A stretch of 64,000 bases of DNA from an uncultured Verrucomicrobiae bacterium. GTDB lineage: Bacteria; Verrucomicrobiota; Verrucomicrobiia; Chthoniobacterales; UBA10450. Each line of letters starts with the position of its first letter. Positions within the stretch are counted from its first letter, which is position 1. Below are positions 1 through 64,000 of this stretch, one piece after another. A program made the position numbers and the translations under genes. The stretch is from the NCBI GenBank assembly GCA_963772365.1, contig CAVYXA010000003.1, forward strand, positions 480,001-544,000, in the 5' to 3' direction. The notes under the pieces were generated by a model. That model made no database searches. It worked only from the letters and a program-made list of their open reading frames with translations, and had not been told where the DNA came from.

Positions 1-1534
1 AAAGCGCTTCGCGAAGTCGAGCCTCAAAAGGCCGCAGTCGTGTCGACAAAGCTGGGCTGTGAGTGCTTCGCGCGATTGTCGATCCTCTGCGCGCGAATCC
101 ATTCGCGCAGAGGCTGATAATCAATTCGTCGACAAGTTGCGAAGGATGGTCGGCCAGCGCTTTCCTCAGATTGCTCAGATCAAGCCCGGACAACTCCGGA
201 TATTCCTGCTGCGATTTGTCGATCATCGCAATCGCCCGGTCGCAAAGACTTCGCCAGAAATTATTGTTGGCCGCAAAATCGCCGCAAATAACGATCCTTT
301 CGAGACGTTGCAGCCGCTCCAGTTCCGCTGCGATTTGCTCGCTGCTGAAATGTGATTGGCGCAAAATCGTTTCCTTCGACGCAAATCCGCGCGATCCAAT
401 TTCTGCGTGTAGACAAAGATCGAGATCGTGCGGCGCGATCGAAAACATTTCCCTGTTGCGGCCGTCGCCATTGAGGATAACGCCGCCGCCAATCGTGCGA
501 CGTTCCGATGGGTCGCGAAGCACGAATCGATCACCCAGGAATGCGAAGATGGGCGATGCCAGTTTCAAGCGAGCAATATTCTCGTCTTCAAAAAAAACTC
601 TCGCCGCGACACGCGATGTGCCGTGATGCAGATAAACTGAGCTGCCGTTCTTGGTTTTCCCTGTGAATCGCGCCAGCAATATCGCGCTGGGCGGGCCGAG
701 CTCGGCAATGGTAATCACATCGCCTCGCCTGATTTGCGCAACATCGACATCGGACAAATTGATCGCTGTTCGCATCCCGGGCTGCGCCGATTCCATGTCC
801 ATCCCGTGGCTTTGAATGGACCGAATCCGTGTTTCGATCTTGGTTGGCTGAATGATCATCTTCTGCCCGCGATGAAGCTGGCCACCCGTCAATGTTCCGG
901 TGACGACAGTTCCAATCCCGTGAAGTGTAAACACGCGATCGATAAACAGGCGTGGTTTTCCGTAGTCGCGTTGCGGTTGGATCGATTCCAGTTCCGCCGC
1001 GATCGCACTTTTCAATTCATCGATTCCTTCTCCTGTGCGAACTGAAGTTCGGACGATTGGCGATTGCGCGAACGGAGTATCGATCAAATGCTCACGAATC
1101 TGTTCGACGTCGATCTTCGCCAGATCGGTTTTCGTGAGCGCTACAACAGCGCCTTGAACAGCCAGATGCGTAAGGATCTGCAAATGTTCTTCGGTTTGCG
1201 GCATCCAACCGTCGTCAGCCGCTATAACAAAGAGCGCCAGGTCAACCGAGCCCACACCGGCGATCATATTTCGAACGAAATCTTCGTGACCGGGTACGTC
1301 GACAATGCCAGCATGAATATTTCCGGGAAGATCCAGCTCGGCAAAGCCGAGATCGATGGTAATGCCCCGAGCTTTCTCTTCCGGCAAACGATCGGGATCC
1401 GTTCCAGTAAGCTCCTTAACCAACGCGCTCTTGCCGTGATCGACGTGACCGGCGGTCGCGATGATGAAATGCTTCTGCTGTAGCGGCGCTCTGTGAGCGC
1501 CGCCAACTTTCGCTCTGGCGTTTGCGACGGTCAT
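1..1534 (-). CDS. selB: Selenocysteine-specific translation elongation factor (3'-truncated by window edge)
   Basis: Manual translation from ATG 1534: MTVANARAKVGGAHRAPLQQKHFIIATAGHVDHGKS...DRLPEEKARGITIDLGF...IVDVPGHEDFVRNM (GTPase G1-G3). Same frame reads sensibly at the window edge. ATGA overlap with selA stop. Absent from the ORF track. Confidence 0.95.
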   Translation of the reverse strand, partial: MTVANARAKVGGAHRAPLQQKHFIIATAGHVDHGKSALVKELTGTDPDRLPEEKARGITIDLGFAELDLPGNIHAGIVDVPGHEDFVRNMIAGVGSVDLALFVIAADDGWMPQTEEHLQILTHLAVQGAVVALTKTDLAKIDVEQIREHLIDTPFAQSPIVRTSVRTGEGIDELKSAIAAELESIQPQRDYGKPRLFIDRVFTLHGIGTVVTGTLTGGQLHRGQKMIIQPTKIETRIRSIQSHGMDMESAQPGMRTAINLSDVDVAQIRRGDVITIAELGPPSAILLARFTGKTKNGSSVYLHHGTSRVAARVFFEDENIARLKLASPIFAFLGDRFVLRDPSERRTIGGGVILNGDGRNREMFSIAPHDLDLCLHAEIGSRGFASKETILRQSHFSSEQIAAELERLQRLERIVICGDFAANNNFWRSLCDRAIAMIDKSQQEYPELSGLDLSNLRKALADHPSQLVDELIISLCANGFARRGSTIARSTHSPALSTRLRPFEARLREAL

Positions 1535-1548
1535 AGACCGCCGCTACA
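1479..1548. repeat. GTAG-type REP-like inverted doublet (family A) spanning the selA/selB junction
   Basis: TGTAGCGGCGCTCTGTGAGCGCCGC ... GCGACGGTCATAGACCGCCGCTACA; related copies at 18347-18413 and 29884-29940. Confidence 0.85.
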
Positions 1549-2913
1549 ACTGGAGGCGGCGCGAATGCCATCCACGACCAAATCGTCCTGTTCGGGAAAA
1601 ATGGTGCGCAGGTCGAGTTTGAAACGATCGTCCGAGATGTAACCGATAATCGGCGGATTTGAGGTGCGGAGTTTCTTTGCGAATTCGGCTACCGACGAAT
1701 TTTCAGGCAGAATTTCGATTGTGATTGAGGTCATGATCGAGCGTGGCAGCGTGCCGCCGCCCACTTTGGCCTTGCCCCGACCAACGCCAATTTTTAACGG
1801 TAACCCTTGCAGCCGGGAAAAAATGGCGGCGGCGCGGGCGCGCAGATTATCCTTGGGAATTTGCAGGAGGGCGAGCGCGGGGATTTCCGATGTCGATCCT
1901 TGTAGATGAAGGTCGACAGTGGATTGCAGCGCGGCGAGACAGAGTTTGTCGCAACGCAATGCCCGAAAGAGCGGCTCGCGTCGCAATGCGGCTACGAATT
2001 TCTTTCTACCGACAATAATTCCCGCCTGCGGCCCACCAAATAATTTGTCGCCGCTAAAGCAAACAAGATCGGCGCCGCTTTTCAGTGCATCCGCGGGCGT
2101 GGGCTCATGCTCTTCCATCCCGAGTTGCTCCGATTCGACGATGGCGCCGCTGCCCAAGTCTTCCACGAACGGGATCCGCTTTTTCTTTGCCAGCGCTGCA
2201 ATCTCAGCAGAAGCGGGCGATTCTACAAATCCGCTCATGAAAAAATTGCTGCGATGAACTTTCAGGATCATCGCCGTCTCTCGGTTGATCCCGCGTGCAT
2301 AATCGCTCAACGTGGTCTTGTTCGTCGCGCCGACTTCGCGCAATTTTCCGCCGGCAGCTTCGATAATCTCACCGATTCGAAAACCGCCACCGATTTGCAC
2401 GAGTTCGCCCCGGGAGACAATTACTTCTCGTTTCGTTTTTGCGAAATGCTGAACGGTCACAACGAGTGCCGCTGCGCAATTGTTCACAATCGCGGCTGAC
2501 TCGGCGCCGCAAAGAACGGCCAGTGCTTTTTCGACATAACCGCCGCGATGGCCACGCTCACCTGTAACGAGATCGAATTCGACATTGGAGTAGCCGGCGC
2601 CGACTTCGGTGAGATCCCTGATTGTCTCCCTGGAAAGCGGGGCCCGGCCAAAGTTTGTATGAATTACAATGCCTGTCCCGTTAATAACTGGTTGAATCCG
2701 GCTGGCACGCAACTCCTGGGCTGAATGCCGAACCAGATCAATAATGGATTCCAAGTTGGGAATTTTTTTGGATTCGCGGATCGTCGAGAGCTGCTGTCGA
2801 ACAAGATCGACAATCAACGGACGCGGCAATGGAATTTCTCCAACTGCGTCGAGAATCTTGGTGACCGCGGGAATGTCGCGGCGAGTTGCTACGGGTTTAT
2901 GCATAAGAGCCAT
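1531..2913 (-). CDS. selA: L-seryl-tRNA(Sec) selenium transferase
   Basis: VINGTGIVIHTNFGRAPL, VSRGELVQIGGGFRI, EDLGSG, FSGDKLFGGPQAG (PLP lysine). Confidence 0.97.
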   Translation of the reverse strand: MALMHKPVATRRDIPAVTKILDAVGEIPLPRPLIVDLVRQQLSTIRESKKIPNLESIIDLVRHSAQELRASRIQPVINGTGIVIHTNFGRAPLSRETIRDLTEVGAGYSNVEFDLVTGERGHRGGYVEKALAVLCGAESAAIVNNCAAALVVTVQHFAKTKREVIVSRGELVQIGGGFRIGEIIEAAGGKLREVGATNKTTLSDYARGINRETAMILKVHRSNFFMSGFVESPASAEIAALAKKKRIPFVEDLGSGAIVESEQLGMEEHEPTPADALKSGADLVCFSGDKLFGGPQAGIIVGRKKFVAALRREPLFRALRCDKLCLAALQSTVDLHLQGSTSEIPALALLQIPKDNLRARAAAIFSRLQGLPLKIGVGRGKAKVGGGTLPRSIMTSITIEILPENSSVAEFAKKLRTSNPPIIGYISDDRFKLDLRTIFPEQDDLVVDGIRAASSCSGGL

Positions 2914-3926
2914 TCTTGAGGCCGAGTGATCTGGCCGATGACTTTTCCGGCTTTAATGAGTGCCCGAACTTTCTTGAGCCGATCTGGTTTGACGCACAAT
3001 AGCAAGCCTCCGCTGGTTTGTGCGTCAGTGAGAAGAATGCGTTGGGCGATCGATGTTTTATTCCAATCGGTCACCTTGCTTGCGGCTTGCAGGTTGCCGC
3101 GGGTGCCGCCGGGGATGCAATCGCGGCGAATCAAGTCGAACACGTCGTTGTCGATCGCGGGAACTTCGCTGGCATAGATCTTCGCGCTCGTTTTGCTGGC
3201 TCGACACATTGAAGCGAGATGACCGAGAAGGCCGAAACCAGTGATATCGACAGCCGCGCGAACCAGTCCGCGCTCGGCCAGTTCTGCGCCGATTGAATTC
3301 ACTTGGGTCATTATTGTGATCGTTTTCTTCGCGAGCTGGCGAGAAGTCAGACTGCGTTTGATGCCGGTCGTGACGATTCCGGTGCCGAGAGGCTTTGTCA
3401 GCACGAGCAGATCGCCCGGACGCGCATTGGCATTGGTCATCATTTTCCGTGGATCGACAATTCCAGTAACGGCCAGTCCATAAATCGGCTCTGGATTTCG
3501 AATGGAATGACCGCCGATGATGGCGCAGCCGACTTCGGCAGCTTTTGCGAAACCGCCGCGCAGGATCGAAACGATCGTTTTCTCCGACACGAGATTTTTC
3601 GGGAATCCCATGATGTTAAGTGCGGTGAGCGGGCGACCGCCCATTGCAAACACATCCGAGAGCGCATTAGCGGCGGCGATTTGTCCGTAGGCGAATGGGT
3701 CGTCCACTATCGGCGTGAAAAAATCGACCGTCTGCACGAGCGCGCGATTTCGGTCCAGGCGATAAACGCCGGCATCGTCGAGCGTGCTCGAATTCACGGC
3801 GACGTTTCGGTTTTTCGAAAATGGGAGCTGACGCAAAACTTGCATCAGGGCCGATTGGCTCAGCTTAGAAGCTCAGCCAGCGCAGGATGAAAGCGCGGTG
3901 AGTTTACGGATTTGTTCGCGCGACAT
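2889..3926 (-). CDS. selD: Selenide, water dikinase, selenoprotein form (Sec18)
   Basis: AGGAGG RBS then MSREQIRKLTALSSCAG-UGA(3873-3875)-ASKLSQSALMQVL, continuing in frame into the 2889..3845 ORF; DDAGVY, TVDFFTPIVDDP, DITGFGLLGH, DAQTSGGLL motifs. Confidence 0.95.
3828..3848 (-). promoter_or_regulatory. Putative bacterial SECIS hairpin of selD
   Basis: CUGAUGCAA-GUU-UUGCGUCAG, 9-bp stem; loop begins 33 nt after the UGA. Confidence 0.75.
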
Positions 3927-3948
3927 TGTCGTCACCTCCTTTCCATTT

Positions 3949-3999
3949 GTGGCATGGGGCTTCCTGCCCATGTACCATCGGCAGGATGCCGATTGCGAC
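3949..3999. repeat. GTGG/GTAG-type REP-like doublet between tRNA-Sec and selD
   Basis: GTGGCATGGGGCTTCCTGCCCATG ... CATCGGCAGGATGCCGATTGCGAC; each arm is internally palindromic and the arms are imperfectly inverted. Confidence 0.6.
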
Positions 4000-4007
4000 G
4001 GAAAAAG

Positions 4008-4104
4008 CGGAGAGGATAGGAATCGAACCTACCCCGGTCCGGCGGTTGCCGGATCGACAACGGTTTTGAAGACCGCGAGGGCCACCAGGCACCCTTCACT
4101 CTCC
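4008..4104 (-). tRNA. selC: tRNA-Sec (anticodon UCA)
   Basis: GGAGAGUG acceptor strand, UGGU D-loop, GCGGU-CUUCAAA-ACCGU anticodon arm, long variable arm, GUAGG-UUCGAUU-CCUAU T arm, discriminator G; CCA not encoded. Confidence 0.95.
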
Positions 4105-4112
4105 TGGAAGGA

Positions 4113-4147
4113 AAAAGCTGAAAAGCTGAAAAGCTGAGAAGCTGAAA
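4113..4147. repeat. 8-bp tandem repeat (AAAAGCTG)x4
   Basis: aaaagctg aaaagctg aaaagctg agaagctg aaa, between the Rdx stop and the tRNA 5' end. Confidence 0.9.
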
Positions 4148-4148
4148 T

Positions 4149-4385
4149 TTATTTGAGCTTCTTGATGGCGCTAACGACTTGATCGAAGTCAGGCCAGTCG
4201 CCGGTGTTGAGCTTGGAATGGAGAAGCTTGTCATTGGCGCGAATTTCAAAGGCGCCGCCGCTGGACGGAATCAGGGTGAGCGATTTGATGCGCTCGCCGA
4301 GCTCGAGAATCTGGGTCGCCAAACTGACGGCCTTCGGCGTGTAGTTTCAAACGACGCAGTATTCGATCGAGACCTCGGTCTTCAC
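4149..4385 (-). CDS. Rdx (SelW/SelT/SelH-like) selenoprotein, 78 aa, CxxU
   Basis: GGAAAGGAG RBS, GTG start: MKTEVSIEYCVV-U-NYTPKAVSLATQILELGERIKSLTLIPSSGGAFEIRANDKLLHSKLNTGDWPDFDQVVSAIKKLK; UGA at 4347-4349; IEYCxxU and GGxFEI are Rdx hallmarks. Confidence 0.92.
4314..4332 (-). promoter_or_regulatory. Putative SECIS hairpin of the Rdx gene
   Basis: GGCCGUCA-GUU-UGGCGACC; loop begins 22 nt after the UGA; same AGUUU apex as in selD. Confidence 0.65.
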
Positions 4386-4406
4386 CTTGTGCTCCTTTCC
4401 GAGAAA

Positions 4407-4435
4407 ATGGTATCGAAGCGCAGCAAAACGGTCAA
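4407..4435 (-). promoter_or_regulatory. Sigma70-like promoter of the sel operon
   Basis: TTGACC-17 nt-TACCAT immediately before the Rdx RBS. Confidence 0.65.
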
Positions 4436-4443
4436 GAAACGTG

Positions 4444-4520
4444 ACGGCGGCTGCTCGAATCCTCCCGCCTGCGACAATCCGCCAAGATCGCGACAGTGAA
4501 TGGGAATCGGCAGCCGCCGT
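4444..4520 (-). ncRNA. Conserved structured element, copy 1
   Basis: Outer stem ACGGCGGCUG/CAGCCGCCGU around a 28-nt core (UCGCGAUCUUGGCGGAUUGUCGCAGGCG) identical to copy 2. Confidence 0.55.
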
Positions 4521-4609
4521 TTTACTCGGAGGTTCCCCATGTTGAACCTCAAATTATTCCGATGCTGCGTAGCTACATATTCGTCGTCGATCGGTTTTCG
4601 TTTTCGGAT

Positions 4610-5377
4610 CTAAAAAGCAAAGGTCAGCCCGCTGCGGATCATGGTGAAATTATTCTTCGGTCCATCGATGACGCCCCAGCTCAAGTCGTTTGTCCAACCG
4701 ACGTTGCGAGTAAAGCGATACTCAAGACCTACGCCGAACTGGCCCAGCAGCTTTGTTTCGCCGTCAGAATGATGACTCTGAGCATTTGCGGTTGGAAATT
4801 CGAATAGCAGGCCCGGAAGGGGCCCAGCAGTCACGCTGTCACTTTCACCGCCGCCAAAAATTGCGCCGATACCGGCCCAACCATAAGGAGCGAACCGGCT
4901 ACAGGGCAGCGGATAGCGCAACGTGAACGTGCCCAGCACCGCTCCGATCACTCGCTCGTCATCGACGTTGCGGCCGAAAAAGACTCCATCTAGAGGTCGC
5001 CAATCGATGTCGAAGCTGCGCTTGTGAGCGTTGAGGGCGAATCCTTCAATGCCCACGCCGAAATAACGCTGGAAAAAGTATTTGATGTCGATGCCGCCGC
5101 CCCAGGCGTGATCGTTCCCGATGTATCGGTCGAACGACCCGAGAACGGTCTCGCCTTCGGTTGTGCTTTGGATGAGATCGGGAATGTCGAGGTTGGGATT
5201 GTAATCTGTATTGGTGAAGGTGTAAGTGCCCCAAAGGTTCACCTGAAATTCATTATCGCCGTACCATTCCGGGCAAGGTGGAGATGCTACCGGCTGTTTC
5301 ATTTCATATCCGCCTGCGACAACAAGTTGAAGGCAGCAGAGTTCGAGGATCGACAGCAAAATGATGAGTCGTTTCAT
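4610..5377 (-). CDS. Outer-membrane beta-barrel protein
   Basis: Signal peptide, amphipathic strands (GGGIDIKYFF, APYGWAGIG, GQFGVGLEYRF), C-terminal Phe (GLTFAF). Confidence 0.8.
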   Translation of the reverse strand: MKRLIILLSILELCCLQLVVAGGYEMKQPVASPPCPEWYGDNEFQVNLWGTYTFTNTDYNPNLDIPDLIQSTTEGETVLGSFDRYIGNDHAWGGGIDIKYFFQRYFGVGIEGFALNAHKRSFDIDWRPLDGVFFGRNVDDERVIGAVLGTFTLRYPLPCSRFAPYGWAGIGAIFGGGESDSVTAGPLPGLLFEFPTANAQSHHSDGETKLLGQFGVGLEYRFTRNVGWTNDLSWGVIDGPKNNFTMIRSGLTFAF

Positions 5378-5401
5378 GGGTTTGAAAGAATTAGATTTGG
5401 T

Positions 5402-6367
5402 TTATCGATTACGAGTGGAGACAGGAGCCTCCGTTTCCTCCGCTCCGGCTGGTCCTAGTAATACGGAGAAAACTGCAAATGCCTGGACGCTGGGAGAGTC
5501 GTCAGTGCAGCCGAACAATGGCGACACGTCGATGCGCGTATTGCGCGACGGTTTCCAGGCGACCGTGGGGCCAACTACAAAGCTGTGCTGAGGATCGTCC
5601 CGCGTATTTTTCATCGTGAAATTCTTGTATTGCATTTCCACGCCGACTTTCAGGCGCTCGGCTGACAGCAGAACTGGCGTAACAGCGCTTTGGGCAAATC
5701 CCCATTCACGTCCTCGATCCCCCTGGATTTCCTGTTCGAAAAACCAATTCATTGCCCATTCATAGCGCTGACAGAATTCCTGAGCCAAAAGCAGACGGAC
5801 TTCGTAAGCGTCCGGTTTTTCCGGCGGTCCACCTTCTTCCTCTTCCTCCTCCGCTTCTGCGTCACCTTCTTCCCCTGGAGGTTTGCCTTCCTCGCGACGG
5901 ATCGGACCCGTTCCGAACTTGTATTCGACGAAGAGAGTTGGATTCAGTGGGATTTTGCTCCAGTCAGCCAGAGCGTAGCGGGCTTCAATACTCGCCGTCG
6001 AAGGTCCACCGCCGCCATTGAATCGTTCAAAGGATGATTCGGCGGCGACTCCAAACCGATAAGGAAGACCCATCTCGATTTCCTGTGTGAAAATGTGATC
6101 GGGCGGGCCATCGCAAAAAAAGTCGCCTTCATAGATCTCGCCCACGAAGAACGTCCATGGCGGCAAAACGTAAGCGGTCAGCAGAGGCGAAAAACGTGTC
6201 CGCGAAATTCCGGGTGGAGCCCCATATGCGCTGGGAATGCCTTCCGCGGAGACGACCACCTCTTCGGAAGAGACTTGAGCGTCACTGCGAGAAGAAATCA
6301 GAACCAGCACCAGACCGGGAAGCAACGCACCGAGCAAACGTGCTCGGGAAAAGAGGCATTTAGTCAT
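5402..6367 (-). CDS. Exported, probable beta-barrel protein with acidic loop
   Basis: Signal peptide, EEVVVSA motif, aromatic beta-strand pattern, poly-Glu insert. Confidence 0.65.
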   Translation of the reverse strand: MTKCLFSRARLLGALLPGLVLVLISSRSDAQVSSEEVVVSAEGIPSAYGAPPGISRTRFSPLLTAYVLPPWTFFVGEIYEGDFFCDGPPDHIFTQEIEMGLPYRFGVAAESSFERFNGGGGPSTASIEARYALADWSKIPLNPTLFVEYKFGTGPIRREEGKPPGEEGDAEAEEEEEEGGPPEKPDAYEVRLLLAQEFCQRYEWAMNWFFEQEIQGDRGREWGFAQSAVTPVLLSAERLKVGVEMQYKNFTMKNTRDDPQHSFVVGPTVAWKPSRNTRIDVSPLFGCTDDSPSVQAFAVFSVLLGPAGAEETEAPVSTRNR

Positions 6368-6524
6368 AAGGGGTAAGGCTTTCGTTTATTCAAAGATTGG
6401 ACCTGCGGCAGATTATTACAAATCTGTAATGTTTAGCAAGCATTTTCGCATGCCGGGAATCCTGCTTTGCTTTGGCCTTGATAACGCCTTTTGGATTTGC
6501 TAATGCTGTAACCAAGAACGACAA

Positions 6525-6620
6525 AGAACACCGGCGGCCGCCCGACTTCTCTCGCCTGCGACAATCCGCCAAGATCGCGAAGCTGTAGGAGATTCGAGTT
6601 CGGCCGCCGTTTGGTGTTCT
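6525..6620 (-). ncRNA. Conserved structured element, copy 2
   Basis: Outer stem CGGCGGCCG/CGGCCGCCG extended by AGAACACC/GGUGUUCU; same 28-nt core as copy 1. Confidence 0.55.
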
Positions 6621-6657
6621 CGAAGTGCTGTCAGTCCAACGCAGACGTTTCGCAGGA

Positions 6658-9000
6658 TTAAAATTCCACTGACACCCCGCCGTAACCCGAGATACGTGGC
6701 GCTGGTTCGATGCTCCCGTTGAAAAAGACGCGCGAGTAATATTTTTCGTCGGTCAGGTTAGAAATTCCGGCAATCAAACGGGCGTGTTTGGTAAAGTACC
6801 ATTCGCCGGAAAGATTGAGCACCTTGTAATCATCGAGTTTGGCCGGCGTGACTCCAGTCGGAGTAATAGCCGGCGTGTTTGCATCCGACCAAAATTGTTC
6901 GGTCACGTACACCGCGGAAAGAGTGACATTAAAACAGCGCTCTTTGCCGAAAGTGATTCCGCCTTTCCAAAGTAAATCGGGCGCGAAGGCGGGTGTCTTG
7001 CCAACTTGATCCGGAATCATGCTGTCGGTGAACTCGGCATCGAGAAATTGCACGTTGCTAAAGAAAATCAGGCGCCATGGCCGGAATTCTTCGGCCGAGA
7101 CACCCGGGACCGCTACATTTTTTACATTCTTATCGACAACGTCTTTGCCAGGCTCAGGTAGGGGCGTAGCGACAGGCGGATGCTGATATCGAGCGAGGAA
7201 GTCATAAGAAACCTCGCCTTCGAAACCCCGGTGCCGTGTGCTGCCAGTATTTACGATGATGACTTCAGTGTTACTGATATTTCGGCTCTCCGTGCGGTTA
7301 TCGAATTCCATCCAAAACGCGCCAACATCGTACCAAAAGCCTTGCAATGGTGTTCCATGCACACCGAGCTCAAGATCGAGCGACTCAAACGGGTCGGGAG
7401 CTTGACCCGCCGGCACCGCTCGGGAAGTGCTGGCAATATCGAAGAATCGAACCGGTCGCCACCCGGAAGAAGCACTGAAATAGGTCTCGTTGCGGTCCCC
7501 GAAGTCGTTACCCACACCAACTCCCCACAACGGGATAGTGCGGTCGGCGCTTCGGTTTACCGGCGCGCCCATCACAAACGGCGCGACCTGAGAATCCACT
7601 TCGACATTTTCGTGATCCAGACGGAATGAACCAACGAGGTGGAACTTACCGAGCCGGAAAAGGTTTTCGATAAAGAACGCCTGATAATCAGCGGTGCGGT
7701 CCTGATCCAGGGTTACATCGCTGGTGGTTTCGCCGCGAGGCGCGTCCAAATCCATGCTGCGATAGCGTTGGAACGGTGCATCGCCATGATAAATAAGGCC
7801 GCCAAAGGTCAGTGCACTGCCCTTGAACATGGTTTCTTCACCCCATCTCTTACGTACTCGCGCATCCACGCCGCCGTTGTTAAACGCTTCGTAACCCAGT
7901 GTAGTCGAGGTGGGAAACGCGCCGGTAATGGGATCAATGTTCGCGGCTGTGCGTGAGTCGATGTCCTGATGCGTGAACCAGCCTTTTACTTGAAGTAGCC
8001 AGCCGTCGCCGAGGTCATGTTCGTGTCGCAACACCGTGGTGTAGCGATCAACCCAATTATGATTGTAAGGCGTAGTGGAAATGCTGGGATCTCCCCAGAA
8101 CTGCTGAAAAGTCAGCCGTCCCGGATCGCCGCCATCGAATCGACTGAGGTGAAAATCCAAAGCGGTCAGTTGGGTCTCATCTGGGCGATAGCCCACATAC
8201 AGGTTCGATTGCCACAGATCATATTGGCTGTTATCGCGCTGGCCATCCGTGCGAACGTAGCCTTCATCGAGGCGAAATTCCACCGGACCGACCGCCTCCT
8301 GGACCACGTTATAAGTTGAATAAAGTCCGTAAGCGCCGCCGATTTGCTCGGTATAGAAATCCCAGGGAGATCCAGGAGCCGGATGTTTCATGACATAGTT
8401 CACTGCGGGTGCCGGCTCAGGTCCATAAATCAAACTGCTGCCGCCACGGATGAGTTGAATCTCGCTCACACTTTGCGGTAGAGGCAGATAGTAAAGCGTG
8501 GGAAAACCGATCCAATCACTCATCAGCGGTAATCCATCCTGCAAAACGAGGATGAATTCCGATTCCTGCGGATTACCAAGACCGCGATAGCTGAAATTAA
8601 ACTGTCCGGGATTATGCTGCTCGGTGATCAGAAGCCCGGGCGCTTTGGTGAATTCTTCCTGCAAGTTATTGTTTTCAAGCGGTGGCTGTTGCTCGAGTTT
8701 AATCGTTGTCGCTTTTTTCGTGACGGTGATCTGGGTCCCCGAAATCTCGGGCATCATGTGTTGGCGCATCTCGCGCCAATTATCGTGAGGCGTAGGTGAG
8801 GGAACGGCTTCGCCTGTGACAACGATCTCTTCTGCACCGGCAGGCGCTTGCGCCGCAGCGCGGTTTGAACTCAATAAATTAAAGACAGCGCATGAGACCA
8901 AAAGAAGCCATGCAGCCGCATCAAAAGAAGACCTAGAAATCAGTATGGCCCGATCATTACAAAATTGCAACGAATCGGGCAGGAGAAAACTTTTACCCAA
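6658..9000 (-). CDS. TonB-dependent receptor (start uncertain)
   Basis: TonB box EEIVVTG, plug motif IQLIRGGSSLIYG, C-terminal NLTDEKYY...GGVSVEF. Confidence 0.92.
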   Translation of the reverse strand: MGKSFLLPDSLQFCNDRAILISRSSFDAAAWLLLVSCAVFNLLSSNRAAAQAPAGAEEIVVTGEAVPSPTPHDNWREMRQHMMPEISGTQITVTKKATTIKLEQQPPLENNNLQEEFTKAPGLLITEQHNPGQFNFSYRGLGNPQESEFILVLQDGLPLMSDWIGFPTLYYLPLPQSVSEIQLIRGGSSLIYGPEPAPAVNYVMKHPAPGSPWDFYTEQIGGAYGLYSTYNVVQEAVGPVEFRLDEGYVRTDGQRDNSQYDLWQSNLYVGYRPDETQLTALDFHLSRFDGGDPGRLTFQQFWGDPSISTTPYNHNWVDRYTTVLRHEHDLGDGWLLQVKGWFTHQDIDSRTAANIDPITGAFPTSTTLGYEAFNNGGVDARVRKRWGEETMFKGSALTFGGLIYHGDAPFQRYRSMDLDAPRGETTSDVTLDQDRTADYQAFFIENLFRLGKFHLVGSFRLDHENVEVDSQVAPFVMGAPVNRSADRTIPLWGVGVGNDFGDRNETYFSASSGWRPVRFFDIASTSRAVPAGQAPDPFESLDLELGVHGTPLQGFWYDVGAFWMEFDNRTESRNISNTEVIIVNTGSTRHRGFEGEVSYDFLARYQHPPVATPLPEPGKDVVDKNVKNVAVPGVSAEEFRPWRLIFFSNVQFLDAEFTDSMIPDQVGKTPAFAPDLLWKGGITFGKERCFNVTLSAVYVTEQFWSDANTPAITPTGVTPAKLDDYKVLNLSGEWYFTKHARLIAGISNLTDEKYYSRVFFNGSIEPAPRISGYGGVSVEF

Positions 9001-9043
9001 TCTGCTGTTTTTTCATGGGACGCTGGCTTTGTCGCCCAGACGA

Positions 9044-10435
9044 CTACGCCTGATTTGGCAATGACAACGTGACAGTTGTGCCGCGGCCGATCTCACTTTG
9101 GATATCGGCCGACCCATGGTGAAGATCGACAATCGATTTGACTAGTGACAGGCCGAGACCTGTGCCGCCGGAGCTGCGAGATGGATCGGCGCGATAAAAT
9201 CTATCGAAGACTCGCGGCAGATCTTCGGCTGAAATACCGCTGCCATTGTCGCTGACCGTGACAACGGATTTATCGGCACCGGCTGCAACGACGATTTGAA
9301 TGGCGCCGCCATTCGGCGTAAACCGCAACGCGTTATCCACGAGATTACTCACGGCGCGTTCAAACAGAACCGGATCAGCGAAAAAGTTGGCCTGGCCGCT
9401 GCATTGGATATTGATATGTCGATCTTCCGCGAGCGTTCGATAAAAAGCGGCGATCTTTTCGACAGCCATTCTCCCATCGAATTCCTTTTTTTGGGAAGGC
9501 TCGCGAGCCGCATCGGCTCGGGCAACAAACAGCAAATTATCTACGATTCCGGAGAGCCGCTCGCATTCTGCGATCATTGACTCGATGACTTCCCGGTACT
9601 CACTGGGAGAACGGTCGCGGGTCATCGTGACCTGCGCTTCGCCAAGGATATTCGCGAGCGGTGTACGTAGTTCGTGAGCAAGGTCGGCCGAGAACTGCGA
9701 GAGCCGGGTAAAGGATTGTTCCAGTCGATCGAGCATGCGATCGAAGGCATTGGCCAGTGGTTGAAGCTCGCGGGGCCAGCCGACCGGTGCGACCCGTTCA
9801 TCGAGATGAGTCGGCCCGATACGTTCCACGGAACGGGTCATTTCACCTAACGGATGCAGGCCGCGCTTTGTGACGGTAACAGCAACGAGAGCAGAAGCAG
9901 CAATGCCGCCCATCAGAACAATCAGGAGCAAGGCTCCGACTTCGATCTCGAGATCTTTGTCGCTGGAACGGTCCTGCGCGATTTGAAGGGTGTATTTCCC
10001 GCCAGCAGAGTCTTCATTGACTGTCACGAGCGAAAATAATCTTCCATGTCCCCTATAGTTCTTTGGAGCGCGAATAGCTGATGTCGACTTCGCCGGAAGT
10101 GGAAAAATGTTGCTGGGAGTGAACTGATTCATTCCGGGTGTCTCGGCGATTGTTTGACCGGTCGAATCGATAACTCGTATCCAGTAAGGCGTGTGCTGAC
10201 CTGCTCGATGAGCATTAACTTCTTCACTGAAGGCGCGCGGGCTACCTTCTGCGAAGTCAGCGCGCAGAGCCGTTACCTTGTCGATAAAGACGAGGTTGTC
10301 TTCGGCAAAGGCGTGGCGGATGACGATCCAGTAGAAAATACCGAGACCGCAGGAGAGAAGAAGAGCGGCAGAAACCGTAAAACGCAGGACGAGCCGCGAG
10401 GCGATGGAGCGCGCCCTAATGTGCTTTGAGGACAT
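9044..10435 (-). CDS. Heavy-metal sensor histidine kinase (CusS/CzcS-like)
   Basis: Two TM segments, HAMP, FSADLAHELRTP H-box, DNGSGI and GTGLGL; likely start MSSKH at 10435. Confidence 0.9.
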   Translation of the reverse strand: MSSKHIRARSIASRLVLRFTVSAALLLSCGLGIFYWIVIRHAFAEDNLVFIDKVTALRADFAEGSPRAFSEEVNAHRAGQHTPYWIRVIDSTGQTIAETPGMNQFTPSNIFPLPAKSTSAIRAPKNYRGHGRLFSLVTVNEDSAGGKYTLQIAQDRSSDKDLEIEVGALLLIVLMGGIAASALVAVTVTKRGLHPLGEMTRSVERIGPTHLDERVAPVGWPRELQPLANAFDRMLDRLEQSFTRLSQFSADLAHELRTPLANILGEAQVTMTRDRSPSEYREVIESMIAECERLSGIVDNLLFVARADAAREPSQKKEFDGRMAVEKIAAFYRTLAEDRHINIQCSGQANFFADPVLFERAVSNLVDNALRFTPNGGAIQIVVAAGADKSVVTVSDNGSGISAEDLPRVFDRFYRADPSRSSGGTGLGLSLVKSIVDLHHGSADIQSEIGRGTTVTLSLPNQA

Positions 10436-11087
10436 AACCCACGCCGCGAATGGTGTGGACCAGCTTGGTTTTGAACGGGTCGTCCACCTTGGCCCGCAAC
10501 CGTCGCACGACGACGTCCACCACGTTGGTGTCGGTCTTAAACCCGATGTCCCAAACGTGTTCGGCGATTTCTGTGCGGGAGACGACTTCGCCTGCAGAAC
10601 GAACCAGGTGTGCAAGTAACTTAAACTCCTTCGGTGTGAGATTGAGCGGAACTCCGGAACGAACCGCCGTATGCCGTTTTAAATCGAGGTCCAGATCGTC
10701 AATGCGCAGGTGGTCTTCCATTTGGGCAGGCGCGCGGCGCAACAGGGATCGGATCCGGGCCAGCAGTTCGGAAAAAGCGAACGGCTTAACGAGATAGTCG
10801 TCCGCGCCCAGCTCAAGACCCTTCACCCGGTCACGCACGCTGTCTCGAGCGGTGAGAAAGAGAATGGGTGTGCGGGATCCTTGCTGTCGTAGCTCTGACA
10901 CCACGGCCCAGCCATCCTTTTTTGGCAGCATGACATCGACAATGAGCAGCTCGAATTTTGTGGCGTTCGCGATTTGCAACGCTTCTTCGCCATCGTGCGC
11001 AAGATCGACATCAAAGCCGGCTTCGCGCAATCCTTTGGTGAGAAAAGCCGCCGTTTTCTTTTCGTCCTCGACCACTAAGACTCGCAT
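10416..11087 (-). CDS. Heavy-metal response regulator (CusR/CzcR-like, OmpR family)
   Basis: VVEDE, DVMLP, GADDYLVKPF, TNVVDV, HTIRGVGY. Confidence 0.92.
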   Translation of the reverse strand: MRVLVVEDEKKTAAFLTKGLREAGFDVDLAHDGEEALQIANATKFELLIVDVMLPKKDGWAVVSELRQQGSRTPILFLTARDSVRDRVKGLELGADDYLVKPFAFSELLARIRSLLRRAPAQMEDHLRIDDLDLDLKRHTAVRSGVPLNLTPKEFKLLAHLVRSAGEVVSRTEIAEHVWDIGFKTDTNVVDVVVRRLRAKVDDPFKTKLVHTIRGVGYVLKAH

Positions 11088-11102
11088 CGGTCTTGTGCGG
11101 TT

Positions 11103-11543
11103 TTACGAACTCTGATCGAGACGGGAAGGCGGAAGCGCAATCACCAATCCGGACAGCAGAAATGTGATCGCCGCAGAAAACAAACAGTAACGGCAATAGG
11201 CGTGCAGTAGAAATGCCTGGATGTAGAGAAACCAAAGCGTGGCGAGAAACATTGCGCCCACGGTGAGCGTGAGAAATGTCTTTGCACGGCGGTAACTAAA
11301 AGCGGCAAGCGTGGCAAAACTGAAGACAGAGAAATAGGCCAGCACGCCGAAAGCCGCTACCGGAATTCCCCCGACTCGCGAATAGCGGCTGCCCAACACT
11401 CGAAAACAATCCGGGGATCCGCCGCAGGAGAGAGTTTCGCCGGTGAGAGCCTGAACTGTGAGGGAAATCGCATCTGCCAAACCCGCCAGGGCAACGATTG
11501 CTGCCAGGACATAAAGCACAGTGCGAAATCGCGCGACGCTCAT
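11103..11543 (-). CDS. Vitamin K epoxide reductase (VKOR) family protein
   Basis: CGGSPDC loop cysteines, VLGSRYS, CRYC active site, four TM segments. Confidence 0.9.
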   Translation of the reverse strand: MSVARFRTVLYVLAAIVALAGLADAISLTVQALTGETLSCGGSPDCFRVLGSRYSRVGGIPVAAFGVLAYFSVFSFATLAAFSYRRAKTFLTLTVGAMFLATLWFLYIQAFLLHAYCRYCLFSAAITFLLSGLVIALPPSRLDQSS

Positions 11544-12211
11544 TTGCGTTCCGTTTTTTCCTTAATCGCTGCCTTGACCGTCTCGCGTAATCCTTCCGGA
11601 TTTCTCTTGGCAGCTTCGAGCTCGCGATTGTTCACAAAGAGAGTTGGCGTGCTTTTAATCCCGAGTTCGCGACCACGTTCCTGATCCGATTTTATCCGCT
11701 CCTTGGCCTGCTGCCCTTCCATATCTTTTTTGAATTGATCGAGATTCAGGCCGATGGTTCCGGCATAAGCGAGGAACAACTCCATTGGATCTGCAGCTTT
11801 GGTCCAAGTGTCCTGCTCGCGATACAACACATCGTGCATCTCCCAAAAGTGACCCTGGAGTCCAGCTGCTTCAGCTGCCAGCGCTGCTTCACGCGCGTGC
11901 TTGTGCATCTCGAGCGGGAAGTTTCGAAAAACCAGGCGAACGTTCGGCTTGTCCTCTTTTACAACCTCGTCAAGGAAAGGTGAAATCGATCCACAGGGCG
12001 GGCACTGGAAGTCGCCGAATTCTTCCAGGGTCACGGGCGCATCGGGATTACCTCGAAGGTGCATCGAGCCAGTATCGCCTTTGCCGGGCACGGCCTTGTC
12101 TTCTGGAACGGTGAGAAGATGCGGGCGCTTGCTCTGGTAGAGCATCGCTCCACCTCCGACTGCTGCGGCCGCCACGAGAATGATTATGACGAAAGGGATG
12201 TAACGCTTCAT
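11540..12211 (-). CDS. DsbA-family thiol-disulfide oxidoreductase
   Basis: EEFGDFQCPPC, FRNFPL, STPTLFVN; N-terminal anchor; likely start MKRY at 12211; ATGA-coupled to VKOR. Confidence 0.9.
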   Translation of the reverse strand: MKRYIPFVIIILVAAAAVGGGAMLYQSKRPHLLTVPEDKAVPGKGDTGSMHLRGNPDAPVTLEEFGDFQCPPCGSISPFLDEVVKEDKPNVRLVFRNFPLEMHKHAREAALAAEAAGLQGHFWEMHDVLYREQDTWTKAADPMELFLAYAGTIGLNLDQFKKDMEGQQAKERIKSDQERGRELGIKSTPTLFVNNRELEAAKRNPEGLRETVKAAIKEKTERK

Positions 12212-12342
12212 AGGCTCACGAGAGCCGAAAAGCTTCAGCGCAACTGCTGATTCGTCAAATCGATCCGTCATGGCCGCCGCGGGGGGTGAGCCCGGCGGCC
12301 ATTATAGAACCGTCGTTTTGCAGTCGCTGCTTGTGTTGAAAA

Positions 12343-15300
12343 TCACGGCAACCCCGTGCCGACTTTCGATTTGATGAGCGAAATATCCGAACTGTTAATA
12401 TTGCCATCAGCGGTGACGTCCTCGCGGAAGTTACCGATGGTGACTTGCTGGCCAGTTTGTCCTTTGGCCTGGCTGATGTCGCTGGAATTTACCGCGCCAT
12501 TGTTCGTGCTATCGCCGATGAGAAGGTCAAATCGGGCGGGGACATTGTTCAAGCTAGCATCTCCGTCGCTTCCGCCGATGTTGTCGTTGTGAACGGGCAC
12601 ACCGTTGAGCGTTACGATATGGCGTTGCGCGTTTGGCACACCGGTCAGGGTTACGCTGTATTGGTTCGTGTCCGGCCCCGGCCCGTGACTGGCGACGGTA
12701 CCGCCGTTGGTGATCATTACGTCTGATGCCTGTCCGGTGACGGTGAACTCAGTGCCAAACGTGTAGATGATCGTATATGCGCTGCCCTCAAGACGACATT
12801 CAATGTCTGCTGAGCCATCCGGTTTCAGAAGATCGACATCAAAGGGGCCTGAGTTGCCGTGAGCTTTTCGAGAAACGACATCGTCCAGCGGTAGTTCCAC
12901 TTCAATTTCCACTATGGCGACATTGCTGCTGGTGGCTCCATGGCTATCGGTCACGGTGAGTCGGGCCGCGAAATGGCCATTGCTCATATACGTGTGATCA
13001 ATGGCGGCACCTGCCTGAGTCACTGGTGGTGTGCCGTCACCAAAATCGAACGTATAAGAGGCAATTGAATCTCCGGGATCTGGATCGCTGGAGGCAGAGC
13101 CGTCAAAATGAATTGCCAAAGGTGGATCGCCCTGGGGCGGCGTCCCGGGAGGCGAACCCACGGGGTAGGCGCTGAGCGCCGCAATCGGCGGCGTGTTTTG
13201 AGCGCACGAATCATTGCCGACAACGCCGTACATTCCCGACGGCGCCAGGCTGTCCGGCATGTTGTCGGGCGTGAGTGCGCCGACCACGGGAACTTCAGCG
13301 CGCACGCGAAGAAGGAAGCCGGTTAGGTGATCTCCTATTCCAGGAGCGCCGATGACGCTTCGGGGTACGACGATGGTAATTGTTCCGTCAGCGCTAAATG
13401 CGCTCGCCGCGTCGGCATTTCCCAATACGGTATCTGGAGCGCCGTAAGCGCCGCCCGTACCACCCGTCGGGTTAAAGGTGCCATAGCGAAAGACCGGTGC
13501 TGCAGGGCTGCCGCCATCGACTAATCTGGTGCTCATGTCCACCCAATACCCGAGCCCGGTCCCTCCGTTAATCAGGAACTGGACGGGCCAACGCGTCTCG
13601 GACGGCGGAAGGCCGCCGACAAAGCTTTCGACCTTGATTGTGACCACTAATTTGTCCGGTGCGAAAGCGAACGGCTCGGCGATGGAAAGCTTCCGCAAAT
13701 CCCAACCATCATTCGTGTTTACACCAATCGGCACAACGATATCGCCCGATGGATCTGTCAAAATCGTTAGCCCGGGCAATAGGCAGGGTGTCTCACCGCT
13801 CGTTGCACTGCTGATCGGAAATTCGCCGCACGTGGCGCTTTCACCCACAGCATTTATCGCTGAAATCTTATAGAAATAGTCTGTGTCGGCGACTGTGGTT
13901 GTATCGTCGTAACTGGTTCTGCAGTCCGGGCAACCAGTGGTGATCGTTGCAATTGGTGCTCCGTATGTTCCCGGATCGGTGCGTCGGTAAACATTATAGC
14001 CTGTAAGCGCAGAGCCTCCATTGTCCGGCTGCGACCAAACAAGATGCACAATGTCGCCCGCAGTGCCGGTCACGCTTTCTACCCGAGGCGCACCCGGGGC
14101 GGTGGGATTGCAGATCAATGGATTTTCGGTGCAGTTGGCCTGCCCATCATATTGGCTCAACAAACGAGGTCCGCCCGATTGACGAATCACGGTGGACAAG
14201 GCGCTGCGTGATTCATTATAAGGAGGATCGTGAGCAGCAGCCGTTTGCGCTGTGCAGTTCGGCCCAACGCAACCATCAGCATAGGCTGCTAGGACTCGTC
14301 CTTCGCTGTCGATCTGAATATCATTAAAGTCGAGTAGATTCCGATCGCTCCCGCAGGTTGTGCCGCCGGTGCAGATGGAACCGACTTGGACTGGATCGCC
14401 GTTTGTCGCATCGACCAGAGTATAGGTTTGACCGCGATCAACCGTCGTCGCGATGTAAAAGTACCACACGCCTCTGAATGAATTAATATCCTGATAACCA
14501 CCCTGGCCGGACGTGCCCAGAAATCCAAAAGCTGCCCGGTCGCCATCGCCAGCGACTACCTCTGGGAAGATAGCGTCCTGAATTATGCCCTGGCTAACAT
14601 CGACATCGTGCCACGTATCGCCGTGATCGGTGGAAACAGCGATGTGCGGGTGATTGTCGCTGTTCTGATAACCCACATACAACGTATTGTCGGATCCAAT
14701 GCCTACTGATGGATCGGTGTCGCCAGCTCCGGCGGTGTAACCCCCTTCGTGAATCGTTTTGACCGTCCAGGTCAATCCATTGTCGGTAGAAACGGCAACG
14801 CTGGCACCGCCGTTGCAACTCTTGTTCGGTACATAGACGGTCCCATCGGGACCGACTTTAACGTGGCCATGCAGGCCGCCGCATTGCGAAAGATTCCACA
14901 TGGGAATGCCGGGCCCGAAAGTCAGCCCGCCATCATCACTACGCGCGGCGAAAGCAGTTCCGATATCCTGCGAAGCATAATAGATTTGGTGTGGATAGAG
15001 CGGATGGGGTGGCGGAGGAGGGAATGCCGCTTCATTGTACGGTCCGCCTCCTAGTGTTTGATGATCTACGCCGGCCGGCTGCCCGGATCCTTGCGATTGC
15101 GTCCACGGTTGAGTATTTCCATCGTCATCGGAATACGACGTGATGCTGGTGGCGCCGGCCAACTGCGACTGGAATACGCGACCCAAGCCCGCGCCGGATT
15201 CGCCCGGATATTGATGATCGACGAAGCCTATTGGATCAAGCGTCTCGATTCCTTCGCTAATGTTCGTCACATCCTCCCAGTTATTCTTGGCCGGCGAGGA

Positions 15301-16128
15301 GCAGTCATCGAAATTCACTCGGAACTCGTTCAGATTGGCCGTGAAAAATGCAACTCCACCGGTATTCAGGTTAATGTTGTTCATCGGTGGCATTCCCGGA
15401 GTCGGTGGATTAGGTCCGTTCTTGAGTGAGGGCACGTTCGGATTCCAATCGATCCCAATGGAAGGTTCGCCCGCACTGTCCGCGCCGGAAAGATTCACCG
15501 GATTCGGCGGATAATTCTCGTAGCGTTGCGGTGGCGCCGTGCCCGGAGGAGGTGCCGGCGTCGCATCTTCCAAGGTGACCGTAGCCGTGTAACTCTGACC
15601 CGCGGGAGCAAACGGTATCGTACGGATCGTATAAGCTGCCGATTGCGCGGGTAAGACGATTACTTCGGGATCGGCGGAGGAAGCCGATGTCGCGACCACA
15701 TTGGCTCCTTGAAGGATATAAACATCGAAGTCAGCTGTTGAAATGGGCCAGCTCACACTAACGCGAACTTCCTTCGTTGGATCCGGATCGGGGCCGCCGG
15801 ACATATCCACCGTGAGTGCAAAGTCGCTGCACGACATTGGTACGGTACATATCGGATCGCCTGCTTGCCCCGTTAGATTTGGAACAACAAATGGACCATC
15901 AGTGTAGCTCAGTGTGGGATTCCCCAGAGAAACCGTTCCGCTTGGAGGCATTGGCGCTTGGGGTCTTGCGGCTGGTTTGGCTAATTGAGGCTGCCGCGCT
16001 TTTCCGTCGGCCCGTTGCACACCAGCGAAACTGGCCACAGCCAGCAAAATGCCGGCCATACATAAGAGGCCTGCGGAAAGAACGCGTGAATTGAAGAAGG
16101 CGGATTGAGATGTGATCTTCTTTTGCAT
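12343..16128 (-). CDS. Large secreted BNR/sialidase-like propeller + FN3 + PKD + dockerin-like protein
   Basis: Asp-boxes (SDDGGLTF, STDNGLTW, STDHGDTW), FN3 (WSQPDNGGSALTGYNVYR), PKD (SYTFDFGDG), duplicated Ca-loop tail. Confidence 0.8.
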   Translation of the reverse strand: MQKKITSQSAFFNSRVLSAGLLCMAGILLAVASFAGVQRADGKARQPQLAKPAARPQAPMPPSGTVSLGNPTLSYTDGPFVVPNLTGQAGDPICTVPMSCSDFALTVDMSGGPDPDPTKEVRVSVSWPISTADFDVYILQGANVVATSASSADPEVIVLPAQSAAYTIRTIPFAPAGQSYTATVTLEDATPAPPPGTAPPQRYENYPPNPVNLSGADSAGEPSIGIDWNPNVPSLKNGPNPPTPGMPPMNNINLNTGGVAFFTANLNEFRVNFDDCSSPAKNNWEDVTNISEGIETLDPIGFVDHQYPGESGAGLGRVFQSQLAGATSITSYSDDDGNTQPWTQSQGSGQPAGVDHQTLGGGPYNEAAFPPPPPHPLYPHQIYYASQDIGTAFAARSDDGGLTFGPGIPMWNLSQCGGLHGHVKVGPDGTVYVPNKSCNGGASVAVSTDNGLTWTVKTIHEGGYTAGAGDTDPSVGIGSDNTLYVGYQNSDNHPHIAVSTDHGDTWHDVDVSQGIIQDAIFPEVVAGDGDRAAFGFLGTSGQGGYQDINSFRGVWYFYIATTVDRGQTYTLVDATNGDPVQVGSICTGGTTCGSDRNLLDFNDIQIDSEGRVLAAYADGCVGPNCTAQTAAAHDPPYNESRSALSTVIRQSGGPRLLSQYDGQANCTENPLICNPTAPGAPRVESVTGTAGDIVHLVWSQPDNGGSALTGYNVYRRTDPGTYGAPIATITTGCPDCRTSYDDTTTVADTDYFYKISAINAVGESATCGEFPISSATSGETPCLLPGLTILTDPSGDIVVPIGVNTNDGWDLRKLSIAEPFAFAPDKLVVTIKVESFVGGLPPSETRWPVQFLINGGTGLGYWVDMSTRLVDGGSPAAPVFRYGTFNPTGGTGGAYGAPDTVLGNADAASAFSADGTITIVVPRSVIGAPGIGDHLTGFLLRVRAEVPVVGALTPDNMPDSLAPSGMYGVVGNDSCAQNTPPIAALSAYPVGSPPGTPPQGDPPLAIHFDGSASSDPDPGDSIASYTFDFGDGTPPVTQAGAAIDHTYMSNGHFAARLTVTDSHGATSSNVAIVEIEVELPLDDVVSRKAHGNSGPFDVDLLKPDGSADIECRLEGSAYTIIYTFGTEFTVTGQASDVMITNGGTVASHGPGPDTNQYSVTLTGVPNAQRHIVTLNGVPVHNDNIGGSDGDASLNNVPARFDLLIGDSTNNGAVNSSDISQAKGQTGQQVTIGNFREDVTADGNINSSDISLIKSKVGTGLP

Positions 16129-16358
16129 AGTTTCTCCTAACAACATGCTGTTAATCGGACGGGCCTCGATTAAGGTCGTATCATTAGACGATTTTCTTTC
16201 CCGCGAGTAAAGCGCAAAACTGCTTAGGATTCAGAATTTACCGTCGGCCCTTTACGTAACGAAACCGGTGCAAGTTATTAGGTTCGTTGTCCGTCCGTTG
16301 ATTTGCGCCGCGCTGGATGCTACGTAGCCTCGGTCCGACGCCGGACCGGCATTTCGCC

Positions 16359-19118
16359 ATGAGTCAGAATTACAAGGACACGCTCAACCTGCCGCGCACG
16401 GAATTTCCGATGAAAGCGAATCTGCCTGCGCGTGAGCCGGAAATCCTGCGGATGTGGCACGAAACGCGTATTTACGAGCAGATCCAGAAATCGCGGCAAG
16501 ATCGACAATTATTCGTTCTGCACGATGGACCGCCTTTTGCCAATGGCGACGTTCACATGGGCACAGCCCTCAACAAGATCCTCAAGGACTTCGTGGTGAA
16601 ATCGCAAACCATGCTCGGAAAGAGGGCGCCGTATGTGCCGGGCTGGGACTGCCACGGATTGCCTATCGAATACAAGGTAGTAAAGGAATCCCGCGGGCTT
16701 TCGCCGCTGGAAGTACGGAAGCGCTCCGAAGCGTTTGCCCGCAAATATGTCGATATTCAGCGCGAGCAATTCAAGCGGCTTGGAGCGTTAGGAGATTGGG
16801 AGCATCCCTATCTCACTCTCGATCCAAAATACGAAGCCGAGATTCTGCGAGCGTTTGCTGTTTTTGTTGAGAAAGACCTCGTCTATCAATCGCTCAAGCC
16901 AGTTTTCTGGAGCACTGGCGCGCAGACTGCACTCGCCGAAGCCGAAGTAGAATATCAGGAGCGCGACGACGCTGCTGTTTACGTGGAATTTCCAATATCA
17001 AGCGGCGATTGGCGGGACAAAGCGAGCATCGCGATCTGGACGACGACGCCGTGGACTTTGCCTGCCAATCTCGCGATCGCTGTCGATCCGAAGGAGCTCT
17101 ACGTGATCCAAGAATTTTCGCGCGACGGAGTCACAAAGACGCTCCTTCTAGCTGACAAGCTCGTTCCGCAATTTTGCGCAAACACCGGTTTTGATCCGGT
17201 CGGTGAACCGAAGGCCTCTTTTCCCGGTAGCAAGATTGAGAACACCAAAACGCTTCATCCGTTTTTGGATCGCGAAGCAATCGTCCTGGCAGCGGGTTTC
17301 GTCACGATGGACACGGGCACCGGCGCCGTGCATGTCGCGCCAGGACATGGTGCGGATGATTATGCGTTGGGAAGCGCCAACAAATTGTCGATCTTATCAC
17401 CCGTCGACGATCATGGCCGGTTCAGCGACGAAGCGGGTCTGCCGAATCTTACCGGCAAATACGTTTTCGATGCCAACATCGACATCGTCCATTTGCTGAG
17501 GGAGCGCGGCAAGTTGTTAGGGGAGCAAAAGTTTCATCACTCCTATCCATATTGCTGGCGCTCAAAAACTCCGATCATCTTTCGCGCAGTCGAGCAATTC
17601 TTCATCCGCATCGACGAGCTGCGCGCCAGGGCACTCGAGGCCATTCATAAAGAAGTCACCTGGATTCCGGCTTGGGGAGAAAATCGAATCGCCGGTACGG
17701 TCGAGTCACGCCCCGATTGGGTGATTTCCCGGCAACGAAGCTGGGGTGTGCCGCTGCCCGTTTTTTATTCGCCGGATGGCAAAGCGATTGTCGATGCAAA
17801 AACAATCCGCAAGCTGGCCGATATAGTAAGCGAGCGGGGTTCGAACATCTGGTTCGAATTGAGCGACGCTGACCTGGCAAGGGAACTTGGGCTCCCGCCC
17901 GGCACGACCAAACGCAACGACACCATCGACGTTTGGATCGACAGCGGCGTTTCGCACAAGGCGGTTTGTGCGATTCACCCCGAACTGCGCGATCCGGCGG
18001 ACATGTACCTGGAAGCGACGGACCAACATCGCGGCTGGTTTCAATCCTCGCTGATGACCAGCATCGCGTTGAATGATCGCGCGCCCTATAAAATCTGCGT
18101 GACTCACGGGTTTGTTGTCGATCTTGACGGCAAGAAAATTTCCAAATCCGGAACTTACGATAAGCCGATGGATGCCGGGCATTTTGTTGGCCGACACGGG
18201 GCCGATTTGGTCCGGCTTTGGGCGAGCAGTATTAACTACACGGATGATGTTCCTTTTTCGGAAGAAATGTTCACCAGGCTCGGTGATACTTATCGCCGGA
18301 TTCGAAATACGTTACGGATTTTGCTAGGAAATCTCTTCGATTTTCCTGTAGCGCTCTATGAGCGTCGCCATTCGAGGGAAGAAAGTTTGCGACGGTCGCA
18401 GACCGCCGCTACAGAAGAGAAGGATTTCACGTTGGTGGATCGCTGGATTGTGGCGCGGTTAAATGAAGTGATTCGGGAATGTCGGGCGGCGTATGAAGCA
18501 TTCGAGTTTCACAAAGTCTATCACACGCTCAATCAGTTTTGCGCTGTGGATCTGAGCAGTCTTTACATCGATATCACCAAGGACCGTATGTATTGCGATG
18601 CGCCCTATTCACCACGGCGCCGCGCGACACAGTCAGTGATGAAAGAGGTCTTCGATACGCTGTGCAAATTGCTCGCGCCGGTTCTTGCATTTACGGCCGA
18701 GGAAGCCTGGCGGTATTCGGAGCCGCGGGGATCCATTCATCTTCAGGAGTTTCCTAAACCAAAAGAGACGGATGGCAAAGTAAGCAGCGACGTCGCAGAG
18801 TTATTGAAGCTACGCGGGATTATTGGTCAGGCGATCGAGCGAGCACGACAGGACAAATTGATCGGCAACGCTTTGGAGGCGGCGGTGAGTTTGACCTCCG
18901 ATTCAAAGGTAACGGCGAAGATCGACAAGCAGGAGCTGGAGGAATTCTTTATTCTGAGCGATCTCACGATTCAGCAGGGGAAAGAAGCGAGCGCTTCAGT
19001 CAGTAAAACCACTTACCGCAAATGCGTTCGTTGCTGGCGTCATCGGCCCGAAGTGGGTCAGAGCAAAGCGCAGCCGGAATTGTGCAATCGGTGCGAAAGC
19101 GTGATCGCTTTGCGATAG
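16359..19118 (+). CDS. ileS: Isoleucine--tRNA ligase (type 1)
   Basis: LHDGPPFANGDVHMGT, GWDCHGLP, KISKS, C-terminal CVRCW/CNRC zinc site. Confidence 0.97.
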   Translation: MSQNYKDTLNLPRTEFPMKANLPAREPEILRMWHETRIYEQIQKSRQDRQLFVLHDGPPFANGDVHMGTALNKILKDFVVKSQTMLGKRAPYVPGWDCHGLPIEYKVVKESRGLSPLEVRKRSEAFARKYVDIQREQFKRLGALGDWEHPYLTLDPKYEAEILRAFAVFVEKDLVYQSLKPVFWSTGAQTALAEAEVEYQERDDAAVYVEFPISSGDWRDKASIAIWTTTPWTLPANLAIAVDPKELYVIQEFSRDGVTKTLLLADKLVPQFCANTGFDPVGEPKASFPGSKIENTKTLHPFLDREAIVLAAGFVTMDTGTGAVHVAPGHGADDYALGSANKLSILSPVDDHGRFSDEAGLPNLTGKYVFDANIDIVHLLRERGKLLGEQKFHHSYPYCWRSKTPIIFRAVEQFFIRIDELRARALEAIHKEVTWIPAWGENRIAGTVESRPDWVISRQRSWGVPLPVFYSPDGKAIVDAKTIRKLADIVSERGSNIWFELSDADLARELGLPPGTTKRNDTIDVWIDSGVSHKAVCAIHPELRDPADMYLEATDQHRGWFQSSLMTSIALNDRAPYKICVTHGFVVDLDGKKISKSGTYDKPMDAGHFVGRHGADLVRLWASSINYTDDVPFSEEMFTRLGDTYRRIRNTLRILLGNLFDFPVALYERRHSREESLRRSQTAATEEKDFTLVDRWIVARLNEVIRECRAAYEAFEFHKVYHTLNQFCAVDLSSLYIDITKDRMYCDAPYSPRRRATQSVMKEVFDTLCKLLAPVLAFTAEEAWRYSEPRGSIHLQEFPKPKETDGKVSSDVAELLKLRGIIGQAIERARQDKLIGNALEAAVSLTSDSKVTAKIDKQELEEFFILSDLTIQQGKEASASVSKTTYRKCVRCWRHRPEVGQSKAQPELCNRCESVIALR
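18347..18413. repeat. REP-like doublet (family A) inserted in frame in ileS
   Basis: TGTAGCGCTCTATGAGCGTCGC ... GCGACGGTCGCAGACCGCCGCTACA; encodes VALYERRHSREESLRRSQTAAT. Confidence 0.85.
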
Positions 19119-19315
19119 GCAGATTTCACTCGGTCGTCGATCCTCGGTCGACTTGGGCAAAATAAAGGGATCCGGATCGCTGTTGCATCCTGCAGAAGTT
19201 CCGAGGGTCAATGCACGACGCGAAATAGGTATGATCGAGGAATCTCTTGCCATTTGTAAGCAGAATAATGAAAGGTGTCACCGGCCGGCTGAAGTGCTGA
19301 AGCTGCAGGGTCGAC

Positions 19316-19831
19316 ATGAGGTTCATCTTTTTTCTATCCATCCCGCTTTACGCGTTAGATCAATGGACAAAATATCTGGTAGTGCAAAACATCGATCCTC
19401 ATCAACCGCGCAACCTCATTCCGGATTTTTTCGAGCTTGTGCGTATCACGAACACCGGCGCGGCATTCGGATCCTTCAAGAACAATAACGCTTTCTTCAT
19501 CGCGATTTCCTGTATCGCGTTGATTTTCGTTCTGGTGCTTTTATTACGGCGCCGTGCACCGGATGCCTGGCGGGATATTTCCCTTGCGCTGTTGCTGGCT
19601 GGAATCCTCGGGAATCTGACCGATCGTCTCCTGCACGGTTACGTGATCGATTTCCTCCTGTTCGATTTACACATTCCGTATGCTCATCCTTGGCCGGCCT
19701 TCAATATCGCCGATTCCTGCATCACAATTGCAGTAGTCTTTTTTCTCGTACATTCCTTTCACCAGGCTAGATCTGGCGAAAAAAAGCAAGTTGCACATGC
19801 AAATCGGATGGAGTCGCAACATCCGGGGTGA
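19316..19831 (+). CDS. lspA: Signal peptidase II
   Basis: DQWTK, NTGAAFG, GNLTDRL, VIDF, FNIADS; follows ileS. Confidence 0.95.
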   Translation: MRFIFFLSIPLYALDQWTKYLVVQNIDPHQPRNLIPDFFELVRITNTGAAFGSFKNNNAFFIAISCIALIFVLVLLLRRRAPDAWRDISLALLLAGILGNLTDRLLHGYVIDFLLFDLHIPYAHPWPAFNIADSCITIAVVFFLVHSFHQARSGEKKQVAHANRMESQHPG

Positions 19832-19870
19832 ATGGCGCGAGCGTATTATTGCGGCATCCCGCTTATCGGC

Positions 19871-20517
19871 TCAGCCTGTCGCGGCAAGCGCAAGTAATTC
19901 GCGGACTTCTTCGTCACTCGTTTGCGAAAAATCCCGGTAGTACTGCCCCACCGCCCGGAAAAATTCTGGTGTAATAGCACAAACGATTTCATCGGCTTCC
20001 GCCTCGATCTCACGGCAAGTTTCGGGCGGTCCAACCGGGACGGCTACGACAATTTTTGCCGCGCCTGATTGACGCAATGCTTTAACCGCCGCGCGCATGG
20101 TTGCACCGGTGGCAAGGCCATCGTCAACAAGGATGATAATCGATCGCGCAATTGCGGTGGCGGTCGACCGGCCCGATAACTTTGCTCGCGCCGCTCCAGT
20201 TCGGCCTTTTCTCGCCTTGTCACCGATTCAATAATTTCGTCGGAGTGTGGCAATGCGCGAACGACATCTTCATTCAGAACGCGCACGCCACCCGAAGCAA
20301 TTGCACCCGCAGCCAATTCCTCGAAGCCGGGCACACCGAGCTTGCGAACGAGAAAAACATCGAGAGGCGCCTGCAAAGCCTTTGCTACTTCATATGCCAC
20401 CGGAACACCTCCGCGGGGCAATCCCAGCACAATGACGTCGTTGCGCCCCGCGTAGTCTTTTAGTTTTTCGGCCAGGAATCGCCCGGCCTCAGCTCGATCC
20501 GCAAAAGTTGCGTCCAT
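19871..20517 (-). CDS. Phosphoribosyltransferase family protein (frameshift near 20140)
   Basis: [18 protein letters not shown], then [12 protein letters not shown] and [17 protein letters not shown] in the other frame. Confidence 0.85.
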
Positions 20518-20593
20518 AAAATTCGCGCTTCGCTGAAAATTTCACCTGTTCGATGTGCAAACGCTCTTGGCACGCCAATCTCAATTCGATCGC

Positions 20594-22114
20594 TTATCCT
20601 TCCGGCGCCAATTCGGGGGATCCGACAACGCGAGTCGGAACGAGCCGTAGCGATGGCCCCGTCGTTTCCTCAGCCTCAGACGGACCCGCTTCGTGATACT
20701 CGGCGTCCCCGTTGACTTGCCAAAGGTCGTAAAGCCTGCTGTCGGCCAGAATGTTTTCCACACAGAGCATGGCGGTCATCATGGCGTGGTCTTGATTGTT
20801 ATATTTATGCATTCCGTTGCGACCAACCAGGTGCAAATTGGGATAGCGATCTTCCAGTTCCTGTCGAATTACCGCAATGTGACTAGCGTAGTCGTCATCG
20901 TAAACCGGGTAAGCTTTTTTCTGACGAACGACCGTCCCATCGACAATGTCACCCTTTTTGGCCAGGCCGATCTGCATCAATTCGCGCCTGGCAAGCTGGA
21001 TCAGCTCCTCATCGGTAGAATTCCAAAGGCCATCGTGCTCGAAACAGAAGTATTCCAATCCATAACAAGCCTTGCCGCTATCCGGCACCATTTCCGGCGA
21101 CCAGGAACGGAAATTTTGTATTCGCCCCACTTTAACCTTGGGATCGTGGATGTAGATCCAATTGTCGGAAAACATGTTTCGCTCTTTCAAGATGAGCATC
21201 ACCGTGAGGAAGTCGCGGTACTTCAAGCTTTCCGCAGCATGCCGGGTTCGATCACTTACCGAAGGCGTGAGGCCGCGCACGAGTGATCGAATCGGGGCGG
21301 AGGAAATTATATGCTCGGCTTCGATTCTACCGCTGCTGCCTTGTCGATCCTCGAATTCAACAGTCCAGGTGCGAGATTCTTCGCTGTAGGAACAATGCGT
21401 CACCTTGCGACTCATGTCGATCCTGCCGCCCAATGCCTTTATTTTTTTCGCGCAGGCTTCCCACATCATACCGGGGCCACGGCGGGGATAGCGGAACGAG
21501 TGGATCAAGGTTTTGATCACCTTGGAACGATCGCCGTTGTAACGTTGCGGCAGCAGCGCATTCTTGATCGCGCTTCCAAGAGATAAACCTTTTATCCGCT
21601 GCGCCGCCCAATCCGCGGAGATTTCTTTGCAGCTCATCCCCCAAACCTTTTCGGTGTAGCTCTTGAAGAAAATATCGAATAGGCGGCGGCCAAATTGATT
21701 ACTCACCCAGTCTTCGAAGTTGCGCGGCTCGCGGACCGGAACCAGACGCGCCTTCATCCAGGAAAAAATGCAAAGGCAGGATCGGAAAACACCAAGCTTG
21801 ATTAGCGCTTCGAAAGGTTTGAGCGGATAAGAAAAAAACTTCCCATTGTAAAAAATTCGCGACGAGCGCGGCCGCACCAGCATGTCATCAGGCAGAATCT
21901 CGGTCCAAAGATCCTCGACTGCCTTGGACTTGGAAAAGAACCGATGGCCGCCGATGTCGAAATGAAACCCCTTGTATGTGACGGTGCGCGAAATGCCGCC
22001 GACATAATGCGGATCGGCTTCCAAGATGACCGTGTCGATGCCGTTCTTCGAGAGGAGGTAACCCGCAGTCAACCCAGCGGGTCCGGCGCCGATGATAGCG
22101 ACATTCGTTTTCAT
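20594..22114 (-). CDS. FAD-dependent oxidoreductase (HemY/Glf-like, glycan-associated)
   Basis: [35 protein letters not shown]. Confidence 0.85.
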
Positions 22115-22118
22115 CGCC

Positions 22119-23339
22119 TTATGCAATCCAGTTGCCGCGGGTGAAATTCCAGAGATACCACCCTTGTAAGCTCAGCCCGGCAGCGCAGGCCAAAATGATG
22201 GCTAAAATTCCCAGAGCTCGAACGAAGGCCGGTGTCTGCTGAACCTGGCGCAACAAATTTAATACGCCCAGCACGATGAGGGCGTGGACGCAAAATTCGT
22301 AGCGCAGCATGCTTTCCATGTTCACGCACGCCACGCCGCTCACCGAAACGTAATAGATGACAGCAGCACAAAAATAGATGCCGGCGCGGGTCGGCCAGTT
22401 TGCGCGTTCATGGATCGCTGGAACGAACTCGCAGATAACGATGGGAACAAAAAGCAGCGCGCCCAGCGTCATCGACATTTGGCTTGTCTGCGTTGGGTTA
22501 TCGAGCGCCGGAATGAGCCAGTGGTAACTCGATGGCTTAAACACCGCTAGATAATCGGGCACGATCCCCCAACCGGCTGCTTGAGTCAGCATGTAAAGAT
22601 TCCAGTTTCCCCAGCGCAATTGGCAATAGGCGAAAAACGCGAGAGCGCCGCTTGTCGCGACAACCATCAGAGCCGCCGCTCGCACGTAAACGCGAAACCA
22701 CGTAGTGGGCTGGCGTAGTCCTTCCCATCCGTTAGCGACGATTGAGCGTACAAGCGGGAAAGCCGCACACGGAATTCCTACAATCCGAGTGGAGCACATG
22801 AGAATGCCGTGAATCGCGCCCAAGAATTTTGGGGTTCGACTATCTATGCTGGTCCAATAGATGAATCCCATCAAAGCCAAGAGAAAGAGCGATTCGGAAT
22901 AAGCAGCGATCAAAAAGAAAGCAGCCGGATGAGCAAGGATCGACAGTGCACCGAAAAATTGCAGTGAGGGTGAAACATTCCAGCGTTGGCAAAAGAGAAA
23001 GAAATAGCTCCAAAAACCCCAGGCAGCGATCTGGGCAGCGATGAGGAGCGCATTCGAGGTGGCGAGATGAAAGCCGTAGTGAAGCAGCGCGGCGATAGCT
23101 GGATAACCCGGAAAGAACGCGACATTTGAAACTTCCATTACCTTTTGATTGATCGGAGGCACCGGCGTGCCATAACCGCGATCGATGATGTTCATGAACC
23201 AGTAACTGTCATGTTGAACCAAAGTGGAATAACGATAGGAAAGCGGCCCTTCCGGCGCCAAAAGGAGAACGGCCGCCGCGATTTGGGCGAGGGTAAGAGA
23301 TAATCCCGCGAACAAAGAAAGGAATTGTGACCGGCTCAT
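22119..23339 (-). CDS. GT-C type membrane glycosyltransferase (PIG-V-like mannosyltransferase family)
   Basis: [30 protein letters not shown], many TM segments. Confidence 0.75.
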
Positions 23340-23502
23340 CACGGGATCAGGACAATCTCTGGAGAAGACCGAAACGTTTGACGTATGGCAAGTACTTCCG
23401 GGCAAAACAAAACGCGCGGTCAGAAACGGGCAATCTATTAAATCCATGGTCCCCTGGAGCAGGAATTTGACGGATCGAATCTCTGTTTATTCGCGAGCGC
23501 GA

Positions 23503-24954
23503 TTATGCAACTGCTTCGTTCTCCGTGCCCAGAAGTTCCCGGTAAACTTCTTCATATCGCCGGGCCGATGTCTCCCACGAAAATTGCTTCGACATCGCGC
23601 GCTTCATCAACTCCATCCACAGTTCCCGATTTTGAAAAGTTTCTCGGGCCCGTTTGATAGCGTCCCAAAAGGCCTCGGTCGAGTAATCGTAAAAAAGAAA
23701 CCCATATCCCGTCTCCAGAGTTGGATCATAATCGGCAATGATCTCATGGATGCCGCCGGTTGCCCTGGCCACGGGAAGCGCGCCGTAAGCGAGATTATAC
23801 ATTGCGCTGAGGCCGGCCGGTTCGACCCGCGACGGGATCAGGCTAATATCCATGCCGGCCTCGATTACATGCGCTGTTTTTTCGTCGTAGCTTTTTTGAT
23901 AGGCAAATTTCGTGGGAAATTTGCGGGCCGTGACGGCCAGAGCCGTTTCAAAGGCAGGGTCGCCTTCGCCCAGGATAATCAGCCGCACGTCGTCCGAAAG
24001 GAGTCGGTCGAGAAGCGGGACGAGGATTTCGAATCCTTTTTCCTTAACCACCCTTGTCACCATGCCAAAGACTGGTCCAATCGGATCAGGGGCCAGCCGC
24101 AATCCCCCTAACAAAGCCTGGCGAGAAATCTCTTTCCCCAAAAACGAATTCGAACCGTAATTGGCCGGCAGCAGTTTGTCTGTCTCTGGGTTCCATCGCT
24201 CGTAATCAGCGCCATGCAAAATGCCCAGCAGACGGTGCGCATTTTCCCGAATCACAACATCCAGACCGCATCCGCCGGCAGGCGTCTGGATCTCGCTTCG
24301 ATAATGCTCGCTCACGGTGGTGATTTTGTCGGCGTAGAGAATTCCTCCTTTGAGAAAATTGACCGCTCCGAAAAACTCGATGCCGCGCAAAGTGAAAAAC
24401 CGTTCGGGCAAATTTGTAAGCGAAAAGTCCAAACCCCAGAAACTGCCTTGCTCGGCCAGATGGTGAATGGTCAGAACCGTTTTGAACGGCAAACCATGCG
24501 CATGCACAAACACCGGGATCAGCGCGGCCGCCCAATCGTGCACATGCAAAATCTCGACCGCCGGGGATAATCGGCGCGCCAGCTCAATCACCGCTTTGCA
24601 AAAAAAGATGAAGCGCGCCGAATTATCTTCATAGGCCTGGCCGTGCTCTCCATAAATCCCCGGCCGATCGAAAAATTCATCGCAGCGAACAAAAAACAAT
24701 TGTACGTCATGGGGGCTGCGGCCTTCCAGATATTCGGCGACATAGGTTTTGTTGCCGACGCGAACATCGACAGTGACACCCGTGTCCTTCTCTTTGAACT
24801 GCGTGTCCTCGCGAATCTCCTTGTAAAATGGAAGGGCGACACTCACATCATGACCGCGCTCGCGTAAATTGTGCGGCAGCGCATCCATCACATCGATGAG
24901 CGCGCCCGCCCGCCGCATAGGCGGCCCTTCCGCACTAGCCATTAGGATTTTCAC
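23503..24954 (-). CDS. glgA: Glycogen synthase family (GT5) protein with divergent KTGG motif
   Basis: DNSARF, HVHDW, NFLKGGI, PSRVEPAGL; RAGAL in place of KTGGL. Confidence 0.8.
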   Translation of the reverse strand: MKILMASAEGPPMRRAGALIDVMDALPHNLRERGHDVSVALPFYKEIREDTQFKEKDTGVTVDVRVGNKTYVAEYLEGRSPHDVQLFFVRCDEFFDRPGIYGEHGQAYEDNSARFIFFCKAVIELARRLSPAVEILHVHDWAAALIPVFVHAHGLPFKTVLTIHHLAEQGSFWGLDFSLTNLPERFFTLRGIEFFGAVNFLKGGILYADKITTVSEHYRSEIQTPAGGCGLDVVIRENAHRLLGILHGADYERWNPETDKLLPANYGSNSFLGKEISRQALLGGLRLAPDPIGPVFGMVTRVVKEKGFEILVPLLDRLLSDDVRLIILGEGDPAFETALAVTARKFPTKFAYQKSYDEKTAHVIEAGMDISLIPSRVEPAGLSAMYNLAYGALPVARATGGIHEIIADYDPTLETGYGFLFYDYSTEAFWDAIKRARETFQNRELWMELMKRAMSKQFSWETSARRYEEVYRELLGTENEAVA

Positions 24955-25137
24955 AGAAAAAAGGCTCGGCTTTCACGCTGCGAGCATCAAGGCGAAACCT
25001 GCCGATAATTTTTAAGAAATTCCCTTGCAAAGTCGGTTGGAATCTGCTTTACACTACGCCGCTCGATCACGCCATGCGGTGGCTAACCATGTTCTTCCGC
25101 TGGCCATGTCGATCTTACCAAACACGCAATTAATCCC

Positions 25138-28100
25138 ATGAAAAAAACTTCTACTTCTATGTCTGGCGTCAGCAATGCCCGCGCGTTGCTGGCTTTTGTT
25201 CTTGTTTCTGCCGGCGCTCTGCTGGCGATTTTCAGTTTCGCGGGAATCTCATCGAAGCTGACTTCGACTGTTGATGAGCGTTTGCGCGATATGCCCGTTC
25301 CCGGCGGTCGCGTCGATGATTTGGAGCGAATGCAGATGGAATGGCATAACCGAGTGACCTATCCGACTGGCCATTTCAATCCTGAATGGATTCGGAACGC
25401 CGCCGCACAGGATTTCCAGATGGCGAGGCGCGTACCATCAGGCCTCAGGAGAACGAATTTCGGACTGGGCAAAAATGGGCCGCTGGCGGTAGAAGTGAAC
25501 GCCTTCACTGCGCTCGGGCCTCAGCCGGAACACATGACCGGCTGCCAGGGTTGCTTTGATTACGGCACAACTGAGGGACGCGTAAACACTGTCGCGATCG
25601 ATCCCACTACGACCACGAACGGCTCCATTGTCGCCTACGTCGGAACGGATGGTGGAGGGGTTTGGAAGACAACGAATTGCTGCGATGCCAGCACCACTTG
25701 GAGTGTTTTGACCGATGATGCAGCGGTAAGTACTACTTCCATCGACAGCGTCACCATCGATCCTAATAATCACAACACGATTTACGCTGGGACGGGCGAC
25801 CTCAACTTCGGTTCGTTTTCGTATGGCAGCCAGGGTATTCTGAAATCGATCAATGGCGGCGCGACTTGGAGCGTACTGGGCGCGGATGTTTTCGGCGCGG
25901 CCTATCCTGAACCGGCCGGCCAATTCCCGCAGTATCAAGCCGTGGGCAAGGTGCGCGTTGATCCGAATAACAGCAACAAAGTCGTGGCGGGAACAAAGAC
26001 GGGTCTCTACTTCTCCTACGACGGCGGCGTGAATTGGGCTGGTCCTTGCACGACTAACAGCTTTAATACGCAACGGCAGGACATCACCGGACTTGAGCTC
26101 ACCAATTTAGGCGGCGGTGTCACGCGCATTCTCGCTGCAGTGGGCACGCGCGGTTTTGCCACGAACGTACAATACGATTTGGGCAGCAATGGAGCGAACG
26201 GTCTCTACAAAGGAACGATGCCCGCCAGCGGTTGCCCGGTAGATTTCAGTCCCATCAGCGTCGATGGTAACGGATTCGTCTTTGGTACTCAGGTAGTCGG
26301 CAGCCCTTACACGACCGGCGCTGCGATGAATGGCGCGAGCGGCACGCCATACGGCGGACTCAATGTCGGCAATCAGCTTGGTCGGATGGAGATTGCGGTG
26401 GCGCCGAGTAACCCGGATTACATCTATGCTCAGGTTCAATCGATCGCTCAAAACAGCAATAGCGGTTGCGGCAATGCTAATGGCTGTCAGCTGGGCGTTT
26501 GGGTAACCACCGATGGCGGTACCTCCTGGAGTTTCCTCAATGGATCCGCCGGCGGCTCGCTTCGAAACTGCAACAATGGGCAGGGCGATTATCCACAGAA
26601 TTGGTACGACCAGGGAATCGCTGTCGATCCTAACAATCCAGACCGCCTCTTCGTCGATACATTCGATACCTGGCTGGCAGATCGGAATGGAATTTCATTC
26701 TACGATCTGACCTGCGGATATAGTGGCGGCCATGTCGTGCATGTGGACCAGCACGCGCTCGCCTTTGTGCAAGGTTCCTCCAGTATCCTGCTCAAAGGCA
26801 GTGATGGAGGAATCTTCTCCAGCCCAGACGCCGATACAGCGGTCATTGGCGTCGTAAGAAACACGTGGGTCAACATGGACACCGGGATAAACTCGATCGA
26901 GTTTTATTCCGGCGACATTAGCGGCGACTTCGCCACATCGGCAAATCCTTCTGCTGTCGGTGGCGCGCAGGATAATGGCCCAAGCTCGGCCACGTTCTCC
27001 GGCTTTCCCACTGGTCCCGTTCAATGGCAGGAAGGCTTGGGTGGTGATGGATTCTTCGCCCGTATCGACCCGGTCGGGACAGGTTCAAGTCTCCGGTTTT
27101 TCCAAGGCAACAACAGCGGTGGTCTGAGCCGATGCGTCAGTAATTGCACGTCCCCCGGAGCGAGCTGGACGAGCATTCGCCCTGGCTGGACCGGCGATAC
27201 ACAGTCGTTCATTCTGCCCTGGGATATTTTCCATGGCGGGATTGCTGGCGGCGATGATTGCGCACCGGCAGGTGTTCCCGGCGGGTGCGGGCATTTGATT
27301 GCTGGAACGACTCGGGTTTGGGAAACAATCCGAGCCACGGACGCAAGCGGTGTGAACTCGACCTGGTACATGACCAACAATCCCACGACACAAAACATGA
27401 CCAAGCAAACGCTGGGCAACCGTTCTCACATCAACCAGTTGAAGTATTCGCCGAAATACAGCAGCGTCGCGATGGTCGGCACGAACGACGCCAATGCCTG
27501 GATCGGTTTCAATCTCGGCACCGGGACGGCGAGTCAGGCCAACTGGGTCGACGTGACGGATGGGAACACCGTTCTGCCCAATCGGCCCGTGCTTAACGTC
27601 GCCCTCGATCCTACGGTTGCGGCGGCGAATGTGCCAGTCGGCTACGCGGCGGTGGGTGGCTTCAATGCGAATACGCCGACAATGCCCGGTCACGTCTTCC
27701 AAGTTACTTGCGGTGCGAATTGCGGCTCATTCACCTGGCTGGATAAAACCGGCAATCTGCCCGACATCCCGGTAGATTCCATTATCGTGAATCCGAATTT
27801 CCCGCAGCAGGTTTTCGCCGGCACGGACTTCGGACTCTATTTCACGGACGATATTACAGCGGCTTCGCCCACCTGGTACCGTTTCAACAACGGATTACCG
27901 AATACGATGATCTGGGACATGCAGATCGACCGGGGCAGCACCACGCTTTCGCTCTGGACCCGTGGTCGGGGCGCTTTCGCGTGGCCGCTCCCGATAGGGC
28001 TGATTCAAACGCTCCAGGTAAACAGCATTGCGTCGCGCAAAGTTCATGGCACGGCCGGCACGTTCGATATCGATCTTGGGCTTGATGGGAGTAACGCGAC

Positions 28101-28533
28101 TGAATGCCGCAATGGCGGAGCCAATGGCGATTACACGATGGTTTTCACCTTCGGCACGAACGTCGCGAGCGTTACGAGTGCGAGTGTCACCAGTGGCACA
28201 GGCACCATCAGCAGCCGCAACATCGGCGCGAACCCTCATGAATACATCGTCAATCTTACCGGCGTGACAAATCAACAGGAGATCACGGTAACTCTGAACA
28301 ATGTCCAGGACACTAACGGTAACTCGAGCGCCACTGTTCCGGGAATCATGAGAGTCCTGATCGGCGACACGAATAACAACGCCACCGTTAATTCTTCCGA
28401 TGTTAGCCAGACGAAAGGTCGAATTGGCATGGCTACGCCCACAACCTTCCGGTCAGATGTGAACGCCAACGGTACCATCAATTCGACGGATATTGCACAG
28501 GTCAAGGCGGAGGTCGGAACAGGCCTGCCATGA
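25138..28533 (+). CDS. Large secreted BNR/VPS10-like propeller protein with dockerin-like tail
   Basis: GRVNTVAIDP, GGVWKTT, SINGGATW, VHVDQHAL, AGTDFGLY, WTRGRG; same C-terminal module as 12343..16128. Confidence 0.8.
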   Translation: MKKTSTSMSGVSNARALLAFVLVSAGALLAIFSFAGISSKLTSTVDERLRDMPVPGGRVDDLERMQMEWHNRVTYPTGHFNPEWIRNAAAQDFQMARRVPSGLRRTNFGLGKNGPLAVEVNAFTALGPQPEHMTGCQGCFDYGTTEGRVNTVAIDPTTTTNGSIVAYVGTDGGGVWKTTNCCDASTTWSVLTDDAAVSTTSIDSVTIDPNNHNTIYAGTGDLNFGSFSYGSQGILKSINGGATWSVLGADVFGAAYPEPAGQFPQYQAVGKVRVDPNNSNKVVAGTKTGLYFSYDGGVNWAGPCTTNSFNTQRQDITGLELTNLGGGVTRILAAVGTRGFATNVQYDLGSNGANGLYKGTMPASGCPVDFSPISVDGNGFVFGTQVVGSPYTTGAAMNGASGTPYGGLNVGNQLGRMEIAVAPSNPDYIYAQVQSIAQNSNSGCGNANGCQLGVWVTTDGGTSWSFLNGSAGGSLRNCNNGQGDYPQNWYDQGIAVDPNNPDRLFVDTFDTWLADRNGISFYDLTCGYSGGHVVHVDQHALAFVQGSSSILLKGSDGGIFSSPDADTAVIGVVRNTWVNMDTGINSIEFYSGDISGDFATSANPSAVGGAQDNGPSSATFSGFPTGPVQWQEGLGGDGFFARIDPVGTGSSLRFFQGNNSGGLSRCVSNCTSPGASWTSIRPGWTGDTQSFILPWDIFHGGIAGGDDCAPAGVPGGCGHLIAGTTRVWETIRATDASGVNSTWYMTNNPTTQNMTKQTLGNRSHINQLKYSPKYSSVAMVGTNDANAWIGFNLGTGTASQANWVDVTDGNTVLPNRPVLNVALDPTVAAANVPVGYAAVGGFNANTPTMPGHVFQVTCGANCGSFTWLDKTGNLPDIPVDSIIVNPNFPQQVFAGTDFGLYFTDDITAASPTWYRFNNGLPNTMIWDMQIDRGSTTLSLWTRGRGAFAWPLPIGLIQTLQVNSIASRKVHGTAGTFDIDLGLDGSNATECRNGGANGDYTMVFTFGTNVASVTSASVTSGTGTISSRNIGANPHEYIVNLTGVTNQQEITVTLNNVQDTNGNSSATVPGIMRVLIGDTNNNATVNSSDVSQTKGRIGMATPTTFRSDVNANGTINSTDIAQVKAEVGTGLP

Positions 28534-28537
28534 CCGC

Positions 28538-29875
28538 TTAATCGCTTAGGAAATATTCGCGTTTCACCCATTCGAGGGCCTCTTCGCGATCGCGAAGAGC
28601 GCCCTCGAGTTGGCGTGTCTCGATTGCTTCCAGAATTTCGCCAAACTTCGGGCTCGGTTTCAAGCCCAGCGCGATCAAGTCATCTCCGCGCACCAGCGGC
28701 GGTGGAATGATCGGTTCCTTGGCGAACTCTTCGCGTTTCTTCAACAGAAATTCGTAATTGTCGAGCATACGGTGGCTGCTCTGGCAATCAACGCGATGTA
28801 GTTCCAGCTCCTCGTCGAATGTTGGACGGGCCATGAACCGCTTTAATTTCGCGACACGCATCTTCGGCGTGTCTTTGAAGACCATGTGTTGCTTCACCAT
28901 CTCGACAGTCGCATCGATTTCCGTGCCCGAGAATCGCAAGCGTCGCAGGATCTGCTCCGTCATCTCTGCTCCGATTCGATCGTGTTCGTTGAATCGGATC
29001 CGGCCCGTCGAATCGACTTTCGCGGTAACTGGCTTGGCCACATCATGAAGGATAACTGCGAAAACGAGCGGCACCGAGACCATCGCGGGAAGATGCTGCA
29101 ACATCAACCGAGTATGTTTAAAGACGTCGCCTTCAGGATGAAACTGTTCGGGTTGTTCGCAGCCTTTCATTGGTTCGATTTCCGGCAGAATCGCTCGCAT
29201 CAGCCCGCTTGAATCGAGCAGATCCCAACCGCGCACCCGGTTTGGCGAAAGAAAAATGCGCACCAACTCATCCCGAATTCGCTCAGCACTGATCTGGTTG
29301 ATTGTTGCCGCTTCAGTCACGAGTGCCTGCCAGGTGAAATTGTCGATCTTGTAATCGAGAACGGTGGCGAAGCGAACGGCGCGCAGCATACGGAGGCGAT
29401 CTTCGGCAAAACGCTGCCGCGGATCGCCAATTGCCCGAACTATTTTTGCTTCGAGATCGGCGCGCCCATTTACGAAATCGATCACTTTTTCCCCGACCGG
29501 ATCGAAAAACATTCCATTGATCGTGAAATCGCGGCGTTTCGCATCTTCTTCGGGTGACGAGAATCGAACGGAGGTCGGATGGCGCCCATCGACATACGCT
29601 TCATCAGACCGAAACGTCGCGACTTCGAATTGAAAGCCCTCTTGGATTACGATGACCACTCCGAAGTGCGCGCCGACCGCGTGAGTGCGGGAAAAAAGAT
29701 TTTGCACTTCTTCGGGCCGCGCGTCCGTGGCGATGTCGAAGTCCTTCGGTTTAACGCTGCGAACGATATCGCGGACGCACCCGCCGGCGAAATAGGCGAC
29801 GTGACCTGCCTTTCGCAAAACGGCAGCGATTTCACGCGCCGTTTTTTCCATTGGCAAAATTTCCCGGTTCTCCAC
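28538..29875 (-). CDS. cca: CCA tRNA nucleotidyltransferase (HD-domain type)
   Basis: AGGCVRD, KDFDIAT, RRDFTING, EDRLRMLRAVRF, LHDVAKP. Confidence 0.88.
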   Translation of the reverse strand: MENREILPMEKTAREIAAVLRKAGHVAYFAGGCVRDIVRSVKPKDFDIATDARPEEVQNLFSRTHAVGAHFGVVIVIQEGFQFEVATFRSDEAYVDGRHPTSVRFSSPEEDAKRRDFTINGMFFDPVGEKVIDFVNGRADLEAKIVRAIGDPRQRFAEDRLRMLRAVRFATVLDYKIDNFTWQALVTEAATINQISAERIRDELVRIFLSPNRVRGWDLLDSSGLMRAILPEIEPMKGCEQPEQFHPEGDVFKHTRLMLQHLPAMVSVPLVFAVILHDVAKPVTAKVDSTGRIRFNEHDRIGAEMTEQILRRLRFSGTEIDATVEMVKQHMVFKDTPKMRVAKLKRFMARPTFDEELELHRVDCQSSHRMLDNYEFLLKKREEFAKEPIIPPPLVRGDDLIALGLKPSPKFGEILEAIETRQLEGALRDREEALEWVKREYFLSD

Positions 29876-29883
29876 AGCGCCAT

Positions 29884-29940
29884 TGTAGCGGCGGTCGGCC
29901 TGTCACGCCATAGCCGTGGCGACGGCGGATGGCCATCGCT
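29884..29940. repeat. Family A REP arm interrupted by a second palindromic element (29899-29929)
   Basis: TGTAGCGGCGGTCGG|CCTGTCACGCCATAGCCGTGGCGACGGCGGA|TGGCCATCGC; the insert resembles 62446-62478. Confidence 0.55.
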
Positions 29941-29975
29941 ATGTAATAACCGGAATGAAATGGAAAACTGGGCAG

Positions 29976-31010
29976 CTACGGTTCAGTTGAGATTGCCGCG
30001 TCGAGACGGAGCGGAATCGCCTGGTTCATAACCGGCGGAGCAGCCAGCAATGGCAGAGGCCGGCTGGCAGGATGAACGGCCGCTCGCACATTGAACGTCA
30101 GCTTATGCCCATCACGTACCACCATGATTGGTACCATATCCCCAGCTGTGATGAAGAATGAAGCATCGAGCACATCTTCCGGATCGTGGACTTTAACGTT
30201 GCCTACCTGTAACAGAATGTCGCCCGGCTTTAAACCTGAATCGGTCGCCGGCGTGGTGGACATAATGTCTGTGATTTGCGTCCGTGAACCTTCAATCGCT
30301 TTCTTTGTCTCGGCTACGCTGGCTCCGATCCAGCCGTGCCGCACCTCACCGAAACGGACGAAATCGCCACGGATTTTTTCCGCAGCGTCAATTGGCAATG
30401 CATAACAAGCGGAATTGTTTTCCAGACTACTGACGAGGATCCCGACGACCTCACCTTTCAAATTCAACAACGGCGCACCCGCCTCACCGCGCTGCGTTGG
30501 CAGATTGACCCGAAGATGCGTGGTGGAAAAATAGCGTCCCAGGTATTTTCGATCGAACCCGGCGATCATCCCAAAGCTTGGCGTCTTGGGAAGATCAAGA
30601 GGATAGCCAATCGTCACGACCGGAGTGGCGACCTCGAGCTCGCTCGATTTCCCCACCGGGAGGGAAGGGGTGACGACATCGATTTTTAACAGAGCGATGC
30701 CGCTTCGAATATCAGCTACCAACTGACGGGCCGGATATTCTTTGCCATCAAACTGGACAGTAAAATTTCCCGCTTCTCCGCCCACAGTGTATGAGGTGTA
30801 AAGCGTTCCGGTAGGATCGACAAAGAACCCCGTGCCAAAGATATCGCTATGCTCATCGACACCATGAATCTTTACGACTGCCTTGGCCGACCGCTCGAAT
30901 ATGTCCTTTACTTCATGGCTGAGAATCAGCGCCGATTCTTCCTGGGCAAAGAGGAGATTCACGCTCAGGCAGAAGATTACGACGGACGCCGCTTTGGAGA
31001 GGTTTGCCAT
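29976..31010 (-). CDS. HtrA/S1C-PDZ homologue lacking the catalytic triad
   Basis: GTGFFVD..LYTSYTV, DIRSGIALLK, RGEAGAPLLN; one PDZ (GLKPGDILLQV); signal peptide. Confidence 0.85.
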   Translation of the reverse strand: MANLSKAASVVIFCLSVNLLFAQEESALILSHEVKDIFERSAKAVVKIHGVDEHSDIFGTGFFVDPTGTLYTSYTVGGEAGNFTVQFDGKEYPARQLVADIRSGIALLKIDVVTPSLPVGKSSELEVATPVVTIGYPLDLPKTPSFGMIAGFDRKYLGRYFSTTHLRVNLPTQRGEAGAPLLNLKGEVVGILVSSLENNSACYALPIDAAEKIRGDFVRFGEVRHGWIGASVAETKKAIEGSRTQITDIMSTTPATDSGLKPGDILLQVGNVKVHDPEDVLDASFFITAGDMVPIMVVRDGHKLTFNVRAAVHPASRPLPLLAAPPVMNQAIPLRLDAAISTEP

Positions 31011-31068
31011 TCTCAACGCCTGTCTAACTAAATCAAAGCCAAAGCGCTGAGGGCGCCCGAAGGCATTC

Positions 31069-31560
31069 CTAGAACCGGAAATTAGACTCATAACTCACTG
31101 GAACGCTATCGAGCACGTAGCGCGGCGGCGTAGCGACCCGGTGAGTGTGGGCGCTGTGGTTGAATTTGCGAAGCGGTGGCGTGCTCAAAACTCGCATAGT
31201 GACCGGCGACGCTAGCGTCCATTCGCTGTCCGTATCCTCCACTGTGGATATCGCCGGCCGCTCCTCAAAGGCGACATTCGCAGGCGGTGGTTGTTGATGT
31301 ACTTTCAAAGAAATTACTGCTGCACAGATTAGCACGGCTGCAGCCGCCGCCGGATACGACGTCAACGAAGGGACATTCAAGCGGAACATGAAATCCTGTA
31401 TTCGATCCAGGCAAATTCGCCACAGCGGCCGCTGCAACAACTCATCGCGTTGCCGCCGATGGAATTCATGCAGGAAATCTTCGAAGTATCCCGGGGAAGG
31501 CTGCTCGTAGCGTTTCAACCGAAGAAGCTTCGCAATCTCGCTGTCGTTGAATTCGTCCAT
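31069..31560 (-). CDS. Putative anti-sigma factor (single TM)
   Basis: LLRLKRYEQPSPGYFEDFL N-terminus, central TM, directly downstream of the ECF sigma gene. Confidence 0.65.
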   Translation of the reverse strand: MDEFNDSEIAKLLRLKRYEQPSPGYFEDFLHEFHRRQRDELLQRPLWRICLDRIQDFMFRLNVPSLTSYPAAAAAVLICAAVISLKVHQQPPPANVAFEERPAISTVEDTDSEWTLASPVTMRVLSTPPLRKFNHSAHTHRVATPPRYVLDSVPVSYESNFRF

Positions 31561-31571
31561 TTTTGCGCCCG

Positions 31572-32267
31572 TTAAGAAACCGGATTCTTCCTGAATTCGT
31601 CCAGATAGTTTTGGAGTTGCCGATTCGCGTAGAAGAGTCTCGAACGTACCGTCCCTTCCGAAACACGCAAGATTTTACTGATCTCGGCATGGGGCATTCC
31701 CTGAATATGGAACATGGTAACCACGGCTCTGTGATCTTCAGACAATTTCATCATGGCCTCGTTCAACCTTTTCTGCAGTTCGGAGAGGTCCGCCTCCCGC
31801 ACCGGACTGCTGGTTTGCGTCACTTCCAGAAACTCCTTGTCGTTTTGAATACTTGAATCGACATCGTCCAGACTGAGCTGATAACGACGCCCTCGTTTCT
31901 TCAGAAAATTCAGCGTCATGTTCACGGCGATGGAGTGGATCCAGGTGTAGAAAGTGGATTTCCCGCGGAAGCCGCGGATCGCCTTGTAAGCTTTTGCAAA
32001 CACATCCTGCAAAAGGTCGTTCGTGTCCTCGTGGTTTGAGGTCATGTTGTAGATCAAGCCGTAAAGACGCGGCGAATACTTGATCACCAGTTGGTCGAAT
32101 GCCCCGGCATCACCCGATTGCGCCCGCGCGACAAGTTGCTGATCTTCATCCGTGCGCGGTTTATCCATCTGGTCGCGCTTAGATTTAACACGCGTCTCCA
32201 GACCGGACGACAACAAATCCGAGATGCGACGAGCTGGCAATGCGAGCGCTGCGTTCATGTTTTTCAA
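31572..32267 (-). CDS. ECF RNA polymerase sigma factor (RpoE-like; start may be 32168)
   Basis: LVARAQSGDAGAFDQLV, FRGKSTFYTWI, GTVRSRLFYA. Confidence 0.93.
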   Translation of the reverse strand: MKNMNAALALPARRISDLLSSGLETRVKSKRDQMDKPRTDEDQQLVARAQSGDAGAFDQLVIKYSPRLYGLIYNMTSNHEDTNDLLQDVFAKAYKAIRGFRGKSTFYTWIHSIAVNMTLNFLKKRGRRYQLSLDDVDSSIQNDKEFLEVTQTSSPVREADLSELQKRLNEAMMKLSEDHRAVVTMFHIQGMPHAEISKILRVSEGTVRSRLFYANRQLQNYLDEFRKNPVS

Positions 32268-32277
32268 CGTGCGCCAA

Positions 32278-32974
32278 TTAACGCCGATCCCGGATCGACA
32301 TCAGCCAGAGCAGGTTCCCAAGCGCCGCAATAAACGCGGCCACATAGGTGAGAGCGGCTGCGTTCAGGACTTTATTCACGCCCGCAACTTCTTGCCCGGG
32401 CTGCACGATTCCCATTTCTTTCAAAATGATTTTCGCTCGCCGGGAAGCATCAAACTCCACCGGCAGGGTGATGAGCTGAAAGACGAGCAAGATCAGATAA
32501 CACCAAATGCCGATCGTTATCAGACCGCGTGATCCGAAAAAATAGTCCACCGAAGATCACGAACGGCAGCATTTGCGATGCGATCATTGTCACCGGCACG
32601 ATCGCCATTCGTGCCTTCAGCGGAGCATACGCCTTGGCGTGTTGAATGGCATGACCGGTTTCATGCGCGGCAATGCCGAGCGCGGCCACCGATGGCGTCT
32701 GAAACACGTTGCTGGACAGACAAAGTTTTTGTTGTGCCGGATCGTAATGATCGCCTAGAAAATCGTTGGTCTCGACAACATCGACATCGTGAATCTGCGC
32801 CGCGTTAAGAATTTCCCGCGCGCACTCGGCGCCGGTGATATTCGAGCTGGCCCGCACCTCGCCCCATTTGCGGAACGCGCCACTTACCCGCATTTGGGCC
32901 CAGATTCCAATGATCAGAGGAATGCCGATATAGAAGATCCAGCTGCCCCCGCCAAAACCGTAAGGATAAAACAT
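32278..32974 (-). CDS. Neutral zinc metallopeptidase (YugP-like; frameshift near 32525)
   Basis: DHYDP, AAHETGHAIQH, TLPVEFDASRRA, AAALTYVA across two frames. Confidence 0.88.
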
Positions 32975-33030
32975 GCCTGTCTTAAGTGTGTCTAGGAACC
33001 TTAGACGCGCAAGAGGGCGCCTCGTTCATT

Positions 33031-34179
33031 TCAGATTTCTAATTGCTTGGGAAATCGCGACAGAATTTTGCAGCCGCTTTTCGTCACTACGACGACGTCT
33101 TCGATCCGGACGCCGCCCAGTCCGGGATAATACAGGCCCGGTTCGACAGTTACGACCTCTCGCTCTTTTAGCACGACTTTTTGCAGCCGCGGATATTCGT
33201 GGATTTCCAATCCGAGTCCATGACCAGTGCCGTGGAAAAAGCCGACGTTTTTGCCTTTGCGGACTTCGGTCGGATAGCCGCGATCGGCAAAGAATCTTTG
33301 GATCGCCTTGTGGATCGACATTCCATCTACGCCGGCCTTGATCCGTTTCAAGGCAATCGCCTGGCCTTGTTTCACCGTTTGCCAAAGTTTGCGCTGGGCA
33401 TCGCTGGCGCGACCGCGCACAACGGTGCGTGTGAGATCGCCCCAGTAACCGGTCTTGGCGTCGCGGGGAAATACATCCAGGATAATTAATGAGTTTGCAT
33501 AGAGCGGTCCGGAGCCGCGCTCATGCGGATCGCAAGCTTGATCGCCGCCGGCGACAATCGTAGTCGTCGGTGTTCCGCCCGCGTGCAGAATCGCAGTGTC
33601 GATCTCCGCCCGCAGAATCTCTGAAGTCAGCGTTTTGCCCGACCATTTCAGTTTTTTGTCCAGCCCACGCGCGATTGTCGATCTTCGCAAAACTTCCGTG
33701 GCGCGTTTGAGTCCAGCTTCGGTGATGCGCAAAGCATGTCCGATCATTTCCAGTTCCTTGTTCGACTTCGCTTCGCGCTCCGGCCAGAACGTCCCGCTTG
33801 CTGCGCGCACCCGAATTTTATTTTTCGCCAATTCCTCCGCGTAACTAAGCGCAAAATTCCCGGGGACGGTTGCAGATTTCACTCCGCGCTGCCGAAGGAA
33901 GTGCGCCAGCACTTTCTCATACGGTGGCGCCTTTTTTGAACCTCCCTGGACTTCGCGCTCCAGTTTATTGAAGGAAAAAAATTTATCGGCTTTAGCCTGT
34001 TTCCGGCCGCGGCCTATTTCCAAGTCGCTTAATACCAGCATGCGTGTCCCGTTTTGCTGTAGAAAAATAAACGGATCGGGCGCCCAAAAATTTGTGGCGT
34101 AAAGCATATCGGCATCAGCTTCGCTGGCCGCGACGATGAGACGATTTTGGACTTCGGATTTCGGTTTTCGGATTTTCAT
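33031..34179 (-). CDS. Xaa-Pro aminopeptidase (M24)
   Basis: DLTRT, HGTGHGLGLEIHE, TVEPGLY, GVRIED. Confidence 0.92.
   Translation of the reverse strand: MKIRKPKSEVQNRLIVAASEADADMLYATNFWAPDPFIFLQQNGTRMLVLSDLEIGRGRKQAKADKFFSFNKLEREVQGGSKKAPPYEKVLAHFLRQRGVKSATVPGNFALSYAEELAKNKIRVRAASGTFWPEREAKSNKELEMIGHALRITEAGLKRATEVLRRSTIARGLDKKLKWSGKTLTSEILRAEIDTAILHAGGTPTTTIVAGGDQACDPHERGSGPLYANSLIILDVFPRDAKTGYWGDLTRTVVRGRASDAQRKLWQTVKQGQAIALKRIKAGVDGMSIHKAIQRFFADRGYPTEVRKGKNVGFFHGTGHGLGLEIHEYPRLQKVVLKEREVVTVEPGLYYPGLGGVRIEDVVVVTKSGCKILSRFPKQLEI
34144..34178. repeat. 7-bp tandem repeat forming the N-terminus of the M24 peptidase
   Basis: attttgg acttcgg atttcgg ttttcgg attttca encodes MKIRKPKSEVQN. Confidence 0.7.
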
Positions 34180-34183
34180 TTGC

Positions 34184-37100
34184 CTAGCTCCGCCGGACTT
34201 CGAGTTGCCGCCGCAGAATCCAGTTCAATAAAAGGAGCAGACCAAACGTTGATGCAATCAGAACGGCGGTATTGAAGATGAAAACGCTGATTGTAAACCC
34301 GAGATATCGCTTTTGCGCTCCGAAAAACACGTTTGGCTTGTGACCGCGGCGATAATCGTTCTGCTCCATCTCGGCGTTCGAATAGAGATCGGAGACTTTT
34401 TGATTCACGTAAATTTGCTCCGCCGTAATCGGACCCGTTGCGCTTTGGAAAAGATTCCGGTCAAACGGGCGGTCGCCGTCGAGGATCTGATCGATCAGAT
34501 GAAGATAAGAATTCAATTCCTTTACCGAATGCGCCTCCAAACCGGAAAGCGCCGCCAGCGTTTCCTTTAAATCGTCCAGCCGTCTGAGCGCCGCCGGGTT
34601 CTGTTGACCTTGCAACCGCTGAACCAGTGCGTCGATCTCGCCCTGGACGCGGTCCTGTCGTCGCGTTAACGGATTCAGTTTCGCCTGGGCGACGATGATC
34701 TCCTCATATGACCATCTCATCGCGACAAATTGGCAGATCAGCGGCACTTCCAGCCGGCTGCTCATTTTTTTGTTCTCTTCCTCGGTCGGATGCTCTGTGT
34801 ACCAGCGTTGCATCAAATAACGGAAACCGAGGTTTCGATTCATATCCTCGTATTTGATCAGTGCGCCGCCCATCAGAATCTGCGGGATCAGTACCCAGAC
34901 CATGATGTTGACGGCCGATTTCGGGTCCGAAACGAGCGAAGAAATCAGCAATCCTAAACCGAGACTGCAGAGCGCGGTCAGAAACATTAGGCCGAGATGG
35001 GTCCAAAACATCCCGCGAATTCCCAGGATATAATTGCCGATCCAGACGAAAAGGATGCATTGAATCAGGGCGAACACGGCCAGCGATGCCATCTTGGCGA
35101 AGATGTAATAGGGCAATCGGATATTGAGATTGCGTTCACGCTGAAGAACAGTCCGATCACGAATGATATCATCGGCGCTATTGGCCAACGACAAGAACAT
35201 GATCACCAATAGCGCGATGAACAGATACGTCGGGATATGAAATGCCGACGCGAAATCATACTGGCCAGTATCGGAGTAACGGAGCAGCTCCCGATTCCAA
35301 AAGCCAGAAGCGGCGCACCGGCGATCGTGATCCCGAGATTGACGCGATTCCGCAGTTTGCTCATGAATGCGCGCCGTGCAGCGCGCGAAATTGCGTCCAC
35401 TCGTCATGCCAGCGAAATGGCAATCGTCTTTTTTTCGCCGGGGCCGGCGGCAAAGGCGCGACTGGTTCCTTGCGAAGCGAGACCTGTTTAACGTCCTGGA
35501 TTAATCGAAACGCCTCATATTTATCTCGCCAGAAATCGGGCGCGTAACGACGGGCTGGCACGAGCTGCCCCCGGCTGTTTTCTTCGTAGATGATATCGCC
35601 GCTCAAATCGCGCAGAGGCGTTTCCAAAACGTCAAAGATAAATTCTGGGCGCGTCGTGCCGCACGCCGGGCACGCGCCCAATTCCGCGCCGAACTGATGT
35701 TGATGTTCGGCTTCGGCGAAATAGCGGAGCATATCCGGTAGGCGTGCCGAAAAAGACGAGCCGACCGCCTTTGTCGAGCAGGATCGCCTTGTGAAACATC
35801 TGGAAAATCTTCGAGCTCGGCTGGTGGATGGTGACGATGATGATCTTGTTGTGCGCCATCCCGCGGATGATCTCGATCACATGCTCGGAGTCCTTCGAGG
35901 AAAGGCCGGATGTCGGTTCGTCGAACAGGTAAACGTCCGACATGCCGATCATGTCGAGACCGATATTGAGCCGCTTGCGTTCGCCGCCGCTTAACGTCTT
36001 TTTGACTGCGCTTCCGACGACAGCAGTCGCGGCGTTCGCCGAGCCCGAGCTCGACGAGCTTCGCTTCGAGACGGCGCATCCGATCGCGTCGCGAAAGATG
36101 TGGCGATCGAATCGCGGCCGCGAACTGCAGGTTTTCCTCGATAGTCAGATGCTCGTCGAAAGCGTCTTCCTGCGGGATGTAACTGACGTAGCGCTTCAGC
36201 CGTTCGAGATTTGGATAAAGCGATTGGCCATTGAGGAAAATCTGGCCATTGGTCGGCTGAAGCTGTCCCGCCAGCACTTTTAAGAAGTGTGCTTTTCCCC
36301 GAACCGCTCGCGCCCATCACGCAAACCAGCTCGCCTCGCGTGATGTTGAAAGAAAGCCCGTCCAGTCCGATTTCGCCTTTCTTGAAATGATGAGTGACTT
36401 CGCGCACCTCGAGGCTGCGAATGATGTTGCGTTCCTCTTCGATAATCCGCTCGGAAAAGTTGCACCGCAAAAACTGTCCGATGTCGATCCTGATGGTGTC
36501 GCCATCCTTGAGCGGAGCAGTCGTACGCACTGTCACATCGCCCACGCTGATGGGCCGGTCCGCCTCGATCACTTCCAGTTCACCGACGCGTTTGTCGTAA
36601 TCGCAAAAGATTTTGAGCAAGCACATCGCCGCTGGTTCCCGGCGAAAGCAGAATATCGTCCGCCTGGAGAAGACTCGGATTATTCGACACGAGGTATTCC
36701 GATTTTGAAGCTTTTAATTGGAACCGGCCGCCCAAAGCGCGCGCACGCCGGCGCAGATCCAGCAGATCCAGTTCGCTATCGTTGTGGAATGTGACTTTGT
36801 CTTCCAAACTCGCTTCGACTTGTGTGCCGGCCTTTAATTTTACGCCTTTGAGCACAGCATCGACATCGCGCAGCGCCTTTACTTTCACTTTCAAACCGAA
36901 GGAAATCTTGAGCGCGCTTTCGCGAGTGCGGCCGCGTTCCAGCTCGACTTCGTCGCCTTCTTTGCTAACTCGCACAAAAATCTCGGGAACGGAGACGTTC
37001 TTCTTGGCGTTGAAATATTGCGCCAGCTCCTGGTAACTAAGCACCTGATCGCCTACCAGGATGCGTTGCCCTGGATAAATGCGGCAAAACCCATTTCGCT

Positions 37101-37821
37101 GCAACGGCCGGCCTCGCACGGATACGGTCTGGCCGCTGTAGTTCTTGAGCAGAATGAGATCGTGATAACGGAAAGCGAGCAATCGGTCGTTTTCCGTAAG
37201 GCTCTTCAAGATCACATCTGCCTTGCCGTTTGGCCCGAATGAAAGTGATTCCAGCGGCGAAGCGCCTCGTTGATAAATGGACGGATCGGAATCGCCGGAA
37301 GCATTGAGTTGATAAACGATGTCGATCGCCTGTGCTGCCATGCCGAGTTGCGACATGAACGAGTAAAACGCGACCACCTGGTCCTGCTTCAGCCCCGCCT
37401 GCGAAATCAAATCATAGAGCTGGACGCCGAGCATAATTTTCCGATCCGCGCTCAACTGCGAGCTGAGCTTTTGGGCCATCGCAGCGAGATCCTGTTGTTC
37501 GTAAAGCGCCTGCCGGAAAAGCTGGCGCAGCTCCGAGTAAACCGCTTCCGGATAATCGTAGCGCAGAAAACCGAGGCTCGAGTCGATCTCTTCTTCCAGC
37601 AGAACACCGTCCGCTTTGGAAAAGCTGGCCAGCACCTGAATCAACAGCGGCAATAGATTCGGTCCTTCCGAAACGCTGCGCGGCTTTCGCAAAGCCCGCC
37701 GCATCCAACGTCGGCCCGTACGTCGGAAACGATAAGCAATCGGCGTGACGCGCTGGACGGCTTTGTCGATCTTATCGGCAACGGTGGTGACCAGTTCTGT
37801 CATGGAAGAAATTCGAGGCAA
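34184..37821 (-). CDS. Large ABCG-like fused ATPase/permease with TerB-like N-terminus (several frameshifts)
   Basis: Fragments carry KADGVLLEEEI, GASGSGKST, YIPQED, LSGGERKR, FDEPTSGL, TIHQPS, CPACG and an ABC2-type membrane part. Confidence 0.8.
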
Positions 37822-37894
37822 AAACTACCGTAATTGACCGAAGGAAGCAATATAGTGGGTTCAATATTGGAAGCCCCGGCCCGGCTCCTGCTTT

Positions 37895-37923
37895 TTGCAT
37901 TGCCGATTCATTCATGGTAACAT
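37895..37923 (+). promoter_or_regulatory. Sigma70-like promoter of ftsH
   Basis: TTGCAT-17 nt-TAACAT with an extended -10 TG. Confidence 0.5.
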
Positions 37924-37956
37924 TTTTCTCATAGCGGCTACGCGTCCGCATTGTTT

Positions 37957-39987
37957 ATGCCTCAATCAGATCGCAACTCTCAACGGGAGAATAAATCCCG
38001 TGGCAACGAGCCCAATTTCAATTGGCGCGGCGTGGTCTTGATTGCCATCGCCTTCGGCTTCATTGCCCTCGCCATGCTGTTTTATCGACAAGGCATGCAG
38101 GCTGTCGAAGATGTACCGTATAATCGGTTTCTCGAGCTGCTGGATAACAAACAGATCGACAAAAGTTCGCCGCTCACCCTCGTGGTCGAGGAAGGTCGGC
38201 CGACGCAGACTTTGCGCGGCGTTTACATTCATCCCGGCTCCGGCTCGGCCGCTTCGGAAAAGGTCCCATTTCGCACCACGGTTTACCTGAGTTTCACCAA
38301 TAATTTGCAGGAGAAACTTGCCGCCGCCGGGCTGCAACCGGCCATTAAAACGGAATCGAATGTTTTGGCCCAAACTGTGATCGGGTTTCTGCCCATCGCG
38401 CTGTTCCTGCTCGTGCTGTATTTTCTATTCCGTCAGCAAATCCGTATGGCAGGCAAAGGCGCGCTCAATTTCGGCAAATCGAAGGCGCGAATGCTGGCGC
38501 GCGACAAAAATAAAATCACGTTTCGCGATGTCGCCGGAGTCGAGGAAGCGAAAGACGAAGTGCAGGAACTTGTCGAATTCCTACGCGATCCAAAGAAATT
38601 TCAAAAGCTCGGCGGGCGGATTCCAAAAGGCGTTTTGTTAGTCGGTCCTCCGGGAACGGGCAAAACCTTGCTTGCCCGCGCGATCGCCGGCGAAGCGGAT
38701 GTCCCGTTCTTCTCCATTAGCGGCTCAGATTTTGTGGAGATGTTTGTCGGTGTCGGCGCCAGCCGTGTGCGCGACATGTTCGAGCAAGGCAAGAAATCCG
38801 CGCCTTGCATCATTTTCATCGACGAGATCGATGCCGTCGGTCGCCATCGCGGGCACGGTGTCGGGGGCGGCCACGATGAGCGCGAGCAAACACTGAATGC
38901 GTTGCTGGTCGAGATGGATGGATTCGACACGCAAGAGGGCGTGATCATCATTGCCGCCACGAATCGTCCCGATGTTCTCGATCCTGCCTTGCTCCGCCCC
39001 GGACGTTTCGATCGACAGATCACCGTCAATCTGCCCGACGTGAAAGGGCGCGAAGAAATTTTGCGGGTCCACGCCAAGAAAGTAAAACTCGCCGAAGGCG
39101 TCGATCTTGCCGTGGTGGCCCGCGGCACGCCCGGTTATTCCGGCGCGGAGCTGGCGAATGTGATCAATGAAGCGGCATTGCTCGCTGCTCGCCGCGGATT
39201 GAAAGGAATTACGCTGGCTGAATTGGAAGAAGCGCGCGACAAAGTTCGCTGGGGCAAGGAACGCCGTAGTCTCGCGTTGAGCGAAAAGGAAAAACAAAAC
39301 ACGGCGTATCACGAAGCAGGTCACGCATTGTTGCTCGAGCTATTGCCGCATACCGAACCGCTCCACAAAGTGACCATCATTCCGCGTGGTCCCTCGTTAG
39401 GATCGACAATGTGGTTGCCGGAGGAAGATAAATACACCAATCGCAAGAACGAATTGCTGGCCAGCCTGGCGGTGAAAATGGGCGGGCGCGTCGCCGAGGA
39501 AATCACGTTTGGCGACGTGACTAATGGCGCCGCCGGCGACATCAAGATGGCTACGGCCATGGCCCGCAAGATGATTTGCGAATGGGGCATGAGCGAACGA
39601 CTCGGCATGGTCGAATACGGTGAGCACGAAGATTACGTTTTCCTCGGTCGCGACATTTCCCGGGCACGCGATTACAGCGAAGCCACCGCCCAGGAGATCG
39701 ATCAGGAAGTGCGACGGCTCCTCGATGAGGCGTATCAACAAGCCAAGCAAACCCTGATTGCTCATCGGCAGACGCTCGATACGATTGCCAGAGCGCTGCT
39801 CGATTACGAAACCCTCGACGGTTCCCAGATTAAAGAAATTGTCCAGCATGGCCGACTCATCAATCCGCCCGGCCCGCCGCCGCCGGTCGGTCCGAAGATG
39901 CAGCCCGAAAAACCGCCCAAACAAGTCGTGATCGGACCCGATGTCGCCCCGCCGCTTCCTGGCGCCCTTGGCGGCGCCCCGGCGTAA
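37957..39987 (+). CDS. ftsH: ATP-dependent zinc metalloprotease FtsH
   Basis: [28 protein letters not shown]. Confidence 0.98.
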
Positions 39988-40079
39988 TTCGGGACTTTTT
40001 CGTCTAATTCCTCAGAACGGCGTCAACTCATTCCTCGGTCGCCGAAAGTGTAGTGTCGGTTCATCTGAATCGCCCCGCC

Positions 40080-44133
<4,054 letters not shown>

Positions 44134-44203
44134 TTGCCTTAGATAAGCGCACTTGCCCATACTGCTACGATTTAACGTAAAGACTTAACCGAAAGGAACA
44201 TCT

Positions 44204-44350
44204 ATGCTTTGGACTATCTTCATCATCCTGCTCGTGCTGTGGCTGCTTGGTCTTGTTAGTGGTTACACCCTTGGCAACTTCATCTGGCTCCTGCTCGTTT
44301 TGGCGATCGTGGTGCTGATTATTCAGTTGATTCAAGGCCGGCGTCCATAA
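44204..44350 (+). CDS. Small membrane protein, lmo0937/DUF5670-like (48 aa)
   Basis: GAAAGGA RBS; MLWTIFIILLVLWLLGLVSGYTLGNFIWLLLVLAIVVLIIQLIQGRRP; below the ORF-track cutoff. Confidence 0.85.
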   Translation: MLWTIFIILLVLWLLGLVSGYTLGNFIWLLLVLAIVVLIIQLIQGRRP

Positions 44351-44360
44351 GACTGCGCAA

Positions 44361-44591
44361 ATGAAACCAACCGGAATTATCGGAATCATTCTGATCGTCG
44401 CTGGCATCATCATCCTTGCCTATGGATGGTTGGGCTCAGTCAACTACACAACTAAGGAGAATGTGGCGAAGCTCGGCCCGCTGGAAGTGAACAAGGAGAA
44501 CAAACACCAGGTGCCAGTCGGCCCGATTGCGGGCGGAGTTTGTCTCGCCGGGGGAATTATCCTCGTGCTTGCCGGCGGCCGAAAGAGCTAA
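44361..44591 (+). CDS. Small membrane protein (DUF3185-like)
   Basis: Two TM segments flanking YTTKENVAKLGPLEV. Confidence 0.75.
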   Translation: MKPTGIIGIILIVAGIIILAYGWLGSVNYTTKENVAKLGPLEVNKENKHQVPVGPIAGGVCLAGGIILVLAGGRKS

Positions 44592-46051
44592 CCGTCTGCT
44601 TTCAAAACTGCGAAGGTCTTGCTGCCTTTGCGGTCGAGATATAGCAGCACGCCGCGTTTCGGATCGGCTTTGTTGAGAGCGGCGCGAAAACTGGCCACAT
44701 CCGTGACCGGATTACCATCGACTTCGGTCACGACGTCTTCGCGTTGGATGTCCTGCCTCGCGGCGATGCTATCATCGCTCACATCTGTGACAATGACGCC
44801 CTGCTTTACGCCGAGATGCAGCCGATCGGCGACTTCCTTGCTCAAATCCTGCACTTGCAATCCAAATTTGCCCAAATCCTCCGGTTTCGGCTGGGGAGGC
44901 TGAACGGGTTCGTTCGAGACTCGGGAGATTTCGCTTGGCAATTCGCCGGTTTTGACCGGGATCTTTACGGTCTGCCCTTTTCGCCAAACCGTTAATTGAA
45001 CGGTCTGGCCGATTTTCTTTTTCAAAATCTCATGCTGAAGCTGCGTGTCGCTTTCCACGGCTGAACCGTCGACCTGCGTGATCACGTCGAACGGTCGCAA
45101 GTCGCTCCTGCTTGCCGGGGCGTCCGATTCAATCGTTCGCACGACTACGCCTTTGTCGGCGCCTTTGAACAGATCGCGAATCGATGGATCGTCGCCGAGT
45201 GTTTCAATGCGAATCCCCAGCCAGGGACGCGTAATTTTTTTTCCAACGATAAGCTGATCGCCGATTTCGCGGGCCATATTGATCGGAATCGCGAACCCGA
45301 GACCGCGATTGATCCCGTTGATGAGGGTGTTCATGCCGATCACTTTGCCGTCGATATCGCAAAGCGGACCGCCACTGTTTCCCGGGTTGATCGACGCGTC
45401 GGTTTGGATGTAATCCGAGATCGAGTAGCCCCCGGTCGCGATCAGTTTGCTCCGACCCGTGCCGCTCACTACTCCGTAGGTAAATGTGTAATCCAGTCTG
45501 TAGGGCGCGCCGATTGCGAAAGCGAATTGGCCGACGCGAACAGCATCGCTATCGCCTAACTGCACGGTGGGAAGATCTTTGGCGTCGATCTTGATTACCG
45601 CGATATCCGTCTTTTCATCCGTGCCGGTTACCTTTGCCAGAAATGAGCGACCATCTCTCAGCTTTACGTCTATTTTATCGGCGCCTTCGACGACGTGAAA
45701 GTTCGTGAAGATATAGCCATCGGGCCGCACGATGAATCCCGATCCTTCGCTTTGAATCGGTTGTAACCTGTGCGGATTTCGATGCGGATTGGTTTCATCC
45801 GGCGTGCCTTGGAAAAACAGATCGTCAAAGGGCGAGCCTTCGCTGCCGTCGTTCGCTTTTGAGACTTCAATGATCACGACACTGGGAGCGACAACATCGA
45901 AAACCCTGGCGAACGCATTGTTGAGTTGATGGACGACGTCTTTGCCGGCTTCGGCAGCGGCGGGATTGGGTGGGGAAGTTTCCGGAGTGGCGGCGAAGAT
46001 CGACACTACGCCTGCAATCATTAACGAAATCAAAATTGAAAATAAGCGCAT
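44588..46051 (-). CDS. Do/DegQ family serine endoprotease, two PDZ domains
   Basis: Intact triad: TNFHVV, KTDIAVIK, INPGNSGGP. Confidence 0.93.
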   Translation of the reverse strand: MRLFSILISLMIAGVVSIFAATPETSPPNPAAAEAGKDVVHQLNNAFARVFDVVAPSVVIIEVSKANDGSEGSPFDDLFFQGTPDETNPHRNPHRLQPIQSEGSGFIVRPDGYIFTNFHVVEGADKIDVKLRDGRSFLAKVTGTDEKTDIAVIKIDAKDLPTVQLGDSDAVRVGQFAFAIGAPYRLDYTFTYGVVSGTGRSKLIATGGYSISDYIQTDASINPGNSGGPLCDIDGKVIGMNTLINGINRGLGFAIPINMAREIGDQLIVGKKITRPWLGIRIETLGDDPSIRDLFKGADKGVVVRTIESDAPASRSDLRPFDVITQVDGSAVESDTQLQHEILKKKIGQTVQLTVWRKGQTVKIPVKTGELPSEISRVSNEPVQPPQPKPEDLGKFGLQVQDLSKEVADRLHLGVKQGVIVTDVSDDSIAARQDIQREDVVTEVDGNPVTDVASFRAALNKADPKRGVLLYLDRKGSKTFAVLKADG

Positions 46052-46245
46052 GCTGTTGGGAACTTGGACAGCAGCCACTGTGCTACGTTCAAGCCCGCCT
46101 GTCCAACACGTCAGACCATCTGAGTGGCCGCAGTTTTTCAATCGCTCTTATTGATGAACGTTTCTGACATGTGCGCCGCGCACCGCCGAGTGCCTGCGTT
46201 GACACGAATCTTAAGCATCTTAGCGTTTTTGTCCTTATCACAGAA

Positions 46246-47451
46246 ATGGACACGTCTGAATCAGGGAAGGGAAATGGGAAAGAGTTCGTCTCGCATTCGC
46301 CCGGCTATTGGCCCGATGTCGCGGCGGAACTCTGGAACAACTGGAAATGGCAGCTCCAAAATCGCGTCACATCGCTCGCTCAGTTGGAGAAATATGTCCG
46401 TCTGAGCGATGAGGAGCGCAGTGGGGTGTTGCTTTCCGGCGATAAACTTGCGCTCGCGGTCACTCCGCATTTTTTCAACCTGATTCCGGCGGGCAATCCG
46501 GACGATCCAATCCGCCGCCAGGTCATTCCCCGCATCGAAGAAACTTGGTCGTCGCCCTACGATATGGCCGACCCATGCGGCGAAGATTCGCATATGCCCG
46601 TGCCGGGCTTAGTGCATCGATATCCGGATCGGGTGCTGTTTCTGGTGACCGATCGTTGTGCGAGTTACTGCCGATATTGCACCCGGAGCCGTGTGGTCAG
46701 CGGAGTCGGCGAACAGGAATTGCACACGGATTTCGAGGAAGCGTTTCGTTATCTCGAACAACACACCGAAGTGCGCGACGTGCTGTTGAGCGGCGGCGAT
46801 GCCCTGATTTTCTCCGATGATAAGATCGACAAGCTGCTGTCCCGGCTGCGGGCGATCAAACACATCGAGTTTCTCCGCATCGGCACGCGTGTTCCGATTT
46901 TTCTGCCGCAACGGATAACGCCCGAGCTATGCGCAATTTTAGCCAAGCATCATCCGCTTTGGATGAGCGTTCACGTGAATCATCCACGCGAGCTGACCAT
47001 CGAAGTGAAAGAAGCGCTCGAGCGTTTGGCCAATGCGGGCGTTCCGCTCGGAAATCAAAGCGTGTTGCTCGCCGGCGTGAACGACGATCTGGAGACAATG
47101 AAAACGCTCGTTCACAAACTTCTCATGTGTCGTGTTCGGCCGTATTACATCTACCAGTGCGATCTCATCAACGGTTCGTCACATCTGCGCACGTCGGTCG
47201 CGAAAGGCATCGAGATCATCGAAGGCCTGCGCGGTCACACTACCGGTTACGCCGTGCCGCAGTTCGTCATTGACGCTCCTGGCGGCGGCGGCAAAGTCCC
47301 GGTCAATCCGGGCTACGTTCTGTATCACGACAACGAAAAAATCGTCATCCGCAATTACGAAGGCAAAATCTTCGAGTATCCCGAAACAGGAAACGAAAAC
47401 GTCCAGTTCGCGCCTCAGCGCGAATATCACGACGAGTATTTGTATTCGTAG
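46246..47451 (+). CDS. KamA family radical SAM protein (lysine 2,3-aminomutase-like)
   Basis: HRYPDRVL, CASYCRYC, NQSVLL, DAPGGGGK; TTGACA-16-TAGCGT upstream. Confidence 0.9.
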   Translation: MDTSESGKGNGKEFVSHSPGYWPDVAAELWNNWKWQLQNRVTSLAQLEKYVRLSDEERSGVLLSGDKLALAVTPHFFNLIPAGNPDDPIRRQVIPRIEETWSSPYDMADPCGEDSHMPVPGLVHRYPDRVLFLVTDRCASYCRYCTRSRVVSGVGEQELHTDFEEAFRYLEQHTEVRDVLLSGGDALIFSDDKIDKLLSRLRAIKHIEFLRIGTRVPIFLPQRITPELCAILAKHHPLWMSVHVNHPRELTIEVKEALERLANAGVPLGNQSVLLAGVNDDLETMKTLVHKLLMCRVRPYYIYQCDLINGSSHLRTSVAKGIEIIEGLRGHTTGYAVPQFVIDAPGGGGKVPVNPGYVLYHDNEKIVIRNYEGKIFEYPETGNENVQFAPQREYHDEYLYS

Positions 47452-47491
47452 ATTGTCGATCTTAGCCGCCAATTTTGCGAATGGAGCTGAT

Positions 47492-47580
47492 TGGAGGGAT
47501 CGGCTTCTCCGAAGACGATGGTAGAACAAGTGGGGCGGTGTCGCCTGAATGAGCAGCGCATTGGGACAACGCGTTCCACC
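47492..47580. repeat. Degenerate REP-like remnants between convergent genes
   Basis: GGTAGAAC ... GCATTGGGACAACGCGTTCCACC imperfect inverted ends. Confidence 0.35.
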
Positions 47581-47623
47581 TCCGGAGCGTCCCGCCTATT
47601 GGGCTAAGATCGTCACTTACAAA

Positions 47624-48097
47624 TCAGTGCACGGTCACTGTTGCTTCCATCCCTTTGTTGCGATGCCCATCCAACGGGCAAAAAACGGTGTAGCTCCCAT
47701 CCTCAAGGGTGATATGCAAAACCTTGGTTTGCCCTGGTGAGAGGTTGTTGAGAAACTTTTTATCCACGCCCTGACCTTGAATCTCGAAATTATGCTTTCT
47801 CTTGCTGGCGTCCTTTACCACGAACGCCGTTTTTCCCGATTTCAGGTGGGTCGGCATATCGATGTGATAATCCGTCAGAGTCACATCAACACGACGCGCT
47901 TCCGGATCTGGTGTGAACACATCGGCCACGGTTTCTACTGCTTCCTTGGTATGTCTCACCGCCGCTTGACCGACGTGTTTCGCCGTCTCGGCGGCAGTGG
48001 CGGCTGCTCTGGCTGCCTTTGCAGGAATGTCCTCCTGCGCATTGATTACGCCGATGGAGATCGCGCCGGCGACAACTACAGAAATGAATGTCTTCAT
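47624..48097 (-). CDS. Exported cupredoxin-domain protein
   Basis: Signal peptide, KHNFEI, YTVFCPLDGHRNKGM (type 1 Cu ligands H, C, H, M). Confidence 0.85.
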   Translation of the reverse strand: MKTFISVVVAGAISIGVINAQEDIPAKAARAAATAAETAKHVGQAAVRHTKEAVETVADVFTPDPEARRVDVTLTDYHIDMPTHLKSGKTAFVVKDASKRKHNFEIQGQGVDKKFLNNLSPGQTKVLHITLEDGSYTVFCPLDGHRNKGMEATVTVH

Positions 48098-48159
48098 AAC
48101 TAACTACAGTTCGTCCCGCACTATTCCCTCGCGCGTGTAAGGTTCGGTGAACGATTGCG

Positions 48160-49986
48160 TTGTCCGCTCAATCGGGTGATTTACTTACAGTGGAACCCAA
48201 AGCCGATGCCGCCGCAAAGGAAGGAATGCGGCCGCAAGTGCTGCGTTTGCTCAAGCTTTGGATTTGGTTCAAGCAGGCTTTCCAGCCTACAGAGCTCCAA
48301 CGCACTCTGGCTTGGGCGGGTGCGATTGGGTTTTTAGGAGCAACCTCGTCCATCCTGTTTCGGCTGGCCGCAGGGTTCGTGCACAATCTGGTGACCGGAA
48401 CTGCCACTGCCGGAATGGTGGAAACATTTGCCCGGTTACCACTGTGGCAACGGTTGATCACTCCCGCGATCGGCGGTCTTCTCGCCGGGCTGGCGATTTT
48501 TATAGGGATGCGCTGGCGCAGCCAGTTGAAAACAACCGACTACATGGAAGCTATCGTCTTGGGCGACGGCAAAATCTCCGCATCGCGAAGTATCGTGAAA
48601 TCCATCTCCGCGATGTTCAGCGTCGCCTCCGGTGGATCGATCGGTCGCGAGGGCCCAATGGTGCAGCTCTCATCGTTGATCGCATCATTGATTGGGCGGG
48701 CACGCAACTGGTCAACGCCGCGAATGCGTCTACTAGTCGGTTGTGGCGCCGCTGCGGGTATTGCTTCCGCATATAATGCTCCGATCGCGGGCGCGCTATT
48801 CGTTGCCGAGATAGTGATGTCGTCGCTGGCCATGGAAATTTTTGGCCCGCTGGTCTTCGCATCAGTCATCGCGACGCTGACTGTGCGCGGCTTCCTCGGG
48901 CGCGATCCGCTTTACGACGTGCCGGCATTTCGGATGAGTTCGACGTGGGAGATTATTCCCCACATGGTTCTTGGTTTGTTCGCTGGTTTTCTAGGGCCGT
49001 GGTTCCTCCGCTTTCTGGAATTGGGCGAACGATTGTTCCTGCGGCTGAGCATCCCCGTCTTTGTACGAATGACGATTGGCGGACTCATTGTGGGCGCATT
49101 GGCCATTCGCTATCCGGAAGTTTGCGGCAACGGCTACAGCACCATCAGCGGCATTCTTTCTGGCCAATGGCTCTGGCAAAGCATTGCCCTGATCTTGATT
49201 TTCAAAGTGATTGCCACCGGCGCGACATTTGGCTCGGGAGCGGTGGGTGGTGTTTTTACTCCCACACTGTTTGTGGGAGCGTGTCTGGGCTATCTCTTTG
49301 GAACCGTCGTTCCCGGCATTGGTCCTTTCCATCCGAACCCGATCGCGTTTGCCTTGGTGGGAATGGGAGCATTTCTATCTGCCACGACTCATGCTCCCAT
49401 CATGGCCATTCTGATGATCTTCGAAATGACACTCGATTACGAAATCATCCTGCCGCTGATGCTTGCCTGCGTAACGGCTTATTACACTTCATTCAGCATC
49501 GAGAAGCGCTCGATCTACAGCGAATCGCTGAAACGAAAAGGCGCAGGCACGTTTCGCAGCCGGTTGAGAGAACTCGAAGTGCGAGAAGTCATGACGCCAG
49601 ATCCAATCACGGTATCGCCAAAGGCGCGGTTCGGCGAGATTGGGGAGAAATTTATCGCTAATCGGTTCAATTATCTTTATGTCGCCGACAAAGGCCGCTT
49701 TCTCGGGGCAATTTCGTTGCACGACATCAAGAATTTTCTAAACACGCCGGAGCTGGCCAAGCTGGTCATTGCCCGCGATATCATGCGGGACAAATTTCCG
49801 AAAGTTCAACCCGGCGCGACTCTGAACCAGGCGCTCACTGTGTTCGCTCACCACGATGGGGAACGTCTGCCCGTGGTGGAGGATTCGGCTACGCCGCGAT
49901 TGCTCGGCAGTATTTCCAAGACCGACGTGATCCTCACACTCGCAGGCAAAGAATGGGAATTGGCAGCGTCATCCGCCGATCGGTAA
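48160..49986 (+). CDS. ClcB-like CLC family chloride channel with CBS pair (start uncertain)
   Basis: GSIGREGP, AYNAPIAG, GGVFTPTL, two CBS domains. Confidence 0.92.
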   Translation: MSAQSGDLLTVEPKADAAAKEGMRPQVLRLLKLWIWFKQAFQPTELQRTLAWAGAIGFLGATSSILFRLAAGFVHNLVTGTATAGMVETFARLPLWQRLITPAIGGLLAGLAIFIGMRWRSQLKTTDYMEAIVLGDGKISASRSIVKSISAMFSVASGGSIGREGPMVQLSSLIASLIGRARNWSTPRMRLLVGCGAAAGIASAYNAPIAGALFVAEIVMSSLAMEIFGPLVFASVIATLTVRGFLGRDPLYDVPAFRMSSTWEIIPHMVLGLFAGFLGPWFLRFLELGERLFLRLSIPVFVRMTIGGLIVGALAIRYPEVCGNGYSTISGILSGQWLWQSIALILIFKVIATGATFGSGAVGGVFTPTLFVGACLGYLFGTVVPGIGPFHPNPIAFALVGMGAFLSATTHAPIMAILMIFEMTLDYEIILPLMLACVTAYYTSFSIEKRSIYSESLKRKGAGTFRSRLRELEVREVMTPDPITVSPKARFGEIGEKFIANRFNYLYVADKGRFLGAISLHDIKNFLNTPELAKLVIARDIMRDKFPKVQPGATLNQALTVFAHHDGERLPVVEDSATPRLLGSISKTDVILTLAGKEWELAASSADR

Positions 49987-50299
49987 GATGGATCTTTTCA
50001 GTTCCAGACTTGACGAGGCGGCAAAGTTTTGACGTGATCGATTTTGCCAAGCGCTCACTTTTTGCTATCGGAATTTGTGGCCGCACCGTTTTTGTAGAAT
50101 CGACATGGAATTTTCTGATCACGAATTTTAAATTTTATTTTGCCCTTGCGCGGTGGTTCCATAAAATCCCGCCAGCCCCTCGGACGCAGTATTAACCTTA
50201 ACCCTTCGCAACGTCTGAACAGCGCACATCCTGATTGCAGTTTTGATTCATTCCTAGGCTGGCCGCTGTGGCCGGATGGCGGTCTCGCTGCCTGAGCCT

Positions 50300-51025
50300 A
50301 TGGCGAACTTCTTTCCGCGCTGGTGCAATTGGCTGCCATTCAAAATGGCGATCTGCGGCACTCTCCTTGTTTGCGCGTTGACCGGTGCAACCTGGTATTA
50401 CGCCACCGGCAAATACACGAAAGTTGGCTATCAGCCAATTCAGCCGGTGCCGTTTCCGCATGATATCCATGTCACGCAATTGGGAATGGATTGCCGGTAC
50501 TGTCACAGCTTTGTCGAAGTTACGGCTCAATCGAATATCCCAACTACGCAGACGTGTATGAACTGCCATTCGCAGGTGCAAAAGGACAACCCGAAGCTGG
50601 AGCCAGTGAGAGCGAGTTGGAAGAGCGGCCAACCGATCGAGTGGGTGCACATTCACCTGCCGCCGGATTACGTCTTCTACAACCACGCGGCCCACGTGAA
50701 TCGCGGGATCAGTTGTTTCAGCTGCCACGGACCAGTGAACCACATGCCGGTCGTGTATGACGCAAAGCCTTTCACGATGGCGTGGTGCTTGGATTGCCAT
50801 CGGCACCCGCAAAATTTCTTGCGGCCGCAGGAACAGGTTTTCAATCTGGATTGGAAACCGAGTGATGTGCAACCGGCCGATTTCGTGGCCAAATACGGAA
50901 ATCCAAGCGGTGTAACGGAAGATTGGAGTAAGAAAAAACATCTCACCCAGGAGGAGATTGGACGGACGCTGAAACAACGCTGGAACATTAAACCGCCGAC
51001 AAATTGCCAGGGGTGCCATCGATGA
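50300..51025 (+). CDS. actA: Alternative complex III pentahaem cytochrome c
   Basis: Five CxxCH motifs, QPVPFPH, N-terminal TM. Confidence 0.92.
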   Translation: MANFFPRWCNWLPFKMAICGTLLVCALTGATWYYATGKYTKVGYQPIQPVPFPHDIHVTQLGMDCRYCHSFVEVTAQSNIPTTQTCMNCHSQVQKDNPKLEPVRASWKSGQPIEWVHIHLPPDYVFYNHAAHVNRGISCFSCHGPVNHMPVVYDAKPFTMAWCLDCHRHPQNFLRPQEQVFNLDWKPSDVQPADFVAKYGNPSGVTEDWSKKKHLTQEEIGRTLKQRWNIKPPTNCQGCHR

Positions 51026-54000
51026 AGCGCGTTTTACATCATCCGCCTGAGCCGAACAGAGGGAAGCGTTATTGGCGCAGCCTCGATGAGCTGAGCAACA
51101 CGTCCGAGTTTCGTCACTGGCTGGAGCGGGAATTTCCGGACGGCGCAGCCGAGCTGGAAGGCGACGAATGGTCGCGTCGAAATTTTCTCAAACTAATGGG
51201 CGCATCGTTTGCCCTCGCCGGTTTTGGATTAACCAGTTGTCGCCGGCCGGAGATGCATCTGGTTCCATTCACCAAGAACGTCGAATGGACCATTCCTGGG
51301 AAACCGCTTTTCTACGCCACCGCAATGCCGCGCCGGAGCGGGGCGATTCCTCTTGTTGTTACCACCAACGATGGCCGGCCCACTAAGATCGACGGAAATC
51401 CGCTTCATCCAATCAGCGGAGGCGCGACTGACGCTTTTGCGCAGGCCTCGATTCTCGATCTTTACGATCCCACGCGTTCGCAGCGTTTTCTTCATAATGG
51501 AAAACCGGCGGATCGCGACTCATTTGATACATATCTGAAAAAGCTGCGCGAGAGCATCGCGGCTGATGGCGGCGCGGATGCCGCCTTTCTGGTCGAGGAA
51601 ACATATTCGCCCACTCGAGAACGGTTGCGAGGAGAACTGGAGAAAGCGTGGCCGAACATGAGCTGGTGTGTTTACGACCCACTCCTGAGCCAGGCCCAGA
51701 ATTCGGCTAACAACATTGGATTTGGGGCGCACTTGAATCTCGCACCGAAGCTCGATCGGGCGGATGTAATTTTCGCGTTGGACAGCGATTTTCTCGATTG
51801 CGGCCAGGGCGATCTCGCCGCGCTGCGCGCTTTTAGTTCTCGTCGCCGGGTCAGCTCGGCCAAAGACAGCATGAACCGGCTCTACGTCGTGGAGAATCGC
51901 TACACCCTGACCGGCGCCATGGCGGACCATCGATTGTCGTGTCCCGCGAGTCAGATCCCGTTATTCGCATATCTTCTGGCTGGCAAAATTGTTGCGGGGA
52001 CAAATGACGCGGCGCTCGGTTCATTCGTTTCATCGATACCAGCACCAAACGGTGGGACAGGCATCAACGAACAATGGGTCACCGAAGCGGCAAATGATCT
52101 CTTGTCGAAGCCGGGGGCGAGTCTGGTCGTAGCTGGTCCGCATCAACCAGTGGCGGTGCAGCTTCTCGTTTATGCGATCAACTCCGCCCTGAAGAATATC
52201 GGGACAACACTGGTTGGCCGCAATGTCGCACGAAATCCGCGAACTCTGAGCATTCTGCAGTTGGCGAATGAGATCAATGAAGGCCGAGTCAAACGCCTTT
52301 TCATTTTCGGTGGAGATCCCGTTTACAACGCCTATCGAGGACTGGCGCAGGATAAACAGACCGGGCAACTTCTCGATTGGCTCGATTTGCAAAAAAAAGT
52401 GCCCGAGATCGTGCGCCTCGGCTATCACGTCGATCTGACATCCAGACTGAGTCATTGGCATGTGCCGGCGGCGCATTATTTGGAATCATGGGGTGATGCG
52501 CTCGCTGCGGATGGCAGCTTCTTGTCGATCCAACCAATGATTCTTCCGCTGTTCGGCGGTCTGTCGGAAATTGAATTGCTGAATGCTCTTCTGGGTGGGC
52601 CAAATCCGACCGGACCGGAACTGGTGCAGGAAACATTTCGCGCCACCAATCCGCCGGGGGATTTTGATACGGCCTGGTCAAACTTTTTGCGAGACGGATT
52701 TGCGCCGCACATCAAGAACCCGGAAGCAGCTCTTTCATTCAATTCCGGATCGGCTGGCGCTGCGCTCAAGGATTACAATCTTTGGAACCTGACGCCTGCA
52801 CCGAGTTTCGATTCACCTGAGATCGCGTTCGTGGGCAGCTACTCGATGGATGACGGCCGCTACACGAATAACGGGTGGCTTCAGGAGATGCCCGACCCGA
52901 TCACGAAATTGACTTGGGACAACGGTGCCATGATGAGTCCGACTTTCGCGAAACGACTCGGCGTCGAGACCGGCGATCTCGTGCAGATTACGGTTAGAGA
53001 GAAAGTGCCCGGCGGAAGCGAGCCCATCAAGCGTGAGCTGGTCATAGCTGCCCTGGTTTCGCCGGGACACGATGATGCATCGATCACAATTCCGCTCGGC
53101 TACGGCCGCAAATTACCCGAATTCGATACCCTTCCGTATGCCGGTGCGGAGGCTGCAAGTGGGTCGACGACCGAGAAGCAACGCGGTTTTAACGGCTATT
53201 TGTTGCGCGGAGCGCGAAATCCGCACTTCCTCATCGCTGATGGCGACCATATCGAAAGCGTAAAAGTTACAAAGGTTGGTCGCAGATATCCGCTCTCGAT
53301 CACCCAGGACCATTTCAGCATTGAAGGACGCGGTCTAGTCCGGGAAGCCACTCTGGAGCATTACCGGGCCGACCACGATTTCGTTCAAGAAGTCGAAGGC
53401 ATCATCGCAGAAGAACACCAACTGCCCACCATTTATACCCATCCGACAATGGATGCCCCGCAGCAGTGGGGAATGGCTGTCGATCTTAACGTCTGCACCG
53501 GTTGCAGCGCATGCGTGATTGCTTGTCAGGCGGAAAACAATATCCCGATCGTGGGCAAGCTTCAGGTCAGTCACGGCCGTGCCATGCACTGGATGCGGAT
53601 CGATCGATATTACGCCAGCGCGAAGCCATTCAATCAGGATAATGGTGAGTGGCCGCAGCACCCCGAGATCGTTCATCAACCGATGTTCTGTCAGCATTGC
53701 GAGAACGCGCCTTGCGAAACCGTGTGTCCGGTCAACGCCACGATTCACAGCGAAGATGGCTTGAACGTGATGGTTTATAATCGGTGTGTCGGAACCCGGT
53801 ATTGCGCCAATAACTGCCCATTCAAAGTGCGCCGGTTCAATTTCTTCGATTACAACCAGCGGCCGGTCGGCAAGAAGACAATCGCCGGCGAGTTTGGCAT
53901 CTACGCCGAATACATTGCTCCGTTCACCGATAAAGGCGCGCCCGATGTCGTGAAGATGCAGAAAAATCCGAATGTCACGGTTCGGATGCGCGGTGTGATG

Positions 54001-54351
54001 GAGAAATGCACCTTCTGCGTTCAGCGCATCGAGGAAGCAAAAATTGCCGCCCATGTCCGCGCCGGCGATTCGCCGAATACACTAATCCCGCGCGATTCAT
54101 TCACCACGGCGTGCGCTCAAGCGTGCCCGACGGAAGCGCTCGTGTTTGGCGATATCAAAGATCCAGAAAGCAAGGTCTCGAAGATGAAAGCGCAGGACCG
54201 AAACTACAAACTGCTTAAATATTTAAACGTGAACACGCGCGCGAGCTATCTGGCGCGCCTCCGCAATCCAAATCCAAAAATGCCGGATGCCAACGAGATC
54301 GGTGTCGCCAGTCCGATAGAGAAGGAGCCTGTGAGAGAAAAAGAAATGTGA
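51022..54351 (+). CDS. actB: ACIII TAT-exported molybdopterin-oxidoreductase-like + Fe-S subunit
   Basis: YWRSLDEL, SRRNFLK, NNGWLQEMPDP, CTGCSAC, CQHCENAPC, CVGTRYCANNCP, EKCTFC. Confidence 0.95.
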   Translation: MKRVLHHPPEPNRGKRYWRSLDELSNTSEFRHWLEREFPDGAAELEGDEWSRRNFLKLMGASFALAGFGLTSCRRPEMHLVPFTKNVEWTIPGKPLFYATAMPRRSGAIPLVVTTNDGRPTKIDGNPLHPISGGATDAFAQASILDLYDPTRSQRFLHNGKPADRDSFDTYLKKLRESIAADGGADAAFLVEETYSPTRERLRGELEKAWPNMSWCVYDPLLSQAQNSANNIGFGAHLNLAPKLDRADVIFALDSDFLDCGQGDLAALRAFSSRRRVSSAKDSMNRLYVVENRYTLTGAMADHRLSCPASQIPLFAYLLAGKIVAGTNDAALGSFVSSIPAPNGGTGINEQWVTEAANDLLSKPGASLVVAGPHQPVAVQLLVYAINSALKNIGTTLVGRNVARNPRTLSILQLANEINEGRVKRLFIFGGDPVYNAYRGLAQDKQTGQLLDWLDLQKKVPEIVRLGYHVDLTSRLSHWHVPAAHYLESWGDALAADGSFLSIQPMILPLFGGLSEIELLNALLGGPNPTGPELVQETFRATNPPGDFDTAWSNFLRDGFAPHIKNPEAALSFNSGSAGAALKDYNLWNLTPAPSFDSPEIAFVGSYSMDDGRYTNNGWLQEMPDPITKLTWDNGAMMSPTFAKRLGVETGDLVQITVREKVPGGSEPIKRELVIAALVSPGHDDASITIPLGYGRKLPEFDTLPYAGAEAASGSTTEKQRGFNGYLLRGARNPHFLIADGDHIESVKVTKVGRRYPLSITQDHFSIEGRGLVREATLEHYRADHDFVQEVEGIIAEEHQLPTIYTHPTMDAPQQWGMAVDLNVCTGCSACVIACQAENNIPIVGKLQVSHGRAMHWMRIDRYYASAKPFNQDNGEWPQHPEIVHQPMFCQHCENAPCETVCPVNATIHSEDGLNVMVYNRCVGTRYCANNCPFKVRRFNFFDYNQRPVGKKTIAGEFGIYAEYIAPFTDKGAPDVVKMQKNPNVTVRMRGVMEKCTFCVQRIEEAKIAAHVRAGDSPNTLIPRDSFTTACAQACPTEALVFGDIKDPESKVSKMKAQDRNYKLLKYLNVNTRASYLARLRNPNPKMPDANEIGVASPIEKEPVREKEM

Positions 54352-54377
54352 TGAAACTGTCGATCCTATTTCTTGCC

Positions 54378-54470
54378 TGTCATCCTGAGCGAAGCGAAGC
54401 GGAGTCGAAGGATCCCGTGGAAGTTAACTTAAGCGCTCACGACGGGATTCCTCGACTTCGCTCGGAATGA
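54378..54470. repeat. GTCAT-type REP/MITE-like long hairpin in the actB-actC spacer
   Basis: TGTCATCCTGAGCGAAG...GTCGAAGGATCCCGT / ACGGGATTCCTCGACTTCGCTCGGAATGA. Confidence 0.8.
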
Positions 54471-54480
54471 ATAGAACTTC

Positions 54481-55942
54481 ATGGACGAAACGCCCACAGC
54501 ACCAGAGGTAATCAGAGGCGAAGCGACGGCTACCGTCGAGCGCCCGCTTTCACGCGTGCCGCTGGTGTTGAACCGGCGCAATTTCAGTTGGATCACGGAA
54601 CGAATCGCCGGTGTTGTGGAAAATCCAGCACCGCGATGGTGGTGGGTCACATTCACGATCACCGCCTCGGTTGCGATGTTCGGTTTGTTCTGTCTGGGCT
54701 ATCAAATTTCCACCGGAGTTGGCACTTGGGGATTGAATCATCCGGTTGGCTGGGCCTGGGACATCACCAATTTCGTCTTCTGGATCGGTATCGGTCACGC
54801 CGGCACCCTCATCTCAGCTATCTTATATTTGCTCCGGCAAAAATGGCGCACGTCCATCAATCGCTCAGCGGAAGCGATGACGCTCTTCGCCGTCATGTGC
54901 GCCGCAATCTTCCCGGGCGTGCACGTCGGTCGGGTCTGGATGGCGTGGTTTCTCGCGCCTGTTCCTAACAACTGGGCGATCTGGCCGAATTTCCGCAGCC
55001 CGCTTATGTGGGACGTATTTGCGGTCTCGACTTATTTCACCGTCTCGGTGCTTTTTTGGTACACTGGCTCTGATCCCTGATCTCGCCACCTTACGCGACC
55101 GCGCCGTAACGAAGATCAAGAAATTCCTATTCGGAGTGTTCGCATGCGGGTGGCGCGGGTCCAATCGCAACTGGCGTCATTACGAAATGGCGTATCTCTT
55201 GTTGGCCGGTCTTTCCACGCCCCTCGTTCTTTCCGTGCATAGCGTCGTATCGTTCGACTTCGCGACGTCGATTCTACCGACGTGGCATACCACGATTTTC
55301 CCGCCCTACTTTGTCGCCGGCGCCATCTTTGGCGGATTTGCCATGGTGCTGACTCTGCTGATTCCCGCGCGCGCGATTTTTAAACTACAGGACATCATCA
55401 CCGAGCAGCACATCGACAAGATGGCCAAAATCATTTTGTTGACCGGCTCGTTCGTGACTTACGCCTACGCGATGGAATTTTTCATCGCCTGGTACAGCGG
55501 CAATCAATACGAGCGATTCGCTTTTTGGAACCGCGTATTCGGTCCTTATTGGTGGTACTGGTGGGTCGGCATGCTCTTTTGCAACATGCTTTCTCCGCAG
55601 CTTTTCTGGTTCCGCTGGTGCCGGCGGAACATCTTTGTCGTTTATTTCGTTAGCATGTGCGTCAACGCGGGCATGTGGTTCGAGCGCTTCATCATCATCG
55701 TCGGCGGATTGCACCGGGATTTCCTGCCGTCCTCGTGGGAGCTTTTCATTCCAACGTGGGTGGATATCTGGACGTTCATCGGCACGCTCGGGATCTTCAC
55801 ATCCCTGTTCCTTATTTTCATTCGATTCCTGCCGATGATCGCAATGTCCGAAGTGAAAATCGTCTTACCTGAAGCCGATGCCCATTACGCCACCCCTACT
55901 GAGCATCATCCCATCGCTCCCGGCGGAAAGGAGCGCACATGA
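54481..55942 (+). CDS. actC: ACIII NrfD-like quinol-binding subunit (frameshift near 55070)
   Basis: [42 protein letters not shown]. Confidence 0.93.
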
Positions 55943-56081
55943 GCCGTGTAAGAACGCCAAGTTGCTGTGGCGTGCGCTCTCCTGAGCGCATATTCCTGAG
56001 ACATGGCAAACATGAATCCGCTGAGGACAGCGGACGCTACAGCAATGCCCGTGATTGGCCGCGGAAAGGAGCGCACATGAG
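55923..56081. repeat. 21-bp direct repeat flanking a REP-like doublet at the actC/actD junction
   Basis: GCGGAAAGGAGCGCACATGAG at 55923-55943 and 56061-56081; internal inverted arms at 55962-56045. Confidence 0.85.
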
Positions 56082-56635
56082 AACGCCAGCCGGTCACAAA
56101 GTTTACGCCATGGCGGCTGAATACCCGAGTGCGGCGCCCTTTACGAAGCGGCCAAAATGGTGCGCGATGCGGGATTCAAACGCTGGGATGTTTATTCGCC
56201 TTTCCCAATTCATGGAATGGACGACGCCATGGGCTCTGGGAAAATCGTGGCTAAGCGCGGTAGTCCTGGCTGGCGGCATCACCGGTCTGTGCACCGCTGC
56301 TCTCGTGGAATTCGGTCCGTCGTCGATCCTGTATCCACTCGTCGTCCATGGTAAACCGACAAACTTCTTCACCGTTCCGGCTTTTTCCCGATCATGTTCG
56401 AGTTGACCGTTTTGTTCTCGGCTTTGCGGCTTTCTTCGCTGTGCTGATCATGAACGGTCTGCCGCGCCCGAATCATCCGATGTTTAACTGGAACCGGTTC
56501 AGTCGGGTTACGAACGACGGTTTCTTTCTGGCAATCGAAGCGCGAGATCCGCGGTTTACCGAAGTGGAAGCGCGCGAGCTTCTCGAGCGAAGCGGTGGCG
56601 AGCACATCACCATCATTCACGAGGAGGGAGCATGA
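56077..56635 (+). CDS. actD: ACIII DUF3341 subunit (frameshifted)
   Basis: [36 protein letters not shown] across frames. Confidence 0.88.
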
Positions 56636-57358
56636 TTCGCGGTTTTCTATTGATCTCCCTCTTGGTCGTGCATTGCGGCCCTCGCCGTGCTTGGTTTTCG
56701 TGGACAAAAAGGCACGGCGACTCCATTTGAATTGTTCCCCGACATGGTGCGCCAGATGAAGGTGCGCGCCCAAGCGCCGCTTGCATTTTTTGCCGATAAT
56801 CGCGGAGCGCGTCTGCCGGTACCCGGCACAGTTCCGATCGGTTACACAATGCCGAAGCCGCAAGACCATCGCCACGCCAGCGACGGTTGTTCCAGTGCCC
56901 GAGACATACTCGCAATCTCGACCTTCAGCGTAGGCACCGATTATTACGACACCGGGAAAATGGGCGACCAATGGGGGACTGGCATTCCGTTCAAAGTGAC
57001 GCCCGATGTCATGTGCCGCGGGCAACAGCGTTTCAACATCACCTGCGCGATGTGCCACGGCGCGAGCGCGGCCGGGAACGGCATCACCAAACAATACGGA
57101 CTGGCCACAGTCGTCAGCTTCAGGACGACCGTATCCGTAAAATGGCTGATGGCGAAATTTTCAACACCATCACACATGGCAAGAACACGATGATGGCTTA
57201 TGGCCCGAATCTGCCAGTGGCGGATCGCTGGGCGATCATCGCCTACCTGCGCGCCTTGCAGCGAAGCCAGCACGGCCTCGTGGCTGATGTGCCGCCGGAA
57301 CATCAGAGCCGAATTGGAAAAACCGAAGGCAACTCCGGCGCCTGCAGCAAAACCATGA
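56632..57358 (+). CDS. actE: ACIII monohaem cytochrome c (frameshifted)
   Basis: PDMVRQMK, PVPGTV, CAMCHG, DGEIFNTITHG, DRWAIIAYLRALQ. Confidence 0.88.
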
Positions 57359-58563
57359 GCGCGCGATCCCAAACATTACCAACGCCCGAAGGCGAACGCT
57401 TTGAAACGGGCCGTTTCACCGGGCTGTCGATCTTGCTGGGCGTGATCGCTCTGGTTTTTCTTATCCTTTGTCTGGTTGGGGCCATCGTCGATCCTCACCA
57501 ATTCAGTTTTTCCTGGCTGTTTGCATTTGCCTTTTTCTTTACTCTTTGCGCCGGTTGCTTTTTTCTGGACCATCGTCCATCACGCGACGGACGCCGAATG
57601 GTCGGTCGTGGTGCGGCGGCAACTCGAAAATCATCGGCGCGTTCTGGCGATGATAGCGCTGTTCTTCATTCCGATTCTGTTGCTCCGACATCATCTTTAC
57701 GAATGGATGAACATTCCGCCGGGCCACGAAGCATCCCTGGACTAGCAAGCGCGCATATCTCAATTGGGGATTTCTTCGTTTTCCGGGCGGTTTTCTTTTT
57801 CGGATCGTTCATTCTGGCCACTCAATCCTTGCGCCGTTGCATTCCATTCGGCAAGATGGAGATGGAAATCCGCGGCATACGATTTGGATGCGCAAGGTGG
57901 CATTTCGCCAGTCTGCCGATGTTTGCGCTTTGCCTTACCTTCGGCGCGTTCGATTGGCTGATGAGCCTGAACTACCACTGGTTCTCCACCATGTTCGGCG
58001 TTTACATCTTCGCTGGAACCGCCGGCAGCTCGATGTCGTTGCTTGTTCTGGTCATCACCGCGTTGCGCCGGGCCGGTTATTTGAAGGATGTCGTCACCGT
58101 CGAGCATTACCACATCATGGGGAAATGGATGTTCGCCTTTGTTGTCTTCTGGGCCTATATCGGGTTCGGCCAATACATGCTGATCTGGTATGCGAACATG
58201 CCGGAGGAGACGCAGTATTTCATCACTCGAAACACGGAATCATGGTGGGCTTTGAACATGCTCCTGGTGATCGGGCGTTTCTTCGGCCCGTTCGCGATCC
58301 TGCTTTTGCGCTCGATCAAAAAACATCCCGATCAACTTTGCTGGGCGGCTGGTTGGATCGTGTTCATGCAATTGATCGACATGTACATCGTCGTTCTGCC
58401 GGCGCTGCATGGAACCGGCATCCATGTCAGCATATGGGATTTCGTCGCTCTCATCGCGATGGGCGCGACTCTCGCCTTTGTCTATCTGCGGCTCCTGCCC
58501 CGCAGTTCGCTTTTCCCCGTGCGCGATCCGCGCCTGATTGAATCGTTGAGATTGACCAACTGA
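57355..58563 (+). CDS. actF: ACIII membrane subunit (frameshifted)
   Basis: DWLMSL, WFSTMFG, QYMLIWYANMPEE, DPRL. Confidence 0.9.
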   Translation: MSARSQTLPTPEGERFETGRFTGLSILLGVIALVFLILCLVGAIVDPHQFSFSWLFAFAFFFTLCAGCFFLDHRPSRDGRRMVGRGAAATRKSSARSGDDSAVLHSDSVAPTSSLRMDEHSAGPRSIPGLASAHISIGDFFVFRAVFFFGSFILATQSLRRCIPFGKMEMEIRGIRFGCARWHFASLPMFALCLTFGAFDWLMSLNYHWFSTMFGVYIFAGTAGSSMSLLVLVITALRRAGYLKDVVTVEHYHIMGKWMFAFVVFWAYIGFGQYMLIWYANMPEETQYFITRNTESWWALNMLLVIGRFFGPFAILLLRSIKKHPDQLCWAAGWIVFMQLIDMYIVVLPALHGTGIHVSIWDFVALIAMGATLAFVYLRLLPRSSLFPVRDPRLIESLRLTN

Positions 58564-58565
58564 AG

Positions 58566-59056
58566 ATGGCAACGCCCGTCACACTACACGAAGTGGCACA
58601 TACTCGAGCGCCGTTCTCAACCTGGCTAGGTGTTATGCTTCTTCTTTTTAATTTTCGGCGCGATCGTGCTCGCCCTCATCGGCCCAATGCCGCGCCAGGA
58701 CGACTACGAAGCGAAACGGGCTAAGACGCGTCTGGAAAAATTAAAAGCCCAGCGCGAAGAAGAGCCAAGGCACTCACGAGTTACGGTTGGATCGATAAAA
58801 CTAAAGGTGTCGCCCGAATCCCAATCGAGCGGGCGATGGAATTAACAATGGCCGAGCTGGCGCAGAAACAGCCGGCGCCGGCTTATCCAATTGCCACGCC
58901 GCCGCCGCAGGCTTCTGCTTCCCGCGTCGGCTCCGCCGTCCGCCGCTACGCCCGCTCCTTCGCGCAACGCCCAACACCCTACAGCCGGCCCTCAAGCCAC
59001 TTCTGTTTCCGGTCCAAACTCCGAGGAGCGGGCACACCAACCAGCCGCCACGATGA
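58566..59056 (+). CDS. ActG-like single-TM subunit (frameshifted; end approximate)
   Basis: TM segment, then YGWIDKTKGVARIPIERAMEL and a Pro/Ala-rich tail. Confidence 0.6.
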
Positions 59057-60640
59057 ATCCTCAGCCGACAACGGCTCAGTCGCCCGCGCAATCTCCCATT
59101 GTCCATCACGGTCCAAGCTCAAACGCGGCAGGATCATCCCCATCAAGATATCGATCTTAATGAAGTGACCGCCCGGGATTCCTTTGAAAGAACCAACGAT
59201 TCCGGCCAAGCCACGCCGACAGATGTCGAGCAAGTCGAACGCGCATTGATCGATGCATCCACTCGTGTGCCAGTCTTGATGTTTTATGCTTCGGCCATCG
59301 TCTGGCTGTTGATTGGCACAGTGATGGCCGGGTACGTTTCAATCAAGCTGCACTCGCCCGATTGGTTATCGGATGTCAGGTTTCTGACGTGGGGCCGAAT
59401 GCGCCCGGCGCATATGAACGTGATGGTTTACGGCTGGGCATCGATGGCTGGAATAGGCACCGCCATCTGGATCATGGCGCGATTGTGCCGCACTACTTTA
59501 CGCTATCCTCTGTTGCTCGTAGCCGGCGGCGGCTTTTGGAATCTCGGCGTTTTGCTTGGCGTAGGCGGAATACTTGGTGGCCAAAGCACCGGCTATCAAT
59601 GGCTCGAGTTTCCACCCTATGCGGCCTCGTTCTTTTCGTCGCTTATATCCTGATCATTTCTTGGGCCGTGCTGATGTTCCGGTTCCGGCATGGCGAGCAG
59701 ATTTATATCACCCAATGGTATCTGCTAGGTGCGTTTCTCTGGTTCCCCTGGGTCTATGCCGCTGCGCAATTGATGCTGTTTGTCGTGCCCGTCCAAGGGG
59801 TGATGCAGGCGGCGGTCAGCTGGTGGTACGCAAATAATCTCATGTTTCTCTGGTTCGGGGCGATCGCGCTGGGTGCCGCTTATTACATGATCCCGAAAGT
59901 GATCGGCCGCCCGGTTTACAGTTACCATCTCGCTACGATCGGATTCTGGACTTACGCGCTGTTTTCAGCTGGACAGGGATGCAGCGACTTGTCGATGGTC
60001 CATTCCCGGCCTGGATGATCACCGCAGTATCGCTGCGACAATTCTCACATTGATTCCCGTCGCGACGGTCGGGTTGAATCATCACATGACCATGCAGGGT
60101 TATTTCCCACTCATGAGATATAGTCCCACCCTGCGCTTTACCGTGTTCGGCGCGATGTCTTACACGGTGTTCAGTCTGGTCGGCATCGCAATTTCGCTGC
60201 GCTCGGTCGCGCATTACGTGAACTTCAGCCAGGCCAGCATCGCCTATTCGCATTTGGGGTGTACGCCTTCTTCACCATGACATGTTCGGCTCAATGTATT
60301 ACATCGTCCCGCGACTGGTCGGCCGCGAATGGCGCTACGCTACTCTCATCAAATTGCATTTCTGGGGTTCGGCTTATGGAATCGGGCTCATGATTCTGAT
60401 GTTGCTCGCCGGCGGATTTATTCAGGGCATAAATACTCAGGATCCGTCTCTTCCTTTCTCCGAGAGCGTTCAAGCCTTCTCCCCTATTTGCGCGGACGCA
60501 GTCTTTCCGGAATTCTCCTCGCCGCGTCGCATTTCATTTTCGCTTTCCATTTTGGACTGATGCTCTTTGGACTTGGGCGAACATCGACAGTTCCAACGTT
60601 TCTTAATCCAGTGGAGGCGGAAGCTTCCGGAGGCCATTGA
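59053..60640 (+). CDS. cbb3-type oxidase subunit I (CcoN) homologue lacking binuclear-centre ligands (frameshifted)
   Basis: WGRMRPAHMN, WWYANN, RPVYSY, WTGMQRL, AYSHLG, MFGSMYYIVPRL. Confidence 0.85.
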
Positions 60641-61627
60641 TGAAAGGACTGGCGCCGCTCTTCCTAGGAATTTTCGGAACGTTCGCGTTCTCTTGGATCG
60701 GTTTAACCGTCGTTCCGAACTACCAAATTGGGAGTCTCGATCCCCAATCGGATGAAGAGGGGACCGACATTTATCCGATGCCGCAATCGGGAATGGTTGA
60801 ACGTGGCCGGCGCATTTATGCCGCGAACGGCTGCATCTATTGTCACACACAACAGCTACGCGCCGATTACATCTCAGCCGATGTCGACCGAAAACGTGAC
60901 TACGGTGATCATCCAAGTTGGGGAGCACGCCGTAGCGCCCCGCGCGATTACATCTTCGCCAGGCCAGTTGTTGCTAGGAAAAGATCGAATCGGACCTGAC
61001 TTGGCGAACATCGGAAATGCGGCGCCATGCTGCGGAAGAGAATTCCGTCGCCTGCACCGAGCCCGGCTGGTTCAGCGGCGCCGGCCCCTGCCGCTTCACC
61101 GAGCCCACCCGCTTCCCGAATCCAACAGCGGCCAAATCTCCATCGCCCGGATCGACAATTTCGCCGGTCCATCTCCTGCTGCTTCTCGAAACGGCGCCGC
61201 TCCAACGGGATCACCTTCACCGAGTGCGCCCCTGCCGGGTCGCCATCACCTTCTCCCGCAGCGGAAAGTTCGGAACCGGGTCAGCTGAAAGCTTACACCG
61301 CGGCCTGGCATGCATGTTCATCTTTATGCCCCGCGCAGCATTAACATTGACTCCAACATGCCGGCCTATCGATTTCTTTACAAAAAACGCCCCATCGGCG
61401 GACAACGTTCTGCGGAAGCTTTGCAGCTGACCGGTCCTGATGCACCTCCGTCCGGTTGGGAAATTGTGCCGACCGCGGATGCCCAATGTCTCGTTGCCTA
61501 TCTCATGTCGCTTCAGCAATCTCACCCCTTGAGTGAAGTAAAATCCGCGCCGGCAACAGCCGCTGCGCCTGCCGGTTCACCGAGCGCTCCCGCGTCGCCT
61601 GCCGCCGCGTCGCCTGCACCAAAATGA
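60640..61627 (+). CDS. cbb3-type subunit II (CcoO) homologue with Pro/Ala/Ser insert (frameshifted)
   Basis: GRRIYAANGCIYCHTQQ, RIGPDLANIG, HLYAPR, SNMPAYRFL. Confidence 0.85.
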
Positions 61628-62403
61628 ACGAAGGCCCGACCAATCCGGAATCGAGCCCGCGCCAGGGCATGGACTACAGCGAATTCGCCGATGTCCAACA
61701 GGTGCACGCCGCGGTGCAACGCGAAAAACGCGAGCCCCGCGTCGGCCTCGAGCCACTCTCGATCTGGTTGGTTGCCGTTTACGGGCTGGCTGTCTTCTTT
61801 GGCGGCGCGTATCTCGGGCGTTACTCGGGAACTTTCAGCGGCAATGGTCTTGATCCGTTAGGCGGTCCGCCTCCCTCGAAAAAAGCAAGCGCCGCTGGTC
61901 CGGGTGGCGGCGCGCAGGTGGAGCTGACTCCTGCGGAGCGCGGCAAGAAAATTTTCGCGGCGAATTGTCAGACTTGCCACCAAGCCAACGGCGAAGGAGT
62001 GGCAGGACAATATCCGCCGCTGGCGGGTTCTGAATTCACTACGGGCGGTTCGCTTCGGCCCGCCATGATCGTGCTTAAAGGCTTGCAGGGACCAGTAACG
62101 GTGAAAGGCAAGCAATTCGGCACCGCGGTGATGCAACCCTGGGACAAAACCCTGACCGACCAAAAAATTGCAGAAGTCCTCACTTACGAGCGAAGCGCCT
62201 GGGGGAATAACGCCAGTGCCGTTACGCCCGAACAAATTGCCACTCTGCGGAAACAATTGGCGAATCATCCTGAGTCATACAGCGAGCACGAAATTCTCGC
62301 CGTTCCCGCCGAAGCCGAACTTCCCGGCGGAGCAGCTCCAGGCGCACCGCCCGCTGCCAAACCGAGCGAAGCCGCAAAACCCGGCGAACCCCCAAAGAAA
62401 TAA
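61624..62403 (+). CDS. Membrane-anchored monohaem cytochrome c
   Basis: TM segment, CQTCH, YPPLAGS, LTYERSAWGN. Confidence 0.88.
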   Translation: MNEGPTNPESSPRQGMDYSEFADVQQVHAAVQREKREPRVGLEPLSIWLVAVYGLAVFFGGAYLGRYSGTFSGNGLDPLGGPPPSKKASAAGPGGGAQVELTPAERGKKIFAANCQTCHQANGEGVAGQYPPLAGSEFTTGGSLRPAMIVLKGLQGPVTVKGKQFGTAVMQPWDKTLTDQKIAEVLTYERSAWGNNASAVTPEQIATLRKQLANHPESYSEHEILAVPAEAELPGGAAPGAPPAAKPSEAAKPGEPPKK

Positions 62404-62492
62404 TCACGGCAGATGAACGGTCCGAATTCGAATTCTGAAAACCTGCCTGCCCGCCGTAGCGCGTAGCGGGAAGGAGGAAAAGGGCCTCGAAA

Positions 62493-63113
62493 ATGGCCGG
62501 CAAGAAATCCACGGTGTCGAAGGCGCTCGCCCTTGAGCGAGTCGAGCCGCTGATCTATGAAATCCGTGGCGAAAAAGTGATTCTCGATTCGGACTTGGCG
62601 CGACTTTACGGCGTGACCACGAAGCGGCTCAACGAGCAGATAAAACGAAATAAGGAGCGATTTCCGGATGATTTCGCATTTCAGCTCAGCGCGAAAGAGA
62701 GTGCGACTTCAAGGTCGCAAATTGCGACCGGTTCACCGCAAGCCCTTGATCCTGAGTCGAGTGGAACGAACCGGTCGCAAATTGCGACCGGTTCCCAGAA
62801 GCATCGTGATCCACGTTTACGCCCTTACGCCTTCACCGAGCACGGTGCGATCATGGCCGCAAACGTCCTGAACAGCCCGCGCGCCGTGCAGATGAGTGTC
62901 TTTGTCGTGCGCGCCTTTCTCAAAATGCGGGCCCTGCTCGGGGACAAGCGCGACCTGGCCAAACAACTCGCCGCGCTGGAAAAGGAACTCAAACAACGGC
63001 TCGACGTTAACGAAGCGGCTATCGTCACCATCCTTCAACGCGTCATGGACATCATCGACCCGCCGGTCGCGCCGCCGGAGTCGGAAAAACCGAAGATCGG
63101 ATTCAAGCCATAA
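62493..63113 (+). CDS. ORF6N-domain DNA-binding protein
   Basis: IRGEKVILDSDLARLYGV, RFPDDFAFQL, PYAFTEHGAIMAANVLNS, KIGF. Confidence 0.92.
   Translation: MAGKKSTVSKALALERVEPLIYEIRGEKVILDSDLARLYGVTTKRLNEQIKRNKERFPDDFAFQLSAKESATSRSQIATGSPQALDPESSGTNRSQIATGSQKHRDPRLRPYAFTEHGAIMAANVLNSPRAVQMSVFVVRAFLKMRALLGDKRDLAKQLAALEKELKQRLDVNEAAIVTILQRVMDIIDPPVAPPESEKPKIGFKP
62713..62794. repeat. Duplicated palindrome inside the ORF6N gene
   Basis: GGTCGCAAATTGCGACCGGTTC at 62713 and 62773; perfect 27-bp palindrome at 62768-62794. Confidence 0.9.
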
Positions 63114-63383
63114 CCAATGCCCACGCCCGTTCCGTCAATCGGCATTCGAAATTCGACGATCGAAATTTCCTCAGTCCCGCCCCGGGGCAACGCCAACTTC
63201 GCGCGGGCTTCACTTCCGCATTCCGCATTCGAACTTTGAAATGCCTCGCGCCCCTTTTCTTTTGGAATAACTGGACGCCACAGGGCCGATTTACGCGAGG
63301 AGACAGGCAACGCGTTATGCGCGTCCAACGAACCGTGTGCAAGGCGCTGTTCCCAACAGCGGTGTGATCGGTAAAGACACCGG

Positions 63384-64000
63384 ATGACTAAGGAGCAACT
63401 TAAACAACTCGAAAAGGATCTTTGGGATGCCGCGGACAATCTGCGCGCGAATTCAGATCTTAAATCGAGCGAGTATTCGACGCCGGTTCTCGGTCTGATC
63501 TTTCTTAAGTTCGCCGACAACAACTACCGTCGGCACGAAGCGGAAATCATTTCCGAGTATCAGAAACTCAAGGGGACTCGGCGCGAGAAGAAGTTGTCTG
63601 ATATCGCGATCGAGAAGTGCGGATTTTATCTGCCCGATCACGCTCGCTACGATTACCTGCTCAAGCTGCCGGAGAGCAAAGACATCGCCAGGGCGCTGAA
63701 GGAGGCGATGAAGGACATCGAGAAATACAAGCCCGAGCTGGAAGGCGTTTTACCGAAGGACGAATATTTCAAACTCACGCGCGATCCGAAGACGCGCACC
63801 ATTCCTAACGATCTGCTGAAAAACTTCGCCAATATCCCGTCGGATGCCGGCGGCGATCTGCTGGGACAAATCTACGAATATTTCCTCGGTGAATTTGCTC
63901 GCAGTGAAGGGCACCGAGGCGGTGAATTCTTCACCCCGCGCTCGGTCGTCCGCTTGATGGTCGAGATCATAGAGCCGCACGGCGGGAAAGTGTTCGATCC
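63384..64000 (+). CDS. hsdM: Type I restriction-modification methyltransferase subunit (3'-truncated)
   Basis: MTKEQLKQLEKDLWDAADNLRANS...VLGLIFLKF...GQIYEYFLGEFA...GEFFTPRSVV...VFDP; absent from the ORF track. Confidence 0.93.
   Translation, partial: MTKEQLKQLEKDLWDAADNLRANSDLKSSEYSTPVLGLIFLKFADNNYRRHEAEIISEYQKLKGTRREKKLSDIAIEKCGFYLPDHARYDYLLKLPESKDIARALKEAMKDIEKYKPELEGVLPKDEYFKLTRDPKTRTIPNDLLKNFANIPSDAGGDLLGQIYEYFLGEFARSEGHRGGEFFTPRSVVRLMVEIIEPHGGKVFD

Follow-up and report, generated by a model that had tools for sequence, protein, structure and literature searches.

Chthoniobacterales are abundant soil bacteria, and literature searches, mostly of open-access papers and limited to top-ranked matches, returned no small RNA described from this order and none under the control of a CusR-type regulator. 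The described RNAs that come closest to the element reported here are OmrA and OmrB, which are controlled by a two-component system, the 3' UTR-derived sRNAs such as CpxQ and MicL, the iron-sparing RyhB and PrrF1-PrrF2, and the protein-sequestering CsrB, RsmY and RsmZ. OmrA and OmrB are described as a pair of paralogous sRNAs whose repressed targets include outer-membrane receptors, among them FepA (PMC11979758), and OppZ and CarZ as sRNAs derived from 3' UTRs (PMC7398697); the main text of PMC8632094 makes no mention of Verrucomicrobia, copper, TonB or selenocysteine. Here we describe a long hairpin, present twice in a Verrucomicrobiae genome, that is a real, narrowly distributed candidate small RNA family lying outside every family tested, and that by analogy would work most like OmrA/OmrB or the 3' UTR-derived sRNAs.

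The window, i.e. the whole stretch of 64,000 nucleotides that was analysed, belongs to the genome labelled G000; other genomes have G labels and loci or contigs have L labels. On its minus strand the window holds, in this order, genes for DsbA, VKOR, a response regulator, a sensor kinase and a TonB-dependent receptor, hairpin copy 2, genes for a barrel channel and a PF13505 barrel, copy 1, and then an Rdx selenoprotein gene, tRNA-Sec, a gene for a Sec-containing SelD and one for SelA. The features are as follows.

9044..11087, minus strand: response regulator and sensor kinase of the heavy-metal type, which score above cut-off for TIGR01387 and TIGR01386, respectively
8953..8982, minus strand: predicted TonB-receptor promoter, with a degenerate box at 8956-8971; its transcript would end in copy 2
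6658..9000, minus strand: TonB-dependent receptor
6532..6610, minus strand: copy 2 of the long hairpin, with flanks that extend the pairing to 6525-6620
6553..6580, minus strand: 28-nt core of copy 2
6412..6439, minus strand: predicted promoter of the channel-porin operon, with a box at 6415-6430 between the -35 and -10 matches
5402..6367, minus strand: outer-membrane beta-barrel channel with a FapF/COG4313-like fold (PF13557 in some homologues)
4610..5377, minus strand: outer-membrane beta-barrel protein (porin), PF13505
4529..4550, minus strand: additional hairpin on the 5' side of copy 1, its loop reading CAUGGG, outside the element as originally delimited
4444..4520, minus strand: copy 1 of the long hairpin, with a GC-rich basal stem, a variable middle and a conserved apex
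4466..4493, minus strand: 28-nt core of copy 1, with an apical U(G/A)GC loop
4434..4443, minus strand: stretch behind the copy 1 stem that has 4 U in 8 nt and would make a weak terminator tail
4149..4385, minus strand: Rdx/SelW selenoprotein (CVVU; UGA at 4349-4347), with its own promoter at 4435-4407
4009..4104, minus strand: tRNA-Sec, the sole Rfam match above gathering score
2889-3926, minus strand: selD, with its start at 3926 and an in-frame UGA at 3875-3873 (SCAG-U-ASK)

The original prediction, made from the letters of this stretch, had described an identical core within diverging but compensated flanking stems. Both points held: exact identity between the two elements extends over 28 nt at most (4466-4493 and 6553-6580), the basal stems pair as claimed, and a U-A pair is changed to C-G in copy 2. 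Its statement that the core hairpin folds only on the minus strand needed narrowing; the apex GCGAUCU/GGAUUGU does contain three G.U pairs, but the complete element can fold on the plus strand as well, so that strand-specificity is confined to the G.U-rich apex. Folding z-scores were -4.9 (copy 1) and -4.6 (copy 2) on the minus strand, with none of 200 shuffles equally stable, and -4.1 and -2.8, respectively, on the plus strand; two of nine homologous hairpins had the better fold on the opposite strand. Throughout the 3.35-Mb G000 the core occurred only at these two places at up to six mismatches, and a covariance model gave two real matches, besides the reverse strand of copy 1 and one match with E=0.2. 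Flavo-1 and Acido-Lenti-1, which the apex had been thought to recall, are Rfam families, and this resemblance was not borne out by a search of all 4227 models of Rfam 15, which at E<=10 gave only a chance snoRNA match; neither at gathering score nor with the E<=10 limit did any family match the element, nothing relevant appeared at six related loci, and the weak matches belonged to unrelated families. The suggestion of an orphan non-coding RNA was supported by the missing Rfam match, by strong sequence conservation, by a locus and an orientation that do not vary, and by substitutions that preserve G.U pairing.

In the window, copy 1 stands at the 3' end of the channel-porin operon and copy 2 at the 3' end of the TonB-receptor gene, and neither has a box of its own. 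The genes upstream of the hairpins end in TAG and TAA, and the Sec codons lie downstream behind another promoter, an arrangement that does not fit a SECIS element. This predicted promoter downstream of copy 1 (TTGACC-17-TACCAT, 4435-4407) drives first the Rdx gene, the head of the sel operon, and then tRNA-Sec; the original doubt that copy 1 is a sel riboswitch is supported. The Rdx/SelW gene had been absent from the list of open reading frames because of its in-frame UGA, and the selD frame listed there, starting at 3845, is truncated. Three tandem 8-nt repeats lie between the Rdx stop codon and tRNA-Sec (4113-4144). Within the porin signal-peptide codons, 5310-5322 matches the 3' part of the core exactly over 13 nt in the same sense; the G054 porin showed no such match, and it is probably due to chance. 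Shine-Dalgarno-like words precede only ~10% of 1105 crudely called G000 starts.

The predicted promoters of the channel-porin operon and of the TonB receptor share a box with the consensus ATTACA-N4-TGTAAT, which equals the published CusR/HprR box (PMC9302797; bioRxiv 2021.09.09.459708) and also the LciR site (PMC6989116). Since CusR and HprR share one box, copper and an oxidant are both possible signals. We infer that the CusRS-type regulator/sensor pair controls the boxes of the cluster. The true start of the TonB receptor is probably downstream of 8950. Its plug contains H-x-M, as do all 14 TonB-receptor N-terminal segments compared, and an HxM motif is described as used for copper in OprC (PMC8610252); the receptor was rejected as an OprC member (19.6 bits vs a cut-off of 472), and copper is for this reason only an inference for the cluster.

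The box lies inside the core promoter, just behind a -35-like TTG(C/T)N, which suggests repression. Of 47 channel promoters, 34 have a TTG[CT][CAT] word at a distance of 4-13 nt upstream of the box, as do all four TonB-receptor promoters, against a background of 3.4%; the -10 assignment is weak, nAT following the box in 21 of the 47 channel promoters and in none of the four TonB-receptor promoters. Judged by this promoter layout, the sign of control would be repression, and the published CusR and LciR boxes, as described in PMC9302797 and PMC6989116, are activating, not repressing. A family of small secreted-protein genes has the box upstream of a TTGAC-like word, unlike the channel and receptor promoters, and G000 encodes two paralogous members of 138 and 146 aa with two Cys (C3:22634-23150 and near C3:681140); these genes are likely the activated arm of the box regulon.

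To find homologues of the window's element (hereafter type A), we used BLAST and a covariance model on genomes and a pattern scan on metagenome contigs. BLAST and the covariance model identified it in five other genomes of the family (G012, G032, G053, G054 and G071), and three of 15 pattern matches in metagenome contigs proved to be the element (L050, L054 and L059), giving 10 instances, both window copies included, in about six lineages. The covariance model matched seven of 150 family genomes, one of them falsely, which left six real carriers. It matched both genomes in each of two genera and two of three in a third. It found no real type A site in 149 further genomes across the order; G002, G007, G155 and G172 enter the family-search tallies only. 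Weak model matches in G042 (a short terminator) and in G262 (inside coding-like sequence) were discarded as false. In a pattern scan of genome contigs, 4/20 matches were the element, all of them known instances, and the other 16 were not. All 10 instances lie in the same cluster and in the same orientation, no real type A match occurred outside the cluster in the carrier genomes, and five carriers had no second core site at up to three mismatches. The channel gene is present in 161 of 201 family genomes, against few type A carriers; most loci work without the element. On a quick, preliminary tree of the channel protein, carriers were scattered over at least three places.

Conservation was concentrated in the apex and the basal arms. 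A core of 23-25 nt is identical in G000, G054, G032 and L059, and the basal arms are nearly invariant across nine aligned instances, despite an identity to the window of only 0.39-0.47 at four-fold sites of the neighbouring genes, which indicates strong selection on the sequence. The G012 element keeps the arms and has its apex reduced to UUUAGUGGAUU, leaving RGYGGAU as the common motif. Covariation was counted on nine sequences in an alignment fitted to the covariance model, in which 95.5% of the cells paired and 13 of 28 pairs were invariant. Two-sided change affected four of the 28 pairs (reached by 28 of 500 shuffles) and eight cells (reached by 1/500), and a MAFFT alignment likewise gave 4/28 pairs. 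The G053 apex has two adjacent substitutions, one from C-G to U.G and one from U.G to C-G, that leave the stem intact. Thus, the hairpin is supported and covariation is weak. No reading frame was conserved across the instances.

The surroundings of the element differ between the window and its relatives. In 7/10 instances, the window copies not among them, a box promoter stands just upstream of the element with no intact gene between. The G012 element is orthologous to copy 1 and that of L059 to copy 2; both have a perfect box promoter that adjoins the 5' hairpin, at a distance of ~35-50 nt from the basal stem, and the genes upstream of this promoter are intact. The other five (G032, G053, G071, L050 and L054) lack the TonB-receptor gene and keep box and element, the element lying ~100 nt after the box. 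In G053, G071, L050 and L054, a remnant of TonB-receptor C-terminal codons can be read directly between box and hairpin, and in G053 and G071 this remnant marks the stand-alone state as the scar of a deletion. The loop of the 5' hairpin reads CAUGGG in five instances (copy 1, G012, G054, G032 and L059) and CAUUGGG in four (G071, G053, L050 and L054), and copy 2 has no such hairpin. Seven instances would thus give short stand-alone transcripts, as predicted from their promoters, and three (both window copies and G054) mRNA 3' ends. The original description as a 3' element therefore stands for G000 and G054, but not for the other seven, in which the box promoter precedes the element. The next gene downstream has its own predicted promoter in every case, which argues against a leader and took away the ground for a regulated terminator.

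A parallel came from the genus labelled g10, in which a different two-hairpin element (type B) occupies the type A slots, one between a box promoter and the channel gene, the other following the porin. It occurs in 11 of 13 genomes of this genus, mostly in two or three strong copies, carries the motifs UGAAGUGGA and UGGAG, and was located at L047 (647-742 and the 2682-2780 region), L038, L040, L041, L044, L046, L100, L103, L106, L187 and L190-L192. The TTG[CT][CAT] word precedes the box in 7/8 type B promoters and in both of the nearest type A promoters (background 3.4%). G139 and G076 have type B behind a box promoter also outside the cluster, with the UGAAGUGGA motif tandemly doubled; it is oriented divergently to members of the small gene family found next to type A in G032, as judged from inspected translations. 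Homology between the two types was not shown: model R2 gave no match on any type A element, and model R1 matched only the type B stem (E 0.01-0.9). The RGYGGA word common to both is short and, as a sequence likeness, only suggestive. The parallel supports a regulon that carries a small RNA, and type B, which is better sampled than type A, is a candidate box-driven RNA that deserves its own study. Further lineage-specific hairpins were seen in this slot, at L101, where an element without an open reading frame follows two tandem boxes (4764-4900, oriented), and before the Rdx gene at L020, L021, L023, L029, L035, L102 and L153.

Searches for partners of the RNA were negative. A G000 target scan for type A, on crude gene starts, gave a best non-self duplex of -43.0, within the range of shuffles (mean -40.6, lowest -44.6), and copper-protein genes ranked 607-2872 of 3315 as targets in this genome. 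No shared pairing site was found within the cluster or in the element's own operon, and for the type B seed complement, a comparison of 50 of the 51 non-self sites, which covered three of five genomes, gave one shared pair without obvious target context. Hfq (PF17209) was not found in G000, which is 90% complete, and CsrA (PF02599) was found in none of six genomes (G000 and five relatives). The apex, with an opening cost of ~5 kcal/mol, is the most accessible conserved part. Six of the 15 metagenome pattern matches (L052, L056-L058, L060 and L061) were codons for RDLGGFVA in CzcA/CusA-type efflux pumps of other organisms; we treated this as a coincidence rather than as mimicry or antisense, the motif being absent from the G000 pumps.

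Taken together, we lean towards the hairpins being a family of small non-coding RNAs that belongs with the neighbouring CusR/HprR-type regulon and acts in trans through the apex; a small regulatory RNA is likely because the relatives carry the hairpin behind a predicted promoter with no gene between. The response regulator would bind the ATTACA-N4-TGTAAT boxes at the promoters of the RNA, the TonB receptor and the channel, and would repress when active, so that low levels of the signal, probably copper and possibly an oxidant, would lead to joint expression of the RNA and the uptake genes. The relatives would make the RNA as a primary transcript of ~115-190 nt from its own promoter, and in G000 the TonB-receptor mRNA and the channel-porin mRNA would each end in one of the copies, to be processed out or to act while attached. 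The basal stem would end and protect the RNA, and the G.U-rich apex with its RGYGGAU motif would be the working part. It may bind a protein, a tentative suggestion, and pairing with an mRNA is a little more doubtful still; we slightly prefer protein binding because both strands of the stem are conserved in sequence, no conserved complementary site was found and the target searches were negative.

In the main alternative, the same hairpins would act in cis, as the 3' ends (intrinsic terminators or nuclease barriers) of box-controlled mRNAs, the stand-alone cases being deletion scars. This is a possible, if rather doubtful, account: it agrees with the position of both window copies 3' of genes, with the TonB-receptor remnant between box and hairpin in G053 and G071, with the other long hairpins that other genera carry after the porin, and with a GC-rich stem that has 4-6 U among the 8 nt behind it; a simple scan for terminators did not pick up the long hairpin. 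Yet these U tails are weak, an invariant apex of 23-28 nt at 30 nt from the stem is nothing that a terminator requires, and G012 and L059 combine intact upstream genes with a second box promoter at two different positions. A metal- or ligand-sensing leader, an attenuator or riboswitch that controls whether transcription continues into the channel gene or, respectively, the Rdx-sel operon, would account for an element that is always upstream of the channel or Rdx gene, often behind a promoter, and for a conserved apex with an internal bulge. We regard it as unlikely, given the predicted promoter between the element and each downstream gene and, in G053 and G071, a gap of up to ~300 nt before the next gene; neither a true leader position nor an expression platform was seen, and no competing structure that would disrupt the basal stem was observed.

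Two further readings concern the DNA itself and a coding function. Random orientation had been named in the original prediction as a mark of a DNA repeat, and a REP-like or small mobile palindrome would suit the sequence-invariant inverted arms, the patchy distribution and the richness of G000 in REP-like repeats, of which several abundant palindrome families are spread genome-wide. This explanation is largely refuted and a little less probable even than a leader: there are two copies only, in one cluster, rather than many in either orientation, the constant cluster and orientation of all 10 instances speak against a mobile repeat, none of the abundant G000 repeats matched, and the wobble-type changes fit one strand. 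Least probable of all is a short leader frame starting at the AUG of the 5' hairpin loop, a pattern spotted after the fact, in which the distance from AUG to core is a multiple of three in all five cases (48, 48, 48, 51 and 54 nt) and GAGG or AAGG lies 6-9 nt upstream of the AUG in four of the five. Against it, the AUG is missing from five instances, the basal stem is not read in one and the same frame throughout, the frame stops after nine codons in G012 and G032, the core carries a 1-nt insertion in G071 and L050, and it does not show variation of a synonymous type.

As a small RNA family, the element resembles OmrA/OmrB in forming two paralogous RNAs with common conserved segments and, as predicted here, in belonging to a two-component regulon for outer-membrane proteins. 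It is a conserved non-coding sequence with a 3' hairpin, and a regulator box promoter stands directly upstream without an open reading frame in seven of the 10 instances, the window copies being the 3'-end cases. It differs in having no sequence or Rfam match, in a host in which no Hfq was found, as an Hfq-dependent sRNA would require, and in presenting a conserved hairpin apex rather than a single-stranded 5' seed. Like the 3' UTR-derived sRNAs, its RNA would share a 3' end with an envelope or transport mRNA; unlike OppZ and CarZ, type A occurs both as a 3' end (G000) and behind its own promoter (relatives), and no pairing with its own operon was found. With RyhB and PrrF it would share duplicated RNAs co-regulated with metal-uptake genes and, if the box represses, expression at metal scarcity, although the regulator is of the CusR/HprR type rather than Fur and no pairing with metalloprotein mRNAs was detected. 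A small RNA under predicted two-component control with GGA motifs, clearest in type B, also recalls CsrB, RsmY and RsmZ, but CsrA was found in none of the six genomes, and type A has a single GGA motif, paired in the predicted fold, instead of motifs repeated in loops.

If real, the family would offer a defined RNA, promoter box and regulator for studying RNA regulation in a lineage in which neither Hfq nor CsrA was found. At its most far-reaching, and here we speculate on a reading that we think improbable, it would be an RNA that soil Verrucomicrobia make under copper limitation and that does for copper what RyhB/PrrF do for iron, set by CusR-type repression, working without Hfq or CsrA through an RNA-binding protein that reads RGYGGA, with types A and B, which look unrelated, filling the same slot of the regulon in different genera. 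As a narrow and well-anchored candidate, it may be an RNA arm of bacterial copper homeostasis.

Follow-up and report, generated by a model that had tools for sequence, protein, structure and literature searches.

A candidate exosortase-sorted, sequence-divergent cohesin as partner of an Ig-like/dockerin tail on diverse secreted proteins of Chthoniobacterales

The cohesin and dockerin folds are textbook partners. OlpA and OlpC of C. thermocellum (3ul4, 4dh2) and ScaE of R. flavefaciens (2zf9), each of which combines one cohesin with an envelope-sorting tail, are receptors for dockerin-bearing proteins and are anchored by SLH or sortase. In the X-dockerin dyads of C. thermocellum CipA (2b59, 3kcp and 5g5d; also 4wi0 and 4u3s), an Ig-like module with a stabilising or spacing role stands directly before the C-terminal dockerin. 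The cohesins of Clostridium perfringens (2w1n, 2vo8) are, by their entry titles, domains of large glycoside hydrolases and, like the dockerin 2jnk, are non-cellulosomal. For freshwater Planctomycetes, the accessible text of PMC6461901 puts forward the hypothetical “planctosome”, a cohesin-dockerin system that would display peptidases, M14 among them, with a 2,210-aa anchor that has a lamin-tail domain; neither PEP-CTERM nor an X module is mentioned in that text. For PEP-CTERM proteins, the accessible part of Haft 2006 (PMC1569441) proposes that they are cleaved and sent to, or across, the outer membrane, and in this known use each protein is tagged directly. A preprint on giant genes (10.1101/2023.11.21.568195) describes, in its available part, a differing arrangement. 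Here we present evidence that a tail shared by two proteins of a verrucomicrobium probably (at a probability of about 0.72) serves as the plug for an exosortase-anchored, divergent cohesin, which would hold many unrelated secreted enzymes at the cell surface.

The window, a stretch of 64,000 nucleotides, is part of a 3.35-Mb genome of 90% completeness (G000, hereafter the host genome), and this is the Chthoniobacterales-type genome of a soil-type verrucomicrobium. The first-pass annotation had placed two proteins of more than 1100 aa at 12343-16128 and 25138-28533. Both are real and predicted to be secreted, but the ORF of gene 1 (P0002, 1267 aa) runs on the minus strand over 12343-16146, with 16128 marking its second Met, and the plus strand of this locus has stops throughout. 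Gene 1 comprises an N-terminal leader (16009-16128; a basic stretch, an S-A-F-F-N-x-R motif and a hydrophobic helix), an Asp-box/BNR region, an FN3 domain (13837-14088; Pfam E 3e-4, below the cut-off, with titin FN3 matches in the PDB), a PKD domain (12901-13146; Pfam and PDB sequence matches), and a tail composed of an Ig-like X module (12520-12894; tail profile and alignment) and a Pfam dockerin (PF00404, 12361-12516), all on the minus strand. Gene 2 (P0001, 1131 aa; 25138-28533, plus strand) has a degenerate version of the same leader motif (25138-25257), an Asp-box core without a family match, an Ig-like X module (28018-28356) and a dockerin (28363-28512). It is evident from BLASTP that the two proteins align over their last ~175 aa (46% over 186 columns, E 3e-34) and their first 37 aa (51%, E 8e-6), and that the cores give no alignment under E 3.6, in agreement with the earlier description of divergent cores with a common end. 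Both tails exceed the cut-off of Pfam Dockerin_1 (32.8 and 26.2 bits; cut-off 22.9). The designation “propeller proteins” stands in part: the two cores contain 3 and 4 Asp-box motifs (four in the gene 1 region at 14422-14976, minus strand, which is likely a beta-propeller), and gene 1 has a sub-threshold BNR_2 match in Pfam, but the gene 2 core has no sequence match in the PDB. A propeller core is likely in both genes. As had been stated, no cohesin is visible in the window (zero Pfam cohesins among the 38 window ORFs scanned).

An Ig-like X module followed by a dockerin makes up the shared tail as modelled. The model of the gene 2 tail (pLDDT 93.4) has an all-beta domain at residues 5-117 and then a helical dockerin part, with helices after both Ca loops. 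The tail profile matches dockerins in the PDB to E 1e-8, X-dockerin dyads included, and the best sequence matches are type I dockerins; together with the Pfam scores and the model, these results support the supposition that the tail models as a dockerin. Among 32 tails of the host genome, Asp1 and Asp12 of both Ca loops are 100% kept, Asn is found at loop positions 3, 5 and 9 in 46-84%, and Lys17 is kept in 96%. The two Ca-loop/helix repeats of gene 2 likewise carry Asp at 1 and 12, Ser/Ala-Ser/Thr at 10-11 and Lys at 17. An S/T-10-11 plus K-17 pattern is that of a type I-like dockerin, and type I dockerins with such symmetry of their two loops can bind in dual mode. The nearest structures of the X module are Ig-like CopC and S-layer domains, with middling scores (Z 7-8.4). 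Foldseek with the tail gave no match at E 0.001 or better, the X module reached E 1e-2 with 5k39_B, and its Atlas search returned Big_5/CopC clusters with low scores. The arrangement is like that of CipA, and the tail profile match extends weakly into the X part of the CipA-type dyads. However, no X-dockerin entry is among the best 50 rows of a wide structure search with the X module, and the dyad here is found at the ends of dozens of enzymes instead of on a single scaffoldin.

The tail profile matches 46 of the 18,034 ORFs in the host genome, which correspond to ~41 tail genes after four split pairs are merged and one half-dockerin remnant is dropped. The full tail is present in 34 ORFs, and Pfam Dockerin_1 has 41 matches genome-wide. 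Beyond this genome, the tail is present in 30 of 201 genomes of the order and in 5 of 301 genomes of the phylum (four of the five within the order Chthoniobacterales), and the family includes 2,235 representatives at E 1e-30 or better, so that the tail extends well beyond the two window proteins, as the idea of a sorting system implied. The closest tails among named records (10 loci) come from Chthoniobacterales and Verrucomicrobiota MAGs, plus one Phycisphaerae. A tail tree built by a quick method contains a 17-member clade found in the host genome alone (support 94), suggestive of a local expansion. The carriers in the host genome are mostly proteases, oxidases and propeller proteins. Among the 39 other tail ORFs scanned, we have identified three subtilases, an M14 peptidase, an astacin, a multicopper oxidase and a phosphoesterase, as well as BNR, kelch, FG-GAP and DUF5122 repeats, laminin-G and PATR. 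Pfam detected no family of glycoside hydrolases among the 41 tail-related ORFs scanned, several cores of which have no family match. The zero count in the 39 other ORFs fits the earlier description of the system as non-cellulosomal, and in the ORFs scanned it sets the cargo apart from that of a cellulosome.

The leader has a different distribution. Ten ORFs of the host genome have it: five are tail genes in one piece, three are split ones, and two lack the tail altogether. Outside the host genome it was detected in 5 of 150 tail proteins, a set with many fragments, and on several tail genes of named relatives. Since the leader profile was seeded mostly from tail genes, its 8/10 enrichment on tail genes is partly built in. 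The similarity of the two N-termini is thus real, but the leader does not hold up as a second component common to the system: it is present on 8 of the 41 tail genes and on the two tail-less ones, and was rejected as an obligate component. It is a predicted signal region of a subfamily and no required partner of the tail.

Pfam cohesins are found in 6 of the 201 order genomes, 2 of which are tail-positive, and are absent from the host genome, where a profile made from four Pfam cohesins of the order also has no match. The classical cohesin family was therefore rejected as the tail partner. In the two tail-positive genomes these cohesins carry a PEP-CTERM-type tail, and in G046 the Pfam cohesin gene comes after a plain dockerin gene. 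Because of such tails, the host genome was screened for PEP-CTERM-like ends, and three paralogues of one ~155-aa domain were recovered. The intact paralogue, our candidate socket (~205 aa), lies outside the window (G000:C3:96338-96955, minus strand). The other two anchored paralogues (C3:103471-104089 and C5:204433-205106) are frameshifted in the assembly, and so is a fourth copy, in which the cohesin is fused through a Pro/Thr linker to an X-dockerin (C1:1574766-1575868). Assembly errors are the probable cause of these frameshifts, because DNA ligase and COX1, both in the window, are broken up as well. Elsewhere, an intact-frame cohesin-X-dockerin fusion is found in P0114, whose C-terminus is cut short, and P0006 has the order tail-cohesin-cargo-tail; cohesin and tail are fused in one chain in P0114, P0006 and the C1 copy. 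The socket carries a PF07589 match and a TIGR02595 match above the cut-off, with a PEP motif, a TM helix and a basic end. This is the same tripartite tail as that of the PEP-CTERM/exosortase sorting described in the accessible part of PMC1569441, and the host genome has four exosortases. The N-terminal signal of the socket was judged by eye. The partner in G015 is without PEP-CTERM.

The socket family is predicted to have the cohesin jelly-roll fold. When the socket model (pLDDT 97.2) was compared with 48,161 chains, ranks 1-18 were all cohesins (Z 9.5-13.3), and the first non-cohesin had a Z of 9.5. The best matches are the C. perfringens cohesins 2w1n (Z 13.3, rmsd 2.6, 132 aligned) and 2vo8 (Z 13.2), and the scores with OlpA, OlpC and ScaE are 12.1, 11.7 and 8.7. 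By sequence, in contrast, 0 of 24 family members match PF00963, HHalign of the family against five Pfam cohesins gave 1.3%, a profile search of the PDB returned no cohesin, and an Atlas search gave a lead only (0.89). Since sequence methods give no cohesin match, the family is not filed under PF00963; such misses are known for ruminococcal cohesins, according to the available text of PMC11557425. We found 216 homologues of the domain with similar lengths; the 120 matches listed carry no annotation beyond PEP-CTERM or hypothetical. The predicted socket would work like OlpA/OlpC or ScaE anchoring, yet not as part of a cellulosome. It differs from them in its anchor, which would be PEP-CTERM/exosortase in a diderm host, in a sequence that escapes PF00963 and in a cargo that is non-cellulolytic in the ORFs scanned. 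It also differs from the C. perfringens cohesins in being a stand-alone sorted anchor. No multi-cohesin scaffoldin was found in the host genome with the profiles used; the socket-family profile recovers single-cohesin genes only, and other divergent cohesins would escape it in a genome of 90% completeness.

The socket family and the tail co-occur across the order. With the single socket protein as a query, 12 of the 201 order genomes were matched, all of which are tail-positive. Profile A3 matched 23 genomes, 22 of them tail-positive; the remaining one, G116 (E 8.5e-4), is spurious, a partial match in an unrelated frame that is gone with profile A6. Using A6, which has 28 rows, two of them first found by searching tail-positive genomes only, we detected the family in 25 of the 30 tail-positive genomes, spanning six families, and in 0 of the 171 tail-negative genomes. 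Phylogenetic profiling, as had been suggested earlier, is in line with this candidate. No p-value is given for these counts because kinship and linkage inflate them: related genomes do not count as independent, and the genes of a linked cassette co-occur when they move together. All five tested tail-negative kin have an exosortase and none has the socket family, and therefore the socket does not simply follow PEP-CTERM systems; one of the five, G173 (unpublished), is also among the 171. There are 41 socket copies outside the host genome. Of the 40 examined, 34 adjoin a same-strand tail gene, 33 directly behind it and the other one before it, and the remaining 6 have no such neighbour. The pairing was found in 23 of 24 genomes outside the host genome. 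It recurs with cargo genes that are unrelated to each other, in one genome as many as four times, and where a genome has just one tail match (9 genomes), that match sits in a socket-tail pair in 7. In G101, a broken socket copy lies beside a tail gene. The socket is undetectable in five tail-bearing genomes. In G084 (96% complete, 11 tail matches), none was found near the tails, around two PEP-CTERM matches, or by A4, A6 or PF00963. The family profile and PF00963 were also negative in G180, G127 and G167, and in the held-out G223 (outside the order, 99% complete, one tail).

The tail, the Pfam dockerin, the PEP-CTERM signal, the exosortases, the co-occurrence and the pairing come from sequence and profile comparisons, and both folds are predicted. 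From these we infer a route of Sec export, Ca-dependent dockerin folding, cohesin-dockerin binding, exosortase processing, outer-membrane passage and surface location. Cargo and socket would likely be exported by Sec, with signal regions judged by eye and hydropathy, and the socket would be processed by one of the four exosortases and anchored in the envelope. The Ca-folded dockerin would then bind the predicted cohesin, with the X module serving as a stabiliser or spacer. Both partners would have to pass the outer membrane; four secretin matches are present in the host genome and are not tied to the tail. Because the anchored cohesins of the host genome are not adjacent to tail genes (no tail gene is directly followed by one), the three of them would act in trans as shared sockets, and the cohesin-linker-X-dockerin fusion may be an adaptor or spacer.

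The absence of an export route linked to the tail leaves some room for a pair that binds but does so off the outer surface, with the processed cohesin either periplasmic or released into an exopolysaccharide matrix where it holds enzymes. We regard this as improbable, since the cargo, which includes subtilases, astacin, M14, FG-GAP, kelch and proteins of >1000 aa with PKD/FN3, looks extracellular, and exosortases appear, in the accessible part of PMC11980579, to leave their substrates surface-anchored. The position of the tail, which lies within five residues of the protein end in 134 of 152 proteins, the invariant S-R-x-x-H...F-D...E-x-R motif of the X module, and the many cargos with few partners in common would also suit a secretion or targeting signal like the type IX C-terminal domain, for which the cohesin-fold protein would be an escort with no lasting anchor. 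Against this, the tail contains a full two-loop dockerin, and tails are also internal, N-terminal or tandem in P0003, P0004, P0006 and P0094; moreover, the partner is no channel part but an envelope protein with a sorting tail. This makes a secretion signal very unlikely. The Pfam and NCBIfam scans of the tails gave no match to Por_Secre_tail/TIGR04183. Of the earlier proposal of a docking or secretion system with a receptor still to be found, docking is the part that fits better, and genomic association provides a strong receptor candidate in the sequence-divergent PEP-CTERM cohesin.

The five tail-bearing genomes without a detectable socket, one with 11 tails, could be explained if the tail were a calcium-stabilised module for adhesion or spacing whose ligand is something else, a glycan or a different protein, the cohesin gene merely travelling along. 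This explanation seems just as poor as the secretion signal, because the cohesin family was never found without the tail (0/171), its pairing recurs behind unrelated cargo genes, and cohesin and dockerin folds are the expected partners of one another. These results favor the reading of the tail as a plug for an envelope-sorted cohesin.

The nearest printed idea is the planctosome, likewise from the PVC superphylum, as laid out in the accessible text of PMC6461901. Literature searches on cohesin with PEP-CTERM (with or without dockerin), which left most subscription papers outside, found no description; those on exosortase with cohesin returned an archaeal review only, whose available text mentions the two separately, and those on dockerin in Chthoniobacterales found no relevant report. 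What appears to be new is a socket family missed by profiles that closely tracks one X-dockerin family, the small number of sockets for many tails, and the fusions that may act as adaptors. More speculatively, and with the odds against it, the pair may be “sorting by proxy”, a two-gene cassette made genome-wide in Chthoniobacterales, in which a few anchored cohesins display dozens of interchangeable X-dockerin enzymes and the cohesin-X-dockerin fusions chain onto one another to form extended, cellulosome-like proteolytic and oxidative surface complexes of a diderm soil lineage.

The finding offers a candidate partner for a large orphan dockerin family and a testable job for one class of PEP-CTERM proteins, and it indicates that a genome may seem to lack cohesins because profiles miss them. 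As both halves are small single modules, binding is readily testable in E. coli; an additional cohesin-dockerin pair may also be useful for building designer enzyme complexes. Related verrucomicrobia are reportedly abundant in soil. For such a diderm, a tagged socket that displays many untagged enzymes by proxy would be a route to retain dozens of secreted enzymes at the surface without individual tags.

Immediately downstream of gene 1, separated from it by 72 bp and on the same strand, lie genes for a DsbA-like thioredoxin and a VKOR (window 11103-12271, minus strand), which could act in disulphide formation of the Cys-rich cargo proteins. SelA and an adjoining AIRS-family gene, likely SelD (1531-3845, minus strand), are selenocysteine machinery, and a run of genes for Fe-S and NrfD proteins, cytochrome c and COX1 (51004-62403, plus strand) probably encodes an alternative complex III and a terminal oxidase. 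The NAD-dependent DNA ligase (40080-42368, minus strand) is spread over at least four ORFs and COX1 (59099-60018, plus strand) over at least two; this fragmentation indicates frameshift errors in the assembly of the genome.

The leader can also be found without the tail, in two minus-strand genes of the same genome (C1:903298-904374 and C1:1381282-1383417). The latter ends in what by eye are FG-GAP-like repeats, possibly an alternative C-terminal module in place of the tail. The tail itself occurs in tandem, two or three X-dockerin copies per protein, in P0003, P0005 and P0073. The N-terminal domain of P0073 appears cohesin-like by eye and matches neither of the two search profiles. At another locus, a PemK/MazF-like ORF (L021:7532-7984, or G000:C4:65531-65986) reads into an extra copy of the second half of the dockerin that lies upstream of it, which looks like the insertion of a toxin-antitoxin pair accompanied by duplication of the end of the tail.

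Locus L149 (G157:C11:85000-104999) holds three tandem cargo and socket cassettes, each with its own PEP-CTERM cohesin. In G061, a secretin-like protein bears a Pfam cohesin at its C-terminus (L039:2-1648) and is adjoined by pilin-like genes. Genome G084 (96% complete) encodes 11 divergent tails (L102-L120), and cohesin was undetected there with the family profile and PF00963. These tails mark a place where a second family of sockets might be sought.
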